From contig CACXNV010000001.1 of NCBI GenBank assembly GCA_902769185.1, forward strand, positions 4,021 to 68,020: a DNA stretch of 64,000 nucleotides. The letters run 5' to 3'. The translations under genes were made by a program, and so were the position numbers. The number at the start of each line of letters is the position of its first letter. Positions within the stretch are counted from its first letter, which is position 1. Source of the DNA: an uncultured Erysipelotrichaceae bacterium. GTDB taxonomy: Bacteria; Bacillota_I; Bacilli_A; RFN20; CAG-826. The notes below the pieces were generated by a model. That model had not been told where the DNA came from. It worked only from the letters and a program-made list of their open reading frames with translations, and made no database searches. This document shows, in pieces, positions 1 to 64,000 of this stretch.

Positions 1-1398
1 TGGGAAGAAGTCACTCAATGTATGGCCTACACTAATCACACCGTTATGGTGGAAGCTTTAGAGAAATGGCCAATTACTTATGTCCAAACTTTAATTCCAC
101 GTATCTTCATGATTATTGAAGAAATTAACCGTAGATTTAATATCGAAATGAATAACGCTGGTGTTCCTGAATGGGATCGCTATGCGATGAACATTATTAA
201 AGACGGACAAATCCATATGACTAACTTAGCGATTTATACCGCTTTCTCAGTGAACGGGGTTGCTGCTTTACATACAGAAATTTTAAAGGCTAATACATTT
301 AAAGAATTCTATAAATATATGCCTGAGAAATTTAATAATAAGACCAATGGTGTCACCCATCGTAGATGGTTACTTAATTCTGACCCAAAATTAGCGGATT
401 TAATCACCTCTAAAATTGGCGATAAATGGATTACCGATATGTCGAAGATTTCTGAATTTAAGAAATACGCGACAGATAAGAAAGTTATTAAAGAATTCCA
501 AGACATCAAACTTGAGAATAAGAAGAAACTCGCTAAATACATCAAAGAACATAATGGTATTGATGTAGATGTAAATTCTATCTTTGATGTTCAAGTGAAG
601 CGTTTACACGCTTATAAAAGACAATTAATGAATGTCTTCCATATTATTTACTTATATCAAAGAATGAAGAATGATTCTAACTTTAGAATCTATCCTCATA
701 CTTATATTTTTGGCGCCAAAGCCGCACCAAGCTATACTTACGCTAAAAAGATTATCGAATTAATTTTAGCGGTTGCTAAAGTTGTGAATAATGACCCAGA
801 CATTTCTAAATATTTAAAAGTTGTCTTTATTGAAAATTATGGCGTCTCTTTAGCGGAATTAATTATTCCTGCTGCTGATATCTCTGAACAAATCTCTACT
901 GCAGGAAAAGAAGCTAGTGGAACCTCTAATATGAAGTTTATGATGAACGGAGCGATTACTTTAGGAACTCTAGATGGAGCGAATATTGAAATCGTTGATT
1001 TAGCAGGAGCAGAGAATGCAGTAATCTTTGGCCTTAAAAACGAAGAAGTTGAAGAGCTTTATAGAAATGGCTCCTATTCTCCTTGGGATATGTATAATTC
1101 AGATTCAAGAATTAAAGCCATTATGGATTCTTTATTTGAAGGTGAATGGACAAGTTATAGACCAGATAAATTTAGAATGATCTTTGATGAGATTATGAAT
1201 AATAACGACCAATACTTTATCTTAAAAGATTTACCAAGCTATATCGAAGCCCAAGAAAAAGCTTCAAAGCTATATCAAGATAAAGATAAGTGGGCTACTA
1301 TGTGCTTAATCAATATCGCTAGTAGTGGATTCTTCTCTAGTGACCGCACCATTGAATCTTACGTTAAAGATATCTGGAAGTTACCAAAAATTGCGTAG
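1..1398 (+). CDS. glgP: Glycogen/maltodextrin phosphorylase, C-terminal part (5' end lies outside the window)
   Basis: Frame 1 is open from base 1 (WEEVTQCMAYTNHTVMVEALEKW...). It contains the family motifs TNHT..EALE, NGVAALH, FNNKTNGVTHRRWL and ISTAGKEASGTSNMKF (the PLP-lysine region). Confidence 0.9.
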   Translation, partial: WEEVTQCMAYTNHTVMVEALEKWPITYVQTLIPRIFMIIEEINRRFNIEMNNAGVPEWDRYAMNIIKDGQIHMTNLAIYTAFSVNGVAALHTEILKANTFKEFYKYMPEKFNNKTNGVTHRRWLLNSDPKLADLITSKIGDKWITDMSKISEFKKYATDKKVIKEFQDIKLENKKKLAKYIKEHNGIDVDVNSIFDVQVKRLHAYKRQLMNVFHIIYLYQRMKNDSNFRIYPHTYIFGAKAAPSYTYAKKIIELILAVAKVVNNDPDISKYLKVVFIENYGVSLAELIIPAADISEQISTAGKEASGTSNMKFMMNGAITLGTLDGANIEIVDLAGAENAVIFGLKNEEVEELYRNGSYSPWDMYNSDSRIKAIMDSLFEGEWTSYRPDKFRMIFDEIMNNNDQYFILKDLPSYIEAQEKASKLYQDKDKWATMCLINIASSGFFSSDRTIESYVKDIWKLPKIA

Positions 1399-1423
1399 TT
1401 TGTAATTTAAAAAAACTCTCATT

Positions 1424-1450
1424 AGGCCTAAACAAATTAGGCCTTTTTTA
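1424..1450 (+). terminator. Rho-independent terminator after glgP
   Basis: An 8-bp stem (aggcctaa / ttaggcct) with loop acaaa, followed by a T-run. Confidence 0.7.
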
Positions 1451-1577
1451 TTTTTTAAAATGTAGTATATTTAAGTCAATCAAAAACATTAAAAAAATAT
1501 CGATTACATCAATACTTTTCAAAACTGATATAAAAAAAATAATTGAAAAAATGCTATTTTTTTGGCATAATAAGTAC

Positions 1578-2063
1578 ATGGAATTCAAAGTTAATGAAAT
1601 CGTTGTTCATTGCCGAGAAGGACTTTCCACGATTGTTGGAGAAACTGAGATTGCTGGAAACCCATATTTTGTGATTGTGTCACGTAAAAATCCAAAAGAA
1701 AATATTTACGTTTTAAAGTCACGTACTGAGAACATCATTCGTCCAGTAATGAATGAATCGGAAGCAAAAGAAGTCATTAACTTTATGAAGACCGTTGAAG
1801 CTGGATTTATCAGCAATACTAAACAAAGAAGAGATTTGTATAAGAAAAAGCTATTAAGCGGTAATGTCTATGATCTCGCCTATCTATCTAGACAATTATA
1901 TTTCTTCAATTATTACAACTCTCATGGACAACTTGTAAAATTAGGCCCTACTGATTTACAAATGTTAAAAGACGCAGAATCGATTTTATTCGATGAATTC
2001 GCAATCTCCTTCAAGTGTGATAGAGAAAAAGTAGAAGAAGTTGTCTCCCAATTAATTGTATAA
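1578..2063 (+). CDS. CarD/CdnL/TRCF-domain transcription factor
   Basis: The N-terminus (F.VNEIVVH...G..TIVG) looks like a CarD-type RNAP-interacting domain, and the size is about 160 aa. I chose the ATG at 1578 (MEFKV) over the track start at 1551. Confidence 0.7.
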   Translation: MEFKVNEIVVHCREGLSTIVGETEIAGNPYFVIVSRKNPKENIYVLKSRTENIIRPVMNESEAKEVINFMKTVEAGFISNTKQRRDLYKKKLLSGNVYDLAYLSRQLYFFNYYNSHGQLVKLGPTDLQMLKDAESILFDEFAISFKCDREKVEEVVSQLIV

Positions 2064-2090
2064 GATCTTAGTATCTTATAAATCCCCTTA

Positions 2091-2123
2091 GAAGCGTTAA
2101 TCCCCCTTAACGCTTCTTTTTTT
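2091..2123 (+). terminator. Rho-independent terminator
   Basis: A 10-bp perfect stem (gaagcgttaa / ttaacgcttc) with loop tccccc, followed by T7. Confidence 0.8.
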
Positions 2124-2204
2124 ATTTCACTAAATCTATCTAATTAGACAATTATTTAATAATAATTAGACAATTAGACATCTAGTCATTATAATCATAT
2201 TCAA

Positions 2205-4283
2205 ATGGGTAAATTTAAATTTACATTGTCCAATATATTATTATACGTCGCCTTAATCGCGACTTGCTTGATTTTAGAGGATGTTGGTTTCTTATCAGTT
2301 AACCCAATTGGTCCATTATCTAAAATTCATTTTTTAATGTATTTTTCTATCGCTTTTAGTTGTTATCTAGCATATTTCATCATTGAACATATCAAAAACA
2401 AAGTGAAGTTAGATTTTGTTTTAATGTCTATTTTACTTACCTGTTTTATGGGTGGATGTATCGCGATTTGGCAGTTCTCAGGAGCGGTATTAGATGGGGT
2501 TCAACATTTTGAATATAGTGTTACCAACTCAGATAAAGTTATTCAGACTTTTTCTTTAGCGATTTATTTAATCTCTATTTATGGGATTTTGTTCTATTTC
2601 ACAAAGAATCACCCTTCTATCAGAAAAATTAAAATTATCTACATCATCATTATTATTTTCTGTTTATTAACCACAGTCTATTCCTGGATTAAAGAAACAG
2701 ATCACATTATTTATAATTTGACCGCGAGTAATTTGCCATCTGATGTTAAGTCCATATTCTGGAATCCAAATATGTATAGTTTAATGCTTTTATTAGGCAT
2801 CTTCTCTTGCTTTGGACTTAACTACTATAAAAAGAATGTTTTCTCTTATATCTCGATGTTTTATTTTGGATTCTTTACTTGTGTGGTTGCTTCTTTAACC
2901 GCAGTTGCAATTATGTTTGCTTCTTTAAGCATCTATTTCTTAATCGAGATTATTTTCACTATTAAAAAGCATTATGGTAGAGGAATAGTTTTATTAACAT
3001 TATATTTAACAATTATATGCTCTATTGTTGTCTTATTAGCGGTGGGACTTAATTATAATTTAGGAGGCTTCTCCTCATTTTTAAGATTCTTATATTTCAA
3101 CTTTACATCCGCTAAATACGATACCTTATCAATGAGAACATTTACTTGGAGTAGTTCGATATTCTATATTGGTGAACATCCTTTAAATCTCATCTTTGGC
3201 TTTGGCTTTAAAAACGCCAATCATATTATCGGTGGATTCTGGAACGCTTATAAAGGATCTGTTATAACTACTTTATCCGCTCATTCTGGCTATATCCAAG
3301 CTTTAATGAATTTCGGTGTTTTAGGAATAACTTTCTTGTTCTTATTTGTCGTTTACTATCTATATTGCTTTATTCGCTTAATAAAAAAAGATGCGAGATT
3401 TGCTTTTATATTCTTAATTATTGGTTTAGCTTTACTTGGCTATGCAGTGATGGAAAGTATTATGTTTTTAGCCACTAGTACATTAGGTTTATTAATTACT
3501 GCGTTCTTCTATTTACCAATGCTGAATAAGTGGAAACATTATAAGCGTCCTGCTTTAGGCGATGATGTAATTGAAGTTAATAAACCAAAACCAATGAAAC
3601 CTAGCTCAATTAGTAAGTCTCTAGCTAAATTATTTATGGCGTTAATTGCTGTGACTATTGCTTTATTTGTTTTCCCATTATTTAGAGAAAATAGACACGC
3701 GATGTATTTCTTAATCAATATTATTGTTTTGTTATTTATCTGTGCTTTATTTGTGCCGTTTATTATTTCTTGTATTGCAAAAAATCATTCTCGAGAAGCC
3801 TCGACTATCTTATCGATTGTTAATTTCTTAGTTGTCGCTAGTCCAGTCGTCTATTTAGCGTTAAGATTCTACTTCTATAGATCTTGGGCGATTAAAGGAG
3901 GGGAATGGACTTTACCAATATTAGTGATATTAATTTTAGTTGGTGAAGCCATTATCTTTGGAGTTGGTAAAAAGATGAAATTTAAAAATTATTTGCCAAC
4001 TTTAATCGGAATGAGTAAAAACTCCTTTATGGGTTTACTTTCTGTAGGAGGAGTGGTTTTAGTTACTTGCTTAATTAGCAAATATCTAGATTTAGTTTCT
4101 CCAATCTCTTATATTTTATTTGCGATTATGTGTTTAATCGCCTTCTATTTAGCTTCTTATTTAGTGCCGTTTAAGGACCAAAAAGAATTTATTAAAGACT
4201 ATAATGATTCACTTTTATATTCACTCAAAAATGATGTTTTAACTGATAGATTAGGAGATTTCAATGAAAAGCGTAGGGATTAA
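2205..4283 (+). CDS. Polytopic membrane protein with an O-antigen-ligase/polymerase-like (Wzy_C-type) core
   Basis: About 20 hydrophobic segments. The SAHSGYIQALMNFGVLG stretch resembles the conserved loop/helix of O-antigen ligase family proteins. Confidence 0.5.
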   Translation: MGKFKFTLSNILLYVALIATCLILEDVGFLSVNPIGPLSKIHFLMYFSIAFSCYLAYFIIEHIKNKVKLDFVLMSILLTCFMGGCIAIWQFSGAVLDGVQHFEYSVTNSDKVIQTFSLAIYLISIYGILFYFTKNHPSIRKIKIIYIIIIIFCLLTTVYSWIKETDHIIYNLTASNLPSDVKSIFWNPNMYSLMLLLGIFSCFGLNYYKKNVFSYISMFYFGFFTCVVASLTAVAIMFASLSIYFLIEIIFTIKKHYGRGIVLLTLYLTIICSIVVLLAVGLNYNLGGFSSFLRFLYFNFTSAKYDTLSMRTFTWSSSIFYIGEHPLNLIFGFGFKNANHIIGGFWNAYKGSVITTLSAHSGYIQALMNFGVLGITFLFLFVVYYLYCFIRLIKKDARFAFIFLIIGLALLGYAVMESIMFLATSTLGLLITAFFYLPMLNKWKHYKRPALGDDVIEVNKPKPMKPSSISKSLAKLFMALIAVTIALFVFPLFRENRHAMYFLINIIVLLFICALFVPFIISCIAKNHSREASTILSIVNFLVVASPVVYLALRFYFYRSWAIKGGEWTLPILVILILVGEAIIFGVGKKMKFKNYLPTLIGMSKNSFMGLLSVGGVVLVTCLISKYLDLVSPISYILFAIMCLIAFYLASYLVPFKDQKEFIKDYNDSLLYSLKNDVLTDRLGDFNEKRRD

Positions 4284-4713
4284 AATTATTTCTAGTAATA
4301 AAAAGGCGCATTTCAATTATTTCTTAAGCGACTTTATGGAAGCCGGGATTGAGCTTAAAGGCACAGAAATAAAATCTTTAAGAGTGACTGGAGCGACAAT
4401 TAATGATTCTTATGTCGTTATCCGTAATGAAGAAGCAGAAATCATTAATATGTATATTAAACCTTATGACCATGGGAATTTATTTAACCATGACCCATTA
4501 AGAAATAGAAAACTCCTTTTACATAAGCATCAAATTAGATGGCTTGCCCAAAAAATCAAAACTGAAGGATTTACTGTTGTGCCTACTAAAATCTATTTTT
4601 CCAAAGGAAAAGTAAAAGTGGAGATTGCTTTAGCAAAAGGTAAACATAATTACGATAAGCGTGAAACAATTAAAAAGCGCGATCTTCAAAGAGAATTAGA
4701 TAAAAGTTTATAA
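4264..4713 (+). CDS. smpB: SsrA-binding protein SmpB
   Basis: NKKAHFNYFL, GIELKGTEIKSLR and RNRKLLLHK motifs, with a typical length of 149 aa. Confidence 0.92.
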   Translation: MKSVGIKIISSNKKAHFNYFLSDFMEAGIELKGTEIKSLRVTGATINDSYVVIRNEEAEIINMYIKPYDHGNLFNHDPLRNRKLLLHKHQIRWLAQKIKTEGFTVVPTKIYFSKGKVKVEIALAKGKHNYDKRETIKKRDLQRELDKSL

Positions 4714-4714
4714 A

Positions 4715-5935
4715 ATGAGTGTTTTGGAAGAGATTAATACTTATAACCGTAATGATTATCAAAGAGATAACTTTGATGCTTTTTTACGTAAGATAGGCTT
4801 TAAATATGATATTCCTAGTATCCATGTTAGTGGCACTAACGGGAAGGGTAGTACCTGTAACTATATGAATAATATTTATATTGCTAGTGGCAGAAAAGTG
4901 GGGCTATTCATTTCTCCTTGTTATGAATCTATGCTAGACATGATTAGAGTAAATAATGAATTTATCTCTATTAGTTATGTTGAAAATATTTTTAAAGAAT
5001 ATAAGAAATATTTTGATAAATTCGATTTATCGAGCTTTGAAATTATCACTTTTATTGCCTTTAAATATTTTATCGATCAAAAAGTTGATATCGCGATTAT
5101 TGAATGCGGAATGGGCGGAGAGATTGATGCGACTAATATCTTTAAACCAATTTTAAGTATTATCACTAATATCACTAGTGAACACACTAATTTCTTAGGT
5201 GTTTCTATTAGTGAAATCGCTTTACATAAAGCGGGAATTATTAAAAACGAAGTTCCTTTATTAATTGGAGAAATTGAAGGTGACGCTTTAGATGTTTTAG
5301 TAAATAAAGCTAAAGAAACTAAAAGTAAGATTTATAAAGTCGATCATTATCATAGTTTAAATCTCACTAATGAAGGCTATACTTTTGAATATCGCCCTTA
5401 TAACGAAGTTAAAATCCCTTCTAAGTCTCTTTCTAGCGTTTTAGACGCTTGTTTAGCTTTAGAAGCAATAAATATTCTTCAAGATACTTTCCCTATTGAT
5501 ATTAACGTAGTTAAAGAGGGTTTGTATAAACCAACTTTAGATAGTCGATTTAATATTATTGAAGGTAAGCCAATATTTGTTATTGATGGGGCTCATAATC
5601 CTGACGCAATTATTAAATTAAGAAAAGATATGGAACTAGTGTTCCCTGGCAAAGCAGTTCATATCGTATTTGCTTCTTTTAAAGATAAAAATATTACAGT
5701 CATGCTTCCTGAAATTGGTTTACTAGGTGAATTATTATTAACCACGTTTGAGCATAGTCGCGCTAGAGAAGAAAGCGATTATTTCCTTTATCTGGAAGAT
5801 TATAAATTTCATGGCGACCATAAAGCCTTAATTAAATCACTTAAAGATAATTATCCAGATGATGTGATTTTAGTTACTGGTAGTTTAGCTTTTGCTAACT
5901 TAGTCAAAAAAGAGATAACTAATGGTGAAATTTAA
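4715..5935 (+). CDS. folC: Folylpolyglutamate synthase / dihydrofolate synthase
   Basis: Mur-ligase P-loop HVSGTNGKGST, and a DGAHNP motif in the C-terminal domain. Confidence 0.85.
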   Translation: MSVLEEINTYNRNDYQRDNFDAFLRKIGFKYDIPSIHVSGTNGKGSTCNYMNNIYIASGRKVGLFISPCYESMLDMIRVNNEFISISYVENIFKEYKKYFDKFDLSSFEIITFIAFKYFIDQKVDIAIIECGMGGEIDATNIFKPILSIITNITSEHTNFLGVSISEIALHKAGIIKNEVPLLIGEIEGDALDVLVNKAKETKSKIYKVDHYHSLNLTNEGYTFEYRPYNEVKIPSKSLSSVLDACLALEAINILQDTFPIDINVVKEGLYKPTLDSRFNIIEGKPIFVIDGAHNPDAIIKLRKDMELVFPGKAVHIVFASFKDKNITVMLPEIGLLGELLLTTFEHSRAREESDYFLYLEDYKFHGDHKALIKSLKDNYPDDVILVTGSLAFANLVKKEITNGEI

Positions 5936-6692
5936 AAGAATTTATAATCTTTCAATGACTCAAAAAATCGCTCTTGCGGGCATTTTTATTATACTCATCG
6001 CTTTATTTCAAAAAATCTTTGCGGTGAATTATATTCCGGTTTTACCTTTTGTTCGTATTTCTTTTGGTGGACCAGCGCTAATTATCTTTTCTTCAATTTT
6101 ACTTGGTCCTTGGTTTGGCCTATTAGTAGGCGCCGCTAGTGATATTGTCGGATTTTATATCTTTGATCCTAAAATGTTTGGTAGTGCTCCATTTTTTCAA
6201 ATCACCTTTATTTATGCTTTATTAGGTTTTGCTAGTTTCTTTATTTATAAGCTGTTTCAAGTTGTTAAAAACGAAAAACTTTTGTTATCAATTGAAGTAG
6301 TGATTTTCACTATTTTATTAGTGGGCTTAACTTTATTTTCTGCCTTAGATTATGATGTTGATTTAGCGCTTGTCTACCGCATTTTAATTCCTGTTGGCTC
6401 TCTTATCCTACTTGGACTTACATTATTTACTCAAATATTTGTCTCTAGATTTTTTAAAAAACGCGAGATAAACATTAACGTTATTTCTGTTGGATTTGCT
6501 TGTTTTGTAATTGAATTAACTATCATGGTGGCGTTTGGAGTGTTAATGAAGTGGTGGGCGTTTTCAGGTTCGACTTTTTTAATTATTTTAGTCAGTCAAA
6601 TTATTGTTGCTTTCTTTAATATTCCATTAAATACTTTTCTAGTTTCATATATAATGTATCTATCTAATAGATTAATAAAACAAAAAGGATAA
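5922..6692 (+). CDS. Multi-pass membrane protein, possibly an ECF-type S component (FolT-like)
   Basis: Six to seven hydrophobic helices, and it overlaps the folC stop by 14 nt. The function is inferred from context only. Confidence 0.3.
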   Translation: MVKFKRIYNLSMTQKIALAGIFIILIALFQKIFAVNYIPVLPFVRISFGGPALIIFSSILLGPWFGLLVGAASDIVGFYIFDPKMFGSAPFFQITFIYALLGFASFFIYKLFQVVKNEKLLLSIEVVIFTILLVGLTLFSALDYDVDLALVYRILIPVGSLILLGLTLFTQIFVSRFFKKREININVISVGFACFVIELTIMVAFGVLMKWWAFSGSTFLIILVSQIIVAFFNIPLNTFLVSYIMYLSNRLIKQKG

Positions 6693-6693
6693 T

Positions 6694-7170
6694 ATGAAAA
6701 AATTTCTTCTACCTTTATTATTAGTACCTATGATGTTTGGGGTTTTTAGTAAAAATACTGTCAAAAATGAAGTATTTGAATCAAAAACCCCCGTAATTTC
6801 CTTTGCGATTAGATTAAATGACGAACATCCATTTTTAGATTATTGGGCCTCTTTTAGAGAAGCTCATCCTGCAGTGTGCGATATCACTAAAGAAGAATTT
6901 AAAGAGATGTATATTGTCTATACGGGACTTAGTCAAGAAGAAAAAGATTATGTTAACGCTCAACCTGATGGGGTGGAAGAAGGCTACACGATTGGTCAAG
7001 TTATTAGAACTCTAGTTACGAAATATTATCCAAACCACAATAAGGTCAAAGAAGAAAAACAAAAGCTAGATCAATCTTCAATTATTGTTATTGCTACAGT
7101 AGTGGCTCTAGTAGGAGCGACAGCGATTTCTGTTTTATATATTTTAAAGAACCAGAAAGTCATTAAGTAA
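6694..7170 (+). CDS. Hypothetical exported protein with a C-terminal membrane anchor
   Basis: N-terminal signal-like segment MKKFLLPLLLVPMMFGVF and a C-terminal TM helix (IIVIATVVALVGATAISVLYIL). I recognised no family. Confidence 0.4.
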   Translation: MKKFLLPLLLVPMMFGVFSKNTVKNEVFESKTPVISFAIRLNDEHPFLDYWASFREAHPAVCDITKEEFKEMYIVYTGLSQEEKDYVNAQPDGVEEGYTIGQVIRTLVTKYYPNHNKVKEEKQKLDQSSIIVIATVVALVGATAISVLYILKNQKVIK

Positions 7171-7228
7171 TTAACCTTCAAATTCTATATTTTATTAATA
7201 AAAGCGCTGAAAAAGTGCTTTTTTGTTG

Positions 7229-7257
7229 TTTACATCAAAAATTGCTAGTGATATAGT
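7229..7257 (+). promoter_or_regulatory. Putative sigma-A promoter for rpmG-secE-nusG
   Basis: TTTACA, 17 nt spacer, TATAGT, located 35 nt upstream of rpmG. Confidence 0.45.
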
Positions 7258-7291
7258 AATGCTACTGTAATTCACATAGCGGAGGGTTAAG

Positions 7292-7438
7292 ATGAGAGAA
7301 AAAGTGATTTTGATTTGCTCCGAATGTCTAGCTCGAAACTATGTTACAACAGTGAACAAAGAAAATAACAAAAGACTAGAATTAATGAAGTTCTGTAAAA
7401 ACTGTAATAAGCAGACTCTCCATAAGGCTAGCAAATAG
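7292..7438 (+). CDS. rpmG: 50S ribosomal protein L33 (not in the ORF track)
   Basis: Hand translation gives [48 protein letters not shown], with CxxC...CxxC, a GGAGGG RBS upstream, and the canonical position before secE. Confidence 0.9.
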
Positions 7439-7450
7439 GAGGCTCATATA

Positions 7451-7645
7451 ATGGGACTTGGAAAATATTTTAAAGGGGTCGTCAAAGAAGGTAAAAGAGT
7501 TAGATGGCCAAAAAGAGAAGTATTAATTCCATCAATCATTGTGGTTGTGATTATCGCTGCGGTGACTGGATTATTACTTTTCGCAGAAGATTTAGCAGGT
7601 AAGCAATTAATTGACATCTTAAGTGATGCTTTTAAAGGCATTTAA
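7451..7645 (+). CDS. secE: Preprotein translocase subunit SecE
   Basis: 64 aa with a single TM helix, the KEGKRVRWPKR motif, a GGAGG RBS, and synteny between rpmG and nusG. Confidence 0.85.
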   Translation: MGLGKYFKGVVKEGKRVRWPKREVLIPSIIVVVIIAAVTGLLLFAEDLAGKQLIDILSDAFKGI

Positions 7646-7660
7646 TTGGAGGACAAAATA

Positions 7661-8287
7661 ATGGTAGACAATAATAAAACAGCTTTCTCTGATACCAATA
7701 CTGATATTGGTGATGAAGCGCAACAAGCAAATAAAGAAGCAAAATTAGGTGATAAAGCCTGGTATGTGGTTTCCACATATTCTACACATGAAAGAAAAGT
7801 TGCTTATAACTTACAAAAACGTGTAGAGTCAATGGGCTTAGAAGATTTAATCTTCAGAATCATTGTCGTGGAACAAGAAGTTCCAGTGATGAAAGATGGC
7901 TTACCAACTGGTAAAACCAGAATGAAAAACTTATATCCAGGTTATGTTTTCGTCGAAATGATTATGACTGACTATGCTTGGTATATTGTTAGAAACACTC
8001 CAGGTGTTACCGGATTCGTTGGATCTGCTGGTAAAGGTACAAAACCATTCCCAGTTCCAAGAGAACAAATTGAACCAGTCCTTAAGAGAATGGGCATGGT
8101 CGATGAATCTATGTATGATAGATACATGGAAGGCGACTATGTTAAAGTTATCCACGGCACTCTTGAAGGTACCGAAGGTAGAATTATTTCTATCAACAAA
8201 GAAACTGGTGCTGTCGAACTTGAAACCGTCTTCTTTGGTCGACCAACTAGAGTGGAAGTTGACTTCTCTGAAATTGATAAAATCTAA
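7661..8287 (+). CDS. nusG: Transcription termination/antitermination factor NusG
   Basis: WYVVSTYS..E.KV, the NGN domain, the GYVFVEM motif and a C-terminal KOW (GDYVKVIHGTLEGTEG). The ATG at 7661 follows GGAGG, which I prefer to the TTG at 7646. Confidence 0.9.
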   Translation: MVDNNKTAFSDTNTDIGDEAQQANKEAKLGDKAWYVVSTYSTHERKVAYNLQKRVESMGLEDLIFRIIVVEQEVPVMKDGLPTGKTRMKNLYPGYVFVEMIMTDYAWYIVRNTPGVTGFVGSAGKGTKPFPVPREQIEPVLKRMGMVDESMYDRYMEGDYVKVIHGTLEGTEGRIISINKETGAVELETVFFGRPTRVEVDFSEIDKI

Positions 8288-8295
8288 TATAATCT

Positions 8296-8318
8296 CTCCT
8301 GTTAACGCAGGAGTTTTT
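8296..8318 (+). terminator. Terminator after nusG
   Basis: Stem ctcctg / caggag followed by T5. Confidence 0.6.
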
Positions 8319-8323
8319 ATTTT

Positions 8324-8353
8324 AAAAAAAGCGGCTTGTAATTGAGCCGCTTT
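8324..8353 (-). terminator. Terminator after ktrA (bidirectional hairpin)
   Basis: Stem gcggct / agccgc, flanked by A7 on the plus strand (T7 on the minus strand) and by ttt. Confidence 0.55.
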
Positions 8354-8372
8354 AATTTTATTAAAGAATTAA

Positions 8373-9050
8373 TTATTTCTTTTTAGCTTTGTTTCCGTTA
8401 ATCGCTTCTCTAAAGGCGTAGATTTCTTTAGTAGTGCCAACTACGTAAACAATATCATCAGGGAGTAATGAATCATTACCGCCAGGGACAAATGACTTAT
8501 TTGCTCTTCTAATTAATACAACATTAACACCATACACATTTTTAGGATTCATATCCTTTAATGTTTGAGGGAAGAAGCCTGGATTAATAATAATCGAAAC
8601 AACTGAGTATTTATTATCTAATTTGTAATATTCTTGGAAGTCTTCGTTACCAATACGGTTTGCTAGAGCGCTACCAGCGGCTTTTTGAGGAGTGATAACT
8701 TCAGTTGCTCCTAATTTTTTCATAATTGGAACGTAGTAGTCATCATCAACACGAACGATAATGTTTTTAACTCCTAATTCTCTTAAAATAACAGTAGTTA
8801 AAACACTAGCTTCTTGATTATCGCCAAAGGCGACAATAGCAGCGTCAACGTCTCCAATACCTAATTCTTTTAAGGCTTTTTCATCAGTACTATCGGCGAT
8901 AAATGTGGTTGGTAAATCCACCGCGACTTCTTTAGCGGTTTGTTCGTTATTATCAATAGCGATAACGTCCATACCATTATCCGCTAATTCTTTAACGATT
9001 GATCGACCAAATTGTCCAAGTCCGATAACTGCAAATGATTTGTGTGCCAT
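8373..9050 (-). CDS. ktrA: K+ uptake system, NAD-binding peripheral subunit (KtrA/TrkA)
   Basis: Rossmann motif VIGLGQFGRSIVKEL, RCK N- and C-terminal domains, 225 aa. Confidence 0.85.
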   Translation of the reverse strand: MAHKSFAVIGLGQFGRSIVKELADNGMDVIAIDNNEQTAKEVAVDLPTTFIADSTDEKALKELGIGDVDAAIVAFGDNQEASVLTTVILRELGVKNIIVRVDDDYYVPIMKKLGATEVITPQKAAGSALANRIGNEDFQEYYKLDNKYSVVSIIINPGFFPQTLKDMNPKNVYGVNVVLIRRANKSFVPGGNDSLLPDDIVYVVGTTKEIYAFREAINGNKAKKK

Positions 9051-9062
9051 AGAGATTTCCTC

Positions 9063-10445
9063 CTAACCTATAATAACATCTGTTGGAATTTCGCGATAGT
9101 GAGTGTTTTTCTCATTATCGATATTTGTCTGGAAGATTTGGAATAAAGTGATTGGACCAAGTCTTCCAAAGAACATTAATAAGCAAATAACAATCTTACT
9201 GCCTAATGATAACGTAGTGGTTAAGTTAGCGCTTAAGCCAACTGTGCCAAAGGCAGAGAATGTTTCATATAAAACTGCGTCTGTTGTCGCGGCGGAATTT
9301 CCTCTTTCAAACGAGGCAATACAGACGAACCCGACTAATAAAACAACAACTGACAAGAACACTAAAGTCATTGTTTTAATAATAGATGAATTAGTGAATT
9401 CTCTCTTAAAGGCAGAGATCTTTCTACCTTGTAAGAATCTCACAAAGCAAAGGATTAAAACGAAGATAGTGGTGGTTTTAATACCACCAGCAGTACTGAT
9501 TGGTGAGCCACCGATGAACATTAAAACGCAGCTAATTGTCTTTCCTGCTGGGGATAATGTTGATTGATCAAAAGATGCAAATCCAGCAGTTCTAGTAGTG
9601 ACACTTTGGAATAATGCCTGATATGGGGTGATGTTTCCAGAAATGCCGTCCGTTAACATCAATATGCCAAACCCAAAGACGATTAAAGAACCAGTCATTA
9701 ATAAGGTAATTCTAGTAAAAGAAGATAATTGTTTGACCTTTTTTCTTTGGAATGTTAATTCGATAATGGTTAAGAATGATAACCCGCCCATTACGATTAA
9801 TATCATGATATAGCCTTGCATATAATAGTATGCCCATTGAGGCATGGTATCGACAATTGTACCCATTCCTTGGATTAAGCTAGTTCCTCCAAAGATGTCA
9901 AATCCTGCGTTATTAAAAGCAGAAATAGAAGTAAATATACTAGCCCAAATTGCTTTAGGAACAGTATAGCCTGGAACATTTAAAAATACAGGTAGACCTA
10001 AAGCAAAACCAATTGTCTCAGCGGTAGCGACAATCACAATCACTCTTCTGACGAATTTACCAACATCGGCAATGGAGGTGGAGTTAACCGCTTGAGCGAG
10101 CATATATCGGTCTTTAAATTGAATCTTCTTTTGTATCAAAGATACAAAGAATGTAAGAATTGTGATAAAACCAAGACCACCAATTTGGATCATAATTAAC
10201 ATCACAATTTGACCAAATAATGTGAGTTCTCCTCCTATTCCTAAACTATATGTTGATAGTCCAGTCACACAGGTCGCACTTGTAGCGTGAAATAAAGCAT
10301 CCATGTAGTTACCCCAATTACCGTCTTTGTGGGCAAATGGAAGGGACAATAAAAATGAGCCTAAAAAGATAACTCCAACAAAGGAGAGGATGACTAATAG
10401 ATATGGAGATATTTGCTTAGTTTTGGTCTTTCTTTCGCTCTTCAT
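9063..10445 (-). CDS. ktrB: K+ transporter membrane subunit (KtrB/TrkH family)
   Basis: Repeated selectivity-filter-like motifs (TGLS, NAGFD, TRTAGF, GTVGLS) in a polytopic 460-aa protein. Confidence 0.85.
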   Translation of the reverse strand: MKSERKTKTKQISPYLLVILSFVGVIFLGSFLLSLPFAHKDGNWGNYMDALFHATSATCVTGLSTYSLGIGGELTLFGQIVMLIMIQIGGLGFITILTFFVSLIQKKIQFKDRYMLAQAVNSTSIADVGKFVRRVIVIVATAETIGFALGLPVFLNVPGYTVPKAIWASIFTSISAFNNAGFDIFGGTSLIQGMGTIVDTMPQWAYYYMQGYIMILIVMGGLSFLTIIELTFQRKKVKQLSSFTRITLLMTGSLIVFGFGILMLTDGISGNITPYQALFQSVTTRTAGFASFDQSTLSPAGKTISCVLMFIGGSPISTAGGIKTTTIFVLILCFVRFLQGRKISAFKREFTNSSIIKTMTLVFLSVVVLLVGFVCIASFERGNSAATTDAVLYETFSAFGTVGLSANLTTTLSLGSKIVICLLMFFGRLGPITLFQIFQTNIDNEKNTHYREIPTDVIIG

Positions 10446-10747
10446 ATTAATCTGCTTGTATTATACTCTTAGCAAAATTAAAAGCAAATTTGCTATTAAT
10501 TATGCAAAAATTATATCATAAAGATATTTTACTTGTAAAATATTTTTCTTTTGTAAGACGCTTTACTATATTTTAAGATAAAAAAATTTGAAAAAAGTGA
10601 TTGCAAGCGCATATGTTATTTTGATAGCATATATAAGCATGTTGCCTTCACACGTATGAGAGAGTGTATCGCACACGCAAAGCCTGTGGAAGAGTGGTGA
10701 TTCACTCATACCACGGCACGGACAATCTAAAAAAGGAGGAAAGTCAC

Positions 10748-11161
10748 GTGAGTAAAAAAATCGCGAAAGTGTTGAAAATGGAACTCCCTGGTGGCGAAGC
10801 TAAACCAGGACCAAAACTCGCTTCTGCTGGCATTAACATGTCGAAATTCTGTACAGACTTTAACGCCAAGACTGCTGATAGACGTGGAGAAATCGTTCCA
10901 GTAATCATCACTGCTTATGAAGACAAGTCCTGTGACTTTGTCATCAAAACTTCTCCAGTTGCCCCATTATTATTAAAGGCCGCTGGAATTGCTAAAGGAT
11001 CTGCGACTGGTTGCAAAACTGTTGTGGGTCATATCTCAAGAGCCAAGCTCAAAGAGATTGCCGAGTACAAATTACCTGATTTAAACGCTAATGACATTGA
11101 AGCGGCTATGAAAATCATTGAAGGTAGTGCTCGTAATATGGGAATCGTCGTTGACGACTAA
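10748..11161 (+). CDS. rplK: 50S ribosomal protein L11
   Basis: GTG start 8 nt after AAGGAGGA. The sequence [31 protein letters not shown]... matches L11. The track ORF start at 10664 is an upstream in-frame extension. Confidence 0.92.
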
Positions 11162-11172
11162 TGGAGGACACT

Positions 11173-11853
11173 ATGAAAAAGGGTAAGAAATATGTTGCCG
11201 CTTTAGCAAAAGTGGATGCCAGTAAGTTATACACTGTTGAAGAAGCAGTGAAACTCGTCAAAGAAACTTCTACTGTCAAATTCGATGCGACAGTCGACGC
11301 TTCATTCAAACTCAATGTCGATCCAAAACAAGCTGATCAACAAGTTAGAGGAACTCTCATTCTCCCACATGGTAACGGCAAAACCAAAAAGGTCTTAGCC
11401 ATTACTGACAAAGTTGAAGACGCTAAAGCTGCTGGTGCAGACTTCGTTGGTGGACAAGAAATGATCGATAAAATCGCCGGTGGGTGGTTTGATTACGATG
11501 TCATTGTTGCGACACCAAACATGATGCCTGTCATCGGTAAAGTTGCTCGTGTATTAGGTCCTAAAGGCTTAATGCCAAATCCAAAGACTGGTACCGTCAA
11601 TCCAGATATCGCTAGAGCAATTAAAGAAATCAAAGCCGGTAAAGTGGAATACCGTGTTGACAAAGAAGCAAATATGCATGTGTCTATTGCTAGAGTCAGC
11701 TTTGATGCAAAGAAGATTGAAGAAAATTTACAAGCCTTAGTTGACGCTTTATTAAAGGCTAGACCAGCTTCAGTCAAAGGTACCTACATTAAAAACGCTG
11801 TTATCCATACGACCATGGGTCCAGCTATCCACTTCACATTTGAAGGTCGTTAA
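11173..11853 (+). CDS. rplA: 50S ribosomal protein L1
   Basis: MKKGKKY...; [22 protein letters not shown]. The ATG at 11173 follows GGAGG. Confidence 0.92.
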
Positions 11854-11859
11854 TTAACT

Positions 11860-11985
11860 AGATTCTAATATACCCAAGACAGTAACGGACGTGGAGTCTT
11901 AATAATGTTACCGAGGTGAAGAAATAAAGCATTTATTCTCACTGTATATTGGAGCCTCAAAACAAAAAAACAAATTGAAAAGGAG
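11860..11985 (+). promoter_or_regulatory. Probable L10 (rplJ) leader, the L10(L12)4 autoregulatory element
   Basis: A 140-nt untranslated gap before rplJ that contains acccaagacagtaacgg...gttaccgaggtg pairing, as in Firmicute L10 leaders. I could not run a covariance model. Confidence 0.45.
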
Positions 11986-11993
11986 GTCAAAAC

Positions 11994-12482
11994 ATGAATA
12001 AGGATGTCTTATTAGCGAAACAAGAAACAGTTAGCGAAATCGTTTCTAAAGCTAAGGAAAGTTCTGCTCTTGTTGTTGCTGAATACCGTGGATTAACCGT
12101 GGAACAACTTCAAGAATTAAGAAGAGCCTTACGTGCTGAAGGTGCATCTATGAACGTTTATAAGAATTCTCTTGTTGAACGTGCAAGTGATGAACTCGGT
12201 TACGCTGACTTAAAGCAAGTTTTAAGTGGTCCTAACGCTATCTTCTTCTCTAAAGAAGTCAATAGTGCTGCCAAAGTGCTTGCTAAATACGCAAAAAGAT
12301 ATGGAGACAATCTTAATATCAAGGGTGGCGTCTTTGAAGGAAAGTTTGCTGATGCAGCTGGTGTCAAAGAAATCGCTAAATTACCTGGAAAAGATGGTCT
12401 ACTTGCCATGTTGTTATCGTGCTTACAAGCACCAGTCCGTCAATTTGCCTGCGCTGTTAAGGCTGTTGCGGATGCAAAATAA
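11994..12482 (+). CDS. rplJ: 50S ribosomal protein L10
   Basis: AEYRGLTVEQLQELRRALR motif and an AGGAGG RBS. Confidence 0.92.
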   Translation: MNKDVLLAKQETVSEIVSKAKESSALVVAEYRGLTVEQLQELRRALRAEGASMNVYKNSLVERASDELGYADLKQVLSGPNAIFFSKEVNSAAKVLAKYAKRYGDNLNIKGGVFEGKFADAAGVKEIAKLPGKDGLLAMLLSCLQAPVRQFACAVKAVADAK

Positions 12483-12506
12483 TGCCAATTTAGGAGGAAA
12501 AGAAAA

Positions 12507-12884
12507 ATGGCTAAATTAACAAAAGAAGAAATTATCGCCAGCTTAAAAGAAATGACTGTTCTCGAATTAAATGAATTAGTCAAAGCTGTTGAAGAAGAAT
12601 TTGGTGTCACTGCTGCTGCCCCTGTGGCCGTTGCAGCTGCTGCCCCTGCTGAAGAAGAAGCTGCTAAAGGACCAACCGAAGTTAGCTTATTCTTAAAATC
12701 TGCTGGTGCATCTAAAGTCCCAGTCATCAAAGCTGTCCAAGCTATCACTGGCTTAGGCTTAATGGATGCCAAAAAGATGGTCGATGCAGCTCCTGTTGCT
12801 GTTAAAGAACACATCTCCCCAGTTGAAGCTGAAGAGCACAAGAAAGCTCTCGAAGCCGCTGGTGCTGAAGTCGAAGTTAAATAA
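12507..12884 (+). CDS. rplL: 50S ribosomal protein L7/L12
   Basis: [20 protein letters not shown], an Ala-rich hinge, and a C-terminal domain ([20 protein letters not shown]). Confidence 0.93.
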
Positions 12885-12914
12885 TTTAACTTTATTATCA
12901 AACTCTTAGGCATT

Positions 12915-13511
12915 ATGGGTTATTATTTTGACCAGAGTCCGTCTTCGGAATCAAATATCAGGGAGATTAAGTTCTCCTTATATGGTCAAGAGTACGCCTA
13001 TTATACCGATAACGGAGTATTTTCCAAATCTCGAATCGATGAAGGGTCGTATATCTTTCTTAAGGTATTACTTCCTCTTCATCTAGACGGGAGGATCTTG
13101 GATTTAGGGTGTGGCTATGGTCCGATTGGACTAACCATTGCTCAAAATTCTAGTGAGGCAAGAGTTGATCTTGCCGATATTAATTCGCGCGCACTCGCTC
13201 TAGCGTCAAAGAGCGGTGAACGGCTGAATTTAAAATCTCGAGTCACCTTCCTTCAAAGTGACATCTATGAAAAGATTGAAGGACCATATGATTCAATTGT
13301 TGTGAACCCTCCAATTAGAGCAGGTAAAATCGTTACCTACCAAATGTATAAGGAGAGCAAGCAATACTTAATTGATGGCGGTTCGCTATATGTGGTGATT
13401 AGACGAAAGCAAGGAGCGGAGAGCGCTCTCAAATACATTGAAACGGTATTTGAAAACGTTTCTGTGCTTCATAAAGAAAAAGGCTATTGGATAATCAAAG
13501 CCACAAAGTGA
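12915..13511 (+). CDS. Class I SAM-dependent (RsmC/YbxB-like) methyltransferase
   Basis: ILDLGCGYGPIG (motif I) and VVNPPIRAGK (NPPxH-like motif IV). The position between rplL and rpoB matches Firmicute ybxB. It ends in a TGA stop. Confidence 0.75.
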   Translation: MGYYFDQSPSSESNIREIKFSLYGQEYAYYTDNGVFSKSRIDEGSYIFLKVLLPLHLDGRILDLGCGYGPIGLTIAQNSSEARVDLADINSRALALASKSGERLNLKSRVTFLQSDIYEKIEGPYDSIVVNPPIRAGKIVTYQMYKESKQYLIDGGSLYVVIRRKQGAESALKYIETVFENVSVLHKEKGYWIIKATK

Positions 13512-13546
13512 ACGAAATATAATTTATCGAAAAAGGAGCCATTATA

Positions 13547-16500
13547 ATGTCCAGAAATATTACTGAACTTAGACAAATTAATAACGGAAGATACGATTAC
13601 TCCAAAATTTCTGGTGATCTCCCACTTCCAAATTTAGTGGAAATTCAAACAAAGAGTTACGCTGAATTTTTAGAAAAGGGATTAGATGAAGTTTTTAGAG
13701 AATCATTTCCAATTGAAAACTATACTGGCACATTAACCATTGAATATTTATCTATTCGTCTTGGTGAAGCAAAACACACTTTCCTTGAATGTAAAGAAAG
13801 AGACTTAACTTATAACGTCCCTATGTACATCATGGTGAGATTAATTCATAAAGAAACAGGTGAAATTCAAGAATCCGAAGTCTTTATGGGTGATTTACCT
13901 TTAATGACTAATAGTGGAACATTCATTGTTAATGGTGCTGAAAGAGTTATTGTTTCTCAATTAGTGAGATCTCCAGGTGCTTATTTATCTAAAGAATTTA
14001 AAGCTGGTAAGTTCTTATACGAAGCTGACTTAATTCCTGGTAGAGGTACTTGGTTACAATTCGAATCTGATGCGAAAGATATGCTTTCTGTCAGAATCGA
14101 TAGACAAAGAAAGATTCATGCGACTACTTTACTTAGAGCTTTAGGCTTTGAAAGTAGTGATGATATCTTAAAACTCTTTGGTGGATCAGTAGCTTTAAGA
14201 AATACTTTAGAAAAAGAAGAAGAAAACAAAATCAAATCTTCTAAAGCCGCTTTAGTGGATATCTTTAGAAAGATGAAACCAGGTGAGCCAATCACCGAAG
14301 AAGGTACAGTTAACTTCTTAGTCCAAAGATTCTTTGATGAGAAACGTTACGATTTAGGTCGCGCTGGTAGATATAAATTTATTAAAAAACTTGGTATCTA
14401 TAACCGTTTACCAAACCGTATCTTAGCGGAAGACTTAGTCTCTGCTGATGGAGAAATTAGATTTAAGAAAGGTCATCAACTTTCCGTAGAAGATGTTGAA
14501 GCCTTACGTAATGAAGATTTCTTTGAACAAGGTGCGCATTTAAGAGTGTTAAAGATTAACGAAAAACTCGATAATAACGGCAAAGTAAATATTGTTAAAG
14601 TCTATAACAATGACAAGAAAGAAAAAGTCTCTATTGTTATTGGTACTGACTTAAATAACACATGCACACACGTTAATGTCTGTGATATCGTGGCGATTTT
14701 CTCTTACTTCTTAAATGTCCAAGACGGATTTGGTAGCTGCGATGATATCGACCACTTAGGAAATAGAAGAATTAGATGTGTTGGCGAATTAATTCAAAAT
14801 CAATTTAGAGTTGGTTTAGCTAAGATGCTTAAGACCGTTCAACAAAAGATGTCTATTTCTGATTTAGGAAATGTGAAGCCAAAAGCTTTAATTAATCCTA
14901 GACCACTTGTGGCCTCTATTAGAGAATTCTTTGCATCCTCACAATTATCTCAATTCATGGATCAAACCAATCCTTTAGCAGAATTAACTAATAAAAGAAG
15001 ATTATCTGCTTTAGGTCCTGGTGGATTAACTAGAGATAGAGCATCTACTGAAGTTCGTGACGTTCACGTTTCTCACTATGGCAGAATCTGTCCTATTGAA
15101 ACTCCTGAAGGTCAAAACATTGGTCTTATTAATAACTTAGCGACATACGCGAAAGTTAATAATTATGGATTTATTGAAACCCCATATCGTCCAGTGGATC
15201 ACAAGACTCTTAGAGTCTTATCCAAAGCTGAAGATAGCGTTTATCTTTCCGCGGACGAAGAGTGGGATTATAAAATTGCTGAAGCTAATATTCACTTAGC
15301 AGAAGATGGCACCATCTTAGATGATGTTGTCGTTGCTAGATATAAAGGTGAGAATATCTTAGCCAAAAAAGAAGAAATTGATTTCGTTGATGTTAGTCCA
15401 AAACAAGTCGTTTCAATTGCTGCTGGTAGCATTCCATTCTTAGAGAATGATGACACCATGCGTGCTCTTATGGGTTCTAACATGCAACGTCAAGCCTTAC
15501 CACTTCTTAGACCACACGCCCCACTTGTGGGAACTGGTCTAGAACATCAAGTGGCAAGAGACTCAGGTTTAGCAGTGGTCTCCGCTAGTGAAGGTGTTGT
15601 CACTTACACCGATAGCAAGACTATTGAAATTTTACCTAAAGGTGAATCTGAACCAGTCACTTATCACTTACAAAAATTCGAACGTAGTAACAATGGTACT
15701 TGTATTAATCAAGTAAGCATCGTCAAAGTTGGCGATAAAGTCAAAAAAGGACAAATTATCGCTGATGGACCAGCAATGCAAAACGGTGACCTTGCTTTAG
15801 GTCAAAACGTCACCATCGCCTTCATGACTTGGAACGGTTATAACTATGAAGACGCGGTTATTATGTCTGAAAGACTCGTTAAAGACGATGTCTATACATC
15901 AATTCACATTGAAAAATACAACTGTGAATGTCGTTCCATTCCAAAACTTGGTGATGAAGAAATTACCGCGGATGTTCCTAATGTTGGTACTGATGCCAAG
16001 GCTCACTTAGATAGCAGAGGTATCGTTGTTGTTGGTACTGAAGTTAAAGAAGGAGATATCTTAGTTGGTAAAGTCACTCCTCGTGGACAATCCGAACCAA
16101 CTCCAGAAGATAAATTCTTAATGGCTATCTTTGGAGAGAAAACTAACGAAGGTAAAGATGCTTCTCTTAGAGTCCCTCATGGTGGAGCGGGTATTGTTCT
16201 CGATGTCAAGATCCGTAAAAGAGAAGAAAAAGCCAAAGACAATGAACTCCCACCAGGAGTTAATGAAATTGTCACTGTCTATATCGTCCAAAAGAGAAAG
16301 ATCTCTGAAGGCGATAAGATGTCTGGTCGTCACGGTAATAAGGGTGTTATTTCCCGTATCTTACCAGAATGCGATATGCCATTCCTTCCAGACGGCACCC
16401 CTGTTGACATTATGTTAAACCCATTAGGTGTTCCATCTCGTATGAACATCGGGCAGATCTTAGAAGTCCATTTAGGTATGGCTCTTAAGAAATTAGGATA

Positions 16501-17155
16501 TAAGATTGCAACCCCTGTTTTTGACGGTATCACCAATGAAGAAATCTTCGAGATGATGGATAAAGCAGGTATGGCAAAAGATGGTAAAACTGTCTTATAT
16601 GATGGCCGTACTGGTGAAAAATTCGATGAAAGAATCACAGTTGGTGTCATGTACATGATTAAACTTATCCACATGGTTGATGATAAGTTACACGCACGTG
16701 CTACTGGACCATATAGTTTAGTCACACAACAACCACTCGGTGGTAAAGCCCAAAACGGTGGTCAAAGATTTGGTGAAATGGAAGTCTGGGCTCTTGAAGC
16801 TTATGGCGCCGCCCACGTCTTACAAGAAATTATCACCGTCAAATCTGATGACCGTGTTGGTAGAAGAAAGACTTATGAAGCGATTATTAAAGATCAACCT
16901 CTTCCAAAACCAGGTATCCCAGAAGCCTTTAAAGTCTTAGTTAAAGAATTAGAATCCTTAGCGATGAATGTTGAACTTCTTGATGATGAAGGTCATATCA
17001 TCGATATGGATGCATTAGCAAAAGAAGCTGATAAAGAAGAAAGAAAGATTAACACATCTTTAAGAAACTTAGTCGGTGATGAGGCTAATGTACAAACTGG
17101 TATTGACGAAGATGTCTCTATGACAAGCATGTCAACCAGTAATAGTGAAGATTAA
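13547..17155 (+). CDS. rpoB: DNA-directed RNA polymerase beta subunit
   Basis: Full-length, 1202 aa. Motifs [59 protein letters not shown]. Confidence 0.98.
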
Positions 17156-17173
17156 TGAAAGGAGAAATTAACA

Positions 17174-20100
17174 ATGTTTGACGTAAAAAAATTATCAGCG
17201 ATTAAAGTTGGATTAGCTTCTCCTGACACTATTAGAGCGTGGTCCCATGGTGAAGTTTTAAAACCTGAGACCATCAACTATCGTAGCCAAAAACCAGAAA
17301 TGCAAGGTTTATACTGTGAAAAGATTTTTGGTCCTGCGAAAGACTACGAATGCCATTGCGGTAAATATAAGAAAATTAGATACGCAGGCGTCGTATGTGA
17401 AAAATGTGGTGTTGAAGTTATCTCTAAAGAAGTTAGAAGAGAAAGAATGGGCCACATTGAACTTGCTAGCCCATGTACCCACATTTGGTATTTAAAAGGT
17501 ATTCCTAGCCGCATTGGATTACTTTTAGATGTTTCTCCTAAACACTTAGAAGAAGTAGCCTATTACGCTGCTCACATCTGTTTAAATCCTGGAAAGAGTA
17601 CTATTCTTACTTATCGTGAATTCATTAACGAGAAAAACGGTAGAGAAATCTTTATTCCAGTTTTAAAAGAAATCCAAGAAAAAGGAGAAGAATGGGGTTT
17701 AATCCCAGGTAGTGATGACTATGCAAGAAGTGAAGAACTTGTTGCAAGACTAGAAAATCATAACGAAGTCTTTGACTTCCAAACCTGCTACAACTTCATT
17801 CGTAAATTTACAGGTGCTGAATTCTCTGAAGGTGCTGGAGCGATTAAACGTTTACTCGCAGAAATCGATTTAGACGCTGAAGGAGAAGAAATCTCCCGTA
17901 AGATTAAAAATTCAACTTCCTCTAATAGAGCGAAGTTAACTAAAAGACTCGAAGTCATTGAGGCCTTTAGACATTCTGATAATAAACCAGAATGGATGGT
18001 CCTTGATGTTATTCCAGTGATTCCACCTGATTTAAGACCAATGTTACAACTTGATGGCGGTAGATTCGCTACAAGTGACTTGAACGATTTATATCGTAGA
18101 GTAATTTCTCGTAACAACCGTTTAAAGAAATTAATCGATATGAATTCTCCTGCTGTCTTATTAATGAATGAAAAACGTATGCTTCAAGAAGCAGTGGACG
18201 CTTTAATTGATAACGGTAGAAGAAATAAGCCAGTTACTGGTCCTGGTGGAAGACCTCTTAAATCCTTATCCTCTGGATTAAAAGGTAAACAAGGTCGATT
18301 CAGACAAAACTTACTCGGTAAACGTGTTGACTATTCTGGTCGTTCTGTTATCGCGGTTGGTCCATTCTTAAAAATGTATGAATGTGGCTTACCAAGAGAA
18401 ATGGCGGTCCAATTATTAAGACCATTTATCGCGTGCGAATTAATTAAAAGAGGTATTACTAATGCGAATAAGACCGCAGATCGAATTATCGATAGATATG
18501 ATCCTGCTGTTTTAGATATCGTTGAAGAAATTATTGGTAAGCACCCAGTTCTTCTTAACCGTGCTCCTACTTTACATAGACTTGGTATTCAAGCTTTCCA
18601 ACCACGCTTAGTCGATGGAAGAGCGATTAGATTACACCCACTCGTCTGTACAGGCTTTAACGCTGACTTCGATGGTGACCAAATGGCGGTCCATGTCCCA
18701 TTAAGTAAAGCAGCACAAGAAGAAGCATTACATTTAATGCTTGCCTCTAATAACATCTTAGGACCAAAAGATGGTAAACCAATTGTTACCCCATCTCAAG
18801 ACATGGTCTTAGGAAACTACTATTTAACTTTAGAATCCACTAAAGAAGATTTCTTAAAGAAAGCTAAAGCTTTAAAAGCTACTGATCCTGAAGAAGCAGA
18901 GAGATTTGAATTATACGCTGCTAGTGAAGGTAAAGTCTTTAGAAGCGTTGATGATGTGATTCTTGCTTATCAAACTAAGCAAATCCATTTACATAATAGA
19001 ATCGCGATTATCGGTAAGGCTTTAATGAAGAAAGGATTCACCGAAGAGATGAATAATTCTTATTTAATCACCTCTGTTGGTAAAATCATCTTCAACCAAA
19101 TCTTCCCAAGTGATTTCCCATATTTAAACGCTGTCACAGCCGAAAATATGGCTCATGATTTACCTGAATATTTCGTCCCACGTGGTAGCGATATTAAAGC
19201 AATTATTGCTAAAATGCCTGTGAGATCACCAATCAAAAAGAAAGATTTAGGAAAAATTATTAATGAAATCTTCCAAAGATATGACCGTAAAGGCAATCCA
19301 AAGACTTCATCTGTTCTTGATAAGATGAAAGACCAAGGCTTCCAATACGCGACAGTGGCTGGATTTACTATCTCAATTGACGATATTCATATCGTTGAAG
19401 GTAAAGAAGAAATCTTAGAAGCTGGCGATAAGAAAGTCGCGGAAATTCAAGAAATGTTCGAACTCGGTATGTTAACCGAAGAAGAAAGACATAAGAGCGT
19501 TTGTGACGTTTGGAACAAAGTTCTTGTGGAAGTTAGAACTAAATTAACTGAACAATTTAATAAAGATCAAAGAAACACCATCTATATGATGTCTGACTCT
19601 GGTGCTCGTGGTAATATTTCCAATATTACACAGTTAGCCGGTATGAGAGGTCTTATGGGTAACACCTCTGGTGGCACCATCGAACTCCCAGTTAAACGTT
19701 GTTTCCGTGAAGGTATGACTGTTTCTGAATTCTTTATTGCGACCCATGGTGCTCGTAAGGGTGGTGCTGATACCGCGCTTAAGACTGCTGACTCAGGTTA
19801 TTTAACTAGAAGACTTGTTGACGTCTCTCAAGACGTTATCGTTAGAGAAGTCGATTGTGGAACAGACCACGGCTTCAAAGTTAAAGAAATTAGAGATACT
19901 TCTAGAAACGCGATTATCGTTAAACTTTATGACCGTTTAGTTGGTAGGTACGCTCTTAACGATGTCGTTAATCCAAAAACTGGTGAAGTCCTTGTTAAGG
20001 GTAACACCATGATTAACGAAGAAAGCGCTAAAGCAATTGTTGACGCTGGCATTGAAGAAGTGGAAATTAGATCCTTATTCGGTTGTGAAACTAAAGATGG

Positions 20101-21079
20101 TGTCTGTATCCACTGTTATGGACGTAACCTTGCGACTGGTAGAGAAGTCCAAGTTGGTGAAGCTGTTGGTATTATGGCTGCTCAATCTATTGGTGAGCCA
20201 GGTACACAGTTAACCATGAGAACCTTCCACACTGGTGGCGTTGCTGGTAGCGATATCACTAGTGGTTTACCAAGAGTTCAAGAATTATTTGAAGCTCGTA
20301 ACCCTAAAGGTGAAGCTCTTATTTCTGAAATCCCAGGTACTATCACTAAGATTGAAGAAAAGAATGGTTGCTATTTAGTTACTGTTCGTAACGATTTAGA
20401 AGAAAAGACTTATACTACTGCCTTTGGTGCGAAATTACGTGTCAAAAAAGGCGAAAAAGTCACTAATGGTGGTAAGATCACCGAAGGTGCTATCGATCCT
20501 AAGAAATTACTCGAAGTTTCTGATGTCACTGCGGTTGAGAAATACATCATTAAAGAAGTTCAAAAAGTCTATTCCTTACAAGATATCGGAATTTCTGATA
20601 AGCACATTGAAGTAATCGTTAGACAAATGTTAAGAAAAGTCTACGTTATCGACGCTGGAGATACTGATATGATTGCGGGTACCCGTGTATCGATTAATAC
20701 CTTCACCGCGAAAAATAACGAAGCGATTATTAACGGCAAACGTCCAGCGGTCTTCTCTCCACTTATCTTAGGTATCACTAAGGCGGCTCTTGAAACTGAT
20801 TCCTTCTTATCAGCGGCTTCATTCCAAGAAACTACTAGAGTCTTGACTGACGCTGCTATTAAGGGCAAAGTTGACTACTTACATGGCTTAAAAGAAAACG
20901 TCATTACTGGACACTTAATTCCAGCCGGACGTGGACTTATGAGCGAAGAAGCTAGCGAAGAGTTATTAAAAGACTTTACTGTTGAAGGCACAATGCATGA
21001 AGTTAAAGACAAATATGTCGAAGACTATGATCGTGCAATCAACGAAATTAAAGAGAAGATTAATTCTCGTAACGCTTAA
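17174..21079 (+). CDS. rpoC: DNA-directed RNA polymerase beta' subunit
   Basis: 1301 aa. Zinc finger CHCGKYKK...CEKCG, catalytic [12 protein letters not shown], and the trigger-loop region. Confidence 0.98.
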
Positions 21080-21091
21080 TTAAACAAAATA

Positions 21092-21128
21092 ATTAACTGC
21101 TTAGATTAATTTCTAGGCAGTTTTTTAT
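21092..21128 (+). repeat. Direct repeat copy 1 (37 nt, includes the rpoC terminator)
   Basis: attaactgcttaGattaatttctaggcagttttttat recurs at 21853-21889 with one mismatch. Confidence 0.9.
21097..21126 (+). terminator. rpoBC operon terminator
   Basis: An 8-bp stem (ctgcttag / ctaggcag, with one G.U) with loop attaattt, followed by T6. Confidence 0.7.
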
Positions 21129-21209
21129 TTACATTCTAGTGTTGTCATTTATAATATAAGTGAAGCTGTAAGATAACTTAGTCAACTAGACTAGAAAGGA
21201 GATAAAGTT

Positions 21210-21455
21210 ATGTGCAATGTAAACATGTATGAAGCCAAAACGAATTTGTCGAAATACGTTGATATGATTGAAAGTGGTGAGCAAAAAGAAATTTTCTTAT
21301 GTCGTAGAGGCAAGAAAATAGCAAAAATCGTTCCTGTTGGTGAAGAATTAACAAAAAAACGATTAGGTGCTGCGATTGGAATTTTACCTAGCTTACCAGT
21401 TGGATTTGATGATCCAAAATTAGATGAAGAGATTGCTAATGACTTTAATTTATAA
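21210..21455 (+). CDS. Type II antitoxin, Phd/YefM-like
   Basis: MYEAKTNLSKYVDMIESGE..I...RGKKIAKIVP is typical of Phd/YefM N-termini. Its stop overlaps the PIN gene start (TAATG). Confidence 0.7.
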   Translation: MCNVNMYEAKTNLSKYVDMIESGEQKEIFLCRRGKKIAKIVPVGEELTKKRLGAAIGILPSLPVGFDDPKLDEEIANDFNL

Positions 21456-21850
21456 TGGAATACTTATTAGATACGAATACTCTTTTAAGAGCGTTATTTA
21501 ATGATGAGAAAATATCAGATAAAACCAGAAGCATTATCGCCAATGAGAAAAATCAAATTTTTGTTTCTATTGTTTCCATCTGGGAAATTGAGCTCAAACA
21601 TAATAAACACCCAGATTTAATGCCATATAATGCAAAAGATATCATTAACGCTCTTGTGTATACTGACTATATCGTTTTACCAGTTAGATATGAATATTTA
21701 GTAGAGCTTAAACAAGTAATTGATTTAAATATTCATAAAGACCCATTTGATCATCTACTAATTGCAACTGCGTTAGAAGAATCTATGACATTAATTACAA
21801 GCGATGAAACAATTCTAAAATATCCAATAATCTCAACATTAAAATTATGA
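21455..21850 (+). CDS. vapC: PIN-domain toxin (VapC-like ribonuclease)
   Basis: LLDTN.LL at the N-terminus, IWEIELK, DPFDHLLIATA and LITSDE, which supply the conserved acidic PIN residues. 131 aa. Confidence 0.85.
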   Translation: MEYLLDTNTLLRALFNDEKISDKTRSIIANEKNQIFVSIVSIWEIELKHNKHPDLMPYNAKDIINALVYTDYIVLPVRYEYLVELKQVIDLNIHKDPFDHLLIATALEESMTLITSDETILKYPIISTLKL

Positions 21851-21852
21851 TT

Positions 21853-21889
21853 ATTAACTGCTTAAATTAATTTCTAGGCAGTTTTTTAT
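21853..21889 (+). repeat. Direct repeat copy 2 (a duplicated rpoC terminator that now terminates the TA cassette)
   Basis: attaactgcttaAattaatttctaggcagttttttat; see 21092-21128. Confidence 0.9.
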
Positions 21890-21932
21890 GTTTATGTTGT
21901 ATACTAAAATTAAATATAAGGGGTTTTAACAT

Positions 21933-22439
21933 ATGATTTGTAAATATTGTAATAAAGAAATACCGGACGGTAGTAAATATTGCCCATTTTGTGGTGCGTA
22001 TTTAGAAGAAGTTAGTGAAACATCTGTTAATCAAATTAAAGAAGGTAGTGGACCAGTAACAAGCTCTAGTAGTCCGGAAGCAATTACGGTTGAGAATTTT
22101 AGAAGTTTACCAACTTATAAACCAAGATTAATAAAAATGGTTGTTTTTGGTGCGATTGCCTTTGTTTTTACTCTTATTGCTATGCTTGGCTCATTAATGG
22201 TGAGAATCATTGGTGGTGGTAGCCTACAAGTTCCGGGAATCATTATGCTAGCTTTTGGCTTAGCCACTGGTGTCACTTTCCTTGTACTCGCTTTATCTTT
22301 AAATAAGAAAGTATTCCCACAGGTTAACGCAATCAAAATGAAAGGAATAGAAATACTTATTCCTATATTCATCGCCTTTAGCCTTTGTTTTGCGGTTGTA
22401 TCCTTAGTCCTACAAGGATTAGTGCTAGTCATCTATTAG
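21933..22439 (+). CDS. Zinc-ribbon domain membrane protein
   Basis: N-terminal CKYC...CPFCG double knuckle, followed by four hydrophobic helices. Confidence 0.55.
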   Translation: MICKYCNKEIPDGSKYCPFCGAYLEEVSETSVNQIKEGSGPVTSSSSPEAITVENFRSLPTYKPRLIKMVVFGAIAFVFTLIAMLGSLMVRIIGGGSLQVPGIIMLAFGLATGVTFLVLALSLNKKVFPQVNAIKMKGIEILIPIFIAFSLCFAVVSLVLQGLVLVIY

Positions 22440-22514
22440 CGTATAGCCTATATACCAGCGTTATTGCTGGTTTTTTTATTATGATAAAAGTTGTAAAAAG
22501 AGTAGAATGTAGTC

Positions 22515-24479
22515 ATGAATAAACTTAACAAAGCGTGGCTACTTTTAATTGCCCCTATTTCTATTTGTTTATTTGGATGTGTCTATTCTGCACCTTTAAA
22601 AAAAGAACTTAGAATATATTCTTATCCAAACAAAACTAAGTTCGAAATAGGTGAAGCTTTCTCTAGTGAAGGTTTAGTAGTTGTTGATAATAAAACATCT
22701 GAGCGAATTACTGACTATACATCATCGTTAAATGATGGATATGTTTTCACTCAAAGTGATAAATCAGAAGCTTTTAATGTCACCATTTCTAAAGAGTCTT
22801 ATGTAGATGTTAGCTACACTATTAAAGTGGTCGCTAAAATCGCTCCAGAATTAACAAAATTAACTGCGCCAAGTATCTCGATTAATAATAATGTTGTTTC
22901 TTGGAATAGCGTCTCTCACGCTAGTGGATATCAATATTCTATTGCTGGAGAAGAAAATAAGAGTGGCTCTTTAACTTCTACTAGTTTAGATGTCTCTACT
23001 TTAAGTTTAGTGGATGGAGATTACTCCATTAGTGTTATCGCTAAAGGAGATAATGTTTATTATTCAGATTCTGATAGTAGTAATGTAGTGAATTTCTCGA
23101 TTAGTAGTCCAATTGATCCACCTAGTAATATTGATATGTCTATTTATTATATAAATGATACGCATGGTTCATTTATTCGTGATGCGAGTAATTATGAAGC
23201 GGGAATAAGCTATATTTCTAAGTATATTAAAACTCATAGAGACAACTATTCTCTTACTCTTTCAGGTGGAGATATGTTTCAAGGTGGATACGAATCCAAT
23301 GAAACTAGAGGCAAGATCATGATTGAAGCGATGAATGAAATTGGCTTTGATGCGATGTCTCTTGGTAATCATGAATTTGATTGGGGAGAAAAAGAGATTG
23401 AAACTTTCGCGGAAACTTTGGATTGCGATATCATTTCTTGTAACACTTTTTATAGTTCAGATAACGTCACTAGACCTAGTTGGCTATCTCCATACACAAT
23501 CATTCAAAAAAGCGGAGTGAAGATTGGCGTTATCGGGGCGATTCAAGAGGGTATTGAGACTTCAATTACTGGTAGTATTTCTGAAAAATTCTATTTTCCA
23601 AGTTCAAATAGTTATATTAAAGAATATTCGACCTATTTGAGAAAAGATAAAGGGTGTGACGTCATTATCGCTAGTTTTCATGATAAAGGATTTGAAGGAA
23701 GTAGTGGTGATCCTAGTAAATTTTCTGATTTAACTCAAACTGATCCATCCACTAATTTGAAATATGTTGATGCGATGTTTTTTGCACATGACCACGTTTA
23801 TAAAAAAGGCACATATAATGGTGTCCCTTATTTAGAGGCAGGATTAAACGGTAAATATATTGGTATTATGAGTTTGTCTCTTTCTTATCAAAATAACCGC
23901 TATATTGTTAGTAGTGGCTCTCCAAGTGTGATTAATGCCTATAGCGAGGCAACTACTCCAGATACCGCAATTGAAGCAATCACTCAAAAAGAAGAATACA
24001 AAGATATGATTACCCATGCAGATGATACTATTTATAATTTTGCTAATTATTATTCTAAAGAAAACTTTACTTATGTTGTTTGCCAAGCAATGTATTGGTA
24101 CGTCAACTCCCATAAGAGTGAATTTGATAACGTCACTATCTATTTTGCTAGCCATAATACAGGCGGAATTAGAAGTACAGTTGATTCTGGGGTAATGACT
24201 AGAAGAAAATTAATAAAAGTATTCCCATTTGATAATCTACTCTCAATTCAAGTATGTAATTCCACGAATATTTCAAATATGGAAGATTCTTCCTATTATC
24301 GTACTTATAAAGAAGGCGATCCTGTGTATGTTAGTGGATTAACTCACGCGGTTAGTATTTCCTATATTACTGAATATAAATACGCTCATTATTATCAACA
24401 AAGTTATAAGAATTATGACATTACCGCTAGAGCGGCATTAGTGGCTTATTTAATTAGTGGTGTGAACCCTAATTTATAG
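22515..24479 (+). CDS. Lipoprotein 5'-nucleotidase / metallophosphoesterase (UshA family) with N-terminal Ig/Fn3-like modules
   Basis: Lipobox LFGC. Metallophosphatase motifs INDTHGS, GGDMFQG, GNHEFDWG and FHD, plus a C-terminal nucleotidase-type domain. Confidence 0.8.
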   Translation: MNKLNKAWLLLIAPISICLFGCVYSAPLKKELRIYSYPNKTKFEIGEAFSSEGLVVVDNKTSERITDYTSSLNDGYVFTQSDKSEAFNVTISKESYVDVSYTIKVVAKIAPELTKLTAPSISINNNVVSWNSVSHASGYQYSIAGEENKSGSLTSTSLDVSTLSLVDGDYSISVIAKGDNVYYSDSDSSNVVNFSISSPIDPPSNIDMSIYYINDTHGSFIRDASNYEAGISYISKYIKTHRDNYSLTLSGGDMFQGGYESNETRGKIMIEAMNEIGFDAMSLGNHEFDWGEKEIETFAETLDCDIISCNTFYSSDNVTRPSWLSPYTIIQKSGVKIGVIGAIQEGIETSITGSISEKFYFPSSNSYIKEYSTYLRKDKGCDVIIASFHDKGFEGSSGDPSKFSDLTQTDPSTNLKYVDAMFFAHDHVYKKGTYNGVPYLEAGLNGKYIGIMSLSLSYQNNRYIVSSGSPSVINAYSEATTPDTAIEAITQKEEYKDMITHADDTIYNFANYYSKENFTYVVCQAMYWYVNSHKSEFDNVTIYFASHNTGGIRSTVDSGVMTRRKLIKVFPFDNLLSIQVCNSTNISNMEDSSYYRTYKEGDPVYVSGLTHAVSISYITEYKYAHYYQQSYKNYDITARAALVAYLISGVNPNL

Positions 24480-24519
24480 TTTTGACTAGAAATTATTTTT
24501 ATTTTTAAGTTTTGATGTA

Positions 24520-24598
24520 TGCCAAAATGGCAAATTTACATAAATTATAATATGCCAAAATGGTAACTTTAATGTTGACAAGATATGCCAAAATGGTA
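24520..24598 (+). promoter_or_regulatory. Three phased palindromic operator boxes overlapping the MNT/HEPN promoter
   Basis: TGCCAAAATGGCA at 24520, and TGCCAAAATGGTA at 24553 and 24586, with exactly 33-bp spacing. TTGACA at 24575-24580 lies between boxes 2 and 3. Confidence 0.55.
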
Positions 24599-24610
24599 AA
24601 TTATAAGTGT

Positions 24611-25078
24611 ATGAATTTAGTAGAGATTAGAAAACGTAATGGATTAACACAAAAAGAAGCGGCGACTATGCTCGGCATTCCATATCGTACTTATATCCGC
24701 TATGAAGAAAATGAGACGTATGCGGACTCATATAAGTATAAGATGATAACTGAAAAACTTTATGATTTATTAAAAATCGATGAAGAACACGGCATATTAT
24801 CATTAGATAAAATAAAAGAATTATTGCTTCCAATTTTAAAATCAAAAAATATTGCAAAATGTTATCTATTTGGCAGTTATGCACGTAATGAGGCAAGAGA
24901 AAATAGTGATGTCGATTTACTTATAGATACAAATATTACAGGATTAGATTTTTTTAACCTAGCAGAGGAAATGAGAGTTGTATTAAAGAAAAAAATCGAC
25001 TTAGTTAGGCTAAAAGATCTACGCGCTGATAACCCGATTATCTTAGAAATATTGAAGGAAGGTATTAGATTAATATGA
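24611..25078 (+). CDS. XRE-type HTH fused to a minimal nucleotidyltransferase (MNT antitoxin of a HEPN/MNT pair)
   Basis: IRKRNGLTQKEAATMLGIPYRTYIRYE (HTH_3), then YLFGSYARNEARENSDVDLLID (GSxx...DxD NTase motif). The track start at 24560 lies inside operator box 2, so I prefer the ATG at 24611. Confidence 0.8.
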   Translation: MNLVEIRKRNGLTQKEAATMLGIPYRTYIRYEENETYADSYKYKMITEKLYDLLKIDEEHGILSLDKIKELLLPILKSKNIAKCYLFGSYARNEARENSDVDLLIDTNITGLDFFNLAEEMRVVLKKKIDLVRLKDLRADNPIILEILKEGIRLI

Positions 25079-25419
25079 TTGAACAAACAGATTATAGAAT
25101 TATCTCAATGATGATTGAAAAAGCGAATAGAATAATAGAAATCTATTCAAAAAATGGAAGAGATAGAATTCAAAATGAATATATTCTTAGCGATGCATTG
25201 CAATTCGAATTTGAAAAAATGTATGAAGATAGCACTAGGCTTTCTGTTGAATTTAGATTAAATCACCCTTGGTTACACATCGATAAGCTAAGAGGAATAC
25301 GAAATCGAGTTGCCCATAATTATGAAAGTGTAAGTTTAAGCATTTTGCTTGATACAGCAGAAAATGATATTCCTATACTAAAGCAGTTGCTTGAAAAAGC
25401 GCTAAATGAAAAAGAATAA
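25075..25419 (+). CDS. HEPN-domain (DUF86) toxin
   Basis: R-x4-H motif in RGIRNRVAHNYESV, 114 aa, and an ATGA start/stop overlap with the MNT gene. Confidence 0.8.
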   Translation: MIEQTDYRIISMMIEKANRIIEIYSKNGRDRIQNEYILSDALQFEFEKMYEDSTRLSVEFRLNHPWLHIDKLRGIRNRVAHNYESVSLSILLDTAENDIPILKQLLEKALNEKE

Positions 25420-25613
25420 TTTGAGAAAATGTTGCCTGAAATAAGGTGGCATTTTCATTTTTACAAATTTATTGTAGCTTGAAACACTTAATTCCGTTTC
25501 TTGCTGGAAAACAAGCTTGTAAATAGAATTTAGTCTTTCAAAATATTTTTTTAATTCAGAAAACGGAATTTAGTTCTTCAAGTTATATAAATAAAAATTT
25601 TTTCATTTTTTTG

Positions 25614-25641
25614 TTGCGCGATTTTTTTACCTATATATAAT
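25614..25641 (+). promoter_or_regulatory. Putative promoter of the rpsL-rpsG-fusA-tuf operon
   Basis: TTGCGC, 16 nt spacer, TATAAT, followed by a roughly 125-nt leader containing hairpins (cgtgt/acacg, gacc/ggtc). Confidence 0.4.
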
Positions 25642-25769
25642 ATATGAGCGTGTGAAATTGGAACACGTTGACCGTTGAGGTCGCTTTTTTAAGGAAAGAA
25701 GCCGACACACCCGGTAACGTGGACAAATTCACAAGTCAAAAACTAATAAGTAATTGAAAGGAGCAATAT

Positions 25770-26189
25770 ATGCCAACAATTAATCAATTAGTCCGTGAAG
25801 GTCGTAGAACCGCCACTGTAAAATCAAAAGCTCCTGCTCTTGGTAAAAGATGGAACTCTTTAAAGAAAAAAGAAACCAACCAAGCAGCTAGCCAAAAAAG
25901 AGGTGTTTGTACCCGTGTTGGTACCATGACCCCTAAAAAACCAAACTCTGCTTTAAGAAAATACGCTCGTGTTAGATTAAGCAATGGTTATGAAGTTACA
26001 GCCTATATTGGTGGTGAAGGACATAACTTACAAGAACACTCAACCGTCATGATTAGAGGCGGCCGTGTTAAGGACTTACCAGGTGTTCGTTATCACATTA
26101 TTAGAGGAACACTTGACTGCGCCGGAATTGAAGCACGTCGACAAGGACGTAGCTTATATGGTTCTAAGAAACCAAAAGCGGCGAAATAA
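25770..26189 (+). CDS. rpsL: 30S ribosomal protein S12
   Basis: MPTINQLVR...[11 protein letters not shown]...[23 protein letters not shown]. Confidence 0.97.
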
Positions 26190-26208
26190 TTAGAAGGAGG
26201 AAAGAAAG

Positions 26209-26679
26209 ATGCCACGTAAAGGAAGCGTAAGTAAACGTGATGTGTTACCAGATCCAATTTACAATTCAAAACTCGTAACACGTTTAATTAACAAAATCAT
26301 GATTGATGGCAAAAAAGGAACAGCACAAACTATTCTTTATTCCGCCTTCAACAAAATTGAAGCAAAGACCGGTAAACCAGCAATGGACGTCTTCGCTACC
26401 GCAATCAACAACATCATGCCTGAAGTTGAATTAAAGGTCAGAAGAATTGGTGCGGCTAACTACCAAGTACCTACTGAAGTTTCTCCAGAAAGAAAAGTTA
26501 CATTAGGTTTAAGATGGTTAGTTAACTATTCTAGACTTAGAAACGAAAAGAGCATGGAAGAAAGATTAGCGGGCGAAATCATCGACGCTGCTAACGGCAC
26601 TGGTGCTTCAGTGAAAAAGAGAGAAGATACCCACAAGATGGCAGAAGCTAATAAGGCTTATGCACATTACCGTTGGTAA
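26209..26679 (+). CDS. rpsG: 30S ribosomal protein S7
   Basis: MPRKG....R.VLPDP.YNS.LV..LIN and AHYRW at the C-terminus. Confidence 0.97.
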
Positions 26680-26697
26680 TCTTAGGAGAGAAAATCT

Positions 26698-28773
26698 ATG
26701 GCACGTGAATTTGATTTAGCTCATACACGTAATATCGGTATCATGGCTCACATCGATGCCGGTAAAACCACAACCACAGAACGTATTCTCTTCTTTACCG
26801 GAAAGATCCATAAGATTGGCGAAGTGCACGAAGGTGCGGCCACTATGGACTGGATGGAACAAGAACAAGAAAGAGGTATTACCATTACCTCCGCAGCGAC
26901 AACTGCATTCTGGAAAGGCAATAGAATTAATATTATCGACACTCCAGGGCACGTCGACTTCACCGTTGAAGTTGAAAGATCATTAAGAGTTCTTGATGGT
27001 GCTGTCACTGTTCTTGATGGTAAAAATGGTGTTGAACCACAAACTGAAACAGTTTGGAGACAAGGTTCAAAATATGGTGTTCCTAGAATTGTCTTTGTTA
27101 ACAAACTAGACGCTATTGGTGCGGACTTCGAAATGTGTGTTCGTTCCTTAAAGGAAAGACTTGGCGCAAATGCAAAAGCTGTCCAACTTCCAATCGGTAT
27201 TGAATCAACCTTAAGAGGTGCAGTTGATATCATTGAAAGAAAAGCTTATGTTTATGAAGCTGGCGCTCAAGAGCCAAAAGAAGTACCTGTACCAGAAGAT
27301 ATGGTTGATTCAATGGAATCTCATAGAGCGGAATTATTAGAAGCTCTTGCTGCCTTCGATGATGAATTCATGATGAAAGTCTTAGAAGGTGAAGAACCAA
27401 CAGTTGATGAAATCAAATCTGTAATCAGAAAAGCAGTCTTAACTGGTGAGTTCCACCCAGTATTCTGCGGTAGTGCTTATAAGAACAAGAACATTCAACT
27501 TTTATTAGATGGTGTTATTGATTATCTTCCAAGTCCACTTGACATCCCTGCTGCAAGAGGCACTGATGAAGATGGAAATGAAGTTACTTGTAAGCCAGAT
27601 GATAACGCTCCTCTTGGTGCGTTAGCCTTCAAAATCGCTACTGACCCATTCATTGGTAGATTAGCCTATGTTCGTGTCTATAGCGGTACACTTAAATCTG
27701 GAAGCTATGTCTTAAACTCCACCAAAGGAGTGAAAGAAAGAATTGCTCGTGTTGTCTTAATGCACTCTAACCACAGACAAGAAGTTGATGAACTTCATGC
27801 TGGTGATATCGGTGCGGTTGTCGGACTTAAGAATACCACCACAGGTGATACCTTATGTGACGAAAAGAACCCAGTCATTCTTGAAAAGATGGAATTCCCA
27901 GATCCAGTTATTGAAGAAGCAGTGGAACCAAAAACCAAAGCTGACCAAGAAAAAATGTCTATCGCGCTTCAAAAACTCGCTGAAGAAGATCCAACCTTCA
28001 GAGTGAGAACTAATGCGGAGACTGGTCAAACCATTATCGCTGGTGTTGGTGAATTACACTTAGACATCATCGTTGATCGTATGAGAAGAGAATTCAATGT
28101 TGCGGTTAATGTTGGTGCTCCACAAGTTGAATACCGTGAAACCATTAAAGGTACTGCGGATTGTGAAGGTAAATACATCAAACAATCTGGTGGTCGTGGA
28201 CAATACGGTCACGTTTGGATCAAATTTGAACCAAACCCAGGAAAAGGCTTCGAATTCGTCGATGCGATTGTTGGTGGTAGTGTTCCAAGAGAATATATCA
28301 AACCAACTCAAGACGGCTTAGTTGATGCCTTAGGCAGAGGTATGGTTGCTGGATTCCAAGTCATGGATATTAAAGCCACCTTATTCGATGGTAGTTACCA
28401 TGATGTTGACTCTTCCGAAGCTGCTTATAAGATCGCTGCTAGTATGGCTCTTAAAGAAGCTGCTAAGAAGTGTAACCCAGTGATCTTAGAACCAATCATG
28501 AAGATTGAAGTTACTGTTCCAGAACAATATTATGGTGATGTTCTTGGCGATATCGCCCGTAGACGTGGACTCGTCACTGGCGAATCTCAAAGAAGTAATG
28601 CTAAAATTATTGAAGCGGAAGTACCACTCTCAGAAATGTTTGGTTACGTTACCGACTTACGTAGTATGACCCAAGGACGTGGCAACTACGCAATGCAATT
28701 CGATCATTATGGTGAATGCCCAAGATACGTCCAAGACGAAATTATTAAGAAAAGCGGCGTTAGCGCTCGCTAA
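26698..28773 (+). CDS. fusA: Elongation factor G
   Basis: [33 protein letters not shown]; 691 aa. Confidence 0.98.
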
Positions 28774-28879
28774 TCTTAATGTAAGATAATTATTACCAAT
28801 AGATTGGTATTGATTATAAAGTAAACTTGCTATATATTAAAAATGTTGAATTCATTTATTGAAAGGAGAAATTCATACA

Positions 28880-30064
28880 ATGGCAAAGGAAAAATTTGAC
28901 AGATCTAAAGAGCACGTTAACATTGGTACCATTGGTCACGTTGACCACGGTAAGACCACATTAACCGCCGCTATTACAACTGTCTTAGCAAAAAAAGGCT
29001 TATCTGAAAAGAAAGCATACGATCAAATCGATGCTGCTCCAGAAGAAAAAGCTCGTGGTATTACAATTAATACTGCCCACATTGAGTATCAAACAGAAAA
29101 AAGACACTATGCACACGTCGACTGTCCAGGTCACGCTGACTATGTCAAAAACATGATTACTGGTGCTGCTCAAATGGATGGTGCAATCTTAGTTGTTGCC
29201 GGTACTGATGGCGTTATGCCACAAACTCGTGAACACATCTTACTTGCTCGTCAAGTCGGTGTTCCTTACATCGTCGTCTTCATTAACAAGACTGACTTAG
29301 TCGATGACCCAGAATTATTAGACTTAGTTGAAATGGATGTCCGTGACTTATTAAATAGCTATGGCTTCCCAGGAGATGAAGTCCCAGTGATTCGTGGTTC
29401 CGCTAGAGCCGCTCTTGATGGAGATCCAAAAGCTGAAGCTGCAATTATGGAATTAATGGATGCATGTGATACCTATATCCCAGCTCCAACCAGAGATACC
29501 GATAAACCATTCTTACTCGCTATCGAAGACGTTATGACTATTTCTGGACGTGGTACAGTTGTTACTGGCCGTGTTGAAAGAGGTACTGCTAAACTCGGTG
29601 ACGAAGTGGAAATTGTTGGTATTAGAGAAACTCAAAAATCAGTTATTACTGGTCTTGAATCCTTCAGAAAAACTTGTGACTTTGTCCAAGCTGGTGATAA
29701 CGTTGGTGTCCTTTTAAGAGGTATCAACCGTGATCAAGTCCAACGTGGTCAAGTTCTTGCAAAACCAGGAACCGTTACTCCACACACCAAATTCAAAGCT
29801 TCTGTTTACGTTTTAACCAAAGAAGAAGGTGGCCGTCATACAGCTTTCTTAAGCAACTATCGTCCACAATTCTACTTCCGTACAACTGATGTTACTGGTG
29901 TTATCACTCTTCCAGCTGGAACCGACATGGTTATGCCAGGCGATAACGTTGAATTAACCGTTGAATTAATTCACCCAATCGCTCTTGAAAAAGGTACCAA
30001 ATTCTCCATCCGTGAAGGTGGTAGAACCGTTGGTGCTGGTACAGTTAACGAAATCGTTAAATAA
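28880..30064 (+). CDS. tuf: Elongation factor Tu
   Basis: [40 protein letters not shown]. The ATG at 28880 follows AAGGAG; the track start at 28859 is an upstream extension. Confidence 0.98.
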
Positions 30065-30083
30065 TTTAGTTAACGTATTAATC

Positions 30084-30112
30084 AATTAGGAGATTCTTCG
30101 GAGTCTCCTTTT
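30084..30112 (+). repeat. Direct repeat copy 1 (29 nt, includes the tuf terminator)
   Basis: aattaggagattcttcggagtctcctttt is identical to 30642-30670. Confidence 0.92.
30088..30112 (+). terminator. tuf terminator (UUCG tetraloop hairpin)
   Basis: aggagattc-TTCG-gagtctcct, 9 bp with one G.U, followed by ttt. Confidence 0.8.
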
Positions 30113-30143
30113 ATTTATCTAAAATAAAATATATAATAAAAAC

Positions 30144-30632
30144 ATGAATGTTGAAGAAGCAAAAGAAAAAGTCAAAAAACGTGAAGATGAGACTACTAAC
30201 GCTGCCATTGAAGTAATGATTGATTCATTTAATGAACAGGATGAACCGATGGTTGGCCCTTTTTGGTATGATCCTGATAAAAAAGAAATATACGGACAAG
30301 TAGTTGCATTAGCAAAAGATAGACCATTTTATTATTCGCATTCTTGGAATAAAGAAGTAAGAACTGGTTCTGCTCTTCATAAATCAATTTGGGAAAGAGA
30401 ATATTTTAGGCACAAAGATCATAGATTTTCTGGAGATTATACTCAAAAACCAAGAGGTAGAGTGTTTGAATTTAAAGATGAAGGATTTAAAGTGTTTGTT
30501 GGCGAGTGGATAAATAAATATCCAGAGGCAAAAGATGAAATATTATTTGAATTTCAGCTTCCTAAAGATAACACAGAATTTGTAATTGATGAACACTGGG
30601 ATATTGGACACGGTTGGAGTCAAGAATTCTAA
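30144..30632 (+). CDS. Hypothetical 162-aa protein; I recognised no family
   Basis: Long ORF with host-like codon usage and a Trp/His-rich sequence (GPFWYD, HSWNKE, HWDIGHGW). It is bracketed by duplicated tuf terminators. Confidence 0.55.
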   Translation: MNVEEAKEKVKKREDETTNAAIEVMIDSFNEQDEPMVGPFWYDPDKKEIYGQVVALAKDRPFYYSHSWNKEVRTGSALHKSIWEREYFRHKDHRFSGDYTQKPRGRVFEFKDEGFKVFVGEWINKYPEAKDEILFEFQLPKDNTEFVIDEHWDIGHGWSQEF

Positions 30633-30641
30633 AATATGATA

Positions 30642-30670
30642 AATTAGGAGATTCTTCGGAGTCTCCTTTT
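30642..30670 (+). repeat. Direct repeat copy 2 (duplicated tuf terminator)
   Basis: A perfect 29-nt copy of 30084-30112. Confidence 0.92.
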
Positions 30671-30725
30671 TTGTTGAGATGATTATGTTTTATTTATAAA
30701 ATGATTTTAGAAAGGAGACATAACT

Positions 30726-31031
30726 ATGAATCAATATGAAAATTGTACATTCATGATTGATTATCAACTTAAAAAAGAAGTATATCCAATTCTAAAAGAA
30801 CTTAATATCTCACCTATGATGTTGATTAATTCTTTATTTTTGGAGATAATCAAAACAAGAAAAGTACCTTTTGAATCTAGATTTGAAACAAAACCACCTA
30901 TTGACTCAAGCAAATTAAGTGATAAAGAAATTATGGAACTTATTCAAGATGGTATTGATGATGTTAAAAACGGCAGAATGTATACTATTGAAGAGTTGAA
31001 AAAAATCATTGAGGACAATTTAGGGCTCTAA
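30726..31031 (+). CDS. RelB/DinJ-family antitoxin-like protein (no adjacent toxin)
   Basis: N-terminus F.ID..LK.E...IL.ELNISPMMLINSLFLEIIKTRKVPFE matches the DinJ ribbon-helix-helix pattern. The AAGGAG RBS is good, and TTGAGA-17-TAAAAT lies upstream. Confidence 0.55.
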   Translation: MNQYENCTFMIDYQLKKEVYPILKELNISPMMLINSLFLEIIKTRKVPFESRFETKPPIDSSKLSDKEIMELIQDGIDDVKNGRMYTIEELKKIIEDNLGL

Positions 31032-31051
31032 ACACAAAATTTGATTGTATT

Positions 31052-31078
31052 AAAAGGCGATAATAAAATTCGCCTTTT
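31052..31078 (+). terminator. Rho-independent terminator
   Basis: A 9-bp stem, aaaaggcga / tcgcctttt. Confidence 0.7.
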
Positions 31079-31148
31079 AATATGCTTTGTATAATTCTTT
31101 ATCTATTAATATATTTAATATAAAATATATAAGTAACGGAGATTATCT

Positions 31149-32297
31149 ATGAAACACACTAAATTTTTTATAATTCCTATTAGCGTATTAATGCTACTTG
31201 GCTGTTCTAGCGAAGTTATTATTCCTAGCGATATAAAATTTACTCCTTGCTCTTTTTCTACAGACATTGAACTTCATAGTGAAACTCAACTAAACGCTTT
31301 TATTAATAATTTTGATGTTGTTTATGATGATGTTTCTTATGATTATTTAAAACCGTATGACAACATTTTATTAAAAGAAGATTTAACTAAACCTAATAAA
31401 GTTCATTTAAGTTGGGAAGTAGAAGTTGATAAAGGTAGTGTTTCTGAATATAAAGTTTATTTATCTGAATATGAAGATATGTCTAATAAGTTAAGTTATA
31501 CAACTAACTCAATTTCTTTAGATATCTCTAATTTAAAAGTAGACACTGATTATTATTGGCAAATTGAAGCTTATGGCTTTAAAAGTAATGTTGCTAGTTT
31601 TTCCACTAACAAGACCAAGATAAGAGGAATTGATATTGATGGAGTTAATAACGTCCGTGATATAGGCGGATATGGTCAAATAAAGCAAGGCATGATTTAT
31701 CGTGGTGGCGCTTTTGAAAAATATAATAAAACCAAAAAAGTGGTGGAAATTAAAATAACTGACAAAGGTATTAACACAGTTAAAAATGAATTAGGAATAA
31801 AAACTGAAGTCGATTTAAGAAGAAATGATCCTAGCGAACACGAAAACTGCGACTTAACTAAAAGCACAGTTGATGGTTTAAATTATGTGGCTTTACCAAT
31901 GCAATTTAATAATAAGAACATCTTAACTTGGGATGATGATTATCATAATCCTCAAAAAATTAAATCATTCTTTACTTTATTAGCGGATGAAACCGCATAT
32001 CCTATTTATATGCATTGCTCACAAGGTAAGGATCGTACAGGCTGCTTAGCATACTTAGTTGAAGCTTTGATGGGAGTGGAGTCCACATCTTTATATATGG
32101 ATTATTTATATAGTTCATTATCTAGTTATGACAATCGCGTGAATAGACGTGGAATTGATGAGATGTATGGGTATACTTTAAAGAAATATAAAACTGAAGA
32201 ATTGAGTTTATCAGAAAAGGTCTATTCTTATTTAAACGAAGTAATTGGTTTAAGCAGCGAAACATTGGATTCTGTTATTGACATCCTATCAGTATAG
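31149..32297 (+). CDS. Lipoprotein with an Fn3-like module and a tyrosine/dual-specificity phosphatase domain (Y_phosphatase3-like)
   Basis: Lipobox LLGC and the C-x5-R active site HCSQGKDRTG. Confidence 0.7.
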   Translation: MKHTKFFIIPISVLMLLGCSSEVIIPSDIKFTPCSFSTDIELHSETQLNAFINNFDVVYDDVSYDYLKPYDNILLKEDLTKPNKVHLSWEVEVDKGSVSEYKVYLSEYEDMSNKLSYTTNSISLDISNLKVDTDYYWQIEAYGFKSNVASFSTNKTKIRGIDIDGVNNVRDIGGYGQIKQGMIYRGGAFEKYNKTKKVVEIKITDKGINTVKNELGIKTEVDLRRNDPSEHENCDLTKSTVDGLNYVALPMQFNNKNILTWDDDYHNPQKIKSFFTLLADETAYPIYMHCSQGKDRTGCLAYLVEALMGVESTSLYMDYLYSSLSSYDNRVNRRGIDEMYGYTLKKYKTEELSLSEKVYSYLNEVIGLSSETLDSVIDILSV

Positions 32298-32342
32298 TAG
32301 GTTATATAGATAATATTAATATTTATTAAAAAAATTAGATAA

Positions 32343-33479
32343 ATGGAAGACAATCAAGAAAAGAAAGTAATTAATTTAGATCCGTTAAAAAAGGGTAAAC
32401 GTATCCTATTATTTTTAGCTGATTATTTTATTGATTTTATTCTGGGATTTCTACTTTTTGTAGTCATGGTTTATCCTTTAGGAAAGGTAATGACTGGTTT
32501 TAGCGCTAAAAAGGATGTTTATAACGCTAATCTAGAATTACGTGGTCAAATATTAATTGGGAGTAAAATAATTCATAATTCCCATGATGTAGATATTTAT
32601 AATATCTCATATAATGTTGACTTTACATCTGATTGCTTTTTATCTTATTACGCATTTGATGAAGAAAGTCCTTCTAATATGCGCTACAACCAATTTGGAC
32701 ATAAGGAAGATAATAAAGTTTTTCATACTTATTTCATCAATATCTTGGGGGACGAAAATAAATTTATTACTTTGTTCGATAAGTATAATGAGAAGTTCTC
32801 TTATTTTGAAAGAAGTGGAGTCAACTTAACTTTAAAAAGTGAAATTAGAAATCAAGTTAAACCAAACTTCATTAAAGGAGAAGAATGCTCCCAAGTTGGT
32901 AAGGAATATGTTTCTAAAATAAAGAGCTCTGTATATTTACCAATGTTTTCCGAAATAATGGAATCGATTAAGACTTCAGATCTAATTTTTGAAGACCATT
33001 CTTATAATCAAACTCAATCGGCGATTATAGGTTATGAGAAATTTACATTAAACCTTATTACTGCGACAGCGCTTATTGCGGTATTTTTATCTTCATCAGT
33101 TGTATACTTAATCATTCCTTTATGTAATAAGGGACGAAAAACTATTGGTATGTTTATTATGAATATTGAAGTGGTAAATATTCGCTCTTTGGGCTATTTG
33201 AAAAAAAGAGAACAAGTTCTGAGATTTATTTATTCGCTTTTCCAAGTATTTCTGATTTCATTTTTTGTACCAATGACTTCTATTCCATTTGTAGAAATGT
33301 TTAGAATTCAATTGCTATTTATTATTTTGCTATTCTCATTGGCGTTTATGCTTATAAACATGACAGTTATATTATTTGACCAATACAATAGATCGTTATT
33401 TGATCGCTTATTAGGGGTGATTCATTTAAAGACTGCTGATTTAGATGAAGTTTATCGTGCAAAAGGATATTATCTATAA
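32343..33479 (+). CDS. RDD-family-like membrane protein with a large extracytoplasmic loop (paralog 1)
   Basis: N-terminal ILLFLADYFIDFILGFLL helix and C-terminal GRKTIGMFIMNIEVV motif, with the same architecture as the next gene. Confidence 0.4.
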   Translation: MEDNQEKKVINLDPLKKGKRILLFLADYFIDFILGFLLFVVMVYPLGKVMTGFSAKKDVYNANLELRGQILIGSKIIHNSHDVDIYNISYNVDFTSDCFLSYYAFDEESPSNMRYNQFGHKEDNKVFHTYFINILGDENKFITLFDKYNEKFSYFERSGVNLTLKSEIRNQVKPNFIKGEECSQVGKEYVSKIKSSVYLPMFSEIMESIKTSDLIFEDHSYNQTQSAIIGYEKFTLNLITATALIAVFLSSSVVYLIIPLCNKGRKTIGMFIMNIEVVNIRSLGYLKKREQVLRFIYSLFQVFLISFFVPMTSIPFVEMFRIQLLFIILLFSLAFMLINMTVILFDQYNRSLFDRLLGVIHLKTADLDEVYRAKGYYL

Positions 33480-33480
33480 T

Positions 33481-34524
33481 ATGAATGACGAGAATGTTGA
33501 AAATATTAATGTTGTAGAAGAAAACACGATAAGCAATGAAATCAATATTAATTATCGAAGACCAAAATTCGCACATCGAGTTTTAGCTAATCTTATCGAT
33601 TTAATTCTTTTTGCTTTAGCTTTTATTGGCTTCTTTTCTTTATCTCGTTATCTAGTAAGTTTAACTCCTCATCACTCCAGAACTTTCGCTACTGTTAATC
33701 AAATGCGACTTGATAGTGGTTTATATAGAGAAGATAACGGTCAAATGATTGATATCGTTTCATATATGAACATTAGTAATGTTTTAACAAATGAAGGTAA
33801 GGTTGTTTTATCAGAATTTAGCATTAAAAAGTTCTTCACTTTTGAAAAGGATTATCTTTCTTTAGACCGTTATACTCAAATGAGCGAGAAATATGATAAC
33901 GATCGCTTAGAAAAGACATATGTCGAAAATTCGGTCACATATCATCTTTTTGAAAAAAATGGTGATAATGAAATTGTTAAAAATAACGACTTTTATGAAG
34001 GACATAAATACGTATATCGTGATTTTTATTTGGACTATATTGATCGATATTTTCAAGGTTATTTTTCAACAACTCCGGCTTATTACGAAGCTACTAGAAT
34101 CTTATTCTATTATTTAGTGTTCCTTGATGTTCCAGTTTCGATTATCTTAAGTGTTGTATTTGTATATTACGTCCCAACCCTTTTCTTTAGAAGAGGCAGA
34201 AGAACTTTAGGAAAAGCATTATACCGAATTGGAACAGTTGATATGAGATTCCTTTCACCTCGATTTGGACGTAATACCGCTAGATGGGCATTATTCCTTT
34301 TGGAGGTTATTCTTGGAATTTGCTCTTTAGGTATAATTTTTATCCTTTCATTTACGATGATGGCGTTTTCTAAAAACAAACAAGGATTTCCGGATTATAT
34401 TCTTGGATTACAAGAAATTGATACATCAAATAACAAAATTTATTACTCATATGAAGAGATTGAATTAAATGATGTTGAGCGACACAAACGTCCTACTGAT
34501 TTTAGGTTAATTCAGCGTCCATAG
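33481..34524 (+). CDS. RDD-family membrane protein (paralog 2)
   Basis: FAHRVLANLIDLILFALAF and RRGRRTLGKALYRIGTV motifs. I prefer the ATG at 33481, just after the upstream stop, to the overlapping 33445. Confidence 0.5.
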   Translation: MNDENVENINVVEENTISNEININYRRPKFAHRVLANLIDLILFALAFIGFFSLSRYLVSLTPHHSRTFATVNQMRLDSGLYREDNGQMIDIVSYMNISNVLTNEGKVVLSEFSIKKFFTFEKDYLSLDRYTQMSEKYDNDRLEKTYVENSVTYHLFEKNGDNEIVKNNDFYEGHKYVYRDFYLDYIDRYFQGYFSTTPAYYEATRILFYYLVFLDVPVSIILSVVFVYYVPTLFFRRGRRTLGKALYRIGTVDMRFLSPRFGRNTARWALFLLEVILGICSLGIIFILSFTMMAFSKNKQGFPDYILGLQEIDTSNNKIYYSYEEIELNDVERHKRPTDFRLIQRP

Positions 34525-34560
34525 TCGTTTTCAAAACTCCTATTAATATTTATTTATTAA

Positions 34561-34589
34561 TTGCCTATATTTTAGTTGTTGACTATAAT
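34561..34589 (+). promoter_or_regulatory. Putative promoter of the nine-gene surface/ABC/nuclease operon
   Basis: TTGCCT, 17 nt spacer, TATAAT. Confidence 0.45.
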
Positions 34590-34643
34590 AATAGTGTCTT
34601 TATGATTCACACAATAAGAAAATTGTTGGAGGTCACGAAATCC

Positions 34644-36719
34644 ATGAAAAAGATTTTTTTCAAGTTGTCCATAAGTGCATTTTCTTTTGCTATCATATCT
34701 GTTTTAGGCATTGTAATCAGCACTCAAAGCAGCAAACCTGCTATTTTAAATGCTGATGGGGGAGCAACAGAAACCGCTCCTGATTTTACTGGTGAAGTAG
34801 AATTTAACGTTGGAGATATGTCTGTTAATGCAACTAGCTCCTCCCAAACCAATTTCTCTACTTCATACCAAATTACTTACTCAACTGGTGGTAAAGCCAT
34901 TGTTGATAATGCTTTAGGTGGTAGTTTTGTCAATGTCATTGGTGATGTTGTTGATGGCGAGGACGCTTTAATTAAGCGTGCTACTGAGATTCACAACTTA
35001 CCAGCTGATGAACAAGAAGCAATGCATTATTTAGTGGAAATTGGTGAATTAGAAACTGAACTTTATGATGGTCATGTTTTTAGATTTAATTCCCAAAAAA
35101 CCGACGTTTTTGTTCCAGAAACCATTTCTCGTGGTACTTATGACTGGGATTCAATTTTCGATGTTAATGTTGTTTCTATTTTAGATAACGCCTTTACATC
35201 TACTGCCTTTGTTGAAAAATTGTATATTCCTGATACTGTTGAAGTTATTTCTGCTGAAGCATTTGTAAAGGCTCCAAATCTATCTGATATCTATGTCGAA
35301 TTTAATGAAAGCGATATTCCTGTTGGATGGGCAGAAGGCTGGAATGCAGGAAAAACTGTTCATTATGGTATAGAAGACATTTATTCTTACGCTCCTATTT
35401 CCTCTCAAAGTGGTTATCGCCATCCATCTTTTACACAATTCAGCACAGTTGGTGACGATTCAATAAACTATATGTTTGGTTATGTTCCAAGAGATGAATC
35501 TAAGGGTAATTATCCAATCACTGTCGAATATAAGCTTATTGGTGACAATAAAGTTTATTTCTTACCGATAGAGAAAACTAACCCTACTACTGATTATGAT
35601 AGTGTTGGCGGTGGTATTGGTACTGGTGCTTCAACTAACAAGTATACCAATTCTTTCTTTATTGATATTGATATCAATTATGGTGAAGAGGTTGATTTTG
35701 AATCAATTGTCATTCATAACATCTTTAAAGCTAAGAGCGATAGTTCTTCTGGCTCATTAGTGTGGACTCCTGATTTTGATCATCGTTATTATGTCAAACC
35801 TGGTCATGCATTTAGTAGAGTAAACTATTTAGAAGATTTTGTTTCTATTGAGTTCAAAACAGTTTCAGCTTTTGCTGGATATTCTTCAGTCTCGGCCAGT
35901 GTTTCTAAAATTAATTCTGGTCTTGATGTTTATAAAGCAAACAAGGAATATTATTACAATATCTATAAAGATAACCTTGAAAACGGCAGCGCTTATATTC
36001 GTTATCGTTTAACTCAATTAAACAAGGCTTCTTATTTAGTGGATGCAGGAAATGGACAAATTGAAATTGATCCTGCTACCGAAGTTACTCAATATATCAT
36101 TAAAAAGAATTTAAATAACACCCTCGGCTTCGTCTACAAAAACTCTAGCCTTGGATTAAATAGTTATTCCGTTAAAGACGTGAAATCATTCGCGATTAAA
36201 GGTATGACTATTACTATCGATGTTGTCAATAACGGCAGCATTATCAAGTCAAGTTATAAGACCGCAAGATTTGGTATTATTTTCATCAAAGCACCTGTTG
36301 ATGCTGCAAAAACATTTAATGCTGATTTACTTGTTATCTTATTAGCGGTTGGTTATACCGGACTAGCTTTAATTATTGCAACAACATTATTCTTTGTTTA
36401 TAAAAAGATTTATAGGAATGACGAATTTAAGAGATTAAAACCAAAACAATTTATTAGAAAAGCTATTATTTATTGGGCTACTTCTCTAGCTATTGTTCTT
36501 GCTCTAACATTTATCATTTTAAGAAATACTGCATTTACGGCTGCAATTGCTGTTTATAATCCGGTTGACACATTTATTGTTATCTTTGGCATCGCGTCCA
36601 TTATTATTCTTGGATACTATGTCAGAAATATGATTATTGCTACTAAAGCAAGACGACAAAAGAAAAAAGCAACCAAACTCGGACTTCTTGATGAAGTGGC
36701 CGATGATGGTACTAAATAA
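34644..36719 (+). CDS. Surface protein with BspA-type leucine-rich repeats, an N-terminal signal anchor and C-terminal TM helices
   Basis: VVSILDNAF....VEKLYIPDTVEVISAEAFVKAPNLSDIYV matches the LRR_5 pattern. There are three C-terminal hydrophobic helices, and GGAGG precedes the ATG at 34644. Confidence 0.4.
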   Translation: MKKIFFKLSISAFSFAIISVLGIVISTQSSKPAILNADGGATETAPDFTGEVEFNVGDMSVNATSSSQTNFSTSYQITYSTGGKAIVDNALGGSFVNVIGDVVDGEDALIKRATEIHNLPADEQEAMHYLVEIGELETELYDGHVFRFNSQKTDVFVPETISRGTYDWDSIFDVNVVSILDNAFTSTAFVEKLYIPDTVEVISAEAFVKAPNLSDIYVEFNESDIPVGWAEGWNAGKTVHYGIEDIYSYAPISSQSGYRHPSFTQFSTVGDDSINYMFGYVPRDESKGNYPITVEYKLIGDNKVYFLPIEKTNPTTDYDSVGGGIGTGASTNKYTNSFFIDIDINYGEEVDFESIVIHNIFKAKSDSSSGSLVWTPDFDHRYYVKPGHAFSRVNYLEDFVSIEFKTVSAFAGYSSVSASVSKINSGLDVYKANKEYYYNIYKDNLENGSAYIRYRLTQLNKASYLVDAGNGQIEIDPATEVTQYIIKKNLNNTLGFVYKNSSLGLNSYSVKDVKSFAIKGMTITIDVVNNGSIIKSSYKTARFGIIFIKAPVDAAKTFNADLLVILLAVGYTGLALIIATTLFFVYKKIYRNDEFKRLKPKQFIRKAIIYWATSLAIVLALTFIILRNTAFTAAIAVYNPVDTFIVIFGIASIIILGYYVRNMIIATKARRQKKKATKLGLLDEVADDGTK

Positions 36720-36736
36720 AGTTAGGAGTTTAAATT

Positions 36737-38647
36737 ATGGAAATTAGAATTAAGAACTTAACCAAAATTTTCCCTGGTGACGCCAAAAAGAACATTCGTG
36801 ACACAATCGCTGTTAAAGATTTAGATTTTACAGTCGATGATGGTACTCTTGTTGGTTTATTAGGGCCTTCTGGATGTGGTAAATCTACAACTCTTTATAT
36901 GATTAGTGGTTTACAGACACCAACATCTGGCGAAGTATGGTTTGGTGATCAAGAAGTTACTAACTTGTCTCCAGAAAAAAGAGGTATTGGTTTAGTTTTC
37001 CAAAACTATGCTTTATATCCTCATATGACTATTTTCAAAAATATTGAATTCCCACTTACAAATTTAAAGGTTGAAATTCCTTTAGTTACCTTCTTTAATT
37101 TCGATTTTGATTATGAATATAAGCTAAATGAATCTGATGTACCAGATGGTATTATTAAGAGTTTAGTTTCTTTGTTAAAGAAGATTGGTTTAAAAAGAAA
37201 ACAATTCGATATCAAACACGAAGTAGTGGATGGTTTATTAAAAGTGCACGTTCAAATTAAGAATGTTTCTACCGCAGTTAGAGATATGTTCAAACTTAAT
37301 ATGGAACGTATTGTTAAATTCAAACTCGTTAGTGAATCTGAAGTCCAAACAAGCGACGCTTTATATGACTCCACAATTAGAGCGGTTGTTGGTAAGAGAT
37401 TTGATAACGAAACCCTTGATGTTACTTTAAGAGCTAGACTCCCTAAAGAATTTACGACCGATCATTTAGATGAAACTATTAATGCTTTCAAGTCTATTGC
37501 CTCTAAATATGGTAAAGCTGGTGAATGTATTATCTCTAGAGGTCAACACGGTTATGAAATCATGGGTCGTGTTTTAAGAGTTTTATCCAGCAAGAAAGAT
37601 GAATTCGCTGCTGAAGCTGTTGCTGAATTACAACTCTCTAATGAGAACGTTATTGTTAATGAAGCTTATAACCATGAAGTTGATCGCGTAATTAAAGATT
37701 TCTTTAAAGCGAAGAAAATGAAATTTACTGACTATAAGTTATATTTTGATAAGACCTATACACGTATTTATTTCAAATTACATAGAACAAAAACTGAAGA
37801 TGCTAAGAGTGCAGTCGAAGAACTTGGTAAACTCCTTGAACTCGATAAAGTTGAATTCGATGTTGCTCAAGCTATCGCCCATAGAGCGTTAACCAAAGAA
37901 GAAAGAAGAGATATCGTTTACGATACTGCTAAACTTGTTCAAGTCGACGAATATCTTGAAAGAAAACCATCTCAATTATCTGGTGGTCAACAACAACGTG
38001 TCGCTATTGCTCGTGCTTTAGTTAAACACCCACGCGTTTTATTATTAGATGAACCGTTATCTAACTTAGACGCTAGATTAAGATTACAAACTCGTGAAGA
38101 AATTAGACGTATTCAACAAGAAACAAAAATTACTTCTGTCTTCGTTACCCACGACCAAGAAGAAGCGATGTCTATTTCTGATCAAATCGTCGTTATGAAA
38201 CTTGGTGTTATGCAACAAATGGGTAAACCTCAAGAAGTTTATAACTCTCCTGCAAACTTATTTGTTGCTCAATTCTTAGGAACTCCACCAATTAATGTCT
38301 TTAAAGGACGAGTTGATGGCAAAAAAGTCATCATTGGAGAAGATGTCGTCCATGAATTAGGCGAAGACTTAGGCAAAAAAGATGTCTGGGTTGCTATTCG
38401 ACCAGAAGGATTTATTTTAGCTAAACCAAGCGACAAAAACGTTTTACACGCTAATTGTGAAATGATTCAAGTTATGGGACGTGATATTTCCGTTGTTGCT
38501 AATAACGAACAATGTACTAAACCAACATTTAAGGCGATTATTTCTGCTGATGATGATGTCAAAGCTGGACCAGTTGCCTTTAAAATTAAACCTCACAAAA
38601 TATTCATTTTTGATAGTGAAACTGAAGAGAGAATTTATACAAAATAA
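36737..38647 (+). CDS. ABC transporter ATP-binding protein (MalK/UgpC type) with a roughly 270-aa insertion inside the NBD
   Basis: Walker A GPSGCGKST, Q-loop VFQNYALYPHMT, then an insertion, then LSGGQQQRVAIARAL, LLLDEPLSNLD, VTHDQ and a C-terminal regulatory (TOBE-like) domain. Confidence 0.9.
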   Translation: MEIRIKNLTKIFPGDAKKNIRDTIAVKDLDFTVDDGTLVGLLGPSGCGKSTTLYMISGLQTPTSGEVWFGDQEVTNLSPEKRGIGLVFQNYALYPHMTIFKNIEFPLTNLKVEIPLVTFFNFDFDYEYKLNESDVPDGIIKSLVSLLKKIGLKRKQFDIKHEVVDGLLKVHVQIKNVSTAVRDMFKLNMERIVKFKLVSESEVQTSDALYDSTIRAVVGKRFDNETLDVTLRARLPKEFTTDHLDETINAFKSIASKYGKAGECIISRGQHGYEIMGRVLRVLSSKKDEFAAEAVAELQLSNENVIVNEAYNHEVDRVIKDFFKAKKMKFTDYKLYFDKTYTRIYFKLHRTKTEDAKSAVEELGKLLELDKVEFDVAQAIAHRALTKEERRDIVYDTAKLVQVDEYLERKPSQLSGGQQQRVAIARALVKHPRVLLLDEPLSNLDARLRLQTREEIRRIQQETKITSVFVTHDQEEAMSISDQIVVMKLGVMQQMGKPQEVYNSPANLFVAQFLGTPPINVFKGRVDGKKVIIGEDVVHELGEDLGKKDVWVAIRPEGFILAKPSDKNVLHANCEMIQVMGRDISVVANNEQCTKPTFKAIISADDDVKAGPVAFKIKPHKIFIFDSETEERIYTK

Positions 38648-38661
38648 TAGGAGGCTTTAAC

Positions 38662-39780
38662 ATGTGGAATAAAATCCTTACATTCTTACATATTAAGAAA
38701 AAGAAACAAGTTGAAGTCGCTAGCAACGGTCTTTTGGTTGCAGAACCGGAAGTTCGTCCAGAATATGTAGAAGGATACTATGAAGAAAGCGATACGATTA
38801 TTCGTTTGGTTTCTAATAAAAAGAAAAAGAACCAAAAGGCGTATCAAATTACTGGTATTGATGATGTAGCCGCTACAAATAACTGGAAAGGTTGGCTATA
38901 TTTAGCTCCTGTTATTGTTTTGATTGCTGTCTTCTTGTTATATCCATTAGTGAATACCATTTTCATTTCTTTTGCTAAGGACTATGAATACGCTACTGGA
39001 CATTTTTCTGGTGTTACCTTAGATAACTTTGGACAAATCTTTGGTATTACCACTGCTGGAAAAGGCGGAAAAGAAGTATTCTTTACTCAATACGCGATTC
39101 CAAATACATTAATTATCACATTTGTTACAGTCCCTGTTTCAATTGTCTTAGCATTAATTATTTCTGTCGCTTTAAACAGTATTAAATGGTTCCAAAAGAC
39201 ATTACAAACAATGTTCTTCCTCCCTTACGTTACTAACGCTATGGCGGTTGGTCTTGTTTTCTCTGTCTTGTTCCAAGAAAAAGGTATTATTAATTACATC
39301 TTTGGCATTAACAAAGCATGGATTTTCGCAGCTGATCGTTGGGACGCTATGCTTCCATTATGTTTATTCATTATTTGGAACTCAATTCCATTTAAGATTT
39401 TAATCTTCCTTTCTGGACTTCAAGGCATTGATAAGCAGTACTATCAAGCTGCCCAAATTGATAGCTGTCCAAAATGGAAAGTTTTAACAAAGATTACTGT
39501 TCCATTACTATCTCCTCAAATTTTATACATTATGATCACAAGCTTTATTGGATCATTTAAGGAATATACTTCTGTTGTTGCCTTATTTAATGGTCCTGGT
39601 ACTTATGGTGCCGCTAGTGCTAGTGATCCTAACATGGAAACTATTGTTTATTACGTTTACGCAAACGTTGAAGCTGGATTTACAAGTAGAGCCGCTGCTG
39701 CCGGTGTCTTCCTATTTGTAATTGTCTTGGTGTTTACTTTCATTCAAATGAAGGTATCCAAGTCAAGAGTCCATTATTAA
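38662..39780 (+). CDS. ABC transporter permease (MalF/UgpA type)
   Basis: Six TM helices and an EAA-loop region (AAQIDSCPKWKVLTKITVPLLSP). Confidence 0.85.
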   Translation: MWNKILTFLHIKKKKQVEVASNGLLVAEPEVRPEYVEGYYEESDTIIRLVSNKKKKNQKAYQITGIDDVAATNNWKGWLYLAPVIVLIAVFLLYPLVNTIFISFAKDYEYATGHFSGVTLDNFGQIFGITTAGKGGKEVFFTQYAIPNTLIITFVTVPVSIVLALIISVALNSIKWFQKTLQTMFFLPYVTNAMAVGLVFSVLFQEKGIINYIFGINKAWIFAADRWDAMLPLCLFIIWNSIPFKILIFLSGLQGIDKQYYQAAQIDSCPKWKVLTKITVPLLSPQILYIMITSFIGSFKEYTSVVALFNGPGTYGAASASDPNMETIVYYVYANVEAGFTSRAAAAGVFLFVIVLVFTFIQMKVSKSRVHY

Positions 39781-39792
39781 GGTGGTGATATT

Positions 39793-40776
39793 ATGGCATT
39801 TGCATTATTTAAGAAAAGCGAAAATCAATATATCAACTTTAGAAAAGTTAAAGTTAATAACAACATTGTTTTATCTATTGAAGAAGCCGGAAAAACCACT
39901 GAGGCTATTAAATCAACAGAAAAAGTAGTGAAGATTATTACCACGATTTTAACTTATGCCTTTATTTTAGCTTTAGCTTTAATTGTCGTATTCCCATTCT
40001 ATTGGATGATTATTACTTCTTTAAAGCAAAGGGCAGAAATTGAACAAATCAATCAAACATTCTTCCCTAATGTTGTAATGTGGTCTAACTACGCTTATGT
40101 TTTCCAAGTATTTGATTTCTCAACTTATATGGGCAACACCATTGTTGTTGCGATTTTCTCTACTTTAGGTACATTGATTACTACAATCTTTGCCGCTTTC
40201 GCGTTCTCTAGATTGAGATTTAAAGGACGTGACACTGTCTTCTTTGTCTTCTTAATGACAATGATGATTCCTGGCGAAATGATGGTTATTTCTAACTATT
40301 TGACCGTTTCGGCATTTGGCTGGATTAAAGATCAAACTCGTACCGATGCTTATTTAGCAATGGTTATTCCATTTATGGTCAGTGTTTTCCATATTTACTT
40401 GTTAAGACAAAACTTCAAACAAATTCCTGATGCTTTATATCTTGCTGCTAAAGTTGACGGTAAGAGCGATTGGGACTTCTTATGGAAAGTAATGGTTCCT
40501 CTTGCAGCACCAACTCTTATTTCTATTACTATTTTAAAATTCATGGGAACATGGAACTCCTATGTGTGGCCAAACTTAGTTACCAAAAAAGAAGCTTTCC
40601 GTTTAATTTCTAACGGATTAAGAGGTGCGGCATTCAATGATCCTGATAGTGGCATTATTGAATACGGTTATCAAATGGCAGCATCAGTTTGCGTTACCGT
40701 TCCATTATTCTTATTATTCGTCTTCTTCCGCAAGTACATCATGAAAGGTGTTGGAAGAGCAGGTATTAAAGGTTAA
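39793..40776 (+). CDS. ABC transporter permease (MalG/UgpE type)
   Basis: EAA-loop AAKVDGKSDWDFLWKVMVPLAAP in a polytopic protein. Confidence 0.85.
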   Translation: MAFALFKKSENQYINFRKVKVNNNIVLSIEEAGKTTEAIKSTEKVVKIITTILTYAFILALALIVVFPFYWMIITSLKQRAEIEQINQTFFPNVVMWSNYAYVFQVFDFSTYMGNTIVVAIFSTLGTLITTIFAAFAFSRLRFKGRDTVFFVFLMTMMIPGEMMVISNYLTVSAFGWIKDQTRTDAYLAMVIPFMVSVFHIYLLRQNFKQIPDALYLAAKVDGKSDWDFLWKVMVPLAAPTLISITILKFMGTWNSYVWPNLVTKKEAFRLISNGLRGAAFNDPDSGIIEYGYQMAASVCVTVPLFLLFVFFRKYIMKGVGRAGIKG

Positions 40777-40820
40777 TTATTTTGCTTTGCAAATAATTAT
40801 AAATTACTAGAGGTAAAATT

Positions 40821-42299
40821 ATGAAAAGAAAAAACCTATTATTTAATTCGTTAGTTGCCGTTGGTGCACTAACAATTGTTGGTTGTGGAGGTGGTGGATC
40901 TGAGCCTACTCCTACCGGACCTATTAACATTTACGTTCATTGCCAATATGGTAAAGGACCTAGAGGACTACTTGATCAGTTTGCTACTGAATTTAACACG
41001 GCTAACAAGCAATATAACGTCATTGTTGATCAAGAGATTTCTGGTACTTATAAGGATGTATTTGGTAAAGAAAAATTATTCTTACAAGACCAAGCTAGCG
41101 ACGACTGGGGAGATTTAGTTGTTTGCTATCCTGACCATGTTGTTGATTATATGATGACATTCAAGGCTGCTGCGGACTTATCTGGTCTTATTAACGATCC
41201 TGAAATTGGTATTTCTACTAAGGATATGAATGATTTTACTGAATCAGCACGTGACCAATTCTCTATTGAATTCCCAAAATCTGGTAAATACGTATTACCT
41301 TTCTCAACATCTACAGAATGTATGTTCTATAATCCTGCTGTTTTAGGTATTCAAATTGAAGGCGTTAATGGCGGAGAGCCAATTGATGAGGATTACATCA
41401 ATTCCTTAACTTGGGATGAATTTTTAGGTAATTTCGCTCCAAAATTTAAAGACTATAACGCTGGACTTGAAAAGAAAATTTGGAATCCTGACGGAAATGA
41501 AAATTATGGACTTCTTGGGGTTAGAGATGAAGATAACTTCTTTATCACTCTTTGTGAACAACATGGTTACTCATATACACACGTTGATGAAGTTACCGCT
41601 GATGCATCAATCGATTTTAACGTTAAAGGTGTTAGAGATCTAACTAAGAGATTCGCTCAAGCTAAGGCTGATCACTATTTCATTACCGATGGCTCTGTAC
41701 AAGGCGGTATTTCTAGCTGGTTTAAAACTTGTCAATGTTTATTCTACATTGGTTCTACCGGTGGTATTCAATATACTCAAACTGCTATTGAAGGCGTTGA
41801 TTGGGAAATTGAATGTGGACGTTTACCACAAGCTAGCAATGAAATTTCAAGACAAAAAATGATTTCTCAAGGTGGTTCCTGGTGCATTTTAAAACACGCT
41901 CAATATACTGAACAAAGAATTAGAGGAGCATGGCTTTTCTATAAATACATTACTGAAGAAAAACAATGCTTAAGATGGGCAGCTACTTCTGGATATTATC
42001 CAATTCGTAAGACTGTTACTTCTAAACCTGCATGGGGCAAAGTTATTGATGAATACGATGAAGATGGTAACATGAAAACTGGTATTGATTTATTAACTGC
42101 ACGTAACGCAAAATACTGTGCTACTTATGACAACATCTTATTCACAAATGATGTATTTATTGGTTCTGCATATTGTAGAGAACAAGTTGAATCTTTATTT
42201 GTTAAGATTCTTACTGCTTCTCCAGCAGAATACGGAGACGATGAATGGTTATTAAGTCAGTTCGACGCTACGGTCACTGAAATTAAGAAAAATATGTAA
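40821..42299 (+). CDS. Lipoprotein, ABC substrate-binding protein (family 1 type), copy 1
   Basis: Lipobox VGCGGGGS, a size of about 490 aa, and a position after the permeases. Confidence 0.7.
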   Translation: MKRKNLLFNSLVAVGALTIVGCGGGGSEPTPTGPINIYVHCQYGKGPRGLLDQFATEFNTANKQYNVIVDQEISGTYKDVFGKEKLFLQDQASDDWGDLVVCYPDHVVDYMMTFKAAADLSGLINDPEIGISTKDMNDFTESARDQFSIEFPKSGKYVLPFSTSTECMFYNPAVLGIQIEGVNGGEPIDEDYINSLTWDEFLGNFAPKFKDYNAGLEKKIWNPDGNENYGLLGVRDEDNFFITLCEQHGYSYTHVDEVTADASIDFNVKGVRDLTKRFAQAKADHYFITDGSVQGGISSWFKTCQCLFYIGSTGGIQYTQTAIEGVDWEIECGRLPQASNEISRQKMISQGGSWCILKHAQYTEQRIRGAWLFYKYITEEKQCLRWAATSGYYPIRKTVTSKPAWGKVIDEYDEDGNMKTGIDLLTARNAKYCATYDNILFTNDVFIGSAYCREQVESLFVKILTASPAEYGDDEWLLSQFDATVTEIKKNM

Positions 42300-42316
42300 T
42301 ATTGGAGGAAAATATT

Positions 42317-43807
42317 ATGAAAGCAAATAAATTATTATTACTTGCAAGTACAATTCTTGCAGCATCCACATTAGCCGGATGTGGTGGTGGTTCTAGTGAT
42401 GATGGAACTATCAAAATAACCTTTGACCATACATTTGGTGAAGGCATTGAAAAAGGCGTTGCAGCTCAATTTGCAAAATTCAAGAGCATCGTTGAGGCTC
42501 ATGATAATGTTAAACTTGAACTTATTATGCCACCTGCAATGACCTATAAGGCTATTGTTGATACTGTTGGCATGGAATTAACTACTGGTGGTCCAACTAT
42601 GACAGTTGCTTATCCTGATCACGTTGCTTCTTTACAAGCTAGAGAAGGAACTGCAGGACGTTGGATTGTGGATATGGATCCATATATGAAAAGTAGCGAA
42701 GTTGGTTTAGGTAAAGAAAGCTGGCTTGGTGAAAGACCTGCTTGGGATGAAAATGATATTATTCCTACTTATTTAAAAGAAGGCCAAGAATTTGCCAGAA
42801 CTGGTACTTATTGCTTACCATTCATGAAATCAACTGAAATTCTTCAATATAACGCTGATGTTGTTCTTCAAGCACTTGCTAAATATAGCAAAACTAAAGA
42901 AATGGATGCTACTCAAAAACAAACCTTCCTTTCAAGCATGTCATTTGAAGAAATGATGGAAATTGCTCAAATTATTGAGGATAACAAAGTTGAATTCCAA
43001 TGTCCAGACTTAGAAAACGTCGTTTTCTACGATTCTGATTCTAACATGGCGATTACTCAACTTATTCAAAATGGATTAGTTTATTCTGATTTTAAAGACG
43101 GTCAACCAATTCTTGGCTTAGACGCCAGCGAAGCTTCTATGAGTGAAAATGTTACTAGAGCTAAAACTCTTTTACAAAAAATAAGAAATTGGGGCAAATC
43201 TGGTTTATTAACCACAAAAGCCGCTTATGGTAACTACTCATCTACATCATTCAAATCTCGTAAATGTATCTTTATCGTTGGTTCATCTGGTGGTGCTGGA
43301 TATTCAGTTCCTGATGAAGGCGATTTCAATACCGGTTACGCTAGAGTCCCATATTTTGGAACCGACGCTTTACATCCTGATTATGTTAGTCAAGGTCCAA
43401 GCATTGCTTTCCTTAGAGACACCTCTGTTTCTAATGAAGTCAATGAACTTAGATTAAAATATGCTTGGAAATTCTATAAATATTTAATTATGCCAAACAC
43501 TAACGTTGCTCTTACAGTTAATGACTCTCAAGGTTATGTACCTATCAGAAAGTCTGCTTATGCAACTCCTACTTGGGGTAAAATTATTTCTCCTGATACC
43601 GAATCCGGTGAAGAAATTACTTATTACACCCACACCGCTAATGTTGTTCAATCAATTGATTATCACTTCTATAGCACCAAAGTGTTCAAAGGTAGTGATA
43701 AATATCGTGAAAATGTGACTACTGCGGTTAAAGATCTTATTAAATCTGATGATTCTATTGATGACATTTTAGCTACGCTCGTTAGAGAAACAAAGAAATT
43801 CATGTAA
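42317..43807 (+). CDS. Lipoprotein, ABC substrate-binding protein, copy 2
   Basis: Lipobox LAGCGGGSS, and a layout similar to copy 1 (LPFMKSTEILQYN compared with LPFSTSTECMFYN). GGAGG precedes the ATG at 42317. Confidence 0.7.
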   Translation: MKANKLLLLASTILAASTLAGCGGGSSDDGTIKITFDHTFGEGIEKGVAAQFAKFKSIVEAHDNVKLELIMPPAMTYKAIVDTVGMELTTGGPTMTVAYPDHVASLQAREGTAGRWIVDMDPYMKSSEVGLGKESWLGERPAWDENDIIPTYLKEGQEFARTGTYCLPFMKSTEILQYNADVVLQALAKYSKTKEMDATQKQTFLSSMSFEEMMEIAQIIEDNKVEFQCPDLENVVFYDSDSNMAITQLIQNGLVYSDFKDGQPILGLDASEASMSENVTRAKTLLQKIRNWGKSGLLTTKAAYGNYSSTSFKSRKCIFIVGSSGGAGYSVPDEGDFNTGYARVPYFGTDALHPDYVSQGPSIAFLRDTSVSNEVNELRLKYAWKFYKYLIMPNTNVALTVNDSQGYVPIRKSAYATPTWGKIISPDTESGEEITYYTHTANVVQSIDYHFYSTKVFKGSDKYRENVTTAVKDLIKSDDSIDDILATLVRETKKFM

Positions 43808-43825
43808 TCGAAAGGAGACGCTTAT

Positions 43826-45349
43826 ATGAAAATGATTAAAAAGACAATCCTAGCCGCTACAATTTCAATGCTTGGTATTGGTGTTGTATCTTGTGGTGGT
43901 GGAAATTCTCAACCAACAAAAGTCGATTATGTTCATGATGGCTCTTGTAGCTTAACTATCGACTACGAAGGTAAAGATTTCTATAAAGACGGTATTGGTC
44001 AATTTGACTTATGGACATGTATTGATGGAGATACTGCTCACTTTTCTCCATTAGTTACGTCAACTAGCCGTGCAATCGTAAAATCTCGTTTCTATGGTGT
44101 TGATACTCCTGAATCTACTGGTAGAGTTCAACCTTATGGTAAACCTGCTTCCGATTTTACTAAAAAACATTTAAAAAACGCTGCTGAAAACGGAACTATA
44201 GTCGTTGCTTGCTATAGTAACGAATATAAAGATCCAACGGCCCATAAAGATGGTAACGATCGTTATTTATCTTGTATTTGGATTAACGAAGAAAGAAAGA
44301 ATGCACCATATGATACCTTAGTAAACCTTAACTTATGGCTTGTCCAAGAAGGCTATTCAGGTATTAGCAGTCTTGATGATATGCCTGAATATAAGAGTGT
44401 CTTCTTAGCCGCTTTGTCTCAAGCTAAAGCATTAAAACTTAACATGCACTCTGGTCTTCCTGATCCAACATTTAACTATGGTGATTATGAAGAAGCCTAT
44501 ATTCCTGATATTTGCCGTGAAATTAATAAACAATTAAAAGATCCAACTTACGATAATCCTTATGATGGCAAGAAAGTAAGAATTGAAGGAACTGTTGTTG
44601 GTTATAGTGCTGGTACATTGTATATGCAAAAATATGATGACCCAGAATTTGTCAATCCTGAAACAGGCGAACACGGAGATGGAAAATATTATTCCATTAA
44701 CATCTTCTGTGGTATGCAGGTTATTCCTGGAAAATATCGTGCCTTTGGTGCAGTTTTAAGATTAAACGGACTATGCAAGGATAGCGATGAATTTGGTTTC
44801 CAAATTACTGACGTTGAGTCCCATTTCCCAAAACTAGACGATGAAGAATATTTATCTGAAAGTGATGTTAGAGTTTTAGTCCCTGCATCTCAAAATACCG
44901 AAGACCCACTTTTAATGCCTTATGTTAATTATTTAACTGCTGCAGAACTATCTCAAATCGCTACCGAAGAAGATTTATCTATCTTAAATTCTCCAGTTTC
45001 CTTAGTTAAAACTAGCGGACAAAAAGCTGAACATGAATCTGATTTAGATCCAGTTACTGTTAAAAGATGTAAACCAAATTCATTAAATAATAAATGGACT
45101 ATCCAATTATATGATGTGAAATTTGATTTATATGTAACTACCGCATTTAGAGGTGACCCTACTACTGGTGCAAACTGGGACACCGATGAAGAATGGAAAG
45201 ACAAGAGAATGGGAGTTAATCTAGGCGTTTATACCTATCACGCATTTAACGATGATGATGGTGGAAAGACCTATAATTACCAAATCGTCTTCTCTTCTGT
45301 AAATAATGGCGAATTACTTTGGTTAGATCGTCCAATCATCGGTGAATAA
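43826..45349 (+). CDS. Lipoprotein with a staphylococcal (thermo)nuclease domain plus a roughly 300-aa C-terminal extension
   Basis: Lipobox VSCGGGNS. SNase motifs: DGDTAHF and RFYGVDTPES..R..PYG..A. Confidence 0.75.
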   Translation: MKMIKKTILAATISMLGIGVVSCGGGNSQPTKVDYVHDGSCSLTIDYEGKDFYKDGIGQFDLWTCIDGDTAHFSPLVTSTSRAIVKSRFYGVDTPESTGRVQPYGKPASDFTKKHLKNAAENGTIVVACYSNEYKDPTAHKDGNDRYLSCIWINEERKNAPYDTLVNLNLWLVQEGYSGISSLDDMPEYKSVFLAALSQAKALKLNMHSGLPDPTFNYGDYEEAYIPDICREINKQLKDPTYDNPYDGKKVRIEGTVVGYSAGTLYMQKYDDPEFVNPETGEHGDGKYYSINIFCGMQVIPGKYRAFGAVLRLNGLCKDSDEFGFQITDVESHFPKLDDEEYLSESDVRVLVPASQNTEDPLLMPYVNYLTAAELSQIATEEDLSILNSPVSLVKTSGQKAEHESDLDPVTVKRCKPNSLNNKWTIQLYDVKFDLYVTTAFRGDPTTGANWDTDEEWKDKRMGVNLGVYTYHAFNDDDGGKTYNYQIVFSSVNNGELLWLDRPIIGE

Positions 45350-45358
45350 GGAGGTATC

Positions 45359-45835
45359 ATGTATTGTTATCACTGCGGATATAAAATAGATCAAAACAAG
45401 ATTGAGGCCAAAAAATCTAGTAGAGAACAATTCATTGAATCTGCCTCTTTAGATTCAAAAATCAATTATGTTTGTCCTCGTTGTGGACATTTAATTCACG
45501 AAGGCTTTGACGAAAAGGATGCAAAATCCCTTTCCGTTGCTTGCCACGCTGAATTACAAAGAGGAAGAAATGACTTGGCTAGAGGAATGTCAGCACTTAT
45601 TATTGCTATCATTCTTGGAATTACTGCCTTCATTTTCCTCTTGTTATCAAGAAAAGCTGATTTACAAATGGCCATCAGCTTTACTTGTCCTGAGTTCTGG
45701 GTTGCGGCCGTTCTCGGGCTTACTGCTGTTATCCTTATAGTGTTCGGAACGTTCTTTACTTCTCGTGGAGCAACTCGTAAAGTACGTTACACCAACCTAT
45801 TAAAAGAGATAAATCAAAAAACTTTCGTTCAATAA
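45359..45835 (+). CDS. Zinc-ribbon membrane protein
   Basis: CYHCG...CPRCG followed by two or three TM helices. It starts 9 nt after the nuclease gene. Confidence 0.5.
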   Translation: MYCYHCGYKIDQNKIEAKKSSREQFIESASLDSKINYVCPRCGHLIHEGFDEKDAKSLSVACHAELQRGRNDLARGMSALIIAIILGITAFIFLLLSRKADLQMAISFTCPEFWVAAVLGLTAVILIVFGTFFTSRGATRKVRYTNLLKEINQKTFVQ

Positions 45836-45889
45836 GTTTATAAAATTGAACAAAATCCAATTTCAAAATTTCTAAAAAGGAGGAAAAAC

Positions 45890-48133
45890 ATGAAAAAAGG
45901 ATTTGTATTTACTGCCTCACTTGCTGCACTCACGTTGGGCTTGGTCGCATGTGGTGGCGGTGGTGGTTCTAACGTCCCTGATGTTAAAATCACAAACAAA
46001 GCTGAACTTCAACTCGATTGGTATGTCGAAGATGATGACCGCGGCATCACTATGCAAATTGAAGGCGTAAGAATTTCTGACGCTATTGATGCTGGTGACT
46101 TAGTTGTTACTTCTAGTAATCCTGCTGTTGCTTCTATCGACCAAACCACATTTAGAAAAGTTCACGCTGAAGGTGCTGGTAAAACCACAATTTCTGCCGT
46201 TTATAAGAATGCGAAATCTGATTCTGTAGAAATCGAAGTTAAATCAAGACCTACTTATAGAGTTGCAACAACTCTTGATCCTGAAAAGGATGATTACAAA
46301 TTAAGATGGTATATTGGACCAAAAGCGTACTATGCTGCTGGTACAAAAGGCCAAGTTGATACCAAGAGCCCATACTATCTAGATCCTGCTGAAAATCTTG
46401 ATACTGCCATGGATTTATCTGTTGCTGTTGAAGATGTTGAAGGCGATTACAAATATTCAATTACCTTCTCTAACGGTAGCACTATCGGACAAAAAAGAGA
46501 TGCTTCTCACTGCAATATCGGATTTACCAGTGAAACTGGTTATGCCAAAACTTTATTTAAATTAAATTCTGACTATTCATTATCTTGTCTTATCCCTGTT
46601 GGTGAATCTGCTCCAACCGCAGCTGATGAATATTTCTTAGCTGTTTATGGTGGCACTAATACAAAACGTCTTGCCTTCCAAAAAGGCACAGGCATCCCTG
46701 CTGTTGGTTATGCAAGAATTATTGAATTAGGTGATCCAATTCCTGCTACTAGTGTTACACTTAGCGAAACTGAATTAACATTAAAAGATGGTCAAGCTGC
46801 TAAATTAACCGCTACCATCGAACCAGCAATCTCAACTGACGTGGTTTCTTGGGAATCAAGTGCTCCAACCACTGCTTATGTTGAAGATGGCAGAATTTGG
46901 GCTTTAAAAGAAGGCGAAGCTACTATTACCGCAACTGCTGGTAAAGTCTCTGCTTCCTGTAAAGTTACTATCTCTGGTGCCTTAAATTATGGTAGTGAAG
47001 AAGAACCATTAACTCCAGAACAAGCCCATGATTTAATTGCTGAAAACTTTGCTGATGGTTCTCAAACCGTCAAGATGTTATATGTCCGTGGCGTTGCTGA
47101 AGCTGTTAATAAGACATATCAAAGTGGCGACAATGTCACCGTCAATTTACGTAAAACTGATGGTTCATATGAAGCCAAATATATGACCTTCTACGGTGCT
47201 TTACCAGAAGAAGGCGTTGCTACTCCTGAAGCAGATGACACAGTCGTTGCTAAAGGTTATGCAAAAGTCTATAGCAATGAATACGAATTAGCTCCAGGAA
47301 AAGCTCCTGCTGCTACAAGTAACACTAACCCATCAATTATTAGCGTTACTAAAGCCGTTCCACCAACCTTAGAAGATATCGAAATTAGTGGTGTTGCTTC
47401 TGTTAATTTATACGGCAAAACTGAAGCTCAAACAGTTCAATTGACTGCTGCACCAGTTCCTGCAAAGGCAGCTTTAGGCACAGTTAGTTGGCAATCTAGT
47501 GATGAGGCTGTCACAGTTTCTGAAGCTGGATTAGTTACTATTCCATTAGATTATGTTGCTGAAGGTGGCGATTCCAAGACTGTTACATTTACTGCTTCAA
47601 ATGGCACTGTAACCAGTTCTGAAGCCTTCTCTATCGTTGTTAAAAACGAAGAAGAAGTTGCACCTGTTGAGCCTGTAGTTTTAACAAAAGAATCTATTAC
47701 TATGCTTGACGAATCTCAATCATCAACATATGCAAAATATAATGGCGTTCACGATTTCACTGACTATGCTTTTAGTACAACTTCTGTCATGCCAAATACA
47801 TATGCTGCACAATCTCTTGATGTAATTCAATTCAAAGCTAAAGAAGGTACATTAACTTTCACAAAAGGTGCATTCACAAAAGTTACTCTTAAAGTCTATT
47901 CAACATATGATTGGGATTTAACAATTGGTGTTAATGGAAATTATGGTGATAATACTCAAATGAATGCTAATAGAGTAGAAACTGAATACTACACCGAGTC
48001 CAGTGGAAAACAATATAAAGTTTATCTTTATACATTAGAAGTTACACTCGAAGGCGCAACCGAAGGTATTACCATTACCAAACACCCAAGCAAACAAGGT
48101 GCTGGTTACGTTCAATCTATTACTCTTGCATAA
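45890..48133 (+). CDS. Large lipoprotein with bacterial Ig-like (Big_2) domains
   Basis: Lipobox VACGGGGGS. Big_2 signature segments (e.g. VTLSETELTLKDGQAAKLTATIEP...VSWESS....A.V..G.I.ALKEGEATITA). Confidence 0.7.
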   Translation: MKKGFVFTASLAALTLGLVACGGGGGSNVPDVKITNKAELQLDWYVEDDDRGITMQIEGVRISDAIDAGDLVVTSSNPAVASIDQTTFRKVHAEGAGKTTISAVYKNAKSDSVEIEVKSRPTYRVATTLDPEKDDYKLRWYIGPKAYYAAGTKGQVDTKSPYYLDPAENLDTAMDLSVAVEDVEGDYKYSITFSNGSTIGQKRDASHCNIGFTSETGYAKTLFKLNSDYSLSCLIPVGESAPTAADEYFLAVYGGTNTKRLAFQKGTGIPAVGYARIIELGDPIPATSVTLSETELTLKDGQAAKLTATIEPAISTDVVSWESSAPTTAYVEDGRIWALKEGEATITATAGKVSASCKVTISGALNYGSEEEPLTPEQAHDLIAENFADGSQTVKMLYVRGVAEAVNKTYQSGDNVTVNLRKTDGSYEAKYMTFYGALPEEGVATPEADDTVVAKGYAKVYSNEYELAPGKAPAATSNTNPSIISVTKAVPPTLEDIEISGVASVNLYGKTEAQTVQLTAAPVPAKAALGTVSWQSSDEAVTVSEAGLVTIPLDYVAEGGDSKTVTFTASNGTVTSSEAFSIVVKNEEEVAPVEPVVLTKESITMLDESQSSTYAKYNGVHDFTDYAFSTTSVMPNTYAAQSLDVIQFKAKEGTLTFTKGAFTKVTLKVYSTYDWDLTIGVNGNYGDNTQMNANRVETEYYTESSGKQYKVYLYTLEVTLEGATEGITITKHPSKQGAGYVQSITLA

Positions 48134-48155
48134 TTAATATCAAGCCTTTTATACT

Positions 48156-48179
48156 AGGGGGTCTTTGGACCTCCTTTTA
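48156..48179 (+). terminator. Operon terminator
   Basis: Stem aggggGtc / gacctcct, 8 bp with one G.U, loop tttg, followed by ttt. Confidence 0.7.
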
Positions 48180-48225
48180 TAATAGACTTTAAACTGTTAT
48201 AATTTTTAAGAGGATTTAATTTGTT

Positions 48226-48780
48226 ATGAAAGTATTAATGATTTACGCGGATGGATTTGAAGATGTTGAAGCTTTAGCGACTCGTGATGTCCTTGTAAGA
48301 GCAGGAATAAGCGTTATAGATGCAAAAATTAATGATGATGAGGAATTAGTCATTTCTAGTCATAAAGTTGCTCTAAGTGGCTTTAAAAGCTTAAAAAATA
48401 TAAATGTTGATGAATTTGAAGCAATCATTCTTCCTGGTGGAAGTAAAGGAGTTAATAATTTATTAAAATGTATAGAAGTAGATAGATTAGTAAAAGAGTT
48501 CTATGCTAAACATAAATTAGTGTGTGCAATATGCGCTGCTCCGATGGTGCTAGGTAAAAATGGATTACTATATAATAGACCTTACACTTGTTATCCAGGA
48601 TGTAATGAAGGACTTGACGGCATATATACCGGAGAGGAAGTTGTAGTAAGCGATAATATAGTGACTGCTAGAAGTATGCTTTATAGTATTCCATTTGGTT
48701 TGAAGATTATTGAACTATTATTAGATAAAGAAACATCTGATCGCGTTTATTCTCAAATTGCCGGTTTAGTTAAAAAATAA
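48226..48780 (+). CDS. DJ-1/PfpI/ThiJ family protein
   Basis: ILPGG and the nucleophile-elbow motif ICAAP; 184 aa. Confidence 0.8.
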   Translation: MKVLMIYADGFEDVEALATRDVLVRAGISVIDAKINDDEELVISSHKVALSGFKSLKNINVDEFEAIILPGGSKGVNNLLKCIEVDRLVKEFYAKHKLVCAICAAPMVLGKNGLLYNRPYTCYPGCNEGLDGIYTGEEVVVSDNIVTARSMLYSIPFGLKIIELLLDKETSDRVYSQIAGLVKK

Positions 48781-48831
48781 AATAATATTTATTATTGAAA
48801 ATGATTAATAAAATCATTATCTTTTTTGTAT

Positions 48832-50322
48832 ATGAAAAAAGAAGCGTTCGATAATAATAAATACCTTAAGATTCAAAGAGAATCTATTTTAAAACGTATT
48901 TCTAAATTCGGAGATAAACTCTATCTAGAATTTGGAGGAAAACTTTTTGATGATTATCACGCTTCTAGAGTGCTTCCTGGATTTAAGGCTGACTCTAAAC
49001 TTCAAATGTTATTAGGCATTAAAGAAAAAGTAGAGATGGTAGTGGTAGTTAACGCGAATGACATTATCTCTAACAAAGTTAGAAATGATACTTTAATTAC
49101 TTATCAAGAAGAAGTAGAAAGATTAATCGATACTTATAAAGAAGTTGGCTTATATGTTTCTAGTGTTGTCATCTCTTTTTATGAAGATAATGCCTCTATT
49201 AAAACATTTATCAACAAATTAAAAAGAAACGATATTAAAGTTTATAAACACTATAAGATTAACGGCTATCCACAAGATATACCTTTAATTGTTTCTAAAG
49301 ATGGTTTAGGAAAAAATGAATACATAAAAACTTCTAAACCTTTAGTAGTGGTCACCGCTCCTGGACCAGGAAGCGGAAAAATGGCGACTTGTTTATCTCA
49401 ACTTTATCATGACCATCAAAATGGAATTAATGCTGGATACGCTAAATATGAAACATTCCCAGTTTGGAATTTAAGTTTAAATCATCCGGTAAATTTAGCC
49501 TATGAAGCTGCGACTATTGATTTAAACGATATCAATATGATTGACCCATTCCATTTAGAAAAATATGGTGTAGCAGCAGTTAACTATAATCGAGATGTAG
49601 AAGTATTTCCATTATTAAAGAATATTTTTGAACAAATATATGGTGAATCTCCTTATTATTCTCCAACGGATATGGGGGTCAATATGGTGGGATTTGCTAT
49701 AAGCGATGATAAAAAAGTTGCGGAGGCCTGCTATAACGAAATCATTAGAAGATATTATCAAACTAAAAAGAACGTTTATTTAGGTAGATTAAACGAAGAC
49801 TCTATCGAAAAGATGGAGATCTTAATGAATAAGGCGGGAGTTAAAATTAGTGACCGAAAAGTAATTGAAGCAGCTTTAGCTGATTCTAAAAAAGAAAATG
49901 AACCTTCTATTGCCTTAGAATTACCTAACGGCAAGATTGTTGTTGGTCATCGTTCTGCTTTATTTGGTGCCTGCGCAGCGTGTTTGTTAAATGCCTTAAA
50001 GACTCTTGGCAAGATTGATAAGAAGATGTTCTTATTAATGCCGATGGTTATTGAACCTTTAAAAGAAATGAAAATTAAATATCTACATCGTAGTAATTCA
50101 CGCTTAAGAGCTGAAGAAGTATTACTAGCTTTATCCATCCAATCTAAAACTAATCCATTAGCGGATCAGGCCTTAAAACAACTCCCTAAATTAGTTGGCT
50201 GTGAGGCTCATTCTTCTACTTTATTAAGCGAAGTTGATTTACAAACTTTGACTAGACTTGGAATTAGAGTTACTGAAGAGCCAGTTTCCTATAAGAAAAA
50301 GTTATACACTAAAAATTCATAA
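48832..50322 (+). CDS. UPF0371/DUF1846 family protein
   Basis: FDNNKYLKIQRESILKRI...GGKLFDDYHASRVLPGF matches the conserved N-terminus of this family; about 497 aa. Confidence 0.7.
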   Translation: MKKEAFDNNKYLKIQRESILKRISKFGDKLYLEFGGKLFDDYHASRVLPGFKADSKLQMLLGIKEKVEMVVVVNANDIISNKVRNDTLITYQEEVERLIDTYKEVGLYVSSVVISFYEDNASIKTFINKLKRNDIKVYKHYKINGYPQDIPLIVSKDGLGKNEYIKTSKPLVVVTAPGPGSGKMATCLSQLYHDHQNGINAGYAKYETFPVWNLSLNHPVNLAYEAATIDLNDINMIDPFHLEKYGVAAVNYNRDVEVFPLLKNIFEQIYGESPYYSPTDMGVNMVGFAISDDKKVAEACYNEIIRRYYQTKKNVYLGRLNEDSIEKMEILMNKAGVKISDRKVIEAALADSKKENEPSIALELPNGKIVVGHRSALFGACAACLLNALKTLGKIDKKMFLLMPMVIEPLKEMKIKYLHRSNSRLRAEEVLLALSIQSKTNPLADQALKQLPKLVGCEAHSSTLLSEVDLQTLTRLGIRVTEEPVSYKKKLYTKNS

Positions 50323-50325
50323 TTA

Positions 50326-50349
50326 ATGTCTCGTGAGGGACATTTTTTA
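50326..50349 (+). terminator. Rho-independent terminator
   Basis: Stem atgtctc / gggacat with loop gtga, followed by T6. Confidence 0.65.
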
Positions 50350-50390
50350 TTTGATATATATTTATATATTGTTAAAATAATAACGTATTC

Positions 50391-50497
50391 CAATAGGGGA
50401 GTAGTGAATCTATGAATTCGTCAACACGACTAGCGATAGTCCGGATCATAGACCGATTAGGAACAAGACCTTTGAGAAAATAACATTTTTTCGGAGG
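50391..50497 (+). promoter_or_regulatory. Probable yybP-ykoY (Mn2+) riboswitch with an RBS-sequestering expression platform
   Basis: 5' CAAUAGGGGAGUAGUG and 3' AACAAGACCUUUG match the two conserved strands of the family (compare AAAGGGGAGUAGCG ... AGCAAGACCUUUCC). The hairpin CCUUUGAGAAAA-UAACA-UUUUUUCGGAGG occludes the SD sequence. Confidence 0.65.
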
Positions 50498-50501
50498 CAT
50501 T

Positions 50502-53267
50502 ATGGAAGAAATAAAAAACACTCAATTTGAAACGAAAACCGATAAGGAGGCCGTTTCTTTTTTAGTTTCTGATGCTGAAAAAGGATTAAGTGAATCCGAG
50601 GCTAAAGCTAGACTAGAAAAATATGGACCTAATAAATTAGAAGAAAAGAAAAAGAAATCTTGGGTTCGTATCTTCTTTGAACAAATGGCTAACCCAATGA
50701 TTTATGTTCTTTTTGGGGCAGTCGCGATTACTTTAGGTATTTCGATTTATGAAACTATTAAGGCTGGACACTTTGATTTTCTTAATATTGGTGACTGGCC
50801 AGATATTATCATCATCTTAGCAGTTATTATTCTTAACTCGATTATTGGCACTGTTCAAGAAATTAAAGCTCAAACTTCTTTAGAGGCTTTAAAGCAATTA
50901 TCTTCTCCTGAATCCACAGTTATTAGAGACGGGAAAAGATTTAAAATCAAATCTTCTGAATTAGTTGTTGGAGATATTGTGGTTCTAGAAGAAGGAGACA
51001 CAATTGGAGCGGATTTAAGATTAATTGAAGCCATTAATTTAAAGTGTGATGAATCTTCTTTAACTGGAGAAAGTGTTCCAGTAGAAAAAGATGCGTCTAT
51101 TACCTTTAGTGATAGTGTCGCTATTGGAGATAGAGTTAATATGGCCTATATGTCTACCCCAGTTAGTTATGGTAGAGGCAAAGGTATTGTAGTAGGTACT
51201 GGCATGGATACCGAAATTGGTAAGATTGCTAAGGCTCTTGATAATGAAGAAAACGAAGATACCCCACTACAAAAAGTATTAAACAAATTATCTAAATTCT
51301 TAGGCATCTTAACCTTAGTTATTGTTGTTGCTGTTTTAGTAGTTTTAATTATTTGGATGTGCGTTAGAGGTAACGCTAGTAGTGTTGATCACTGGATAGA
51401 AGCAGTATTAGACTCAATCGCTTTAGCAGTTGCTGCAATCCCAGAAGGTTTAGCAGCAGTGGTTACTATTGTTTTGTCTATCGGTGTACAAAGAATGGTG
51501 AAAGTAAACACTATTGTGAAGAAATTACCTTCAGTAGAAACCTTAGGCGCTGTTTCTGTTGTGTGTAGCGATAAAACTGGTACATTAACTCAAAACAAGA
51601 TGACTGTATTAGAAGCCTATGTAGATAATACATTCTATAAAAGAGAAGACTTTAAAAAAGACCATGAAAATAAAGATCTACAGTTACTCGCTACAGGTAT
51701 GTCACTTTGTAGTAATGCTACTGTAGATGAAGGATTATATGGCGATCCAACCGAAATTGCTTTAGTAGTGTTTGCTAATGATTTTGATTTACATAAAAAA
51801 GATTTAGAGACTAGACACCCAAGAGTGGACGAACTTCCATTTGACTCAGTAAGAAAAATGATGTCCACTAAACATACTTGGGATAAGGAAAATATTATCT
51901 TTACTAAAGGTGCTTTAGATTCAATCTTAGCTAATACTTCTTATATCTTAGAAAACGGCAAAGAAAGAAAAATCACTCAAAAAGATATCGATAGAATTTA
52001 TGAAGTTAATACCGAGTTCTCTCTTAAAGCATTACGTGTTTTAGCGTTGTCATATTCTAAAGAGGATAAGATTAGTGAAAAAGAATTAGTCTTTGTTGGT
52101 TTAGTGGCAATGATTGACCCTGCTAGACCAGAAGCTAAACCTGCTGTTGCTAAATTTAAGAGTGCGGGCATTACCACAATTATGATTACTGGCGACCATA
52201 AAGATACCGCTTTTGCAATTGCTAAAGAGTTAGGAATTGCTGAAGATATATCTCAATGTGTCATGGGTAAAGAAATTGACAATTTGAGCGAAAAAGAACT
52301 GCAAAACCTCGTTAAAAAGGTCAGAGTCTTTGCTCGAGTGTCTCCTGAAAATAAGGTTTCCATTGTTAAAGCGTTTAAAGCTAACGGACATATTTGTGCA
52401 ATGACTGGAGACGGGGTTAATGACGCTCCAAGCTTAAAGGCTGCGGATATTGGTATTGCTATGGGAATTACTGGTACTGATGTTGCTAAAGGTGCCGCGG
52501 ATATGGTGCTTGCAGACGATAACTTTGCCTCTATTGAAAAAGCTGTTGAAGAAGGTAGAGGTATCTTCACTAATATTAAGAAAACTATCATCTTCTTGCT
52601 CTCTAGTAATATTGCTGAAGTATTAGTAATGTTCTTTATTATCTTAATTGGATTTGAGACTCCATTTATTGCAATTCATTTATTATGGATTAATTTAATT
52701 ACTGATAGTTTACCTGCTATTGCTTTAGGTATGGATCCTAAAGATAAAGGTATTATGAATGAAAAACCTCGTAATCCTAACGAAACTATATTTGCTCATG
52801 GTGGATTAAGAGATACATTAATGCATGGTGCGTTTATTACCATTGCAGTTATTATTGCTTATTTAAGTGCATTCTGGATTAATGGAATTACATCTTATGA
52901 AGCCATTGCTCATATTAGCGCTAAAGGAACTGAATTCTATAGACCTGATGTTTTAGCTCAAGCACAAACTATGGCCTTTACCGCTTTAGGATTTGCTGAA
53001 CTTGTCCATATGGTTTGTATGAGTAGTACCGAACACAGTGCCTTTAAAGTATTTAGAAATAAGAACTACATGATGTTATTAGCCTTTGTTCTTGGTGTTG
53101 GCTTACAATTCTTTGTAGTTTTAACTCCTGGTGTACAAGAAGTATTTAAAACTTCTTCTCTTGGCTGGCAAGAATGGTTAATTACCGCTGGAGCAGCTTT
53201 TGTTCCACTAGTTGCTCACGAAATTGAAGTGTTAATAAAACATCTTTATCGTCATAGAAAAAAATAA
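50502..53267 (+). CDS. P-type cation-transporting ATPase (type IIA, Ca2+/Mn2+ class)
   Basis: CSDKTGTLT phosphorylation site, TGES, MITGDH, TGDGVNDAPSLK; 921 aa with 10 TM helices. Confidence 0.9.
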   Translation: MEEIKNTQFETKTDKEAVSFLVSDAEKGLSESEAKARLEKYGPNKLEEKKKKSWVRIFFEQMANPMIYVLFGAVAITLGISIYETIKAGHFDFLNIGDWPDIIIILAVIILNSIIGTVQEIKAQTSLEALKQLSSPESTVIRDGKRFKIKSSELVVGDIVVLEEGDTIGADLRLIEAINLKCDESSLTGESVPVEKDASITFSDSVAIGDRVNMAYMSTPVSYGRGKGIVVGTGMDTEIGKIAKALDNEENEDTPLQKVLNKLSKFLGILTLVIVVAVLVVLIIWMCVRGNASSVDHWIEAVLDSIALAVAAIPEGLAAVVTIVLSIGVQRMVKVNTIVKKLPSVETLGAVSVVCSDKTGTLTQNKMTVLEAYVDNTFYKREDFKKDHENKDLQLLATGMSLCSNATVDEGLYGDPTEIALVVFANDFDLHKKDLETRHPRVDELPFDSVRKMMSTKHTWDKENIIFTKGALDSILANTSYILENGKERKITQKDIDRIYEVNTEFSLKALRVLALSYSKEDKISEKELVFVGLVAMIDPARPEAKPAVAKFKSAGITTIMITGDHKDTAFAIAKELGIAEDISQCVMGKEIDNLSEKELQNLVKKVRVFARVSPENKVSIVKAFKANGHICAMTGDGVNDAPSLKAADIGIAMGITGTDVAKGAADMVLADDNFASIEKAVEEGRGIFTNIKKTIIFLLSSNIAEVLVMFFIILIGFETPFIAIHLLWINLITDSLPAIALGMDPKDKGIMNEKPRNPNETIFAHGGLRDTLMHGAFITIAVIIAYLSAFWINGITSYEAIAHISAKGTEFYRPDVLAQAQTMAFTALGFAELVHMVCMSSTEHSAFKVFRNKNYMMLLAFVLGVGLQFFVVLTPGVQEVFKTSSLGWQEWLITAGAAFVPLVAHEIEVLIKHLYRHRKK

Positions 53268-53337
53268 TTTGATATAATACGAAGGATTTGAACATATTTA
53301 ATGTCTTGTTTAGATAGAAAGGGAATTTACGATTATT

Positions 53338-54465
53338 ATGGAAATTGATAAGAATAAACTTAATGTTATAACCTTTTATCTTCCTCAATACCACGAAATA
53401 CCAGAAAACAATGCCGCATTCGGGAAAGGGTTTACAGAATGGACCAATGTCAGAAAAGCTAAACCTTTATTTGAGGGTCATAGACAACCAAGAGTACCAA
53501 AAGATAACAATTATTATTGCCTTCTAGATAACGGCAAGACCATGGAAGAACAAGCAAAGTTAGCAAAGGCTAATGGTATAACTGGCTTCTGCTACTATCA
53601 TTATTATTTTGCCCATGGGAAAAAGCTTTTAGAAAAACCATTAGAAGAAATGCTTGCTAATAAAAAAATTGATATTCCATTTTGCTTATGTTGGGCAAAT
53701 GAAAATTGGACCAATAAATGGGACGGAGGAGATAACGGAGTTATTGCTTATCAAGAGTATGACAAGTTAGAAGATATTGAAGAGCATGTTAAATATATAT
53801 GCGAATTTATGAAAGATGATAGATATATGACTCTTGATGGTAAACCAATATTTGTTTTATATCGACCTGATCTTATTCCTCATCTAAAAAAATATATCGC
53901 GGAAATGAAAAGATGCTTTACAAAATATGGATTTGGTAATGTTCTCTTTTTCATTCAGCAGCCATTCTATTATTTTGAAAAGAAGAACTTAAAACTATTT
54001 GATTATTATATTGAATATGAGCCTAGCTACTCTATTATCGAAGAGTTACATGAAAGTAAATCTTTAAAAAGATTTATTAAGAAGATATTGATTAAATTGC
54101 ATTTTAAACGATTCTTAGATAAAAAGCAGGACAAGAATAGGAAATTGACTATTAGAGATTATGACAAAGATTGGAATAGGATTTTAAATAGAAAGATCAA
54201 TTCCAAACAACTTGTTTCTGGCGGATTTATTGATTTTGATAACACTCCAAGAGTAAAAACTGGCGTTATGTATAAAGGCGCTAATCCTGAAAAGTTTGAT
54301 TTGTATTTTGGCCAATTATGTGAGAAAACATTAAAAGAGTATTCGCTCCCAATTATCTTTTTAATGGCGTGGAATGAATGGGGTGAAGGATGTTATCTTG
54401 AGCCAGACGAAGATTATGATACAGCGTATTTAAGTAGCATTAAGAAATACGTTACAAAAAAATAA
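53338..54465 (+). CDS. WbsX-family glycosyltransferase-like protein
   Basis: N-terminus ITFYLPQYHEIPENNAAFGKGFTEWTNV is the hallmark of the WbsX family. Confidence 0.7.
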   Translation: MEIDKNKLNVITFYLPQYHEIPENNAAFGKGFTEWTNVRKAKPLFEGHRQPRVPKDNNYYCLLDNGKTMEEQAKLAKANGITGFCYYHYYFAHGKKLLEKPLEEMLANKKIDIPFCLCWANENWTNKWDGGDNGVIAYQEYDKLEDIEEHVKYICEFMKDDRYMTLDGKPIFVLYRPDLIPHLKKYIAEMKRCFTKYGFGNVLFFIQQPFYYFEKKNLKLFDYYIEYEPSYSIIEELHESKSLKRFIKKILIKLHFKRFLDKKQDKNRKLTIRDYDKDWNRILNRKINSKQLVSGGFIDFDNTPRVKTGVMYKGANPEKFDLYFGQLCEKTLKEYSLPIIFLMAWNEWGEGCYLEPDEDYDTAYLSSIKKYVTKK

Positions 54466-54490
54466 TATTTTGTCCTATTTATCTATAAAT

Positions 54491-54520
54491 AACCGGCTAT
54501 TCAAAAGTAGTCGGTTTTTT
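54491..54520 (+). terminator. Rho-independent terminator
   Basis: Stem aaccggcta / tagtcggtt (one G.U) followed by T6. Confidence 0.6.
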
Positions 54521-54565
54521 ACTTGATTTGAATAATCAAATAATATATCATTTATTTCGCTAGTT

Positions 54566-54641
54566 GGTCCCTTAGCTCAGCTGGTAGAGCAACTGACTCT
54601 TAATCAGTGGGTCAAAGGTTCGAATCCTTTAGGGATCACCA
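54566..54641 (+). tRNA. tRNA-Lys (anticodon CUU), CCA encoded
   Basis: Hand-folded cloverleaf: acceptor GGTCCCT/AGGGATC, D stem GCTC/GAGC, anticodon stem ACTGA/TCAGT with loop CTCTTAA, T arm AAAGG-TTCGAAT-CCTTT. Confidence 0.92.
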
Positions 54642-54702
54642 GTTAACAAAGTAGAGCCTCGAGAAATCGGGGCTTTATATCTCGAATAGGAGGAATATAT
54701 TC

Positions 54703-55125
54703 ATGCTTATTGATGAAATCAAATCTGCCAATATCGAAGCCATGAAAGCTAGAGATAATACCTCTAGAGCAGTCTTATCCATTGTCTTAACAAAATATAA
54801 ACTCCAAGAAGTGGAATTAAAAAGTCAAGGCAAGGAAATTGGTGATGCTGAATTATTATCAATTATTCAAAAAGTCATTAAAGAACTTGAAGATGAAAAA
54901 GCTGGTTATTTAAAAGTTAATAACCAAGAAAGAGCAGATAATGTCTCAAAACAAATGGAAGTTATTTCTTCTTATCTTCCAAAACAATTAAGCGAAGAAG
55001 AGATTAAAAAGATTATTGATTCCTTAGAAGACAAGAGTGTTCCTAGCGTGATGAAACATTTTAAGATGAATTACGCTGGTCAAGTTGATATGTCTCTTGT
55101 AAATAGAGTTCTTCGTAGTTTATAA
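54703..55125 (+). CDS. yqeY: GatB/YqeY domain protein
   Basis: I......AMKARD..R...L......K..E typical N-terminus, 140 aa, and an AGGAGG RBS. Confidence 0.8.
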   Translation: MLIDEIKSANIEAMKARDNTSRAVLSIVLTKYKLQEVELKSQGKEIGDAELLSIIQKVIKELEDEKAGYLKVNNQERADNVSKQMEVISSYLPKQLSEEEIKKIIDSLEDKSVPSVMKHFKMNYAGQVDMSLVNRVLRSL

Positions 55126-55156
55126 TCTTTAAGCGGTGAATATTCACCTGCTTACT

Positions 55157-55230
55157 AGGGGTATCGTACAAAGGCAGTACTCCGGTCTCCAAAACCGTTA
55201 ATGTGGGTTCGATTCCTACTACCCCTGCCA
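55157..55230 (+). tRNA. tRNA-Trp (anticodon CCA), CCA encoded
   Basis: Acceptor AGGGGTA/TACCCCT, D stem GTAC/GTAC, anticodon loop CTCCAAA, T arm GTGGG-TTCGATT-CCTAC. It closely resembles Bacillus tRNA-Trp. Confidence 0.88.
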
Positions 55231-55305
55231 AAATCGTTGAAAATGCTCCCTTATTTTGGACCAAAATTGGTACAATAGATTGGGAGCTTTTATTACATAT
55301 AAAGT

Positions 55306-56046
55306 ATGAAAGAAAAATTTACTAATCAAATATTTGTTAACAAAGAAGATTATCAAAATGAATTTAAGTTTGATATTTGTTGGGTTATTGAAGAGTTAAA
55401 TAAACTCCCTTTTGATTTTTACATTAGTGGTGGAGTTATTTATAAGTTCTTTTTTAAAGAACACGCTAGATTTGTTAAAGACATAGATATTGTCATAAAG
55501 TGTGATTTAAAAGAAGTTGAATCAGCATTTAGACAACGTTTCAATGTTGTTAAATTTCAATCTGCTCCAATATCATATTTATATTTTTTAGAAACTTTTA
55601 TGTGCTTAATTGATGTTAATGGAAAGATTGTTCAAATAGACGGCATTAGATTAGATTTTTTTGATGAAATAAAACATATTATCTATAAAATTAATGATTT
55701 ATCATTTAAAGGAGTTTCTATAGAATATCTTATTTCAACAAAGATCGATGCTGTTACAAATGAAACTGAAAATCCATTTAAGCATTTAGTTGATACCTAT
55801 ACTGCTTCTTTAGCAGATCCTTCTTTTATTGATAAAAAAGAAATCAAAAAATATTTAGTGATATTAAATACTCAAAATAATAAAGTTAGAAAAGAATTTA
55901 AAAAATCAGAAATTCCTATAAAATTTAATATTGAACACAATAAAATCTTTACTGGGCCAGAATTTCTTCCAACTCTTCAGGCGGGTTATAACGTCTCTAA
56001 AGAAACAATGATTGAAGAAGTTAATAAATGGTTATTAACGTTTTAG
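55306..56046 (+). CDS. Hypothetical protein with a Pol-beta-type nucleotidyltransferase motif, possibly AbiEii/AbiGii-like
   Basis: ISGGVIYKFFFKEHARFVKDIDIVI (GG ... DxD), a later acidic strand (IRLDFF) and KHLVDTY. This is a weak assignment made by eye. Confidence 0.35.
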   Translation: MKEKFTNQIFVNKEDYQNEFKFDICWVIEELNKLPFDFYISGGVIYKFFFKEHARFVKDIDIVIKCDLKEVESAFRQRFNVVKFQSAPISYLYFLETFMCLIDVNGKIVQIDGIRLDFFDEIKHIIYKINDLSFKGVSIEYLISTKIDAVTNETENPFKHLVDTYTASLADPSFIDKKEIKKYLVILNTQNNKVRKEFKKSEIPIKFNIEHNKIFTGPEFLPTLQAGYNVSKETMIEEVNKWLLTF

Positions 56047-56118
56047 AGATTTGTTTGTGTGGCACATTTGTGACACCTGCACTGATAAAGTATTAATGTA
56101 AAAAAGGAGTTTGTATCT

Positions 56119-56406
56119 ATGAAAAAAGAATTATTAAAAGGATTAACCGAAGAACAAATTGCTAAAGCTAAAGCATGCAAAAGCCAAGAAGAATTATTAA
56201 AACTCGCAAAGGCAGAAGGCGTTACTCTTAGCGAAGAACAATTGGCTGCGGTTAACGGTGGCTTCTGTAGCGACACAACAGTTTATGCAACATGCCCTAA
56301 GTGTGGTACAAAGGTTACTAAGCAAGCTTATAAACAATCATATAGTTATATATATGAGGAATTCACTTGCCCAGAATGTGGTCATAAATGGACCACTAAA
56401 TGTTAA
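56119..56406 (+). CDS. Small peptide: Nif11-like leader with a double-glycine motif fused to a Cys-rich zinc-ribbon-like core
   Basis: AKACKSQEELLKLAKAEGVTLSEEQLAAVNGG resembles Nif11-type leaders that end in GG. The core is FCSDTTVYATCPKCG...CPECGHKWTTKC. AAGGAG lies 8 nt before the ATG. Confidence 0.6.
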   Translation: MKKELLKGLTEEQIAKAKACKSQEELLKLAKAEGVTLSEEQLAAVNGGFCSDTTVYATCPKCGTKVTKQAYKQSYSYIYEEFTCPECGHKWTTKC

Positions 56407-56430
56407 GGCATATTAATTTGACATTTTAAA

Positions 56431-56459
56431 GAGAAGCCTTGTAATAGAGGCTCTTTTTT
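56431..56459. terminator. Bidirectional terminator between the convergent peptide and tetR genes
   Basis: Imperfect hairpin gaagcct / aggctc with T6 downstream and an A-rich stretch upstream. Confidence 0.45.
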
Positions 56460-56469
56460 ATCACTAGAA

Positions 56470-57057
56470 TTACATTGCTTTCATCATTGACATACTAATC
56501 TTAGCTAATAAACGACAAATCTTTTTACTGTCTTCTTTTACTTTTTTCTTACTCTTATTAGTTTTTAATTGTTGAGCGTAGTAAATACATGAATTATATA
56601 ATCCTTCAAAGAAGAAGACCGCTATATAATCGCTAGGAATATCATAACCTCCAGAATTTACTATTTCAGACATATATGCTTTGTAATTGTTAAATAAAGC
56701 AGTTTTAAATATCTCCAGAGGAAGAGTTTCACCTTTATAAGTGAGATTAGCAATTTGATTATAATGTTTTTCTACCCAGTTATAAGTAGCCACTAAAGTT
56801 TGATATTCAATTTCTTCTGTATCTTTTTCTTTTCTTAATATCTTAGCGTAATCTTCGTTATATTCTGTATTGATTAATTCAATAGAGGCTTCCGCTAATA
56901 AGGCTTCTTTATCTTTATAGTATTTATAAAAAGTCATTTTTGTTTTATTTGCTACAGCGCATATCTCGTTAATTGTGATATCGTGGTAGTTCTTATTCTC
57001 TAATAATCCAAATAAAGCGTTTGCGAATTCTTTTTTAGTTTTAACTATATTTCCCAT
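56470..57057 (-). CDS. TetR/AcrR family transcriptional regulator
   Basis: KTKKEFANALFGLLENKNYHDITINEICAVANKTKMTFYKYYKDKEAL is a TetR HTH. I prefer the start at MGNIVK (57057) to 57093. Confidence 0.8.
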   Translation of the reverse strand: MGNIVKTKKEFANALFGLLENKNYHDITINEICAVANKTKMTFYKYYKDKEALLAEASIELINTEYNEDYAKILRKEKDTEEIEYQTLVATYNWVEKHYNQIANLTYKGETLPLEIFKTALFNNYKAYMSEIVNSGGYDIPSDYIAVFFFEGLYNSCIYYAQQLKTNKSKKKVKEDSKKICRLLAKISMSMMKAM

Positions 57058-57173
57058 ATCTATACATCTTTCAACTTTTACATTATAAAACAAATAAGTT
57101 TACTTTAAATATGCGAAAGTATAGTTTTGATATCTTTTTATTGAATATATTATTTTGATTTATTACTTTATTA

Positions 57174-57187
57174 GTGAGTAAACTCAC
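57174..57187. promoter_or_regulatory. Candidate TetR operator
   Basis: Palindrome GTGAGTaaACTCAC in the divergent intergenic region. An inverted copy of its AGTAAACT half-site lies at 57097-57104. Confidence 0.4.
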
Positions 57188-57237
57188 AAATTTGTCTATG
57201 CTATGCGCGTGGAAAATTAAAACCAGGAGGTGTCCAT

Positions 57238-60200
57238 ATGAATAGACACATACAAAAATTATCAATTACTCTTATTTCGTTAACGATGGTCCTATCTGGA
57301 TGTGGCAAGGCCGATCCTGATAACCACTCATGGGTCATTGATGATCAGACTATTGAAAACGCTATACCGCTAAATTCGTTGATTGTCTCACACGAGCGCG
57401 ATTTAGTTGTGCGTCTTGAAGCAGAAGGAGTGACATTTAATTCTAACTTCACAAAAGATGCGATTCTTATTCGTGATATGGGATTAGAGTTACCTGAAAA
57501 AGAAGGGGATAACACTTTATCATATGAAGATATTAAAGCTGTTTCTCTTACTGATTATGCAGCGGATGTTGTTTCTTTTGGCACCGCTGTTGAGATTACT
57601 ATTCCTAAAAATCTAAAAGAATCCTCATTTGCAGCGATTATTGCCCCATATGCGAATAATAAAGGAGTTATTGCTTATTCTTCTTTCTCTGGCTCTGAAT
57701 CTGTAATTACATTAAGTGAAGGTAAATTTGAGCAAATTGGTTCAGATTATGTTGGTGGCTATGATGAGAATCATACATTTGTTTTTAAATATGAAAACCT
57801 CACATTAAGCGAAGATTTCGATGTAGAAGATATTTCTCTTCTTGGCGCTTTTGAAAATTGGATTGTTAAAGACATTCATACTGATACAGAAGGCGTTATC
57901 ATTTTAGAAACTAGTGGTTTAGCTTCTAGTGAAGAAAGTGGTGCAATTATTTTTGATGACAGTACTTTCGTAGAAGAAAGAGGAGGAGTCTTCTCTTATC
58001 GTGTTTTATATCCAAGTGCTGCTTTAGTAGAGAATTCTGTTCGATTTGATGAGGATGATAAAACGTTCTCTTTCGATGTTGCATTAATCGACTGTGAAAT
58101 TAAAAAAGATTTCTCACTTAAAGATGTGACATTAATCGATGGATTTACTATTAATGAAGCATATTATGTCGCGGAAACAAAAACTGCTACATTTGTTTTA
58201 GATGCAGAAGAGTATGATTCCTTAACTGAAGTTATCGCTGAACTTGAACAACTTACAATCTCAATTGGTGGTGAATTTGACCAAGAAGTAGCCTTTGATT
58301 TCCATGAACCAGAAGTGTTCGCGATTGCGTCTAATGAAAATAAAAAAGTTTGTATTGACATCTATTCATTTGATGGAGACCTTTCTTTAGAAAGATCTGC
58401 AATTACTATTGAATCCGAATTTGAAGTTGACGAAGAGGAAGAAGAGCTTCTTTCAATAGATGAGGCTACTCTTACTAAAGTTGGAAAAGGATATCAATTA
58501 ACTTGGGAAAAAGAGATTGATTACCCAGTTTATGGAACGCTCACTATTGATTCTGTTGATGTTTCTTATCCTAATGGAAATAAGTTTACAGTTGTAGGTT
58601 CTAGTATCGACTTTGGATGTGATTATTATCAAGTTGATTCCGAACAAAATAGATTATTAAAACCTGCAATATATAGATATGTCACTCCAACTAGTTTAGC
58701 GAATATGGATGATACATATGTTCAATATGCCTATGACTCTTCCCTTGAAGATAAATCAACAGCGATTAGCGCTGTTAATGCTACTGTTCAAACAGTGTTA
58801 ACCGTTCTTTCTGTTGCTTTTGAACTCGCTGCTTCAGAACTTAGCAAGTTTGCTTGTGGTGGTATTATTGGTATTCTTTTAGGAGCGCTAGGTCTTGCTG
58901 GTGCCGCTGCTGTTCTTGATCCAACTGCAGCTATGTTACAAGAAATTCTTAATGTTGTTTCGGGAATTAATGAAACTGTAAAAAGAATGGAAAAAACTTT
59001 GTCTGAAGTTTCCTATAAGACCGATATGGTACTTTTAAGAGAAAGACTTAATTCTGATGAAAATAAACTCATCGCGTTACGTGCGCGTCAATTAGAATTC
59101 CAATCTGAAGATGCAAAAGTTACACAATATGAAAAGAAAATGCTTACAGTTGCTAATCGTTATCTCACATCTATTTTTGATGGAAACAGCAATAAAAAAG
59201 CAAGTAAATATAATGCACCTTATGACTATAACGTTGTCGTTGTAGAAGGTAAAAATAAAAAGGGAGAACTTGAAAAAACATCAACAATTTTACTTGATGA
59301 TGATAGCTTTGATGAAACATTTGACGAAGGAACTATTGTCTCCTCATATGCTTTCTCTTTTGGAAGCAAAAACAATTTAAAAAACACTTTCAAAGAAAAT
59401 ACACTTTCAAAATATAAAAACAAAAAAACAGTTGATAAGGTAGTAGGAGCGGCTGCAATTAGCGACATTAAAGCCGCAATCGAAAATGGTCTTATTACTT
59501 TCAAAACCAACGATTGGAGTGGTAGCGAAATTCCTGATATCAGCACTGATGCAAAACTTGAAGCAGTTGCAAAAGATATCTATCGTGCTTTATATCTTTT
59601 TGCCGAACGTGAAGCATTACGTGACGTTGATGGCGAATCCTTTGTTCTTCAAGCTGTTGATTATATGCAACGTTTCTCTGGAACTGGAAGTTATACTAGA
59701 CCTGCTGCTGATATTGACTACGAGATGCTCAAACTTACATATGGTTTCCAATCCGAAGCAGAAGATAAGATCCATAATTACCGTATCACCGCTGCTGATC
59801 GTTTGCTTAAAATTTATAACCTAGCGACAACAATCTGCGCAATTGATCCAGATATTTCTTCTTATGGCGATTTAACAAAAGCCTATAAAGCTTCGATTGC
59901 TTACCTAAAACAAAATAAGATGGTGAAATCTAACGCTGATAAAAAAGCTGTTATGGATAGAAGTAAGATTACTCTTCCTCAAGACGTCAAACTTGATTAC
60001 TGCTACGTCAGCGAAAGTTGGGTACGTGGTGGCCAATTAATGACCGGTTTTAAAGCGACTAGCGATAAAACTAAAGAAGGAAAGTGGCAAAACTTTGATA
60101 TCGCTGATGTCTCTGGCGAAATTAGTGGATCACTCCAATCAAATATGAATAATGTCACACCAATGAGTTCGGTCAAGCCATATTTATTCGGCTTAGAAGA

Positions 60201-64000: not shown

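Follow-up and report, generated by a model that had tools for sequence, protein, structure and literature searches.

The rpoC-proximal locus

The window analysed here, a stretch of 64,000 nucleotides (64 kb) from an uncultured Erysipelotrichaceae bacterium, contains the rpoBC operon, the last gene of which, rpoC (1301 amino acids in the open reading frame list), extends from 17174 to 21079. Like the other genes and the repeats described below for the rpoC and tuf sites, it lies on the forward strand. Its terminator is present twice. The first copy, T1 (21089-21128), is the intrinsic terminator of rpoC; it starts 10 nt past the stop codon and comprises a hairpin (21095-21122) followed by TTTTTTAT. 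The second copy, T2 (21850-21889), is a duplicate of the first with its hairpin at 21856-21883, and its first base is the final base of the vapC stop codon. The sole genes between T1 and T2 are phd and vapC.

The first of these genes, phd (21210-21455), encodes a putative antitoxin of 81 amino acids, of the Phd/YefM type. Its match to PF02604 covers only the N-terminal 41 residues and falls below the gathering score (E = 1.3e-4; 22.1 bits against 29.8), and NCBIfam gave no match. The second, vapC (21455-21850), encodes a predicted PIN-domain toxin of 131 amino acids which scores 44.7 bits against PF01850, where the cut-off is 23.6, and in which the four conserved acidic residues D6, E44, D99 and D117 do not vary among 11 homologues. 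The genes are co-oriented with the antitoxin first, and the phd stop codon overlaps the vapC start codon in the motif TAATG. The pair is predicted from its sequence to be a type II toxin-antitoxin system of the Phd/YefM-VapC kind.

The cassette has a predicted promoter (TTTACA-16-TATAAT; 21128-21155; 11/12 match), the -35 box of which abuts the T-run of T1. The same layout is found at L010, L166 and L171, where L numbers designate loci in relatives. The 5' untranslated region contains the element CTTAGTCAACTAGACTAGAAAGGA (21177-21200), which combines an operator-like palindrome, TAGTC-N5-GACTA, with a ribosome-binding site. This element is identical in L010, although the Phd and VapC proteins of that locus are only 59% and 39% identical, respectively, to those of the window, and variants of it occur in L166, L175 and L176. 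We infer that the palindrome is a putative operator. Among the genome contigs searched, the exact 24-mer of the element is found at rpoC loci only; protein homologues of the cassette are found at other loci too. Viral contigs yielded no VapC relative, and a phage origin of the cassette was rejected on this ground. The two terminator copies delimit what is predicted to be a self-contained cassette of promoter, operator-like leader, phd and vapC. A preliminary description of this DNA had placed an overlapping toxin-antitoxin pair and its promoter between the repeats, and the genes and promoter are indeed located there.

Downstream of this slot lies a resident gene for a Zn-ribbon membrane protein (21933-22439), which has its own, unrelated terminator (22454-22471). 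It follows T2 in L005-L009, and it follows the single terminator at the empty-site loci L006 and L087. Metatranscriptome contigs are available at this locus. At the contig level, rpoC RNA contigs from related strains have a depth of 46-62 and stop before T1, whereas those of phd and vapC have a depth of 2-4, some 20-fold below rpoC. Starts of RNA contigs fall at 21186 and 21218, whereas the one for vapC runs up to 21855, at T2. It is proposed that T1 ends rpoC transcription, insulating the cassette, and that T2 ends the cassette transcript before the next gene; the RNA contigs fit both proposals.

Duplication of the rpoC terminator

A 37-mer, ATTAACTGCTTAGATTAATTTCTAGGCAGTTTTTTAT, at 21092-21128 recurs at 21853-21889 with a single mismatch, a G to A change at 21867, exactly as first described. 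Ungapped extension lengthens the repeat to 40 nt (21089-21128 and 21850-21889; 95% identical). A third copy of the 37-mer with up to three mismatches was not found on either strand of the window, and the chance expectation from 100 shuffles is 0. The earlier assignment of the rpoC terminator hairpin and T-tract to the 37-mer also holds, since the hairpin and T-run score as terminator-like, with an 11-bp stem, a 6-nt loop and a T-run. The 28-nt hairpin of T1 has a predicted folding energy of -14.5 kcal/mol, and its 51-nt context one of -19.8 kcal/mol (z = -8.1). T1 has the hallmarks of an intrinsic terminator, namely a G+C-containing hairpin with a T-run directly after it, just downstream of a stop codon, and its stem is preserved across lineages through compensatory changes. 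The G to A change weakens the T2 hairpin, as had been noted, although in the predicted fold (-8.2 kcal/mol) it costs two stem pairs rather than one. The change is private to the window genome; every other strain has G.

The exact 28-nt hairpin was found in 4 of ~185,000 species genomes, at the rpoC locus every time, and these four metagenome-assembled genomes (MAGs) have hairpin copies at the rpoC locus only. It is therefore not a dispersed repeat. A genome-wide repeat of the REP/BIME type, which the preliminary description had named among the findings that would overturn it, is ruled out by the presence of just two copies in 64 kb and the confinement of the hairpin to rpoC loci. No known RNA family matches the segment 20900-22600 at E <= 1. 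The stretch 20300-22600 is present in one public sequencing run without any difference, and the same repeat-cassette structure is found in independent assemblies from several projects. Judged by these comparisons, the 37/40-nt repeat arose by genuine duplication of the intrinsic terminator of the local rpoBC operon.

The rpoC slot in related genomes

The C-terminal 150 amino acids of RpoC, used as a query, identified RpoC loci in relatives, all of which are metagenome assemblies; precomputed RNA_pol_Rpb1 domains are present on the genes of L193. Among 80 RpoC-anchored loci, a second terminator copy is found solely where the slot holds an insert, in keeping with the link between second copy and cassette that had been suspected from the window. 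The cassette-free outgroups L014 and L017 have one orthologous rpoC hairpin (AACCTCTTAGA..TCTAGGAGGTT in L014) with compensatory changes in the stem. Judged from these outgroups, the hairpin is the ancestral local terminator of rpoC.

Three lineages each duplicate their own variant of the terminator around a Phd-type cassette. Variant T, with the loop TTAATT, is that of the window clade; variant T', in which three compensatory stem pairs are changed, is present in both copies of L010; and variant T'', with the loop GAAA, in both copies of L088. In close strains the slot holds either of two Phd-VapC alleles (A1 and A2, with 58% VapC identity) or a Phd remnant in the form of a Phd-only or truncated Phd gene, or else is a clean empty site. 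The left edge of T2, TAATTACTGC, is common to the Phd-only cassettes of L005 and L088, while their loops are host-specific. Across loci, the rpoC-rpsL spacer ranges in length from 0.27 to 6.8 kb.

L006 and L087 have a clean empty site in which one terminator joins the left flank of T1 to the right flank of T2. In the rpoC tree, the empty sites of the closest relatives are nested among cassette carriers, and they are most simply read as later losses between the repeats, not as the state before insertion. Thus one-copy sites of the kind anticipated in the preliminary description do exist (L006, L087 and the outgroups L014 and L017), but the close ones do not appear to be pre-insertion sites. No joints skipping the cassette, and hence no excision or insertion event, were seen in four bovine metagenomes, where assembler contigs break at the repeat.

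Duplication is not universal for the cassette family, and this counts against the insertion model set out below. At L176-L179 the upstream terminator is foreign and the downstream one resident; the two terminators of the cassette are unlike in L176 and in L007, the T1 of the latter having diverged; L175 has a cassette with no upstream terminator, and L018 has no second terminator copy. Other insertions and deletions in the rpoC-rpsL spacer (5'-nucleotidase, MNT-HepT and the L009 lipoprotein gene) have no terminator-repeat borders, and L007 has a plain deletion scar in the same spacer.

A second instance after tuf and further cases

The window contains 68 terminator-like hairpins, among which only those of rpoC and tuf form paralogous pairs (scores of 36 and 30, respectively, against a background of 6.9 +/- 1.8). 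The terminator of tuf, which encodes EF-Tu, is present at 30081-30112 (hairpin 30088-30109) and again at 30639-30670 (hairpin 30646-30667), the copies being identical at 31/32 positions. Between them lies orf162 (30144-30632), which encodes a 162-amino-acid protein of no known family. It has more than 140 homologue clusters and no match in Pfam or NCBIfam; its AlphaFold2 model is confident (pLDDT 91), and a comparison of the model with the PDB gave no fold match. Other genes between duplicated terminators, which the preliminary description had proposed to look for, are thus present within the window itself, and more cases were found in relatives.

The tuf hairpin is found in 5 species genomes, at tuf every time. 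One conserved copy of it is present in L007, L008, L013-L016 and 5 related MAGs; in all five MAGs a relB-like gene comes directly after it. One-copy equivalents of an empty site are seen at L007, L008 and L188-L192. L184 has a perfect 34-nt duplication around an orf162 orthologue and a third copy after relB-yafQ, giving the array tuf-T-orf162-T-relB/yafQ-T. Copies 1 and 2 of this array have the form ATTATT-AGGAG and copy 3 has ATAAT-AGGAG, while both window copies have (C/A)AATT-AGGAG.

At the distant locus L083, copies of another tuf terminator bracket an insert of 2.3 kb with two genes, and in L089 twin hairpins flank a phd-PIN pair. Stems are partly shared between the hairpins at a K+-channel locus and at L011, and L181 has a remodelled hairpin. 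The cassettes are all co-oriented. No transposase, integrase or reverse transcriptase was found in the cassettes or among window open reading frames of at least 130 amino acids. Junctions read by eye revealed no terminal inverted repeats or shared end motif at the cassette edges, and the inner ends of T1 and T2 are not linked by an inverted repeat. A classical insertion sequence or transposon does not fit, as neither a transposase nor terminal inverted repeats were seen between the two copies.

Mobile elements are found near some of these terminators. T2 is itself disrupted by a DDE-type element in L197 and L199. That of L197 lies inside the T2 hairpin, which is not duplicated as far as the contig reaches, and its transposase-like open reading frame, a truncated product, gives a weak match to rve_3 (E = 0.066). 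In the window, a 115-nt MITE-like copy lies directly after the HepT terminator.

The cassette as a unit of exchange

Comparison of the window with L008 gives 90.8% identity in rpoC, 97.6% in the cassette and 73% in the region of the downstream gene. The stretch 21088-21232 is free of mismatches, and beyond T2 the two sequences first differ at 21890. Identity of this pair at third codon positions is 79.6% in rpoB, 77.3% in rpoC and 81.8% in fusA, against 91.5% in phd and 96.2% in vapC (Fisher p = 5e-10). Across lineages, cassettes are 97-98% identical where rpoC is 91-93% identical. As the cassette is far less diverged than rpoB, rpoC and fusA, and the tract of high identity runs exactly from repeat to repeat, it appears to have been exchanged as a unit. 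The cassette is, by this measure of divergence, younger than the lineage split, and that of the window is probably such an exchangeable unit, not one inserted de novo at this site.

Models for the origin of the repeats

The arrangement at rpoC is repeated after tuf and in related rumen bacteria, and so the terminators of this group seem to be docking sites that are copied when accessory genes are inserted. The model favoured here, for which the case stands at about even, is a duplicative insertion at the terminator hairpin, resembling target-site duplication, with later loss, replacement and spread by way of the repeats. In this clade of uncultured rumen Bacilli, accessory cassettes would be inserted directly behind the terminators, on their 3' side, that end highly conserved operons (rpoBC and tuf). 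The insertion would copy the whole terminator, that is a few upstream bases, the hairpin and the T-run (25-40 nt), so that the insert is left between two copies of the host's own terminator, in effect a very long target-site duplication that spans the hairpin. The most likely route would be a staggered cut flanking the hairpin, with subsequent fill-in, made by an enzyme that works in trans and is directed by structure; alternatively, replication might switch templates at the hairpin. The repeats might then bound the loss of the cassette, with one copy remaining, its replacement by other alleles, and its horizontal spread between lineages as a repeat-to-repeat unit.

The preliminary description had read the locus as an insertion scar with a duplicated target. 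A duplicate of the local terminator tied to the insert agrees with this; de novo entry of the cassette at this site is improbable, since it is an exchange unit shared at 97-98% identity. A wider proposal, offered tentatively, is that these reduced-genome rumen Bacilli have a general route of cassette acquisition at the terminators of conserved operons, in which the cassettes encode no recombinase, the terminator is copied each time and an enzyme in trans recognises the hairpin structure. Successive insertions would give arrays of cassettes separated by terminators, comparable in function to integrons, and the repeats would then mediate loss, swapping and horizontal spread.

Several features of these loci would also be expected from hairpin-directed site-specific recombination of an integron- or CIME-like kind, in which a cassette and one terminator are excised as a circle and reinserted by a recombinase encoded elsewhere, arrays arising by accretion. 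Direct repeats flank each insert and empty sites keep one copy, L184 has a three-copy array, all cassettes are co-oriented, the island of identity ends at the repeats, and the Phd-only cassettes of L005 and L088 share TAATTACTGC at the left edge of T2 despite host-specific loops. Promoter-bearing toxin-antitoxin cassettes are, moreover, typical integron cargo, which speaks for such an origin. The repeats are also uniform within species, as are those of chromosomal integrons (PMC13638679). Nevertheless, this origin is considered unlikely. There is no integrase among window open reading frames of at least 130 amino acids, and the site is a plain, perfect 11-bp stem with a T-run, without the attC layout. 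Campbell-type insertion does not copy the host site, and would not by itself explain why both copies always carry the variant of the host lineage. In addition, the many hairpin sequences involved (rpoC, tuf, L083 and L089) would require recognition by structure alone.

The layout of promoter, operator and junctions shared by the L010 and window cassettes could mean that a cassette with its own terminators was inserted once, in the distant past, and that its repeats were since homogenised by concerted evolution, gene conversion keeping the hairpins identical. That the two L010 copies have three compensatory stem changes in common is in accord with this, as are the intermediate-looking pairs at the K+-channel locus and L011 and the remodelled hairpin of L181. 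Conversion requires similarity to start from, however, and tracts of 25-40 nt are at or under the usual minimum for RecA-dependent exchange, which tells against it. A single ancient insertion also leaves unexplained the copies of local terminators around unrelated cargo at two operons and at the distant L083 and L089, and is at odds with the unlike pairs that persist in L176 and L007 and with a cassette younger than the lineage split. It is regarded as rather improbable.

A little less credence is given to homology-facilitated illegitimate recombination after DNA uptake, with rpoC or tuf as the anchor. Here the donor would bring its terminator and cassette, and the join would fall just upstream of the recipient's terminator, so that the upstream copy is the donor's and the downstream copy the recipient's. 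This would need no special enzyme and would account for the accumulation of inserts behind the most conserved genes, for the foreign-upstream and resident-downstream pairs (L176-L179 compared with L089 and L090), and for the diverged T1 of L007. It sits poorly with the identity tracts: that between the window and L008 starts within 2 nt of the repeat edge, not within rpoC, and rpoC of the window and L007 is at its usual divergence (~92-95% identical) up to ~21050. The join would have to occur repeatedly within a gap of 10-20 nt, and transfers within a lineage would use both flanks, leaving no duplication.

It is very improbable that tandem duplication of the terminator came first, and that cassettes later made use of the space between the copies as a safe place to land. 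Tandem terminators are common after strong operons, a point in favour of this order of events, and at the distant L161 the whole spacer downstream of rpoC, with its terminator, is simply duplicated in tandem as a 394-nt unit. Two adjacent copies are, however, present at no empty site, those of L006, L087, L014, L017 and tuf having one, and the L184 array would need a fresh duplication before each insertion. Finally, the idea that the 37-mer is a REP-like repeat dispersed without any link to the site, or a product of chance or misassembly, can practically be dismissed, given that none is expected by chance, that the hairpins are found only at rpoC (4 genomes) or tuf (5), and that the structure recurs in independent assemblies, with 20300-22600 unchanged in a public run.

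Comparison with known systems

The closest likeness to duplicative insertion at a hairpin is with IS1630, an IS30-family element of Mycoplasma fermentans that, according to the title of a 1999 report by Calcutt and co-workers, is said to target and duplicate inverted repeats. In both cases, what is duplicated is the complete inverted repeat of a neighbouring gene's terminator, which varies in sequence, and the hosts are of low GC content and belong to the Mollicutes/Bacilli lineage. A DDE-type element in the rumen genomes likewise lands in or beside terminators. Copies of IS1630 are flanked by duplications of 16-26 bp (PMC3317919). The 25-40 nt found here and these duplications are both far above ordinary target-site duplications. 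The systems differ in that no IS30-family transposase and no 27-bp terminal inverted repeats are present within any cassette, and in that the insert is a gene cassette whose edges are a promoter and a stop codon. No description of alternative cargo, arrays or repeat-to-repeat horizontal exchange was found in the literature on IS1630, nor any of transposase-less cassettes in that on terminator duplication around inserted genes.

Integrons and their attC sites, including the integrase-less arrays known as CALINs, resemble the present system in their promoter-bearing toxin-antitoxin cassettes bounded by imperfect-palindrome repeats in direct orientation, in their arrays, in the single site that remains after loss and in the uniformity of repeats within a species. 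They differ in that the hairpin here is a canonical intrinsic terminator derived from a cassette-free ancestor, and that the place of attI is taken by the 3' end of housekeeping operons. An attC site at 21089-21128 was rejected: the R''-L''/L'-R' boxes, the GTTRRRY core and extrahelical bases are absent, the 11-bp stem is without imperfections, and its flanks, AATTAAC and GTTTTTT, do not match RYYYAAC and GTTRRRY. No IntI integrase was found among window open reading frames of at least 130 amino acids.

Genomic islands and cis-mobilisable elements (CIMEs) also have direct att repeats of tens of bases that duplicate the 3' end of their target, tandem arrays with a repeat between units, and toxin-antitoxin modules as a frequent remnant. 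The units described here are smaller (0.2-2.3 kb), lack traces of integration or transfer genes and use many target hairpins. The pdif modules of Acinetobacter plasmids, in which XerC/D sites flank toxin-antitoxin and resistance modules, share a 28-nt site, an 11-6-11 geometry and a flanked toxin-antitoxin module. In contrast to pdif sites, however, the loops here vary from 4 to 6 nt by lineage, and the sites lie in direct and not inverted orientation, end in a T-run and form a gene's terminator, not a dif-like site. On the evidence of the sequence and of the empty sites, a Xer/dif-like site was rejected.

Class C group II introns insert immediately after intrinsic terminator hairpins, as the cassettes do here, and Cas1-type integrases, in CRISPR repeats and casposons, duplicate a palindromic unit of ~30 nt through staggered two-sided attack. 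The present case is distinguished from both, as no intron RNA, reverse transcriptase or Cas1 was found in the window. An element derived from IS200/IS605 was rejected because it would leave an empty site devoid of the hairpin, and L006 and L087 retain one. In Neisseria, minimal mobile elements are different cassettes that lie between conserved genes and are exchanged by homologous recombination (PMC1797815, PMC3787668). The rpoC-rpsL and post-tuf spacers likewise hold whole-gene cassettes that vary by strain, with evident exchange, but the unit here is bounded by duplicated terminators, and the identity tract stops there and not in the flanking genes.

Implications

If terminators are copied at insertion, a repeated terminator beside a housekeeping operon would, in annotation, mark the boundary of a cassette rather than a REP element or an assembly error. 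Adjacent paralogous terminators would then be a simple signature of recent insertions in genomes and MAGs, and an insertion activity directed by structure would be indicated, whether akin to IS1630-type transposases or separate from them. Such copying would allow new genes to join a compact genome, insulated on both sides, while the neighbouring transcription units remain undisturbed. It would also help to account for the accumulation of toxin-antitoxin and other accessory genes behind rpoC and tuf.

The duplicated rpoC terminator

The 37-mer that the preliminary description placed at 21092-21128 is present again at 21853-21889 with a single G-to-A change, and ungapped extension lengthens the repeat to 40 nt. 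Copy 1 (T1, 21089-21128) starts 10 nt past the rpoC stop codon and is a textbook intrinsic terminator, in which a stem of 11 bp and a loop of 6 nt precede a T-run; copy 2 (T2, 21850-21889) shares its first base with the end of the vapC stop codon. The G-to-A change, which is private to the window genome, had been taken to weaken the second hairpin by one pair; the predicted fold in fact loses two stem pairs (-8.2 kcal/mol, against -14.5 kcal/mol for copy 1). No third copy occurs in the window at up to 3 mismatches, chance expectation being none, and a search for the sequence elsewhere, as had been proposed, placed the exact hairpin in four species genomes only, every time at rpoC.

A toxin-antitoxin (TA) pair and its promoter region do lie between the copies, as originally described. 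A near-consensus promoter (21128-21155), whose -35 box adjoins the T-run of T1, is followed by a conserved leader (21162-21200, GAAGCTGTAAGATAACTTAGTCAACTAGACTAGAAAGGA), by phd (21210-21455, a weak Phd/YefM match) and by vapC (21455-21850), which has a PIN domain above threshold with its four acidic residues all invariant. The TA pair in itself is ordinary. The leader is nearly invariant among cassettes whose proteins are just 39-59% identical, variants of TTAGTCAAC.AGAC.A are found again in homologous cassettes at other loci, and the element is probably an operator.

The source is a bovine gut/rumen metagenome organism, and one public run contains 20300-22600 without any difference. The relatives, whose contigs carry L numbers here, are MAGs labelled Bacillales, Bacilli or Erysipelotrichaceae, all of them metagenome assemblies. 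In the window the TA cassette comes first in the rpoC-rpsL spacer, followed by the genes for a Zn-ribbon membrane protein and a 5'-nucleotidase-like protein and, last, by an HTH-MNT/HepT pair; since the spacer varies in length from about 0.27 to 6.8 kb across 80 relatives, it is an accessory-gene hot spot. Two copies of ATATGCCAAAATGG(C/T)AA precede the HTH-MNT/HepT toxin-antitoxin pair (24520-25419); in L007 (8870-8925) these repeats are kept and the genes are missing, a plain deletion scar, and in L088 they come straight after T2. In the same spacer, L015 (8149-8440) has three tandem units of ~108 nt, each with a hairpin GGAAGTAG..CTACTTCC and a T-run, and the distant gut relative L161 (4470-5260) has a plain tandem duplication of the whole rpoC-downstream spacer, terminator included (~394-nt unit). 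The rpsL leader (25600-25769), which has hairpins inside, is 98-99% identical across lineages whereas rpoC is only 91% identical, which suggests a conserved regulatory leader.

States of the rpoC slot in relatives

In a set of 80 RpoC-anchored loci, the local terminator recurs within 14 kb only where an insert fills the slot after rpoC. In the window, L008 and L009, one version of phd-vapC (allele A1) lies between two copies of terminator variant T; in L007 the T1 of an A1 cassette has diverged at 7/37 positions with compensatory changes. L170 carries a second version, allele A2, behind a canonical T1: promoter, leader and Phd N-terminus are identical, and the Phd C-terminus and VapC differ (VapC 58% identity). 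A 46-aa Phd-like remnant lies between two T copies in L005 and L086. L010 has a diverged orthologous phd-vapC (protein identity 59% / 39%; rpoC about 86% identical) with a copy of T' on each side, T' being T with three compensatory stem pairs changed; the L010 cassette has the promoter layout of the window and an identical 24-nt leader element. In L088 a full-length Phd-only gene lies between two copies of T'' (stem of T, loop GAAA). Both copies in each lineage bear that lineage's variant, and the duplicated unit is the host's own terminator.

Empty sites with one terminator, for which the preliminary description proposed to look, do exist. Those of the close relatives L006 and L087 are clean, the left flank as in T1 and the right as in T2. 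On the rpoC tree, however, empty site and remnant allele are nested among carriers, so the empty sites of these close relatives are best read as later loss between the repeats. The pre-insertion state is supplied instead by cassette-free outgroups (L014, L017), whose single rpoC terminator has the same design with compensatory changes in the outer stem; that of L014 (AACCTCTTAGA-loop-TCTAGGAGGTT) has a small membrane protein gene and then rpsL behind it, and L017 is similar. By this comparison the hairpin is an old local terminator, already in place before any cassette. Deletions and an in-frame stop make a pseudogene of the downstream Zn-ribbon gene in L006 (3918-4200) and L087.

There are exceptions. 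In L176-L179 a homologous cassette after rpoC has a foreign terminator upstream and the resident one downstream; L175 is without an upstream terminator and L018 without a second copy.

A second case at tuf

Whether other genes are flanked by duplicated terminators is answered by scanning the entire window for repeats: orf162 (30144-30632), a 162-aa gene, lies between copies of the tuf terminator at 30081-30112 and 30639-30670, the second directly after it, 558 nt apart and 31/32 identical. The window has 68 terminator-like hairpins, of which only those of rpoC and tuf form paralogous pairs, with scores of 36 and 30 where the background is 6.9 +/- 1.8. Neither Pfam nor NCBIfam has a match for orf162, a member of a large unnamed protein family of >140 clusters. 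AlphaFold2 gives a confident model for it (pLDDT 91), which has no fold match in the PDB above TM 0.3. At seven related MAG loci this tuf terminator is present in single copy with a relB-like gene directly next; they are empty sites for the orf162 insert. The window's RelB/DinJ-like antitoxin gene (30726-31031) is without a neighbouring toxin gene; L007 and L184 have other alleles at this position, with ParE/RelE-like or YafQ partners.

In L184 the orf162 orthologue lies between two perfect 34-nt copies and a third follows relB-yafQ, giving the array tuf-T-orf162-T-relB/yafQ-T (T here being the tuf terminator). In L181-L183 the hairpin downstream of orf162 is remodelled, with CGAGTCTCAAGTGAGACTC in place of the expected copy (L181 2990-3020), and has one arm and the TTTTATTT tail in common with the tuf terminator. 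The distant L083 has a different tuf terminator duplicated (24/25) around a two-gene insert of 2.3 kb, and at another locus L089 has a phd-PIN pair flanked by twin hairpins that have the same stem and tail but unlike loops. Homologues of the window cassette at a K+-channel locus and in L011 have flanking terminators alike in stems only. Terminator duplication goes with inserts, and it recurs across cargo and hairpin sequences that are unrelated.

The cassette as an exchange unit

The window and L008 are 90.8% identical in the 3' part of rpoC, 97.6% in the cassette and 73% in the downstream gene region, and the window-L007 and L007-L008 pairs show a like pattern. On the rpoC side the window-L008 mismatches run out at 21085-21087; positions 21088-21232 are free of them, and the first past T2 is at 21890. 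The high-identity tract therefore coincides with the T1-to-T2 span. Third-codon identity in the window-L008 pair is 79.6% in rpoB, 77.3% in rpoC, 81.8% in fusA and 67.5% in the Zn-ribbon gene, against 91.5% in phd and 96.2% in vapC (Fisher p = 5e-10; <=3e-5 in four further pairs). A weakly expressed TA pair is not expected to exceed rpoB, rpoC and fusA in synonymous-site conservation. Because it does, the cassette postdates the split of the lineages and has passed between them with the repeats as bounds. The repeats delimit loss, replacement and horizontal exchange.

Origin of the terminator copy

The preliminary description read the locus as an insertion scar with a duplicated target. That the host terminator is copied and the copy tied to an insert stands; that the insertion event itself made the copy, by duplicating a very long target with the hairpin inside it, we infer. 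Alternatively, a replication template switch at the stalled hairpin could copy the terminator at this step. Neither insertion nor excision was directly observed.

Hairpin-specific site-specific recombination, integron-like or CIME-like, would fit the arrays, the one copy at empty sites and the co-orientation, but is unlikely: the window has no integrase among ORFs of at least 130 aa, the hairpin is not attC-like, and a Campbell-type insertion would not copy the host variant. It is rather improbable that one ancient insertion was followed by gene conversion, which fits the layout common to L010 and the window but cannot produce the initial similarity and does not account for two operons, and distant genomes as well, bearing unrelated cargo. 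Homology-facilitated illegitimate recombination with its anchor in rpoC or tuf neatly accounts for pairs with a foreign upstream terminator and for inserts clustering behind conserved genes; the identity tracts that it predicts to extend into rpoC are not seen, and we consider it more doubtful still. A tandem terminator duplication preceding the insert is contradicted by single-copy empty sites and is very improbable. A REP-like dispersed repeat or chance is refuted by the two copies in the window and the confinement of the exact hairpin to rpoC loci.

As to what might drive a duplicating insertion, one known enzyme class acts in just this way: the original description of IS1630 presents it in its title as targeting and duplicating inverted repeats, reportedly derived from rho-independent terminators. 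This IS30-family element of Mycoplasma fermentans is flanked by duplications of 16-26 bp (PMC3317919). A DDE-type element that inserts into terminators does occur in genomes of the clade. In L197 and L199, whose VapC is identical to that of the window, it interrupts T2 after ...CTGCTTAG. A MITE-like copy of 115 nt with ~24-nt inverted ends (TGTA[A/G]CTTGAA..AATTCCGTT) lies at 25473-25587 in the window, 12 nt past the HepT terminator; the same element end is found at T2 of L197 (791-905) and L199, and after it comes an ORF resembling a DDE-type transposase (precomputed HTH_38; weak rve_3 match). The link to the cassettes is only a candidate, because they have no terminal inverted repeats on inspection by eye and no transposase, and the L197 insertion sits within the hairpin, not around it.

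Terminator duplication by IS1630-type elements is the closest known phenomenon, but the cassettes here are without transposase and inverted ends. The closest known logic is that of integron cassette arrays, although there is no attC and, among window ORFs of at least 130 aa, no IntI, nor any transposase or reverse transcriptase; for exchange between strains it is the Neisseria minimal mobile element, which is bounded by flanking genes whereas the unit here is bounded by repeats. The cassettes thus lack the defining features of all three families. A full-text literature search returned no description of transposase-free gene cassettes between duplicated terminators.

Probable insulation of the cassette

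At contig level, RNA contigs of related strains cover rpoC at a depth of 46-62 and end at T1, and those of phd/vapC have a depth of 2-4 and end at T2. These ends and depths are consistent with an insulating first copy and a protective second one: copy 1 would keep strong read-through from rpoBC away from the TA promoter, which is tightly autoregulated, while the gene downstream of the cassette would be protected by copy 2.

Follow-up and report, generated by a model that had tools for sequence, protein, structure and literature searches.

An apparently old gene cassette between duplicated tuf terminators in an uncultured Erysipelotrichaceae-like clade

Small accessory genes pile up at hot spots beside core genes, and the route by which they arrive is usually unknown where integrases are absent. 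The locus described here, contained in a continuous stretch of 64 kb of DNA (the window), raises this question in a compact form: how did a single gene come to lie behind tuf, between two copies of the tuf terminator, and what has become of it since? The reading favored here, which we hold as a whole to be moderately probable, combines a gene-insertion hot spot behind tuf, a self-contained cassette, an ancestral duplicative insertion, repeats that would still interact with each other, and a putative phage-type accessory protein.

The 29-nt terminator of tuf, AATTAGGAGATTCTTCGGAGTCTCCTTTT, was present in exactly two copies in the window, both on the forward strand, as had been stated in the preliminary description. 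No third copy with up to 3 mismatches was found in the 64 kb, and 100 dinucleotide shuffles gave no match. The similarity between the two copies widens to 32 nt at 97% identity (starting at 30081 and 30639). Both were predicted to be intrinsic terminators, with a stem of 9 pairs closed by a TTCG loop and followed by a T-run, the predicted fold energy of the hairpin being -12 kcal/mol. The first one begins 20 nt downstream of the tuf stop codon (30064). As the final gene of the rpsL-rpsG-fusA-tuf operon, tuf is the conserved anchor upstream of the cassette site, and the proximal copy (T1) was kept behind it in all of the relatives, which are metagenome assemblies of an uncultured Erysipelotrichaceae-like clade (named here by L numbers). 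The sequence did not turn out to be a dispersed repeat: apart from the two copies in the window it was found in related loci only at tuf, and it was absent from the viral contigs. The hairpins had no match in Rfam. An assembly artefact was excluded, since the same structures recurred in more than 20 independent metagenome assemblies.

The sole ORF between the two copies encodes 162 aa, and the motifs previously listed for its product (GPFWYD, HSWNKE, RGRVFEF, and HWDIGHGW) were all found in the translation. The protein had also been called rich in Trp and His; it is rich in aromatic residues (6 Trp, 13 Phe, and 7 Tyr, together with 6 His), but not strikingly so in Trp and His. The composition of the ORF is native-like. 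No Shine-Dalgarno sequence was present upstream, and a TATAAT box preceding the ATG is a candidate promoter for a leaderless mRNA. This TATAAT-N6-ATG arrangement was kept in 8 lineages (L004, L005, L013, L016, L019, L020/21, and L023), and distant chromosomal homologs have a -10-like box 7 nt upstream of the ATG (TATAAT in L008, CATAAT in L036). The -35 region is weak, and promoter and terminator are consensus-level predictions. With a -10 box, a single ORF and its own tuf-terminator copy, the cassette looks like a self-contained transcription unit. Expression by read-through from tuf, as initially proposed, is unlikely to be the design, since a strong predicted terminator lies upstream of the gene, the TATAAT box is placed 6 nt before the ATG and the Shine-Dalgarno sequence is missing.

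Coordinates of the features of the tuf and rpoC sites, as positions in the window
Feature	Position	Strand	Basis or remark
rpoC terminator, proximal copy	21089..21128	+	Repeat comparison; 11-bp stem
VapB-VapC (PIN) toxin-antitoxin cassette	21210..21850	+	VapB 21210-21455, VapC/PIN 21455-21850
rpoC terminator, distal copy	21850..21889	+	95% identical; starts at the VapC stop codon
tuf (EF-Tu)	28880..30064	+	ORF and translation; GTP_EFTU domains in orthologous loci
T1, native tuf intrinsic terminator, proximal copy	30084..30112	+	Stem GGAGATTC/GAGTCTCC, UUCG loop, U-tract
TATAAT -10 box, candidate leaderless-mRNA promoter	30132..30137	+	6 nt upstream of the ATG
162-aa ORF, uncharacterised conserved family	30144..30632	+	ORF, homolog search, AF2 model
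T1', distal tuf-terminator copy, cassette end	30642..30670	+	Sequence and terminator prediction
Orphan RelB/ParD-type antitoxin gene (101 aa), second, separate cassette	30726..31031	+	Own predicted promoter and Shine-Dalgarno sequence
T3, unrelated terminator hairpin closing the RelB cassette	31052..31078	+	Sequence
Tyrosine-phosphatase-family lipoprotein gene	31149..32297	+	Directly downstream of the tuf terminator in empty L014

A companion case had been described behind rpoC, and it proved to be real: 40-nt copies of the rpoC terminator bracket genes for VapB and VapC/PIN. This arrangement was observed in more than 12 strains, and in L005 the rpoC terminator site was empty, without VapBC. 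The rpoC copies showed no homogenisation among strains and evolved independently; L025 had acquired a compensatory change in just one of them, and in L028 an IS30-like element was inserted in the distal hairpin. When about 300 kb of related DNA were scanned without bias, hairpin repeats were detected only at tuf and rpoC.

The order tuf-T1-ORF was found in at least 10 lineages (L001, L004, L005, L013, L016, L019, L020/21, L022, and L023). The inserted nature of the cassettes was borne out by empty sites in relatives, at tuf in L014, L012, and L015/17/18 and at rpoC in L005. The tuf cassette was precisely absent from L014, the closest relative downstream of the cassette (86-94%), and from four more distant lineages. 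In L014, tuf and T1 are followed by TTGTTGAGATGATTATG and the phosphatase gene, and the right flank of the distal copy T1' in the window (TTGTTGAGATG...) is the ancestral flank of the lone terminator at this empty site. The filled L013 and the empty L014 came from the same metagenome. Regarding the content behind tuf, loci lacking the ORF had nothing (L014, L015/17/18) or only RelB (L012), two had the 162-aa ORF alone (L005, L019), and others had the ORF with one of four RelB-type cassettes (the window, L001/L013, L004, and L022/L023).

The recurrence of the event, which had been suggested from the two sites of the window, was also supported at tuf itself. The L004 locus corresponds to that of L019 plus one unit of RelB-YafQ and T1, giving an array in which tuf, T1, the 162-aa gene, T1, RelB-YafQ and T1 follow each other with three identical hairpins. 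The repeat between the second and third hairpins of L004 reaches 1 nt to the left and 10 nt to the right, breaking the dyad symmetry; a rule of repeat extents symmetrical about the hairpin dyad, true for the two cases of the window, was dropped. L016 carries a mosaic ORF allele whose N-terminal half is replaced and whose C-terminal half is nearly identical to that of L013, which is only suggestive of homologous exchange through conserved flanks. The post-tuf locus is a small gene-insertion hot spot behind a core operon, with gene content varying between conserved genes in related strains and with no mobility gene found.

Downstream of T1', the window carries the orphan RelB/ParD-type gene, which is not accompanied by a toxin gene. 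Compared with L014, this second insert spans about 30688-31084 and is flanked by a direct repeat of about 10 nt (TATGCTTTGT). A link between the terminator duplication and this RelB cassette, suspected from the first three relatives, was rejected because L019 has the duplication and no RelB.

The genes surrounding the two sites (rpoB/C, VapBC, a Zn-ribbon gene, a metallophosphatase gene, MNT-HepT, rpsL/G, fusA, tuf, the ORF, RelB, the phosphatase gene, and genes for RDD proteins and an ABC transporter) include no integrase or recombinase, and none was found among ten further ORFs of recombinase-like size in the window, which were metabolic or transport proteins. On reading the cassette ends, no terminal inverted repeats were seen, and there was neither a transposase nor a fixed repeat length, the direct repeats of four events measuring about 10, 29-34, and 40 nt. 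For a CRISPR/casposon-type integration by Cas1, with doubling of a palindromic repeat, the duplication of the repeat at each insertion was seen, and no Cas1 gene was present among the window ORFs examined. The hairpin-targeted insertion considered in the preliminary description did not gain ground, as no enzyme was identified among the genes examined, and template switching at terminator hairpins, its other option, is put forward here as a working hypothesis. The repeat ends near the expected 3' end of the transcript, an observation for which an RNA-mediated (cDNA) origin was considered; such an origin is unlikely, since promoter DNA that lies ahead of the transcripts is part of the cassettes. 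Phrase searches of the literature on natural terminator duplications returned nothing relevant. Against the favored reading, the three events, with repeats of 29-40 nt that each comprise an entire hairpin, show more regularity than would be expected of random illegitimate recombination.

One rival reading is an integron-like capture, in which an unlinked trans-acting recombinase specific for structure would recognise the folded terminators of core operons as sites of attachment, inserting and excising circular cassettes of gene plus hairpin and yielding arrays, precise empty sites and homogenised repeats. The three identical hairpins between two unrelated cassettes in L004 fit this scheme, as do the precise empty sites and the use of two different hairpin sequences (tuf and rpoC), each doubled whole; furthermore, the IS30-like insertion in L028 would mean that the hairpins attract recombination enzymes. 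Toxin-antitoxin (TA) cassettes are also the typical cargo of chromosomal integrons. Nevertheless, neither the genes examined at the two sites nor those examined elsewhere in the window include a recombinase, a hairpin of 29 nt lies far below the attC range and holds none of the attC core motifs, and the cassettes have predicted promoters of their own. The tuf cassette is moreover fixed at one site with vertical divergence, just two sites were found in the related DNA scanned, and the neighboring RelB cassette has only its short direct repeat. We regard this capture as improbable. A wider version, in which the tuf and rpoC terminator hairpins would be attachment sites of an undescribed cassette-capture process of uncultured Bacillota with a new-fold domain directed against translation-targeting toxins as cargo, is likewise judged unlikely. 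If true, it would point to a structure-specific recombinase acting in trans or to a replicative template switch triggered by the hairpin, and the doubling of the terminator at each insertion would build integron-like arrays of self-expressed phage-type or TA cassettes without an integron.

The arrangement had been described as a scar, and it is not a recent one: the gene has resided behind tuf from the ancestor of the clade onwards, the clade members differ in this gene by a dS of about 1, and it has diverged at the pace of its flanks. The 162-aa gene is under strong purifying selection (dN/dS of 0.03-0.09), and its identity to the L021 ortholog was 82-90%, compared with 75-92% for the downstream genes. 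This selection, the divergence similar to that of the flanks and the presence in at least 10 lineages indicate an old resident rather than a fresh insertion. An imported cassette allele, considered because dS is about 1 despite a 99% identical tuf, was discarded, since divergence is just as high in the downstream genes and the similarity of tuf reflects nothing more than constraint. As L014 is nested among filled genomes, its empty site is most simply read as a precise secondary loss; this direction, as opposed to an ancestral empty site that recombination has spread, was taken from a similarity ranking and not from a rooted phylogeny. Altogether, the comparisons show what appears to be an old, losable, and stackable accessory unit behind tuf.

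Since the copies of the sister strains L013, L016, L020, and L021 share only 24-27 nt, the 29/29 identity in the window reflects homogenisation or constraint, not recency. Lineage-specific variants were found in both copies of the same genome, such as the TTAG/CTAG loops and 40-nt repeat of L023, the 9-bp stem of L001, and the GNRA loops and TTTTTTGTTTTT of L022, which implies short-tract conversion or re-duplication. Right-flank similarity was in excess within the own genome (7/720 permutations). Lineage-specific homology to the left of the hairpin was also considered and was not significant (174/720 permutations). The left flank of T1' in the window matches that of T1 (AATTA), whereas the sister strains have AACA. 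T1' has decayed in some lineages (a stem mismatch in L013, the loss of 1 nt in L019), so the identity of the copies is not upheld by selection alone. Conversion is the homogenising process that we infer for the tuf hairpins; in known systems, repeats as short as about 25-30 nt are converted inefficiently. Shared purifying selection could nonetheless explain much of the identity, given that both copies correspond to the widely conserved T1 sequence in most lineages.

Another rival reading is a single ancient accident, one duplication with insertion, after which nothing but the same purifying selection on a very stable C(UUCG)G terminator would have kept the copies alike, and the arrays and empty sites would have come from strains swapping entire alleles by ordinary homologous recombination. 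The identity of T1 across lineages whose cassette gene has reached a dS of about 1 speaks for a strongly constrained hairpin, and the independent evolution of the rpoC copies, including the one-sided change in L025, and the left flanks without own-genome excess agree with it. It accounts poorly, however, for the derived variants common to both copies in L023, L001, and L022, the right-flank excess, the AATTA flank of the window and a T1' that tolerates a mismatch or a deletion and is thus not tightly constrained. In addition, at least three independent duplicative events would be needed (tuf/162 aa, RelB-YafQ in L004, and rpoC/VapBC). A single accident is considered unlikely.

Concerning the encoded protein, the earlier failure to assign a family was confirmed by searches against Pfam, NCBIfam, PHROGs, PADLOC, and PDB sequences, none of which gave a significant match. 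Its AF2 model is confident (pLDDT 89.6), and a structure search of the model against PDB and BFVD found no neighbor, the best TM-score being about 0.3; these weak matches were ADF-H/gelsolin-like. The conserved polar residues of the protein are D43, H79, D92, R94, R104, R106, D149, and H151. The family comprises 479 representative clusters and is common on large uncultured phage contigs, with homologs on 11 viral contigs of 34-202 kb, and no homolog was found in deposited phages and plasmids. Most of the members stand alone without a constant neighbor. A constant gene neighbor was looked for in the phage loci and none was found, and of 13 such loci, only 4 had tRNA genes less than 4 kb away. 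Some members are fused to YafQ, YoeB, Doc, RelB, or MiaB; one fusion protein, P0130, is a singleton. From these few fusions to translation-directed TA components and to the tRNA-modifying MiaB, our best guess, a tentative one, is that of a phage-type accessory domain that may modulate or neutralise attacks on the translation machinery.

The 162-aa gene might instead be the toxin of a reverse-order TA pair, with the following RelB-type gene as antitoxin. A RelB-family gene does follow the ORF in most lineages, no recognisable toxin gene comes next in the window, L020/21, L022, and L023, and the homolog P0161 is fused to a RelB fragment. But the two genes are set apart by a complete terminator and by a promoter and Shine-Dalgarno sequence of the second gene's own (all predicted), and each occurs without the other, the ORF in L005 and L019 and RelB in L012. 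Furthermore, the RelB genes belong to different cassettes, the one in L004 being paired with YafQ and those in L001 and L013 preceding an ORF judged ParE-like by eye, most homologs elsewhere are stand-alone genes, and the ORF matches no toxin or antitoxin family in Pfam, NCBIfam, or PADLOC. Such a pair is given little credence. Very improbable is a safe-harbor selection, by which random insertions would survive only between pre-existing tandem terminators of strong operons: both sites do lie behind very highly expressed operons and all of the cassettes are co-oriented and insulated, but every empty site (L014, L012, L015/17/18, and L005) has a single terminator and never a tandem pair.

Under the favored reading of an ancestral duplicative insertion with interacting repeats, the cassette would have entered at the tuf terminator in the ancestor of the Erysipelotrichaceae-like clade, in an event that duplicated the entire hairpin and its U-tract. 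This primary insertion was probably independent of a recombinase and may have proceeded by template switching at a replication fork stalled by the hairpin, or by homology-facilitated illegitimate recombination with the highly conserved tuf or rpoC gene as its anchor. Both hairpins would act as terminators, T1 shielding the cassette against the very strong operon upstream and T1' halting the cassette transcript ahead of the next gene. As direct repeats about 560 bp apart, T1 and T1' could continue to interact: short-tract conversion or template switching would maintain their likeness inside one genome, the cassette would be removed precisely when recombination or slippage joins the two repeats (L014), and unequal exchange, or a second round of the original event, would stack cassettes (L004).

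The junctions at these sites are unusually legible, as three independent events each doubled a whole terminator hairpin, and through the resulting repeats cassettes would then be lost precisely or stacked, and the repeats would homogenise each other. The mechanism thereby becomes testable, be it template switching at a stalled hairpin, illegitimate recombination from an anchor or a recombinase yet to be described. The arrangement may also represent a natural design rule, namely that bracketing by terminators makes a foreign gene tolerable behind a very strong operon. Finally, it draws attention to a widespread and strongly conserved family of large uncultured phages and gut bacteria, which is connected with RelE-type and Doc toxins as well as with tRNA biology.

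Several known systems resemble parts of this picture. Panacea/DUF4065 is a promiscuous antitoxin domain. Like it, the 162-aa protein is a domain of about 150 aa from bacteria and phages that is associated with several unrelated translation-directed toxins (here by fusion to YafQ, YoeB, and Doc); unlike it, most members have no adjacent toxin, and the protein matches no Pfam family, DUF4065 included.

Integron arrays, chromosomal superintegrons among them, share with the tuf and rpoC sites co-oriented single-gene or TA cassettes, each followed by an imperfect palindrome copy, individually present or absent, and with repeats alike within an array; in L004, each cassette is accompanied by a similar palindromic site. 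The differences are that no IntI or attI was found around either site and that the repeated element, of 29-40 nt, is the terminator belonging to the operon upstream, whereas attC sites measure 57-141 nt and have RYYYAAC/GTTRRRY cores. AATTAGGAGATTCTTCGGAGTCTCCTTTT holds no GTT triplet, and the 40-nt rpoC repeat likewise lacks attC cores. Moreover, the cassettes described here have predicted promoters of their own, number one or two per site and are vertically stable.

Phage morons, in the work of Hendrix and colleagues, are said to be autonomous promoter-gene-terminator units located between genes. The initial label "moron-like" suits the cassette in that it has a -10 box and a terminator copy of its own (both predicted), forms a compact unit present or absent between syntenic genes, and belongs to a family abundant in phages, being common on large phage contigs. 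It differs in residing on a bacterial chromosome behind a core operon and not in a prophage, its flanks being tuf and chromosomal housekeeping or envelope genes rather than (pro)phage genes, and in that its terminator is a copy of that of the host operon, a feature that, to our knowledge, has not been described for morons.

In Neisseria, minimal mobile elements are cassettes between conserved genes that are exchanged by transformation and flanking homology. As at the post-tuf site, whole-gene cassettes differ by strain between conserved genes without mobility genes; we know of no description of these elements with bounding duplicated terminators, as present here. The term occurs in PMC2649163.

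The orphan-immunity arrays of the Vibrio cholerae T6SS and the Rhs/CDI orphan arrays grow by homology-facilitated illegitimate recombination beside a conserved anchor (PMC5361080). The present case differs in that a terminator hairpin, which is non-coding, is reiterated, in that the cargo has no relation to what the anchor gene does, and in that the anchor route is a proposal. In both, new modules arrive beside a strongly conserved gene and shift the older content downstream, no dedicated recombinase takes part, and short end-pieces of the conserved unit are reiterated.

The terminator hairpin of tuf, the last gene of the rpsL-rpsG-fusA-tuf operon, was found exactly twice in the window as an identical 29-nt string. 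No further copy was detected there at up to three mismatches, and none was expected by chance. The native copy, T1, begins 20 nt past the tuf stop codon, the distal copy, T1', lies on the other side of a single ORF of 162 aa, and the repeat extends to 32 nt at 97% identity. Both copies were called as intrinsic terminators, with a predicted 8-9-bp stem, UUCG loop and U-tract. The arrangement reported in the preliminary description was therefore confirmed, as was its companion case, the 40-nt copies of the rpoC terminator around VapB-VapC. The tuf hairpin is not a common dispersed repeat, since it was also absent from the viral contigs. A scan of all fetched DNA (about 300 kb) for hairpin-containing direct repeats returned the tuf and rpoC pairs and no others, and neither hairpin had a match in Rfam.

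Features of the window, of related loci and of homolog proteins
Feature	Position	Details
tuf terminator, T1	30084-30112	native copy
tuf terminator, T1'	30642-30670	distal copy
162-aa ORF	30144-30632	only ORF between T1 and T1'
rpoC terminator copies	21089-21128 and 21850-21889	40 nt, 95% identical; bracket VapB-VapC
RelB/ParD-type gene insert	30688-31084	101 aa, orphan antitoxin
Direct repeats before MNT-HepT	24517-24602	three of 20 nt, spacing 33 nt (ATATGCCAAAATGGTAAMTT)
MNT-HepT	24560-25419	third TA module between core operons; MNT (HTH + nucleotidyltransferase) 172 aa, HepT 114 aa
140-aa ORF	54703-55125	before the AbiEii/DUF2204-type gene
AbiEii/DUF2204-type nucleotidyltransferase	55306-56046	type IV TA toxin family
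L020, L021, behind tuf		layout as in window
L013, L001, behind tuf		window-like, with another TA cassette after the ORF: RelB-like antitoxin gene, then ORF ParE-like by eye
L016, behind tuf	4680-5120	mosaic 146-aa allele of the 162-aa ORF
L019, behind tuf		ORF and duplicated hairpin, nothing more
L022, L023, behind tuf		ORF and duplicated hairpin, then short RelB gene
L005, behind tuf	6490-6520 (hairpin)	ORF, then differing hairpin GAGTCTC-AAGT-GAGACTC
L012, behind tuf		RelB gene only
L014, L015, L017, L018, behind tuf		neither ORF nor RelB gene
L028, IS30-like element	785-2470	HTH_38 transposase, 462 aa; junction ATTATTAACTGCTTAG then TGTAACTTG, contig then runs into a tRNA gene
L040, tRNA gene array	3700-9344	22 tRNA genes in about 5.6 kb
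P0130		fusion, YafQ + domain; singleton
P0185, P0199		fusion, YoeB + domain
P0132		fusion, Doc ... domain
P0161		fusion, RelB fragment + domain
L003, Alistipes ORF	4660-6510	fusion, MiaB (UPF0004 + Radical_SAM + TRAM) + domain; 616 aa

Related loci were gathered through homolog look-ups and one metagenome scan using the 3' end of tuf. Empty sites were found at both terminators. The order in L014 was tuf, one T1, TTGTTGAGATGATTATG, CTTTGTATAATTC... and the gene of a tyrosine-phosphatase-family lipoprotein, so that both cassettes, ORF and RelB, were precisely missing from this locus. At the rpoC site of L005, rpoC was followed by one terminator and the Zn-ribbon gene, without VapBC. Furthermore, L004 carried three identical hairpins, tuf-T1-[162 aa]-T1-[RelB-YafQ]-T1, which is the arrangement of L019 plus one [RelB-YafQ + T1] unit. 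These comparisons indicated that a whole terminator hairpin had been duplicated around an inserted cassette in at least three independent events, which bears out the earlier claim of recurrence.

Two other relatives showed altered cassettes. The N-terminal half of the L016 allele was swapped for divergent sequence with a short deletion, and its C-terminal half was nearly identical to that of L013, which suggests recombination within the cassette. The 5' arm of the L005 hairpin equals the 3' arm of T1, so this hairpin could have arisen by remodelling of T1' and need not be an unrelated terminator.

Other modules of toxin-antitoxin (TA) type were observed in the window. The RelB insert was edged by a direct repeat of about 10 nt (TATGCTTTGT, clearest in L016); antitoxin genes related to this RelB stood before the ParE-like ORF in L001 and L013 and before YafQ in L004. 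The three repeats preceding MNT-HepT resemble an operator. Between its Zn-ribbon gene and rpsL, L005 had neither MNT-HepT nor the gene for a 654-aa metallophosphatase. The AbiEii/DUF2204-type gene and the 140-aa ORF before it may form an additional module.

The 162-aa ORF is a real gene of a conserved family, comprising 141 clusters at 90% identity and 479 representative clusters in a profile search (E≤1e-3), with many invariant aromatic, glycine and polar positions and a dN/dS of 0.03-0.09 against seven orthologs. As the first reading of the sequence had anticipated, it could not be assigned to a named family: no significant match was obtained in Pfam, NCBIfam, PHROGs, PADLOC, PDB sequences or deposited phage or plasmid records, and the source databases gave the homologs no names. 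The AlphaFold model (33 sequences) was confident (pLDDT 89.6, pTM 0.79), and had no structural neighbour in PDB or BFVD (best TM-score about 0.3).

A TATAAT box lies 6 nt 5' of the ATG of this ORF, which has no Shine-Dalgarno sequence, while clear ones precede the tuf, RelB and phosphatase genes. The TATAAT-N6-ATG arrangement was found again in eight lineages, and a -10-like box preceded the ATG by 7 nt in two distant homologs that are chromosomal but have different surroundings (TATAAT in L008, CATAAT in L036). The recurrence of this box suggests a leaderless mRNA and a promoter travelling with the gene. The cassette would then consist of a candidate promoter, the ORF and a terminator copy, and would be shielded from transcription at either end. 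The preliminary description proposed read-through from tuf, which is unlikely to be the normal mode of expression, given this box, the missing Shine-Dalgarno sequence and the terminator predicted ahead of the gene.

Homologs were also carried by 11 viral contigs (34-202 kb) and by two phage-like ones, L040 and L041. In L040 the homolog (61% identity) lies within the tRNA gene array, near genes for an RNA ligase and a Ro/TROVE-like RNA-binding protein. Across the 13 phage loci, tRNA genes stood within 4 kb of the homolog in only four, and no gene neighbour was constant. In five of the large phage contigs (L044, L045, L047, L049 and L052), many neighbouring proteins shared the N-terminal motif MKLRI.ES / MK.YIKS. 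Several homologs were fusions, among them a MiaB-type tRNA methylthiotransferase with the domain at its C-terminus (34% identity), and all fusion partners act on translation or tRNA. Our best guess, a tentative one, is that the domain is an accessory one of phage type, serving to modulate or neutralise attacks directed at the translation apparatus. The main alternative, an RNA- or tRNA-directed enzyme, would fit the many conserved polar residues of the family. A pairing of the ORF product as toxin with RelB as antitoxin is unlikely: L005 and L019 have the ORF but lack RelB, and a terminator stands between the two genes.

T1 was invariant across most lineages, and purifying selection therefore accounts for part of the identity between the copies. 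Where the hairpin was altered, both copies were altered together: L023 had loops TTAG and CTAG (40 nt at 95% identity), L001 an additional T-A pair in both stems, and L022 GNRA loops and TTTTTTGTTTTT in both, with stems diverged by compensatory change. In permutation tests, an excess of own-genome similarity was detected in the right flank (7/720) and was absent in the left flank (174/720). The left flank of T1' reads AATTA in the window, matching T1, and AACA in the sister strains L013, L016, L020 and L021, which argues for local homogenisation as the source of the perfect 29/29 match. Decay of T1' was also seen: its stem is mismatched in L013, and it has lost 1 nt in L019. We infer that the two tuf-site copies are not independent, short-tract conversion or re-duplication probably acting there. 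The rpoC terminator copies varied independently among strains; in three strains of the window's species (L025 at 4641, L033 and L034), the proximal copy differed by two compensating substitutions (G>A with C>T) or in its loop sequence, and the distal copy was unchanged.

The earlier reading of the site as a recent scar did not hold. The ORF shared 82-90% nucleotide identity with that of L021, much as the downstream genes did (75-92%), its composition was native-like, and it lies behind tuf in lineages differing by dS of about 1. Hence, the gene is a long-standing resident, not a fresh arrival; that tuf is nearly identical simply reflects its own constraint. No relative matched the downstream genes more closely than the empty L014 (86-94%), which was also 95-98% identical in fusA and rps and came from the same sample as the filled L013; the more distant L021, L005, L004 and L001 were filled. 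On this similarity ranking, which is unrooted and could be blurred by recombination, the simplest account is loss in L014: deletions between the direct repeats on either side of each cassette (29 nt and about 10 nt) would have removed both.

Regarding the origin of the duplication, a recombinase-independent route is favoured. No integrase or transposase was present among the genes examined, no terminal inverted repeats were seen at the cassette ends, and repeat length varied among events (about 10, 29-34 and 40 nt). A replication fork stalled at the hairpin could switch template and re-copy the hairpin on returning to the original one; alternatively, homology-facilitated illegitimate recombination, documented for arrays beside conserved genes (PMC5361080 and references there), could be anchored in tuf or rpoC. 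Once a cassette is bracketed by two terminators, unequal exchange would generate arrays and slippage would remove the cassette. A trans-acting, integron-like recombinase that inserts cassettes at hairpins is improbable given the lack of such genes among those examined, even though an IS30-like element lies inside the distal rpoC terminator copy of L028 and such hairpins therefore attract recombination enzymes. The preliminary interpretation was supported in part: there is a real cassette, sites lacking it exist and such insertions recur, but the data single out no specific insertion mechanism or enzyme.

The known systems nearest to the tuf-site cassette are HGT hot spots or minimal mobile elements, together with phage morons and integron arrays; of the latter two it lacks some defining features.

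Follow-up and report, generated by a model that had tools for sequence, protein, structure and literature searches.

A conserved operon of a surface nuclease and a UgpB-type ABC importer in uncultured rumen and gut Bacilli, with a candidate role in nucleic acid scavenging

Organisation of the operon

Nine co-directional genes were found on the plus strand between a promoter-like region and an intrinsic terminator, at 34644-48133 of the window, that is, the whole stretch of 64,000 nucleotides that was analysed (Table 1). All nine open reading frames of the original prediction are in place, with the starts of two of them corrected. For gene 1, 34644 is the preferred start, since this position has a GAGGT ribosome-binding site and agrees with metagenome gene calls; 34602 is less likely. 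The most likely start of gene 6 is the ATG at 42317, with a GGAGG site, and not the TTG at 42302. With these starts, the successive gaps between genes 1 to 9 are 17, 14, 12, 44, 17, 18, 9 and 54 nt, and each of genes 2-9 is preceded by a GGAGG-like ribosome-binding site.

The promoter-like motif TTGCCT-17-TATAAT predicted at 34561 is present. However, promoter-like motifs are not enriched in the region (62 found, 70.9 +/- 6.8 expected from shuffles), and since such sites occur at chance frequency, the motif alone is no evidence. On the other hand, comparison across species shows a consistently long gap only in front of gene 1 (52 genomes; median 115 nt, minimum 69; the medians of within-operon gaps are 12-57 nt), and this recurrence supports the placement of the promoter. 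The terminator is real, none of 200 shuffles being equally stable. Internal terminator-like matches are weak (stems of 5-6 bp) and at chance level (11 found, 8.4 +/- 3.0 expected). The nine genes are presumably co-transcribed.

Table 1. Features of the operon and its upstream neighbours (window coordinates)
Feature	Position	Strand	Description
RDD-family membrane protein genes	32343..34524	+	two tandem genes; conserved neighbours of the module
Promoter-like region	34561..34606	+	two overlapping sigma-70-type candidates: TTGCCT-17-TATAAT (34561-34589), TTGACT-16-TATGAT (34579-34606)
Gene 1	34644..36719	+	integral membrane protein, 691 aa; N-terminal transmembrane helix, acidic beta-rich ectodomain of ~520 aa, three long C-terminal helices
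Gene 2	36737..38647	+	UgpC/MalK-type ABC ATPase, 636 aa; Walker A, LSGGQ, Walker B, H-loop; C-terminal regulatory domain
ATPase insertion	37073..37852	+	insertion of ~260 aa in the helical subdomain (residues ~113-372), splitting the ABC ATPase
Gene 3	38662..39780	+	UgpA/MalF-like permease; six predicted transmembrane segments
Gene 4	39793..40776	+	UgpE/MalG-like permease; six predicted transmembrane segments
Gene 5	40821..42299	+	substrate-binding lipoprotein SBP1; lipobox IVGC; clamp Y77, S164, S312, Y392; also G351, R453
Gene 6	42317..43807	+	substrate-binding lipoprotein SBP2, 496 aa; lipobox LAGC; clamp Y77, S172, S323, Y407; also Q359, Y307, Y329
Gene 7	43826..45349	+	surface lipoprotein nuclease; lipobox VVSC; SNase domain (residues ~60-210); C-terminal extension of ~300 aa (44456-45346)
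Gene 8	45359..45835	+	membrane protein, 158 aa; N-terminal four-Cys zinc ribbon (CxxC...CPxC), conserved RGRN motif, two transmembrane segments
Gene 9	45890..48133	+	acidic lipoprotein, 747 aa; lipobox LVAC; Big_2 domains; conserved module of ~100 aa (residues 367-466, 46988-47287)
Intrinsic terminator	48156..48185	+	8-bp stem with 5 G-C pairs; -19.3 kcal/mol; z = -3.33

Conservation of the gene order

Relatives of the nuclease are encoded in 192 of the 185,579 species whose genomes were searched. The operon belongs to an uncultured lineage of rumen and gut Bacilli related to Mollicutes, and its hosts are commensal-type genomes assembled from metagenomes. Of the loci retrieved, 67 reach far enough upstream, and in every one of them genes 1-6 precede the nuclease gene in an unchanged order, gene 1 being always immediately 5' of the ATPase gene (median gap 17 nt). 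Gene 8 follows the nuclease gene in 66 of the 67 (median distance 19 nt), and a fast-evolving lipoprotein of the gene 9 family follows gene 8 in 66 of 75 loci. That the order is kept so strictly supports a functional unit of the nuclease with the Ugp-like ABC importer.

The RDD gene pair is probably a separate transcription unit. An RDD gene lies near the module in 57 of the 67 loci, upstream in 52 of them; in the remaining five it has moved downstream. In none of the loci was a glycoside hydrolase observed in or adjoining the operon. Genes for surface phosphoesterase and phosphatase lipoproteins lie near the operon. The lipoprotein at 22515, taken in the original prediction for a 5'-nucleotidase fitting a scavenging theme, does prove to be a 5'/3'-nucleotidase-type phosphoesterase of the cell surface; however, it is encoded 12 kb away, and the link is thematic only.

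Nuclease, transporter and accessory proteins

The SNase domain of gene 7 scores 40.2 bits (Pfam cutoff 21). All catalytic and Ca2+-binding residues of SNase, D21, R35, D40, T41, E43 and R87, have counterparts (D69, R88, D93, T94, E96 and R146) that all 76 sequences keep, and thus the active site is intact. Conservation does not extend to the tyrosines with which SNase stacks on the nucleotide (Y85, Y113 and Y115), and the C-terminal extension has no relative in Pfam or PDB. The product of gene 7 is probably an active nuclease.

The best NCBIfam matches of genes 2-4 are UgpC, UgpA and UgpE, but every Ugp equivalog cutoff is missed. The ATPase carries a large insertion, as predicted: the match of the protein to the UgpC model falls into two parts, one of which aligns residues 374-633 with model positions 95-355 of 357. 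Across 70 species, identity exceeds 90% in the ABC core, whereas the insertion is poorly conserved. The latter has no Pfam match and no significant internal repeat, and only 13 matching representatives were found among 1.84 billion proteins, with no link to mycoplasma ATPases. It appears to be specific to the lineage. The permeases of genes 3 and 4 (both BPD_transp_1 in Pfam) are 55-79% and 68-83% identical, respectively, to those of other species representatives, and each is 99% identical in the near-identical locus L007.

Gene 1 had been described as an LRR surface protein and grouped with adhesin-like proteins. Neither description is supported: the LRR_5 score (18.2 bits) is below the cutoff (27.7), four transmembrane helices are predicted, and the protein, not demonstrably an adhesin, is an integral membrane one. 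It belongs to no Pfam family, and nothing in PDB resembles its structure (TM-scores do not exceed 0.11). Its invariant motifs, an NDEF-R-K-K loop, VYNP-D and the C-terminal DDGT, are on the predicted cytoplasmic side. The zinc ribbon and membrane segments of gene 8 were confirmed; identity is 34-66% in other species representatives and 97% in L007. Together with the ATPase insertion, genes 1 and 8 appear to be obligate accessories specific to the lineage. The Big_2 assignment of gene 9 also holds. Lipoproteins of its family are 269-1227 aa long. Of 66 members, 58 contain the conserved module, and in three genomes (L046, L053, L084) the module forms a fusion with the nuclease. This module may have an OB fold, as suggested by weak, convergent matches below threshold. 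Simple electrostatic capture of DNA is disfavoured, because all extracellular domains are strongly acidic.

Binding proteins and the candidate substrate

SBP1 and SBP2 are paralogous lipoproteins, as predicted, both of the Pfam family SBP_bac_8 and 25% identical to each other. By sequence, both fall within the UgpB branch of CUT1, a family of carbohydrate-uptake ABC systems. Two tyrosines and two serines are strictly conserved in binders of glycerol phosphate, glycerophosphocholine and the U3G dinucleotide, but not in glucose binders (PMC12718374). This phosphate clamp is kept in 146 of 146 binding-protein sequences: the UgpB ligands Y42, S121, S247 and Y323, as well as G284, are invariant in 71 SBP1 and 75 SBP2 orthologues. 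The equivalent of R374 is present in 71 of 71 and 73 of 75, respectively. The Trp pair specific for glycerol is absent (W169 is replaced by D/A/S, W172 by F/Y/I/L), and E66 is replaced.

In profile searches, SBP1 matched UgpB at 2.5e-18, the dinucleotide-binding protein of Thermus at 4e-17, M. tuberculosis UgpB at about 1e-15, and sugar binders at 1e-7 or weaker. The closest solved relative of SBP2 is the Thermus protein (7C0x PDB entries, 3.6e-18), followed by E. coli UgpB (1.5e-10) and M. tuberculosis UgpB (8.5e-4); no sugar binder among the solved structures reached 1e-3. Of the eight positions mutated in the Thermus protein (taken from PDB titles, with no assignment to base, sugar or phosphate contacts), five are identical and three conservatively changed in SBP2, in 100% of orthologues; Q359, Y307 and Y329 are among the mutated positions and, like the clamp, are invariant in 75 of 75. 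The dinucleotide in the Thermus protein is an endogenously bound ligand. The AF2 model of SBP1 (pLDDT 90.5) has UgpB bound to G1P as its top fold match, but fold comparison alone fails to separate the two proteins from cellobiose or maltose binders.

Glycerol phosphates, glycerophosphocholine or a dinucleotide are the ligands of the nearest solved relatives, and the clamp is that of UgpB, which speaks against oligosaccharide binding. It suits glycerophosphodiesters as well as nucleotides. The two proteins look built to grip phosphate-containing fragments of nucleic acid.

We consider it fairly probable that the operon scavenges extracellular nucleic acid. SNase chemistry yields 3'-phosphorylated mono-, di- and short oligonucleotides. 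At the cell surface, the lipid-anchored, Ca2+-dependent nuclease would cut extracellular DNA or RNA. SBP1 and SBP2, likewise lipid-anchored, would hold the phosphate of the fragments in the clamp, in a pocket presumably larger than that of glycerol-3-phosphate binders, and pass them to the permease pair, with import driven by the ATPase. As distant paralogues, they probably divide the substrate range, e.g. mono- and dinucleotides, or ribo- and deoxyribo- forms. The hypervariable gene 9 lipoprotein may keep the polymer close to the nuclease by its core module. The transported molecules would be nucleic-acid fragments; the roles given to genes 1, 8 and 9 are putative. Of the module for capture, degradation and import originally proposed, the latter two parts stand on the nuclease-importer unit, the active site and the clamp; for capture, the evidence is the weak OB-fold hints and the three fusions. 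Points against the scavenging reading are the SNase stacking tyrosines that are not kept, the acidity of the ectodomains, the equally good fit of the clamp to glycerophosphodiesters, and the fold comparison with sugar binders.

An alternative, which we consider unlikely, is a general Ugp-like system for organophosphates, importing glycerophosphodiesters or glycerol phosphate from lipid or teichoic-acid turnover, the nuclease being co-expressed for phosphate acquisition and not feeding the transporter. The NCBIfam matches, the G1P-bound UgpB heading the fold matches, the clamp with the glycerol-hydroxyl ligands G284 and R374, and the nearby phosphoesterase and phosphatase lipoproteins fit it, as does the description of the homologous MPN134-136 in M. 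pneumoniae literature as a putative glycerol-3-phosphate transporter. However, the Trp clamp for the glycerol moiety and E66 are lost, the equivalog cutoffs are missed, and in the SBP2 profile search the E-value of the dinucleotide binder is better than that of E. coli UgpB by about 8 orders of magnitude and than that of the glycerophosphocholine binder by about 14. Moreover, a nuclease adjoining the transporter in every one of the 67 genomes is a tighter link than mere co-regulation predicts.

It is much less probable that the transporter is an ordinary CUT1 sugar or oligosaccharide importer, as in automatic annotation, with the nuclease acting separately in remodelling of biofilm or extracellular DNA, or in competition. 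The Pfam families, the annotation of mycoplasma homologues as 'oligosaccharide ABC transporter', and the cellobiose and maltodextrin binders found among the fold matches at E-values similar to UgpB agree with it. However, sequence profiles favour phosphate-ester binders by 8-10 orders of magnitude, clamp residues missing from glucose binders are invariant, and glycoside hydrolases are absent.

Least probable of all is an operon whose main function is the surface nuclease, directed for example at extracellular traps or at the DNA of the host, of phages or of competitors, with the ABC system and the membrane proteins exporting, anchoring or regulating the nuclease rather than importing its products. 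Mycoplasma SNases are on record as cytotoxic or trap-degrading, and genes 1 and 8, with no assigned role, are strictly linked to the nuclease. However, ABC systems that depend on a binding protein and have BPD_transp_1 permeases work as importers, the nuclease carries a lipoprotein signal peptide of its own and requires no dedicated exporter, and the hosts are of commensal type.

The nuclease-transporter pairing in mycoplasmas, cited in the original prediction, is published, with a substrate that is still putative (PMC3585158, PMC4045577). There, a single operon, transcribed in M. agalactiae as polycistronic RNA, encodes an ABC transporter together with an SNase and a P80/P81/MslA lipoprotein, and a model of binding, degradation and import, in which the lipoprotein MslA binds DNA, has already been proposed. 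By analogy, the present operon may be a larger, strictly conserved relative. The dual binding proteins do make it an expanded version, although the concept is less new than had been implied. The operon offers an easier route to learning what the mycoplasma-type system transports. New here are the lineage itself, the fixed architecture, the dual binding proteins, the two membrane proteins without an assigned role, and the 260-aa ATPase insertion.

Organisation and conservation of the operon

The nine co-directional genes, predicted with gaps of 9-54 nt, are nine plus-strand open reading frames within 34602-48133, separated by 17, 14, 12, 44, 17, 18, 9 and 54 nt. They encode a membrane protein (gene 1), an ABC ATPase with an insertion (gene 2), two permeases (genes 3 and 4), the substrate-binding proteins SBP1 and SBP2 (genes 5 and 6), a nuclease lipoprotein (gene 7), a zinc-ribbon membrane protein (gene 8) and a Big_2 lipoprotein (gene 9). 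As an observation the original prediction was confirmed, except that two start codons were corrected and the LRR label of gene 1 is unsupported. The starts of genes 1 and 6 were set by ribosome-binding sites and independent metagenome gene calls. A GGAGG-like site precedes each of genes 2-9, and all nine reading frames are intact under translation table 11 and end in TAA. In public sources the proteins of the window bear automatic names only.

Coordinates of features of the window and of homologues in fetched loci
Feature	Position	Remark
Mur-ligase-family gene	4715-5935	
256-aa ORF	5922-6692	overlaps the Mur-ligase-family gene; no Pfam match
Zinc-ribbon and transmembrane protein	21933-22439	directly upstream of the phosphoesterase gene
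Lipoprotein phosphoesterase	22515-24479	Metallophos and 5_nucleotid_C domains
HTH and nucleotidyltransferase protein	24560-25078	Polbeta/NTP_transf_2
fn3 and Y_phosphatase3 lipoprotein	31149-32297	three genes upstream of the operon
Its homologue, locus L008	14962-16407	directly downstream of the module
Its homologue, locus L020	14435-15682	directly downstream of the module
Its homologue, locus L046	14632-15789	directly downstream of the module
Its homologue, locus L053	14625-15857	directly downstream of the module
First RDD-family membrane gene	32343-33479	
Second RDD-family membrane gene	33445-34524	35-nt overlap with the first; just upstream of the operon
Promoter-like site	34561-34589	TTGCCT-17-TATAAT
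Operon, genes 1-9	34644-48133	plus strand
Gene 1, corrected start	34644	691 aa
ATPase insertion	gene 2 residues ~113-372	within helical subdomain
Gene 6, corrected start	42317	ATG; 496 aa
SNase domain	gene 7 residues 88-207	
Gene 8	45359-45835	JGI/IMG name 'DNA-directed RNA polymerase subunit RPC12/RpoP'
Gene 9 module	gene 9 residues 367-466	~100 aa
Terminator	48156	-19.3 kcal/mol, z = -3.3
DUF2204/AbiEii-type nucleotidyltransferase	55306-56046	
1179-aa ORF	57238-60777	no Pfam match at E <= 1e-4

A scan covering 185,579 species, each represented by a single genome, yielded 192 nuclease relatives; the best 80 loci were fetched, and all counts of loci and gaps below come from these best 80 of 192.

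The predicted promoter is present and is overlapped by a second promoter-like candidate, but its motif is not above chance in this A+T-rich region, where promoter-like matches are not enriched (62 found, 70.9 +/- 6.8 expected). For this reason gap lengths were compared in order to place the promoter. The median gaps from gene 1 to gene 9 across species are 17, 13, 12, 57, 43.5, 14, 19 and 51.5 nt, and upstream of gene 1 the median is 115 nt, with a minimum of 69 nt. The predicted terminator is genuine. Within the operon only weak terminator-like matches were found, at the frequency expected by chance. Short and conserved gaps, internal terminators not above chance and a single strong terminator thus give indirect support to one transcription unit that would start at gene 1, the gap pattern being the best available evidence.

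The G+C content of the operon region (34001-48000) is 0.33-0.39, compared with 0.29-0.32 in the immediate flanks. No signs of mobile elements were seen around the operon, whose neighbouring genes show synteny with related genomes.

Gene order was counted in the 67 fetched loci whose sequence extends 9 kb or more upstream of the nuclease gene. Genes 1-6 have the same order and orientation in all 67, and gene 8 is present in 66. Gene 9 seemed optional by direct BLAST (29 of 57 loci), which was overturned by transitive clustering: a related lipoprotein of 269-1227 aa follows gene 8 in 66 of 75 loci. An RDD-family membrane gene lies within reach of the module in 57 of the 67 loci, upstream in 52 and moved downstream in 5, and this co-occurrence, the moved cases included, suggests that it is functionally tied to the module. 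The window has two such genes in tandem.

The cytoplasmic and membrane core is extremely conserved, with long stretches of the ATPase more than 90% identical across species and permeases 55-83% identical in other species; the exposed proteins and the ATPase insertion diverge quickly.

Identical copies of the nuclease protein are found on many metagenome contigs, each carrying the same set of nine genes, and the record names suggest that these contigs come from cattle rumen. The closest relative of the nuclease is from 'Bacillales bacterium UBA3835' (96% identity). The remaining carriers of the module are uncultured genomes from rumen and gut labelled 'Bacilli' or Erysipelotrichaceae, among them Ca. 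Onthovivens, Ca. Enterosoma and Clostridium sp. CAG:288. The last shares its name with CAG-288, a family of the order RFN20 predicted to lack peptidoglycan (PMC10868615). The same study reconstructed a node ancestral to Mycoplasmatales and RFN20; the monophyletic group holding these two also takes in RF39, ML615J-28, Acholeplasmatales and Erysipelotrichales (PMC10868615). The Mur-ligase-family gene of the window is of interest if the lineage of the organism is one predicted to be without peptidoglycan.

The importer and its candidate substrates

The product of gene 2, claimed to be a MalK-like ATPase with a large insertion, is indeed of the UgpC/MalK type, and every ABC model match to it is split by about 260 extra residues; the part after the insertion aligns to positions 95-355 of the 357 of the UgpC model. 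The two claimed permeases are UgpA- and UgpE-like. Together with a C-terminal regulatory domain of the ATPase, a BPD_transp_1 domain in each permease and binding proteins of family 1/8, this is the composition of a CUT1 importer. UgpC, UgpA and UgpE are the best NCBIfam matches of the three proteins, all below the cutoffs (346.8 against 432, 71.9 against 335 and 101.3 against 297 bits, respectively). An exhaustive single-sequence search with the ATPase insertion found 13 matching representatives among 1.84 billion proteins. Pfam, PDB-sequence and Foldseek searches gave no significant relatives of the insertion, and its best self-match (E ~0.03) does not indicate significant internal repeats.

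SBP1 and SBP2 had been predicted to be paralogous lipoproteins. Both match SBP_bac_8, and they are 25% identical to each other. Among solved structures, the SBP1 family profile matches UgpB, the binding protein of the glycerol-phosphate importer UgpBAEC, at 2.5e-18, the Thermus proteins 7C0x at 4e-17 and M. tuberculosis UgpB at ~1e-15, and oligosaccharide binders at 1e-7 or weaker only. The best match of the SBP2 profile is 7C0x (3.6e-18), followed by E. coli UgpB (1.5e-10) and M. tuberculosis UgpB (8.5e-4), with no sugar binder of the solved structures reaching 1e-3. The predicted SBP1 model (pLDDT 90.5) has as its best fold matches UgpB with G1P, the dinucleotide binder and UgpB with GPC, with fold E-values that do not separate these phosphate-ester binders from cellobiose or maltose binders.

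According to PDB titles, 7C0x is a Thermus thermophilus ABC dinucleotide-binding protein with endogenous uridylyl-3'-5'-phospho-guanosine, U3G (Chandravanshi et al. 2021, FEBS J 288:4614, cited in PMC12718374). This protein (7C0F, 7C0x) is the closest solved relative of SBP2 and one of the top relatives of SBP1, although its identity to the SBP1 model in the structural alignment is only ~15%. The binding proteins of the window are ~70-100 residues longer and lipid-anchored, and the PDB titles and citing literature mention no link of the Thermus protein to a nuclease gene.

Two tyrosines and two serines that coordinate phosphate are strictly conserved in binders of glycerol phosphate, GPC and U3G and not in glucose binders, and the tryptophan pair that clamps glycerol arose solely in small-pocket glycerol-phosphate binders (PMC12718374). 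We mapped these positions with the E. coli UgpB sequence, validated against 4AQ4. The equivalents of UgpB Y42, S121, S247, Y323 and G284 show no variation among the 71 SBP1 and 75 SBP2 orthologues, and that of R374 is kept in 71/71 and 73/75. The glycerol clamp is absent in both families, W169 being replaced by D, A or S and W172 by F, Y, I or L.

A second comparison used the eight residues of the dinucleotide binder that, going by the PDB titles, its authors mutated. Five of them (Y56, S127, Y224, Y246, Q274) are identical in every SBP2 orthologue, and the other three have conservative replacements, also in every orthologue (F79 to Y, N81 to D, T240 to S). At the Q274 position, SBP2 has an invariant Gln and E. 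coli UgpB a Gly. Among SBP1 orthologues, 77% retain Y224 and 85% retain Y246, and the window SBP1 has Gly at the Y224 position.

We conclude that the predicted ligand of both SBP1 and SBP2 is a phosphate ester or diester that exceeds glycerol phosphate in size. Given the nuclease encoded in the same operon, nucleic-acid fragments are the most economical candidate, and the operon probably serves nucleic-acid scavenging with import of phosphorylated fragments. The main alternative is scavenging of glycerophosphodiesters or of phosphorus. The system shares with E. coli and marine UgpBAEC and with M. tuberculosis UgpB the CUT1 architecture, the phosphate clamp, G284 and R374; it differs from UgpBAEC in the missing Trp169/Trp172 clamp, the replacement of E66, scores below the equivalog cutoffs, the ATPase insertion, the second binding protein, and the linked nuclease and extra membrane proteins. 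We regard this alternative as unlikely.

The nuclease and the other conserved proteins

The SNase domain predicted in gene 7 scores 40.2 bits (PF00565, gathering cutoff 21), and the family profile matches staphylococcal nuclease chains at ~1e-8. The catalytic and Ca2+ site, whose loss would have spoken against a nuclease, is intact: the equivalents of D21, R35, D40, T41, E43 and R87 are invariant in 76 of 76 sequences and correspond to D69, R88, D93, T94, E96 and R146 in an explicit alignment of the window protein with staphylococcal nuclease. The catalytic core is thus fully shared, whereas the nucleotide-stacking residues Y85, Y113 and Y115 are not conserved in the family.

This 500-aa architecture represents a large metagenomic family. 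Beyond the SNase domain there is a C-terminal extension of ~300 aa with no detectable relative in Pfam, PDB-sequence and Foldseek searches. An 'OB-like' reading of the extension by eye is unsupported, and its homology to the gene 9 module was rejected (hhalign probability 0.4%).

Surface anchoring is common to gene 7 and multidomain surface SNases such as YhcR of B. subtilis, a protein that combines OB folds, SNase and 5'-nucleotidase. In contrast to Nuc and YhcR, the gene 7 product is anchored as a lipoprotein, has the extension and is encoded within a transporter operon. Using a signal peptide ending in [LVI][ASTVI][GAS]C as the criterion, we found the lipoboxes IVGC in gene 5, LAGC in gene 6, VVSC in gene 7 and LVAC in gene 9, each followed by a Gly-rich linker.

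For gene 1, LRR_5 matches a single short stretch at 18.2-18.9 bits, below the cutoff of 27.7, and none of 16 homologues has a Pfam domain on record. In the predicted model of gene 1 (pLDDT 74), a helix at the N-terminus is followed by a beta-rich ectodomain and then by three long helices at the C-terminus; the most conserved motifs are on the predicted cytoplasmic side. Pfam, PDB-sequence and Foldseek searches gave no significant neighbours of gene 1.

Gene 8 encodes a membrane protein as claimed, with a four-Cys zinc ribbon followed by two membrane segments; the four cysteines and an RGRN motif are retained. Its database name, triggered by the zinc ribbon, is almost certainly wrong, since the product has two transmembrane segments. 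The zinc-ribbon gene and the phosphoesterase gene far upstream of the operon mirror the pair of genes 7 and 8. The best NCBIfam match of this phosphoesterase, below the cutoff, is 2',3'-cyclic-nucleotide phosphodiesterase/3'-nucleotidase/5'-nucleotidase. The similarity of the two zinc-ribbon proteins (E 0.003) is too weak to consider them paralogues.

Gene 9 has the predicted Big_2 domains. Its module is present in 58 of 66 family members, and in three fetched loci (L046, L053, L084) two copies are fused to the C-terminus of the nuclease, residues ~477-815. Sub-threshold matches of the module, to tRNA_anti-codon (E 3-6e-4 in 3 of 10 members), tRNA_anti_2 (E 0.15), RPA32 (E 0.1) and PDB 3F1Z (E 0.28), converge on nucleic-acid binders with the OB fold. 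Big_2 or Big_3 domains are fused to some homologues of the nuclease (metagenome proteins P0024, P0025, P0051) and of SBP1 (P0139, P0141, P0163-P0170 and others), and these Ig-like modules seem to be interchangeable spacers in the system.

All ectodomains are acidic. Electrostatic capture of DNA by the products of genes 1 and 9 was rejected as a simple mechanism, their ectodomain net charges being -28 and -37.

Related systems and possible role

The original prediction named a linked SNase and transporter of mycoplasmas as precedent, and this precedent is real (PMC3585158, PMC4045577). In M. agalactiae the predicted sugar-type binding protein P80, the SNase MAG_5040, an ABC ATPase and two permeases are co-transcribed, and import of the nuclease products was proposed (PMC3585158). 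Genes 0307-0311 of M. bovis were called a putative nucleotide transporter operon (PMC4045577). P81, the product of M. bovis gene 0311, has a homologue in M. gallisepticum, MslA, which reportedly binds both single- and double-stranded DNA (PMC4045577). The same transporter was labelled a putative glycerol-3-phosphate system in M. pneumoniae (PMC3178575), so that published labels for its substrate differ.

The likeness to these operons, judged by gene content and published descriptions, includes an SNase surface lipoprotein (MAG_5040, MBOVPG45_0310, MGA_0676, mhp379, MPN133, MG_186) beside a Ugp/CUT1-like ATPase and two permeases (MAG_5050-5070, MBOVPG45_0307-0309, MPN134-136), a lipoprotein with the binding-protein fold, an oversized ATPase (gene 0309 of M. 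bovis, 2103 nt; PMC4045577) and the proposed model of degradation outside and import of precursors. The order is different: ATPase, permeases, binding proteins and nuclease in the window, but lipoprotein, nuclease, ATPase and permeases in mycoplasmas. The window has two binding proteins of canonical size (~470 aa mature) instead of one ~80 kDa lipoprotein, three further conserved genes (1, 8 and 9), and a nuclease longer by its C-terminal extension. The NCBIfam model 'P68 family surface lipoprotein' matches 36 of 45 SBP1-family members (best 2.9e-15); this match is not tied to P80 or MslA, the 'P68' of the literature being an M. bovis P48-like lipoprotein.

The core idea is therefore already described for mycoplasmas, and what is new in this locus is the lineage, the gene order, the two canonical binding proteins, the three extra conserved genes and the longer nuclease. 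Of the original interpretation, the link between nuclease and importer has strong support and the substrate is now more narrowly characterised, while the 'adhesin-like' and 'capture' parts are weak and the idea itself is not new. The pairing also occurs outside mycoplasma pathogens: in a broad uncultured lineage of gut and rumen it is a core function under strict conservation.

The resulting prediction is concrete: the pocket would clamp phosphate, lack the glycerol clamp and resemble that of the dinucleotide binder, so that phosphorylated fragments are expected rather than sugars or free nucleosides. Mycoplasma counterparts needed correction of UGA codons for expression (PMC3585158); the genes of the window, with canonical-size binding proteins, translation table 11 and TAA stops, should be directly expressible in E. 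coli. If the prediction is true, extracellular DNA and RNA would be nutrients that are imported directly in the ecosystems of rumen and gut.

Gene 1, gene 8 and the ATPase insertion are candidate new accessory components of an ABC importer; that they form a joint assembly on the transporter is put forward as a hypothesis only. Tentatively, and with more doubt than confidence, one may combine these points: the operon would encode an ABC importer that is dedicated to phosphorylated nucleic-acid fragments (3'-nucleotides, dinucleotides or short oligonucleotides) and supplied directly by its own surface nuclease; gene 1, gene 8 and the insertion would make up an accessory assembly of a kind not described before on a CUT1 transporter; and this system and the mycoplasma operon would have a common ancestor. 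Mollicutes and their reduced-genome relatives rely on external nucleotides, and to our knowledge the substrate of the nuclease-linked Ugp-like transporter has been discussed since at least 2007 with no direct answer. If the combined reading is true, the long-sought route for uptake of intact nucleotides in Mollicutes-type bacteria is identified.

The fn3 and Y_phosphatase3 lipoprotein is a candidate surface phosphatase that would act on the products of the nuclease. Elsewhere in the window, the two nucleotidyltransferase genes are toxin-antitoxin-like.

Follow-up and report, generated by a model that had tools for sequence, protein, structure and literature searches.

Leader-guided export of the NHLP/Nif11 type is known for short, heavily modified peptides (prochlorosins, TOMMs and lanthipeptides). 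N11P precursors (TIGR03798; ProcA and Lachnospiraceae LahA1-9) have a helical Nif11-like leader ending in LSxEQLxAVxGG, and conservation stops at the Gly-Gly, after which comes a hypervariable region. They are expanded into many paralogues, some dispersed and some clustered, use one leader for several core types and are associated with a pair of ABC proteins (NHLP cassette TIGR03794/03796/03797), one subunit of which carries a C39 peptidase. The precursor family described here shares these traits, with the ABC pair seen in related loci, but it differs from N11P in others. Its leader is 48 aa long, rather than about 69-80 aa, scores under the curated cutoffs and contains an invariant Cys (C20). 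Its core of ~47 aa resembles a folded zinc ribbon, whereas N11P cores are ~23-aa low-complexity segments of Cys, Ser, Thr and Gly. Its neighbors are HipA-like, optional radical-SAM/SPASM, truncated HlyD-like and STAS/PP2C proteins, with no LanM or cyclodehydratase among the recurrent neighbors in the loci examined, and its hosts are rumen Bacillota instead of cyanobacteria. The possibility that LahA1-9 are direct relatives was rejected, since their much longer leaders begin MNENLEKFF...

The family also resembles the class II double-glycine bacteriocins, with which it shares a GG motif preceded by hydrophobic residues (−4, −7 and −12), a C39-ABC exporter of its own (here encoded in relatives), multi-gene loci and possibly an unmodified cargo. 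Unlike these bacteriocins, which have TIGR01847-type leaders and PCAT/AMS exporters, it has a two to three times longer, Nif11-like leader, its cargo is a Cys4 zinc-ribbon-like domain instead of an amphipathic or disulfide-stabilized peptide, and no adjacent small immunity gene is evident in the arrays of related loci. The core has the CPxCG...CxxCGHxW knuckles of TFS/TFIIS/RPB9 ribbons (PF01096; 1qyp), placed ~20 residues apart, and a predicted β-strand-rich fold. The similarity is nevertheless weak, the loop between the knuckles is hypervariable (13-30 residues), and the domain has no link to transcription here and is fused to an export leader. Finally, as in AbiE type IV TA systems, an AbiEii/DUF2204-like nucleotidyltransferase (NTase) is found in a conserved two-gene module whose position varies among close relatives. 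However, the partner here is a downstream 95-aa leader-plus-ribbon peptide and not an upstream AbiEi transcriptional antitoxin, the AbiEii-model matches are weak, and the NTase is absent beside most family members.

The window, i.e. the whole 64-kb stretch of DNA that was analyzed, holds one copy of the family. The features of this locus are as follows.

55306-56046, + strand: NTase-like gene, 246 aa, with a DUF2204/AbiEii-like nucleotidyltransferase fold according to Pfam; conserved upstream partner of the peptide subclade
56058-56075, + strand: direct repeat TGTGGCA-CATT-TGTGACA, its two 7-bp units offset by 11 bp; putative activator site
56083-56091, + strand: extended −10-like box TGATAAAGT, 7 nt past the repeat; probable promoter element
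56104-56109, + strand: ribosome-binding site AAGGAG, with 9 nt between it and the ATG; the family consensus reads AaGGaG
56119-56406, + strand: precursor gene, 95 aa plus stop codon, supported by translation, homologues and selection
56119-56262, + strand: leader (residues 1-48), divergent Nif11-like and helical, ending in LSEEQLAAVNGG and holding C20, defined by invariant columns, TIGR03798 and the AF2 model
56257-56262, + strand: Gly47-Gly48, invariant or near-invariant; C39-peptidase cleavage site predicted from N11P and double-glycine precedent
56263-56403, + strand: core (residues 49-95) with C50 and the knuckles C59-P-K-C62-G and C84-P-E-C87-G-H-K-W, defined by Cys conservation, profile match and the AF2 model
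56435-56460, + strand: intrinsic-terminator-like hairpin with T-run (hairpin at 56435-56452, 6-bp stem with 3 GC pairs, then CTTTTTTATC)

The ribosome-binding site, the terminator and the signature of selection confirm that the ORF is a genuine gene. The translation on which the original prediction was based matches 56119-56406 on the + strand exactly, and its placement of the GG codons at 56257-56262 is correct. Compared with the closest orthologue (locus L001), the precursor has a dN/dS of 0.15 and the core alone 0.03, which indicates purifying selection; judging by these ratios, the function of the precursor is retained. An identical protein is encoded on at least 21 rumen metagenome contigs. 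As predicted, the gene sits beside tRNA-Trp (55157-55230) and after an AbiEii-like gene, the tRNA lying upstream of the NTase-like gene. An Rfam scan of 54400-57400 matched two tRNAs only, and the conserved 5′ region returned no RNA family. In agreement with the claim that maturation enzymes and peptidase-containing exporters are absent, no radical-SAM gene and no C39-ABC gene were found in the 64 kb; tblastn with the machinery proteins of relatives detected only generic ABC ATPase similarity. In the closest MAG, RUG14566 (loci L001, L010 and L030), there is likewise no exporter or maturase within 10 kb of these three loci. The label "orphan", which had been given to the gene, is overstated, because the NTase-like partner gene has been kept in a conserved two-gene module and the fixed-position promoter element of the family regulon is present.

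Most invariant family columns fall in the N-terminal 48 aa, where C20 is invariant. Between paralogues within one array, the leaders are 73-83% identical versus 27-35% for the cores. The same leader is joined to zinc-ribbon cores and to two unrelated short cores, making at least three core types, and a leader-only search identified 535 representative clusters of proteins of 45-159 aa, in which the match is always N-terminal. The AF2 model places leader helices at residues 3-6, 11-19, 23-32 and 39-46. On the window protein, every curated leader or zinc-ribbon model stays under its cutoff: TIGR03798 scores 16.2 bits (cutoff 32.3), PF07862 19.1 bits (cutoff 23.8), the double-glycine leader model TIGR01847 13.6 bits (cutoff 15.7) and Zn_ribbon_3 25.5 bits (cutoff 27). 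Across the family, on the other hand, TIGR03798 is the commonest match, with 65 of 79 members matched weakly (E ≤ 0.01). The best E value is 2e-5, so that the family matches all apparently lie below the cutoff. In addition, a few homologues have a precomputed PF07862 annotation or are named "Nif11 family protein". Since single-protein scans with these models are sub-threshold, membership cannot rest on such scans alone. The original prediction had made the Nif11-type leader depend on a significant match to the leader models; for this one protein there is none, but the evidence from the family and its context outweighs that result.

The end of the leader is TLSEEQLAAVNGG in the window protein and ELTDEQLEAVSGG in the family consensus, both in agreement with the N11P motif. 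The leader end of the window protein fits the published motif ELSDEELEAVAGG and its logo (Haft 2010). V45 (−4), L42 (−7) and L37 (−12) are each invariant or at least 90% conserved. For LahT-type C39 domains (LahT150), the final ~13 residues of a Nif11-type leader suffice for cutting it. The long, strongly conserved N-terminal part of the leader, C20 and C50 are not required for C39 recognition, which hints at a further partner, perhaps an enzyme that modifies the peptide. Because C39 recognition leaves these features unexplained, it is uncertain whether the product is unmodified.

The conserved Cys of the family are C20, in the leader, and C50, C59, C62, C84 and C87, in the core. C59, C62 and C87 are invariant, C84, P60 and G63 are conserved to at least 90%, and C50 is near-invariant, occurring 0-4 residues after the GG across the family. 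The two CPxCG knuckles that had been pointed out correspond to C59/C62 and C84/C87. The "six-Cys core" does not hold as a unit, in that the terminal C95 is variable and the conserved C20 belongs to the leader. The distance between the knuckles has a median of 20 residues. When the family profile was compared with solved structures, it matched the TFS/RPB9 ribbon 1qyp with an E value of 2.8e-4, aligned over both knuckles. Homologues carry precomputed TFIIS_C/Zn-ribbon Pfam matches, including PF01096 on three of them. The AF2 model has core strands at residues 54-58, 65-69, 79-83 and 90-94 at moderate confidence (pLDDT 68), and a Foldseek search of this model against the PDB returned nothing significant (best E 0.15). 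The conserved knuckles and the family profile match uphold the earlier idea of a miniature zinc ribbon, and suggest that the core is a four-Cys ribbon of the TFS/RPB9 type that would bind zinc. In the literature, we found no precedent for secreted zinc-ribbon peptides and no description of a Nif11-leader zinc-ribbon family.

The window precursor has 625 homologues, which together with the 535 leader clusters and the purifying selection goes well beyond chance. The family comprises more than 500 clusters at 50% identity, and its hosts are rumen Erysipelotrichaceae/Bacilli and Lachnospiraceae. There are several family loci per MAG, and relatives contain tandem arrays with as many as ~15 copies (up to 11 in locus L009 and 15 tblastn matches in L014), in which the spacers are short and contain no extra ORFs. 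A recurrent cluster of ORFs (c5) proved to be an artefact, namely an antisense reading of conserved leader DNA. No relatives were found in viral contigs, which makes a phage or anti-defense origin unlikely. This large family has so far not been described. The window gene most likely encodes a precursor with a cleavable export tag and a tiny, highly variable zinc-ribbon domain.

In related loci, NHLP-type ABC pairs with a C39 peptidase lie beside the family arrays. One ABC protein is TIGR03796-like (836 bits, cutoff 853) and has a Peptidase_C39 match of 109 bits, and the other is TIGR03797-like (661 bits, cutoff 709), both being slightly under the equivalog cutoffs. A 130-aa protein in these loci matches TIGR03794 weakly, over the N terminus only. 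A HipA-like protein is the constant neighbor of the arrays; searches of the PDB with this protein (c3), by phmmer and by profile, returned nothing, and Pfam a weak HipA_C match only. Other companions are a truncated HlyD-like membrane protein and a STAS/PP2C partner-switching module. A hybrid histidine kinase is also encoded near arrays, together with a solute-binding protein. A radical-SAM/SPASM protein (Radical_SAM 72 bits, SPASM 34 bits) is encoded in 5 of 78 related loci, where its gene directly adjoins a short-tailed family member and not the zinc-ribbon genes. The exporter operons of L069 and L014 lack it, and this enzyme is thus optional. The best NCBIfam matches of the radical-SAM protein (60-99 bits versus cutoffs of 340-725) include the maturases ScmE, DynA, WgkB, StsB and PapB, all far under cutoff. 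In MAG RUG14810, one locus (L003) is syntenic with the window, and a cluster locus (L018) contains a HipA-like gene, a radical-SAM gene, a small membrane gene and the start of an ABC gene. The window copy would then be a satellite of an export system encoded elsewhere in its genome.

The promoter region connects the window copy with these loci. Only one match to the 18-bp repeat occurs in the window (0.06 expected), at a distance of exactly 61 nt from the ATG. The 1.04 Mb of related loci contain 130 matches, 108 of which lie 56-61 nt upstream of the ATG of a family member, and others precede the export operon. In 77 of 100 family promoters, a TGnTAnnnT box is found at a fixed +25 from the start of the motif. 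The repeat is therefore a putative activator site common to a family regulon. A σ54 promoter (TGGCAC-N5-TGACA) was considered and rejected on inspection of the sequence: AC usually takes the place of the −12 GC, and the two halves form a direct repeat, with an extended −10 box downstream.

The NTase-like protein matches DUF2204 with 27.0 bits (cutoff 20.3) and AbiEii (PF08843) with 24.9 bits (cutoff 22.5), the latter with no single stretch that passes, and its PADLOC AbiEii match is weak (18.8 bits). Its gene has a dN/dS of 0.19 relative to L001, the close relative in which the NTase and peptide pair occupies a different position. In 10 loci whose flanks differ, an NTase homologue precedes a family member by 60-73 nt. 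No AbiEi antitoxin gene lies upstream: tRNA-Trp precedes the NTase gene and the peptide gene follows it. The NTase-fold protein may be either an immunity factor for the peptide or a modifier of it.

Taken together, the family, the loci of relatives and the profile matches support the central idea of the original prediction, a Nif11-type double-glycine leader on a miniature zinc ribbon with machinery encoded elsewhere, and the earlier interpretation is largely right once corrected as above. We consider it probable, at roughly two chances in three (0.68), that the product of the gene is the precursor of an exported, bacteriocin-like peptide, with a Nif11-like double-glycine leader and a ~5.4-kDa four-Cys zinc-ribbon cargo. 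Expression would start from an activator-dependent promoter, with two 7-bp direct repeats in place of a −35 box and an extended −10 box; this promoter is common to the window copy, other family members and the export operon of relatives. Another part of the genome would encode an NHLP-type ABC pair whose C39 domain recognizes the C-terminal LSxxQLxxVxGG of the leader and cuts after Gly48, releasing FCSD...TKC outside the cell; this predicted 47-aa core has a mass of 5430 Da, instead of the ~5.3 kDa originally given. The released peptide would target other cells, and its most likely role is that of one member in a set of diversified bacteriocin-like antagonists whose specificity would be set by the inter-knuckle loop. 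The window copy would travel as a two-gene module with the NTase-fold protein, its possible immunity factor or modifier. A fuller picture, which we offer tentatively, is that these are the first examples of secreted hypervariable zinc-ribbon mini-proteins, in which a Nif11-type leader and a PCAT exporter would serve an arsenal of up to ~15 metal-stabilized but otherwise unmodified ~45-aa domains per locus and the NTase-fold partner would provide dedicated immunity or modification.

The foremost alternative, unlikely in our judgment but to be taken seriously, is that the product is a true RiPP. C50 and/or the knuckle Cys would be modified, and would not be zinc ligands, by a radical-SAM/SPASM enzyme (forming sacti- or ranthipeptide thioethers) or by the HipA-like or NTase-fold proteins, yielding a cross-linked or otherwise modified peptide whose enzymes are encoded elsewhere. 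The five cluster loci in which a radical-SAM/SPASM protein occurs with the same leader fit this reading, as do the far sub-cutoff similarities of that protein to peptide maturases, the GG-x-C junction common to the short-tailed members adjoining its gene, the constant presence of HipA-like and NTase-fold neighbors, and the long leader with a conserved N-terminal part, for which, as for C20 and C50, export alone does not account. However, the missing radical-SAM gene in the L069 and L014 exporter operons, its position next to a short-tailed peptide elsewhere and the lack of a maturase in the window argue against it. Moreover, CPxCG...CxxCGHxW with conserved Pro, Gly and Trp, together with the TFS/RPB9 profile match, resembles a structural zinc site.

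Zinc ribbons are usually found inside cells, and the protein might instead remain there uncleaved with its Nif11-like N terminus, e.g. as an antitoxin or regulator in an AbiE-like NTase pair. This would agree with the AbiEii and DUF2204 matches of the NTase, with the fixed 60-73 nt spacing of the pair in 10 loci with different flanks and with its different position in L001. Nevertheless, most members have no NTase and lie in arrays of up to ~15 copies adjoining C39-ABC exporters, both the GG junction and the motif recognized in double-glycine leaders are conserved, and the same leader carries cores that are not ribbons. Features of AbiEi are missing from the partner, the genes stand in the opposite order to AbiE, the PADLOC match is weak, a regulon promoter serving the peptide gene lies between the pair, and viral contigs contain no relatives; an intracellular role is thus improbable. 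Least probable, and by our estimate very much so, is a secreted signal (a quorum-sensing pheromone) rather than an antagonist. A double-glycine leader, a regulon-wide promoter that looks activator-dependent, the histidine kinase with its solute-binding protein and the partner-switching module near arrays would all suit a pheromone, and 14 of 79 members match the VP1 pheromone model weakly, probably through the GG leader. The 10-15 hypervariable paralogues per array, however, fit an arsenal, and at ~47 aa the folded core far exceeds known Gram-positive pheromones in size.

On the preferred reading of an exported zinc-ribbon peptide, the export logic otherwise known for short, heavily modified peptides appears to carry a folded Cys-knuckle zinc-ribbon domain whose loop is hypervariable. 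This domain has been expanded into arrays in uncultured rumen Bacillota and is tied to a dedicated regulon. The short-tailed peptides, with the radical-SAM/SPASM enzyme and the HipA-like protein, constitute a separate, uncharacterized RiPP pathway worth mining. If the preferred reading is correct, the family would represent a new cargo class for double-glycine secretion, and a compact natural scaffold for peptide libraries, with a conserved leader, four fixed Cys and a free loop of ~20 residues; it would also offer insight into the competition among rumen Erysipelotrichaceae and Lachnospiraceae. Should the mini-protein picture also hold, the family would be a structurally new class of bacteriocins or of effectors acting between bacteria in anaerobic gut communities, with loops that set target specificity.

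The open reading frame at 56119-56406 translates exactly as originally predicted, and it is the only family copy in the 64-kb window. Its immediate surroundings are as follows.

Features at the peptide locus
55157-55230, tRNA-Trp
55306-56046 (+), NTase-like gene with a nucleotidyltransferase fold (DUF2204 27.0 bits, AbiEii 24.9 bits)
9 nt 5' of the ATG, ribosome-binding site AAGGAG
56119-56406 (+), peptide ORF, 95 aa
56257-56262 (+), Gly-Gly codons of the peptide gene
56435-56452, terminator-like hairpin followed by a T-run, 3' of the peptide gene

Both the tRNA-Trp and the AbiEii-like gene had been named as neighbors in the original prediction. The window was also said to lack a maturation enzyme and a peptidase-containing exporter, and indeed neither a radical-SAM enzyme nor a C39-ABC transporter was located in it; tblastn of the window with machinery proteins returned nothing beyond generic similarity among ABC ATPases. 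At least 21 rumen metagenome contigs encode an identical 95-aa protein with unchanged gene order. Purifying selection acts on the gene, with a dN/dS of 0.15 for the whole gene and 0.03 for the core alone when compared with the orthologue in the nearest genome, the uncultured Erysipelotrichaceae MAG RUG14566 (92-94% nucleotide identity).

The peptide belongs to a large and unannotated family, and searches of the literature turned up no account of a family combining a Nif11 leader with a zinc ribbon. A protein search yielded 625 homologues, nearly all 89-103 aa long, and the first 50 residues alone retrieved 535 clusters at 50% identity, in which the match is always N-terminal in proteins of 45-159 aa. 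Most invariant alignment columns fall within the N-terminal 48 residues (L5, G8, L9, E12, Q13, C20, A30, E33, L37, E40, Q41, V45, G47, and G48). Past G48, the only Cys kept are C50, which is near-invariant and lies 0-4 residues after the GG, and the four knuckle Cys C59, C62, C84, and C87; P60 and G63 are conserved at ≥90% in family alignments. Because the terminal C95 is variable among homologues, the six-Cys core proposed previously gives way to a leader Cys, a junction Cys, and a Cys4 ribbon.

The assignment of the first 48 residues to Nif11-type leaders is supported at the family level, but the window protein itself scores below the cutoffs of TIGR03798 (16.2 bits, cutoff 32.3) and PF07862 (19.1 bits, cutoff 23.8). 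TIGR03798, the Nif11-derived peptide precursor (N11P) model, is the commonest, if weak, family match (65 of 79 members, best E 2e-5). At its end the leader reads TLSEEQLAAVNGG, which is very similar to the N11P motif in the literature, ELSDEELEAVAGG, and also fits the logo common to NHLP, N11P, and Gram-positive double-glycine leaders. An AF2 model (pLDDT 68) places four helices within residues 3-46. Paralogues of a single array share 73-83% identity in the leader and 27-35% in the core, and among distant orthologues dN/dS is higher in the core. The window peptide resembles N11P and other double-glycine precursors in its way of working, and its family shows the GG motif, hypervariability, and expansion typical of N11P, with the exporter association seen in relatives. 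It differs in missing the formal TIGR03798 cutoff and in lacking a short low-complexity core. The Lachnospiraceae LahA peptides represent a different branch, with a longer leader.

The core carries the CPxCG ... CxxCGHxW signature seen in solved C-terminal zinc ribbons of TFS/RPB9, and a median of 20 residues separates the knuckles. When compared with solved structures, the family profile matched 1qyp, a TFS/RPB9-type ribbon, with both knuckles aligned (E = 2.8e-4). Zn_ribbon_3 scores 25.5 bits on the window protein, below its cutoff of 27, and TFIIS_C appears in the precomputed annotation of some homologues. Four β-strands are predicted in the AF2 model of the window protein; a Foldseek search gave no significant match. 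From these sequence features, we infer that the core binds zinc. Once cleaved, it would be a 47-aa peptide (FCSD...TKC) of 5430 Da with a pI of 8.3.

A genome scan identified 78 related loci, from rumen/gut MAGs of Erysipelotrichaceae, Bacilli, 'Bacillales', and Lachnospiraceae, with one exception labelled Candidatus Saccharibacteria. Together they contain 227 family members, frequently arranged in tandem, with 11 copies in locus L009 and 15 tblastn matches in L014. Clustering and then annotating neighbor proteins revealed a recurrent operon beside the arrays, which corresponds in its gene content to the export cassette defining NHLP/N11P systems, although both ABC subunits score just under their model cutoffs.

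Proteins encoded by the recurrent operon
c3, HipA-like, ~397 aa: weak HipA_C in 7/8 members; PADLOC PDC-M03A 31 bits
Short-tailed family member, 61-78 aa: optional
Radical-SAM/SPASM enzyme, 464 aa: optional; Radical_SAM 72 bits, SPASM 34 bits; not assigned to any characterized maturase family
Small membrane protein (c7), ~130 aa: weak match to the N terminus of the NHLP HlyD-like protein
ABC exporter with C39 peptidase, 722 aa: TIGR03796 836 bits (cutoff 853); Peptidase_C39 109 bits
Second ABC subunit, 727 aa: TIGR03797 661 bits (cutoff 709)
STAS protein, ~99 aa: PF01740 52 bits
SpoIIE/PP2C fused to an RsbW-like kinase, 481-621 aa: sometimes present

The c3 gene opens the operon (L020:8440-9639; homologues in L007, L014, L018, L027, L045, L060, and L069) and is a more constant companion of the exporter than the radical-SAM gene is. 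No model scores above cutoff on c3, the weak HipA_C match covering a DxHxxN catalytic-loop-like region. A partner-switching module is attached to export clusters, comprising STAS (e.g. L020:16204-16503) and a SpoIIE/PP2C-RsbW-like HATPase_c_2 fusion (L027:9058-10902, L049:4411-8131, L069:6485-7930(-)). Within or beside arrays, a ~278-aa protein recurs that, judged by its sequence, looks like a fusion of a ParE-like toxin N terminus and a GNAT acetyltransferase-like C terminus (L032:257-1093, L014:3072-3908, L013:9894-10730, L066:1779-2615).

Two further core types are fused to the same leader with a GG-x-C junction; both have an acidic low-complexity linker, and the C-terminal motif is [HR][RK]KI[DE]S in one core and P[IV]xNPF in the other. 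Such short-tailed members, 60-80 aa long with a conserved C-terminal motif (L020:9664-9900, L027:2059-2259, L045:6533-6718, L014:17550-17753, L049:8265-8471; proteins include P0130, P0141, P0157, P0161, P0172, and P0221), probably form a separate uncharacterized RiPP class. Their gene lies directly 5' of the radical-SAM/SPASM gene in L020, L027, and L045. Because the exporter operons of L069 and L014 lack the radical-SAM gene, which elsewhere directly adjoins the short-tailed gene, we read the enzyme as the maturase of short-tailed peptides. Zinc-ribbon members would then be exported alongside them, perhaps without requiring modification of this kind.

Ten loci with differing flanks have a homologue of the NTase-like gene 60-73 nt 5' of a family gene. 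The 1.2-kb cassette (window 55236-56429, L001 8652-9834) directly follows tRNA-Trp in the window, whereas in L001, from RUG14566, it lies beyond the TetR gene and the gene for a 1178-aa protein (1179 aa in the window), at a site occupied in the window by a GGDEF gene (60912-62042). Cassette identity is 89.8%, versus ~94% for the flanks. The NTase and peptide genes therefore behave as a unit. An intracellular, TA- or defense-like partnership of the two products is improbable, as family members form arrays accompanied by exporters, the GG is conserved, the AbiEii matches are weak, and the family is absent from viral contigs. Satellite copies and machinery can coexist on different contigs, since MAG RUG14810 has both a window-syntenic locus (L003) and a cluster locus (L018) with c3, the radical-SAM gene, c7, and, at its edge, the start of an ABC gene. 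The window copy is probably a satellite too, not a stray.

In one metagenomic version of the window locus, inserted DNA separates the YqeY gene from the NTase gene (L080:1528-3367); it carries two unannotated genes and an ECF-like member of the sigma-70 family (Sigma70_r2, r4). Kept next to the cassette is a gene (57238-60777) for a 1179-aa protein with a lipoprotein-like N terminus (…LSGCGK) and no Pfam, NCBIfam, or PADLOC match, accompanied by a divergently oriented TetR-family gene (56470-57093). A Glyco_tran_WbsX-family gene (53338-54465), between P-type ATPase and tRNA-Lys genes, is present in L079 and absent from L001.

An 18-bp element, TGTGRCA-N4-TGTGRCA, occurs once in the window (56058-56075; chance expectation 0.06), starting 61 nt upstream of the peptide ATG. 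The related loci contain it 130 times, in 108 cases 56-61 nt 5' of a family gene; among the rest are copies in front of c3, c7, an ABC gene, and an NTase gene. The consensus of 100 promoters is TGTGgCACaTTTGTGACA - 7 nt - TGaTAa.aT ... AaGGaG, with an extended -10-like box at a fixed offset in 77. The element consists of two direct repeats, each of 7 bp and set at an 11-bp period, which end 10 bp before the -10 hexamer; we take this geometry to be like that of PhoB/OmpR-type activator boxes. Neither a DNA-binding regulator nor a sigma factor was found for it. The element also precedes genes for large Lipase_3-, Big_3/lectin-, and InlB B-repeat-containing proteins, taken to be secreted or surface-located (L018:10757-12760, L035:1153-3150(-), L066:12057-14054(-), L014:253-2184(-), L015:14763-15746(-), L023:5052-6452), and hence the regulon seems to reach beyond peptides. 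Lachnospiraceae copies (e.g. L037:10001-12385, L074:133-4583, L047) lack the repeat; several instead have …AATGTGGTATATTATTGATAAGAATAACAGGGGG… in common upstream, suggestive of a promoter specific to their lineage.

C39 domains of NHLP/N11P exporters cut Nif11-type leaders and for this need no more than the final ~13 residues of the leader. Such cleavage does not account for the invariant C20 and C50 or for the length and conservation of the leader's N-terminal part, and a modifying enzyme (c3, NTase, or the radical-SAM enzyme) may also be involved. That the product is a thioether- or otherwise-modified RiPP is rather unlikely, and a pheromone very improbable. In the mechanism that we favor, the regulon promoter would drive transcription of the peptide gene, and an NHLP-type ABC pair, with its genes at another site in the genome, would use its C39 domain to recognize the 95-aa precursor through the LSxxQLxxVxGG end of the leader. 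Cleaved after G48 and exported, the FCSD...TKC peptide would fold around zinc and may act on neighboring cells as part of a diversified antagonist repertoire.
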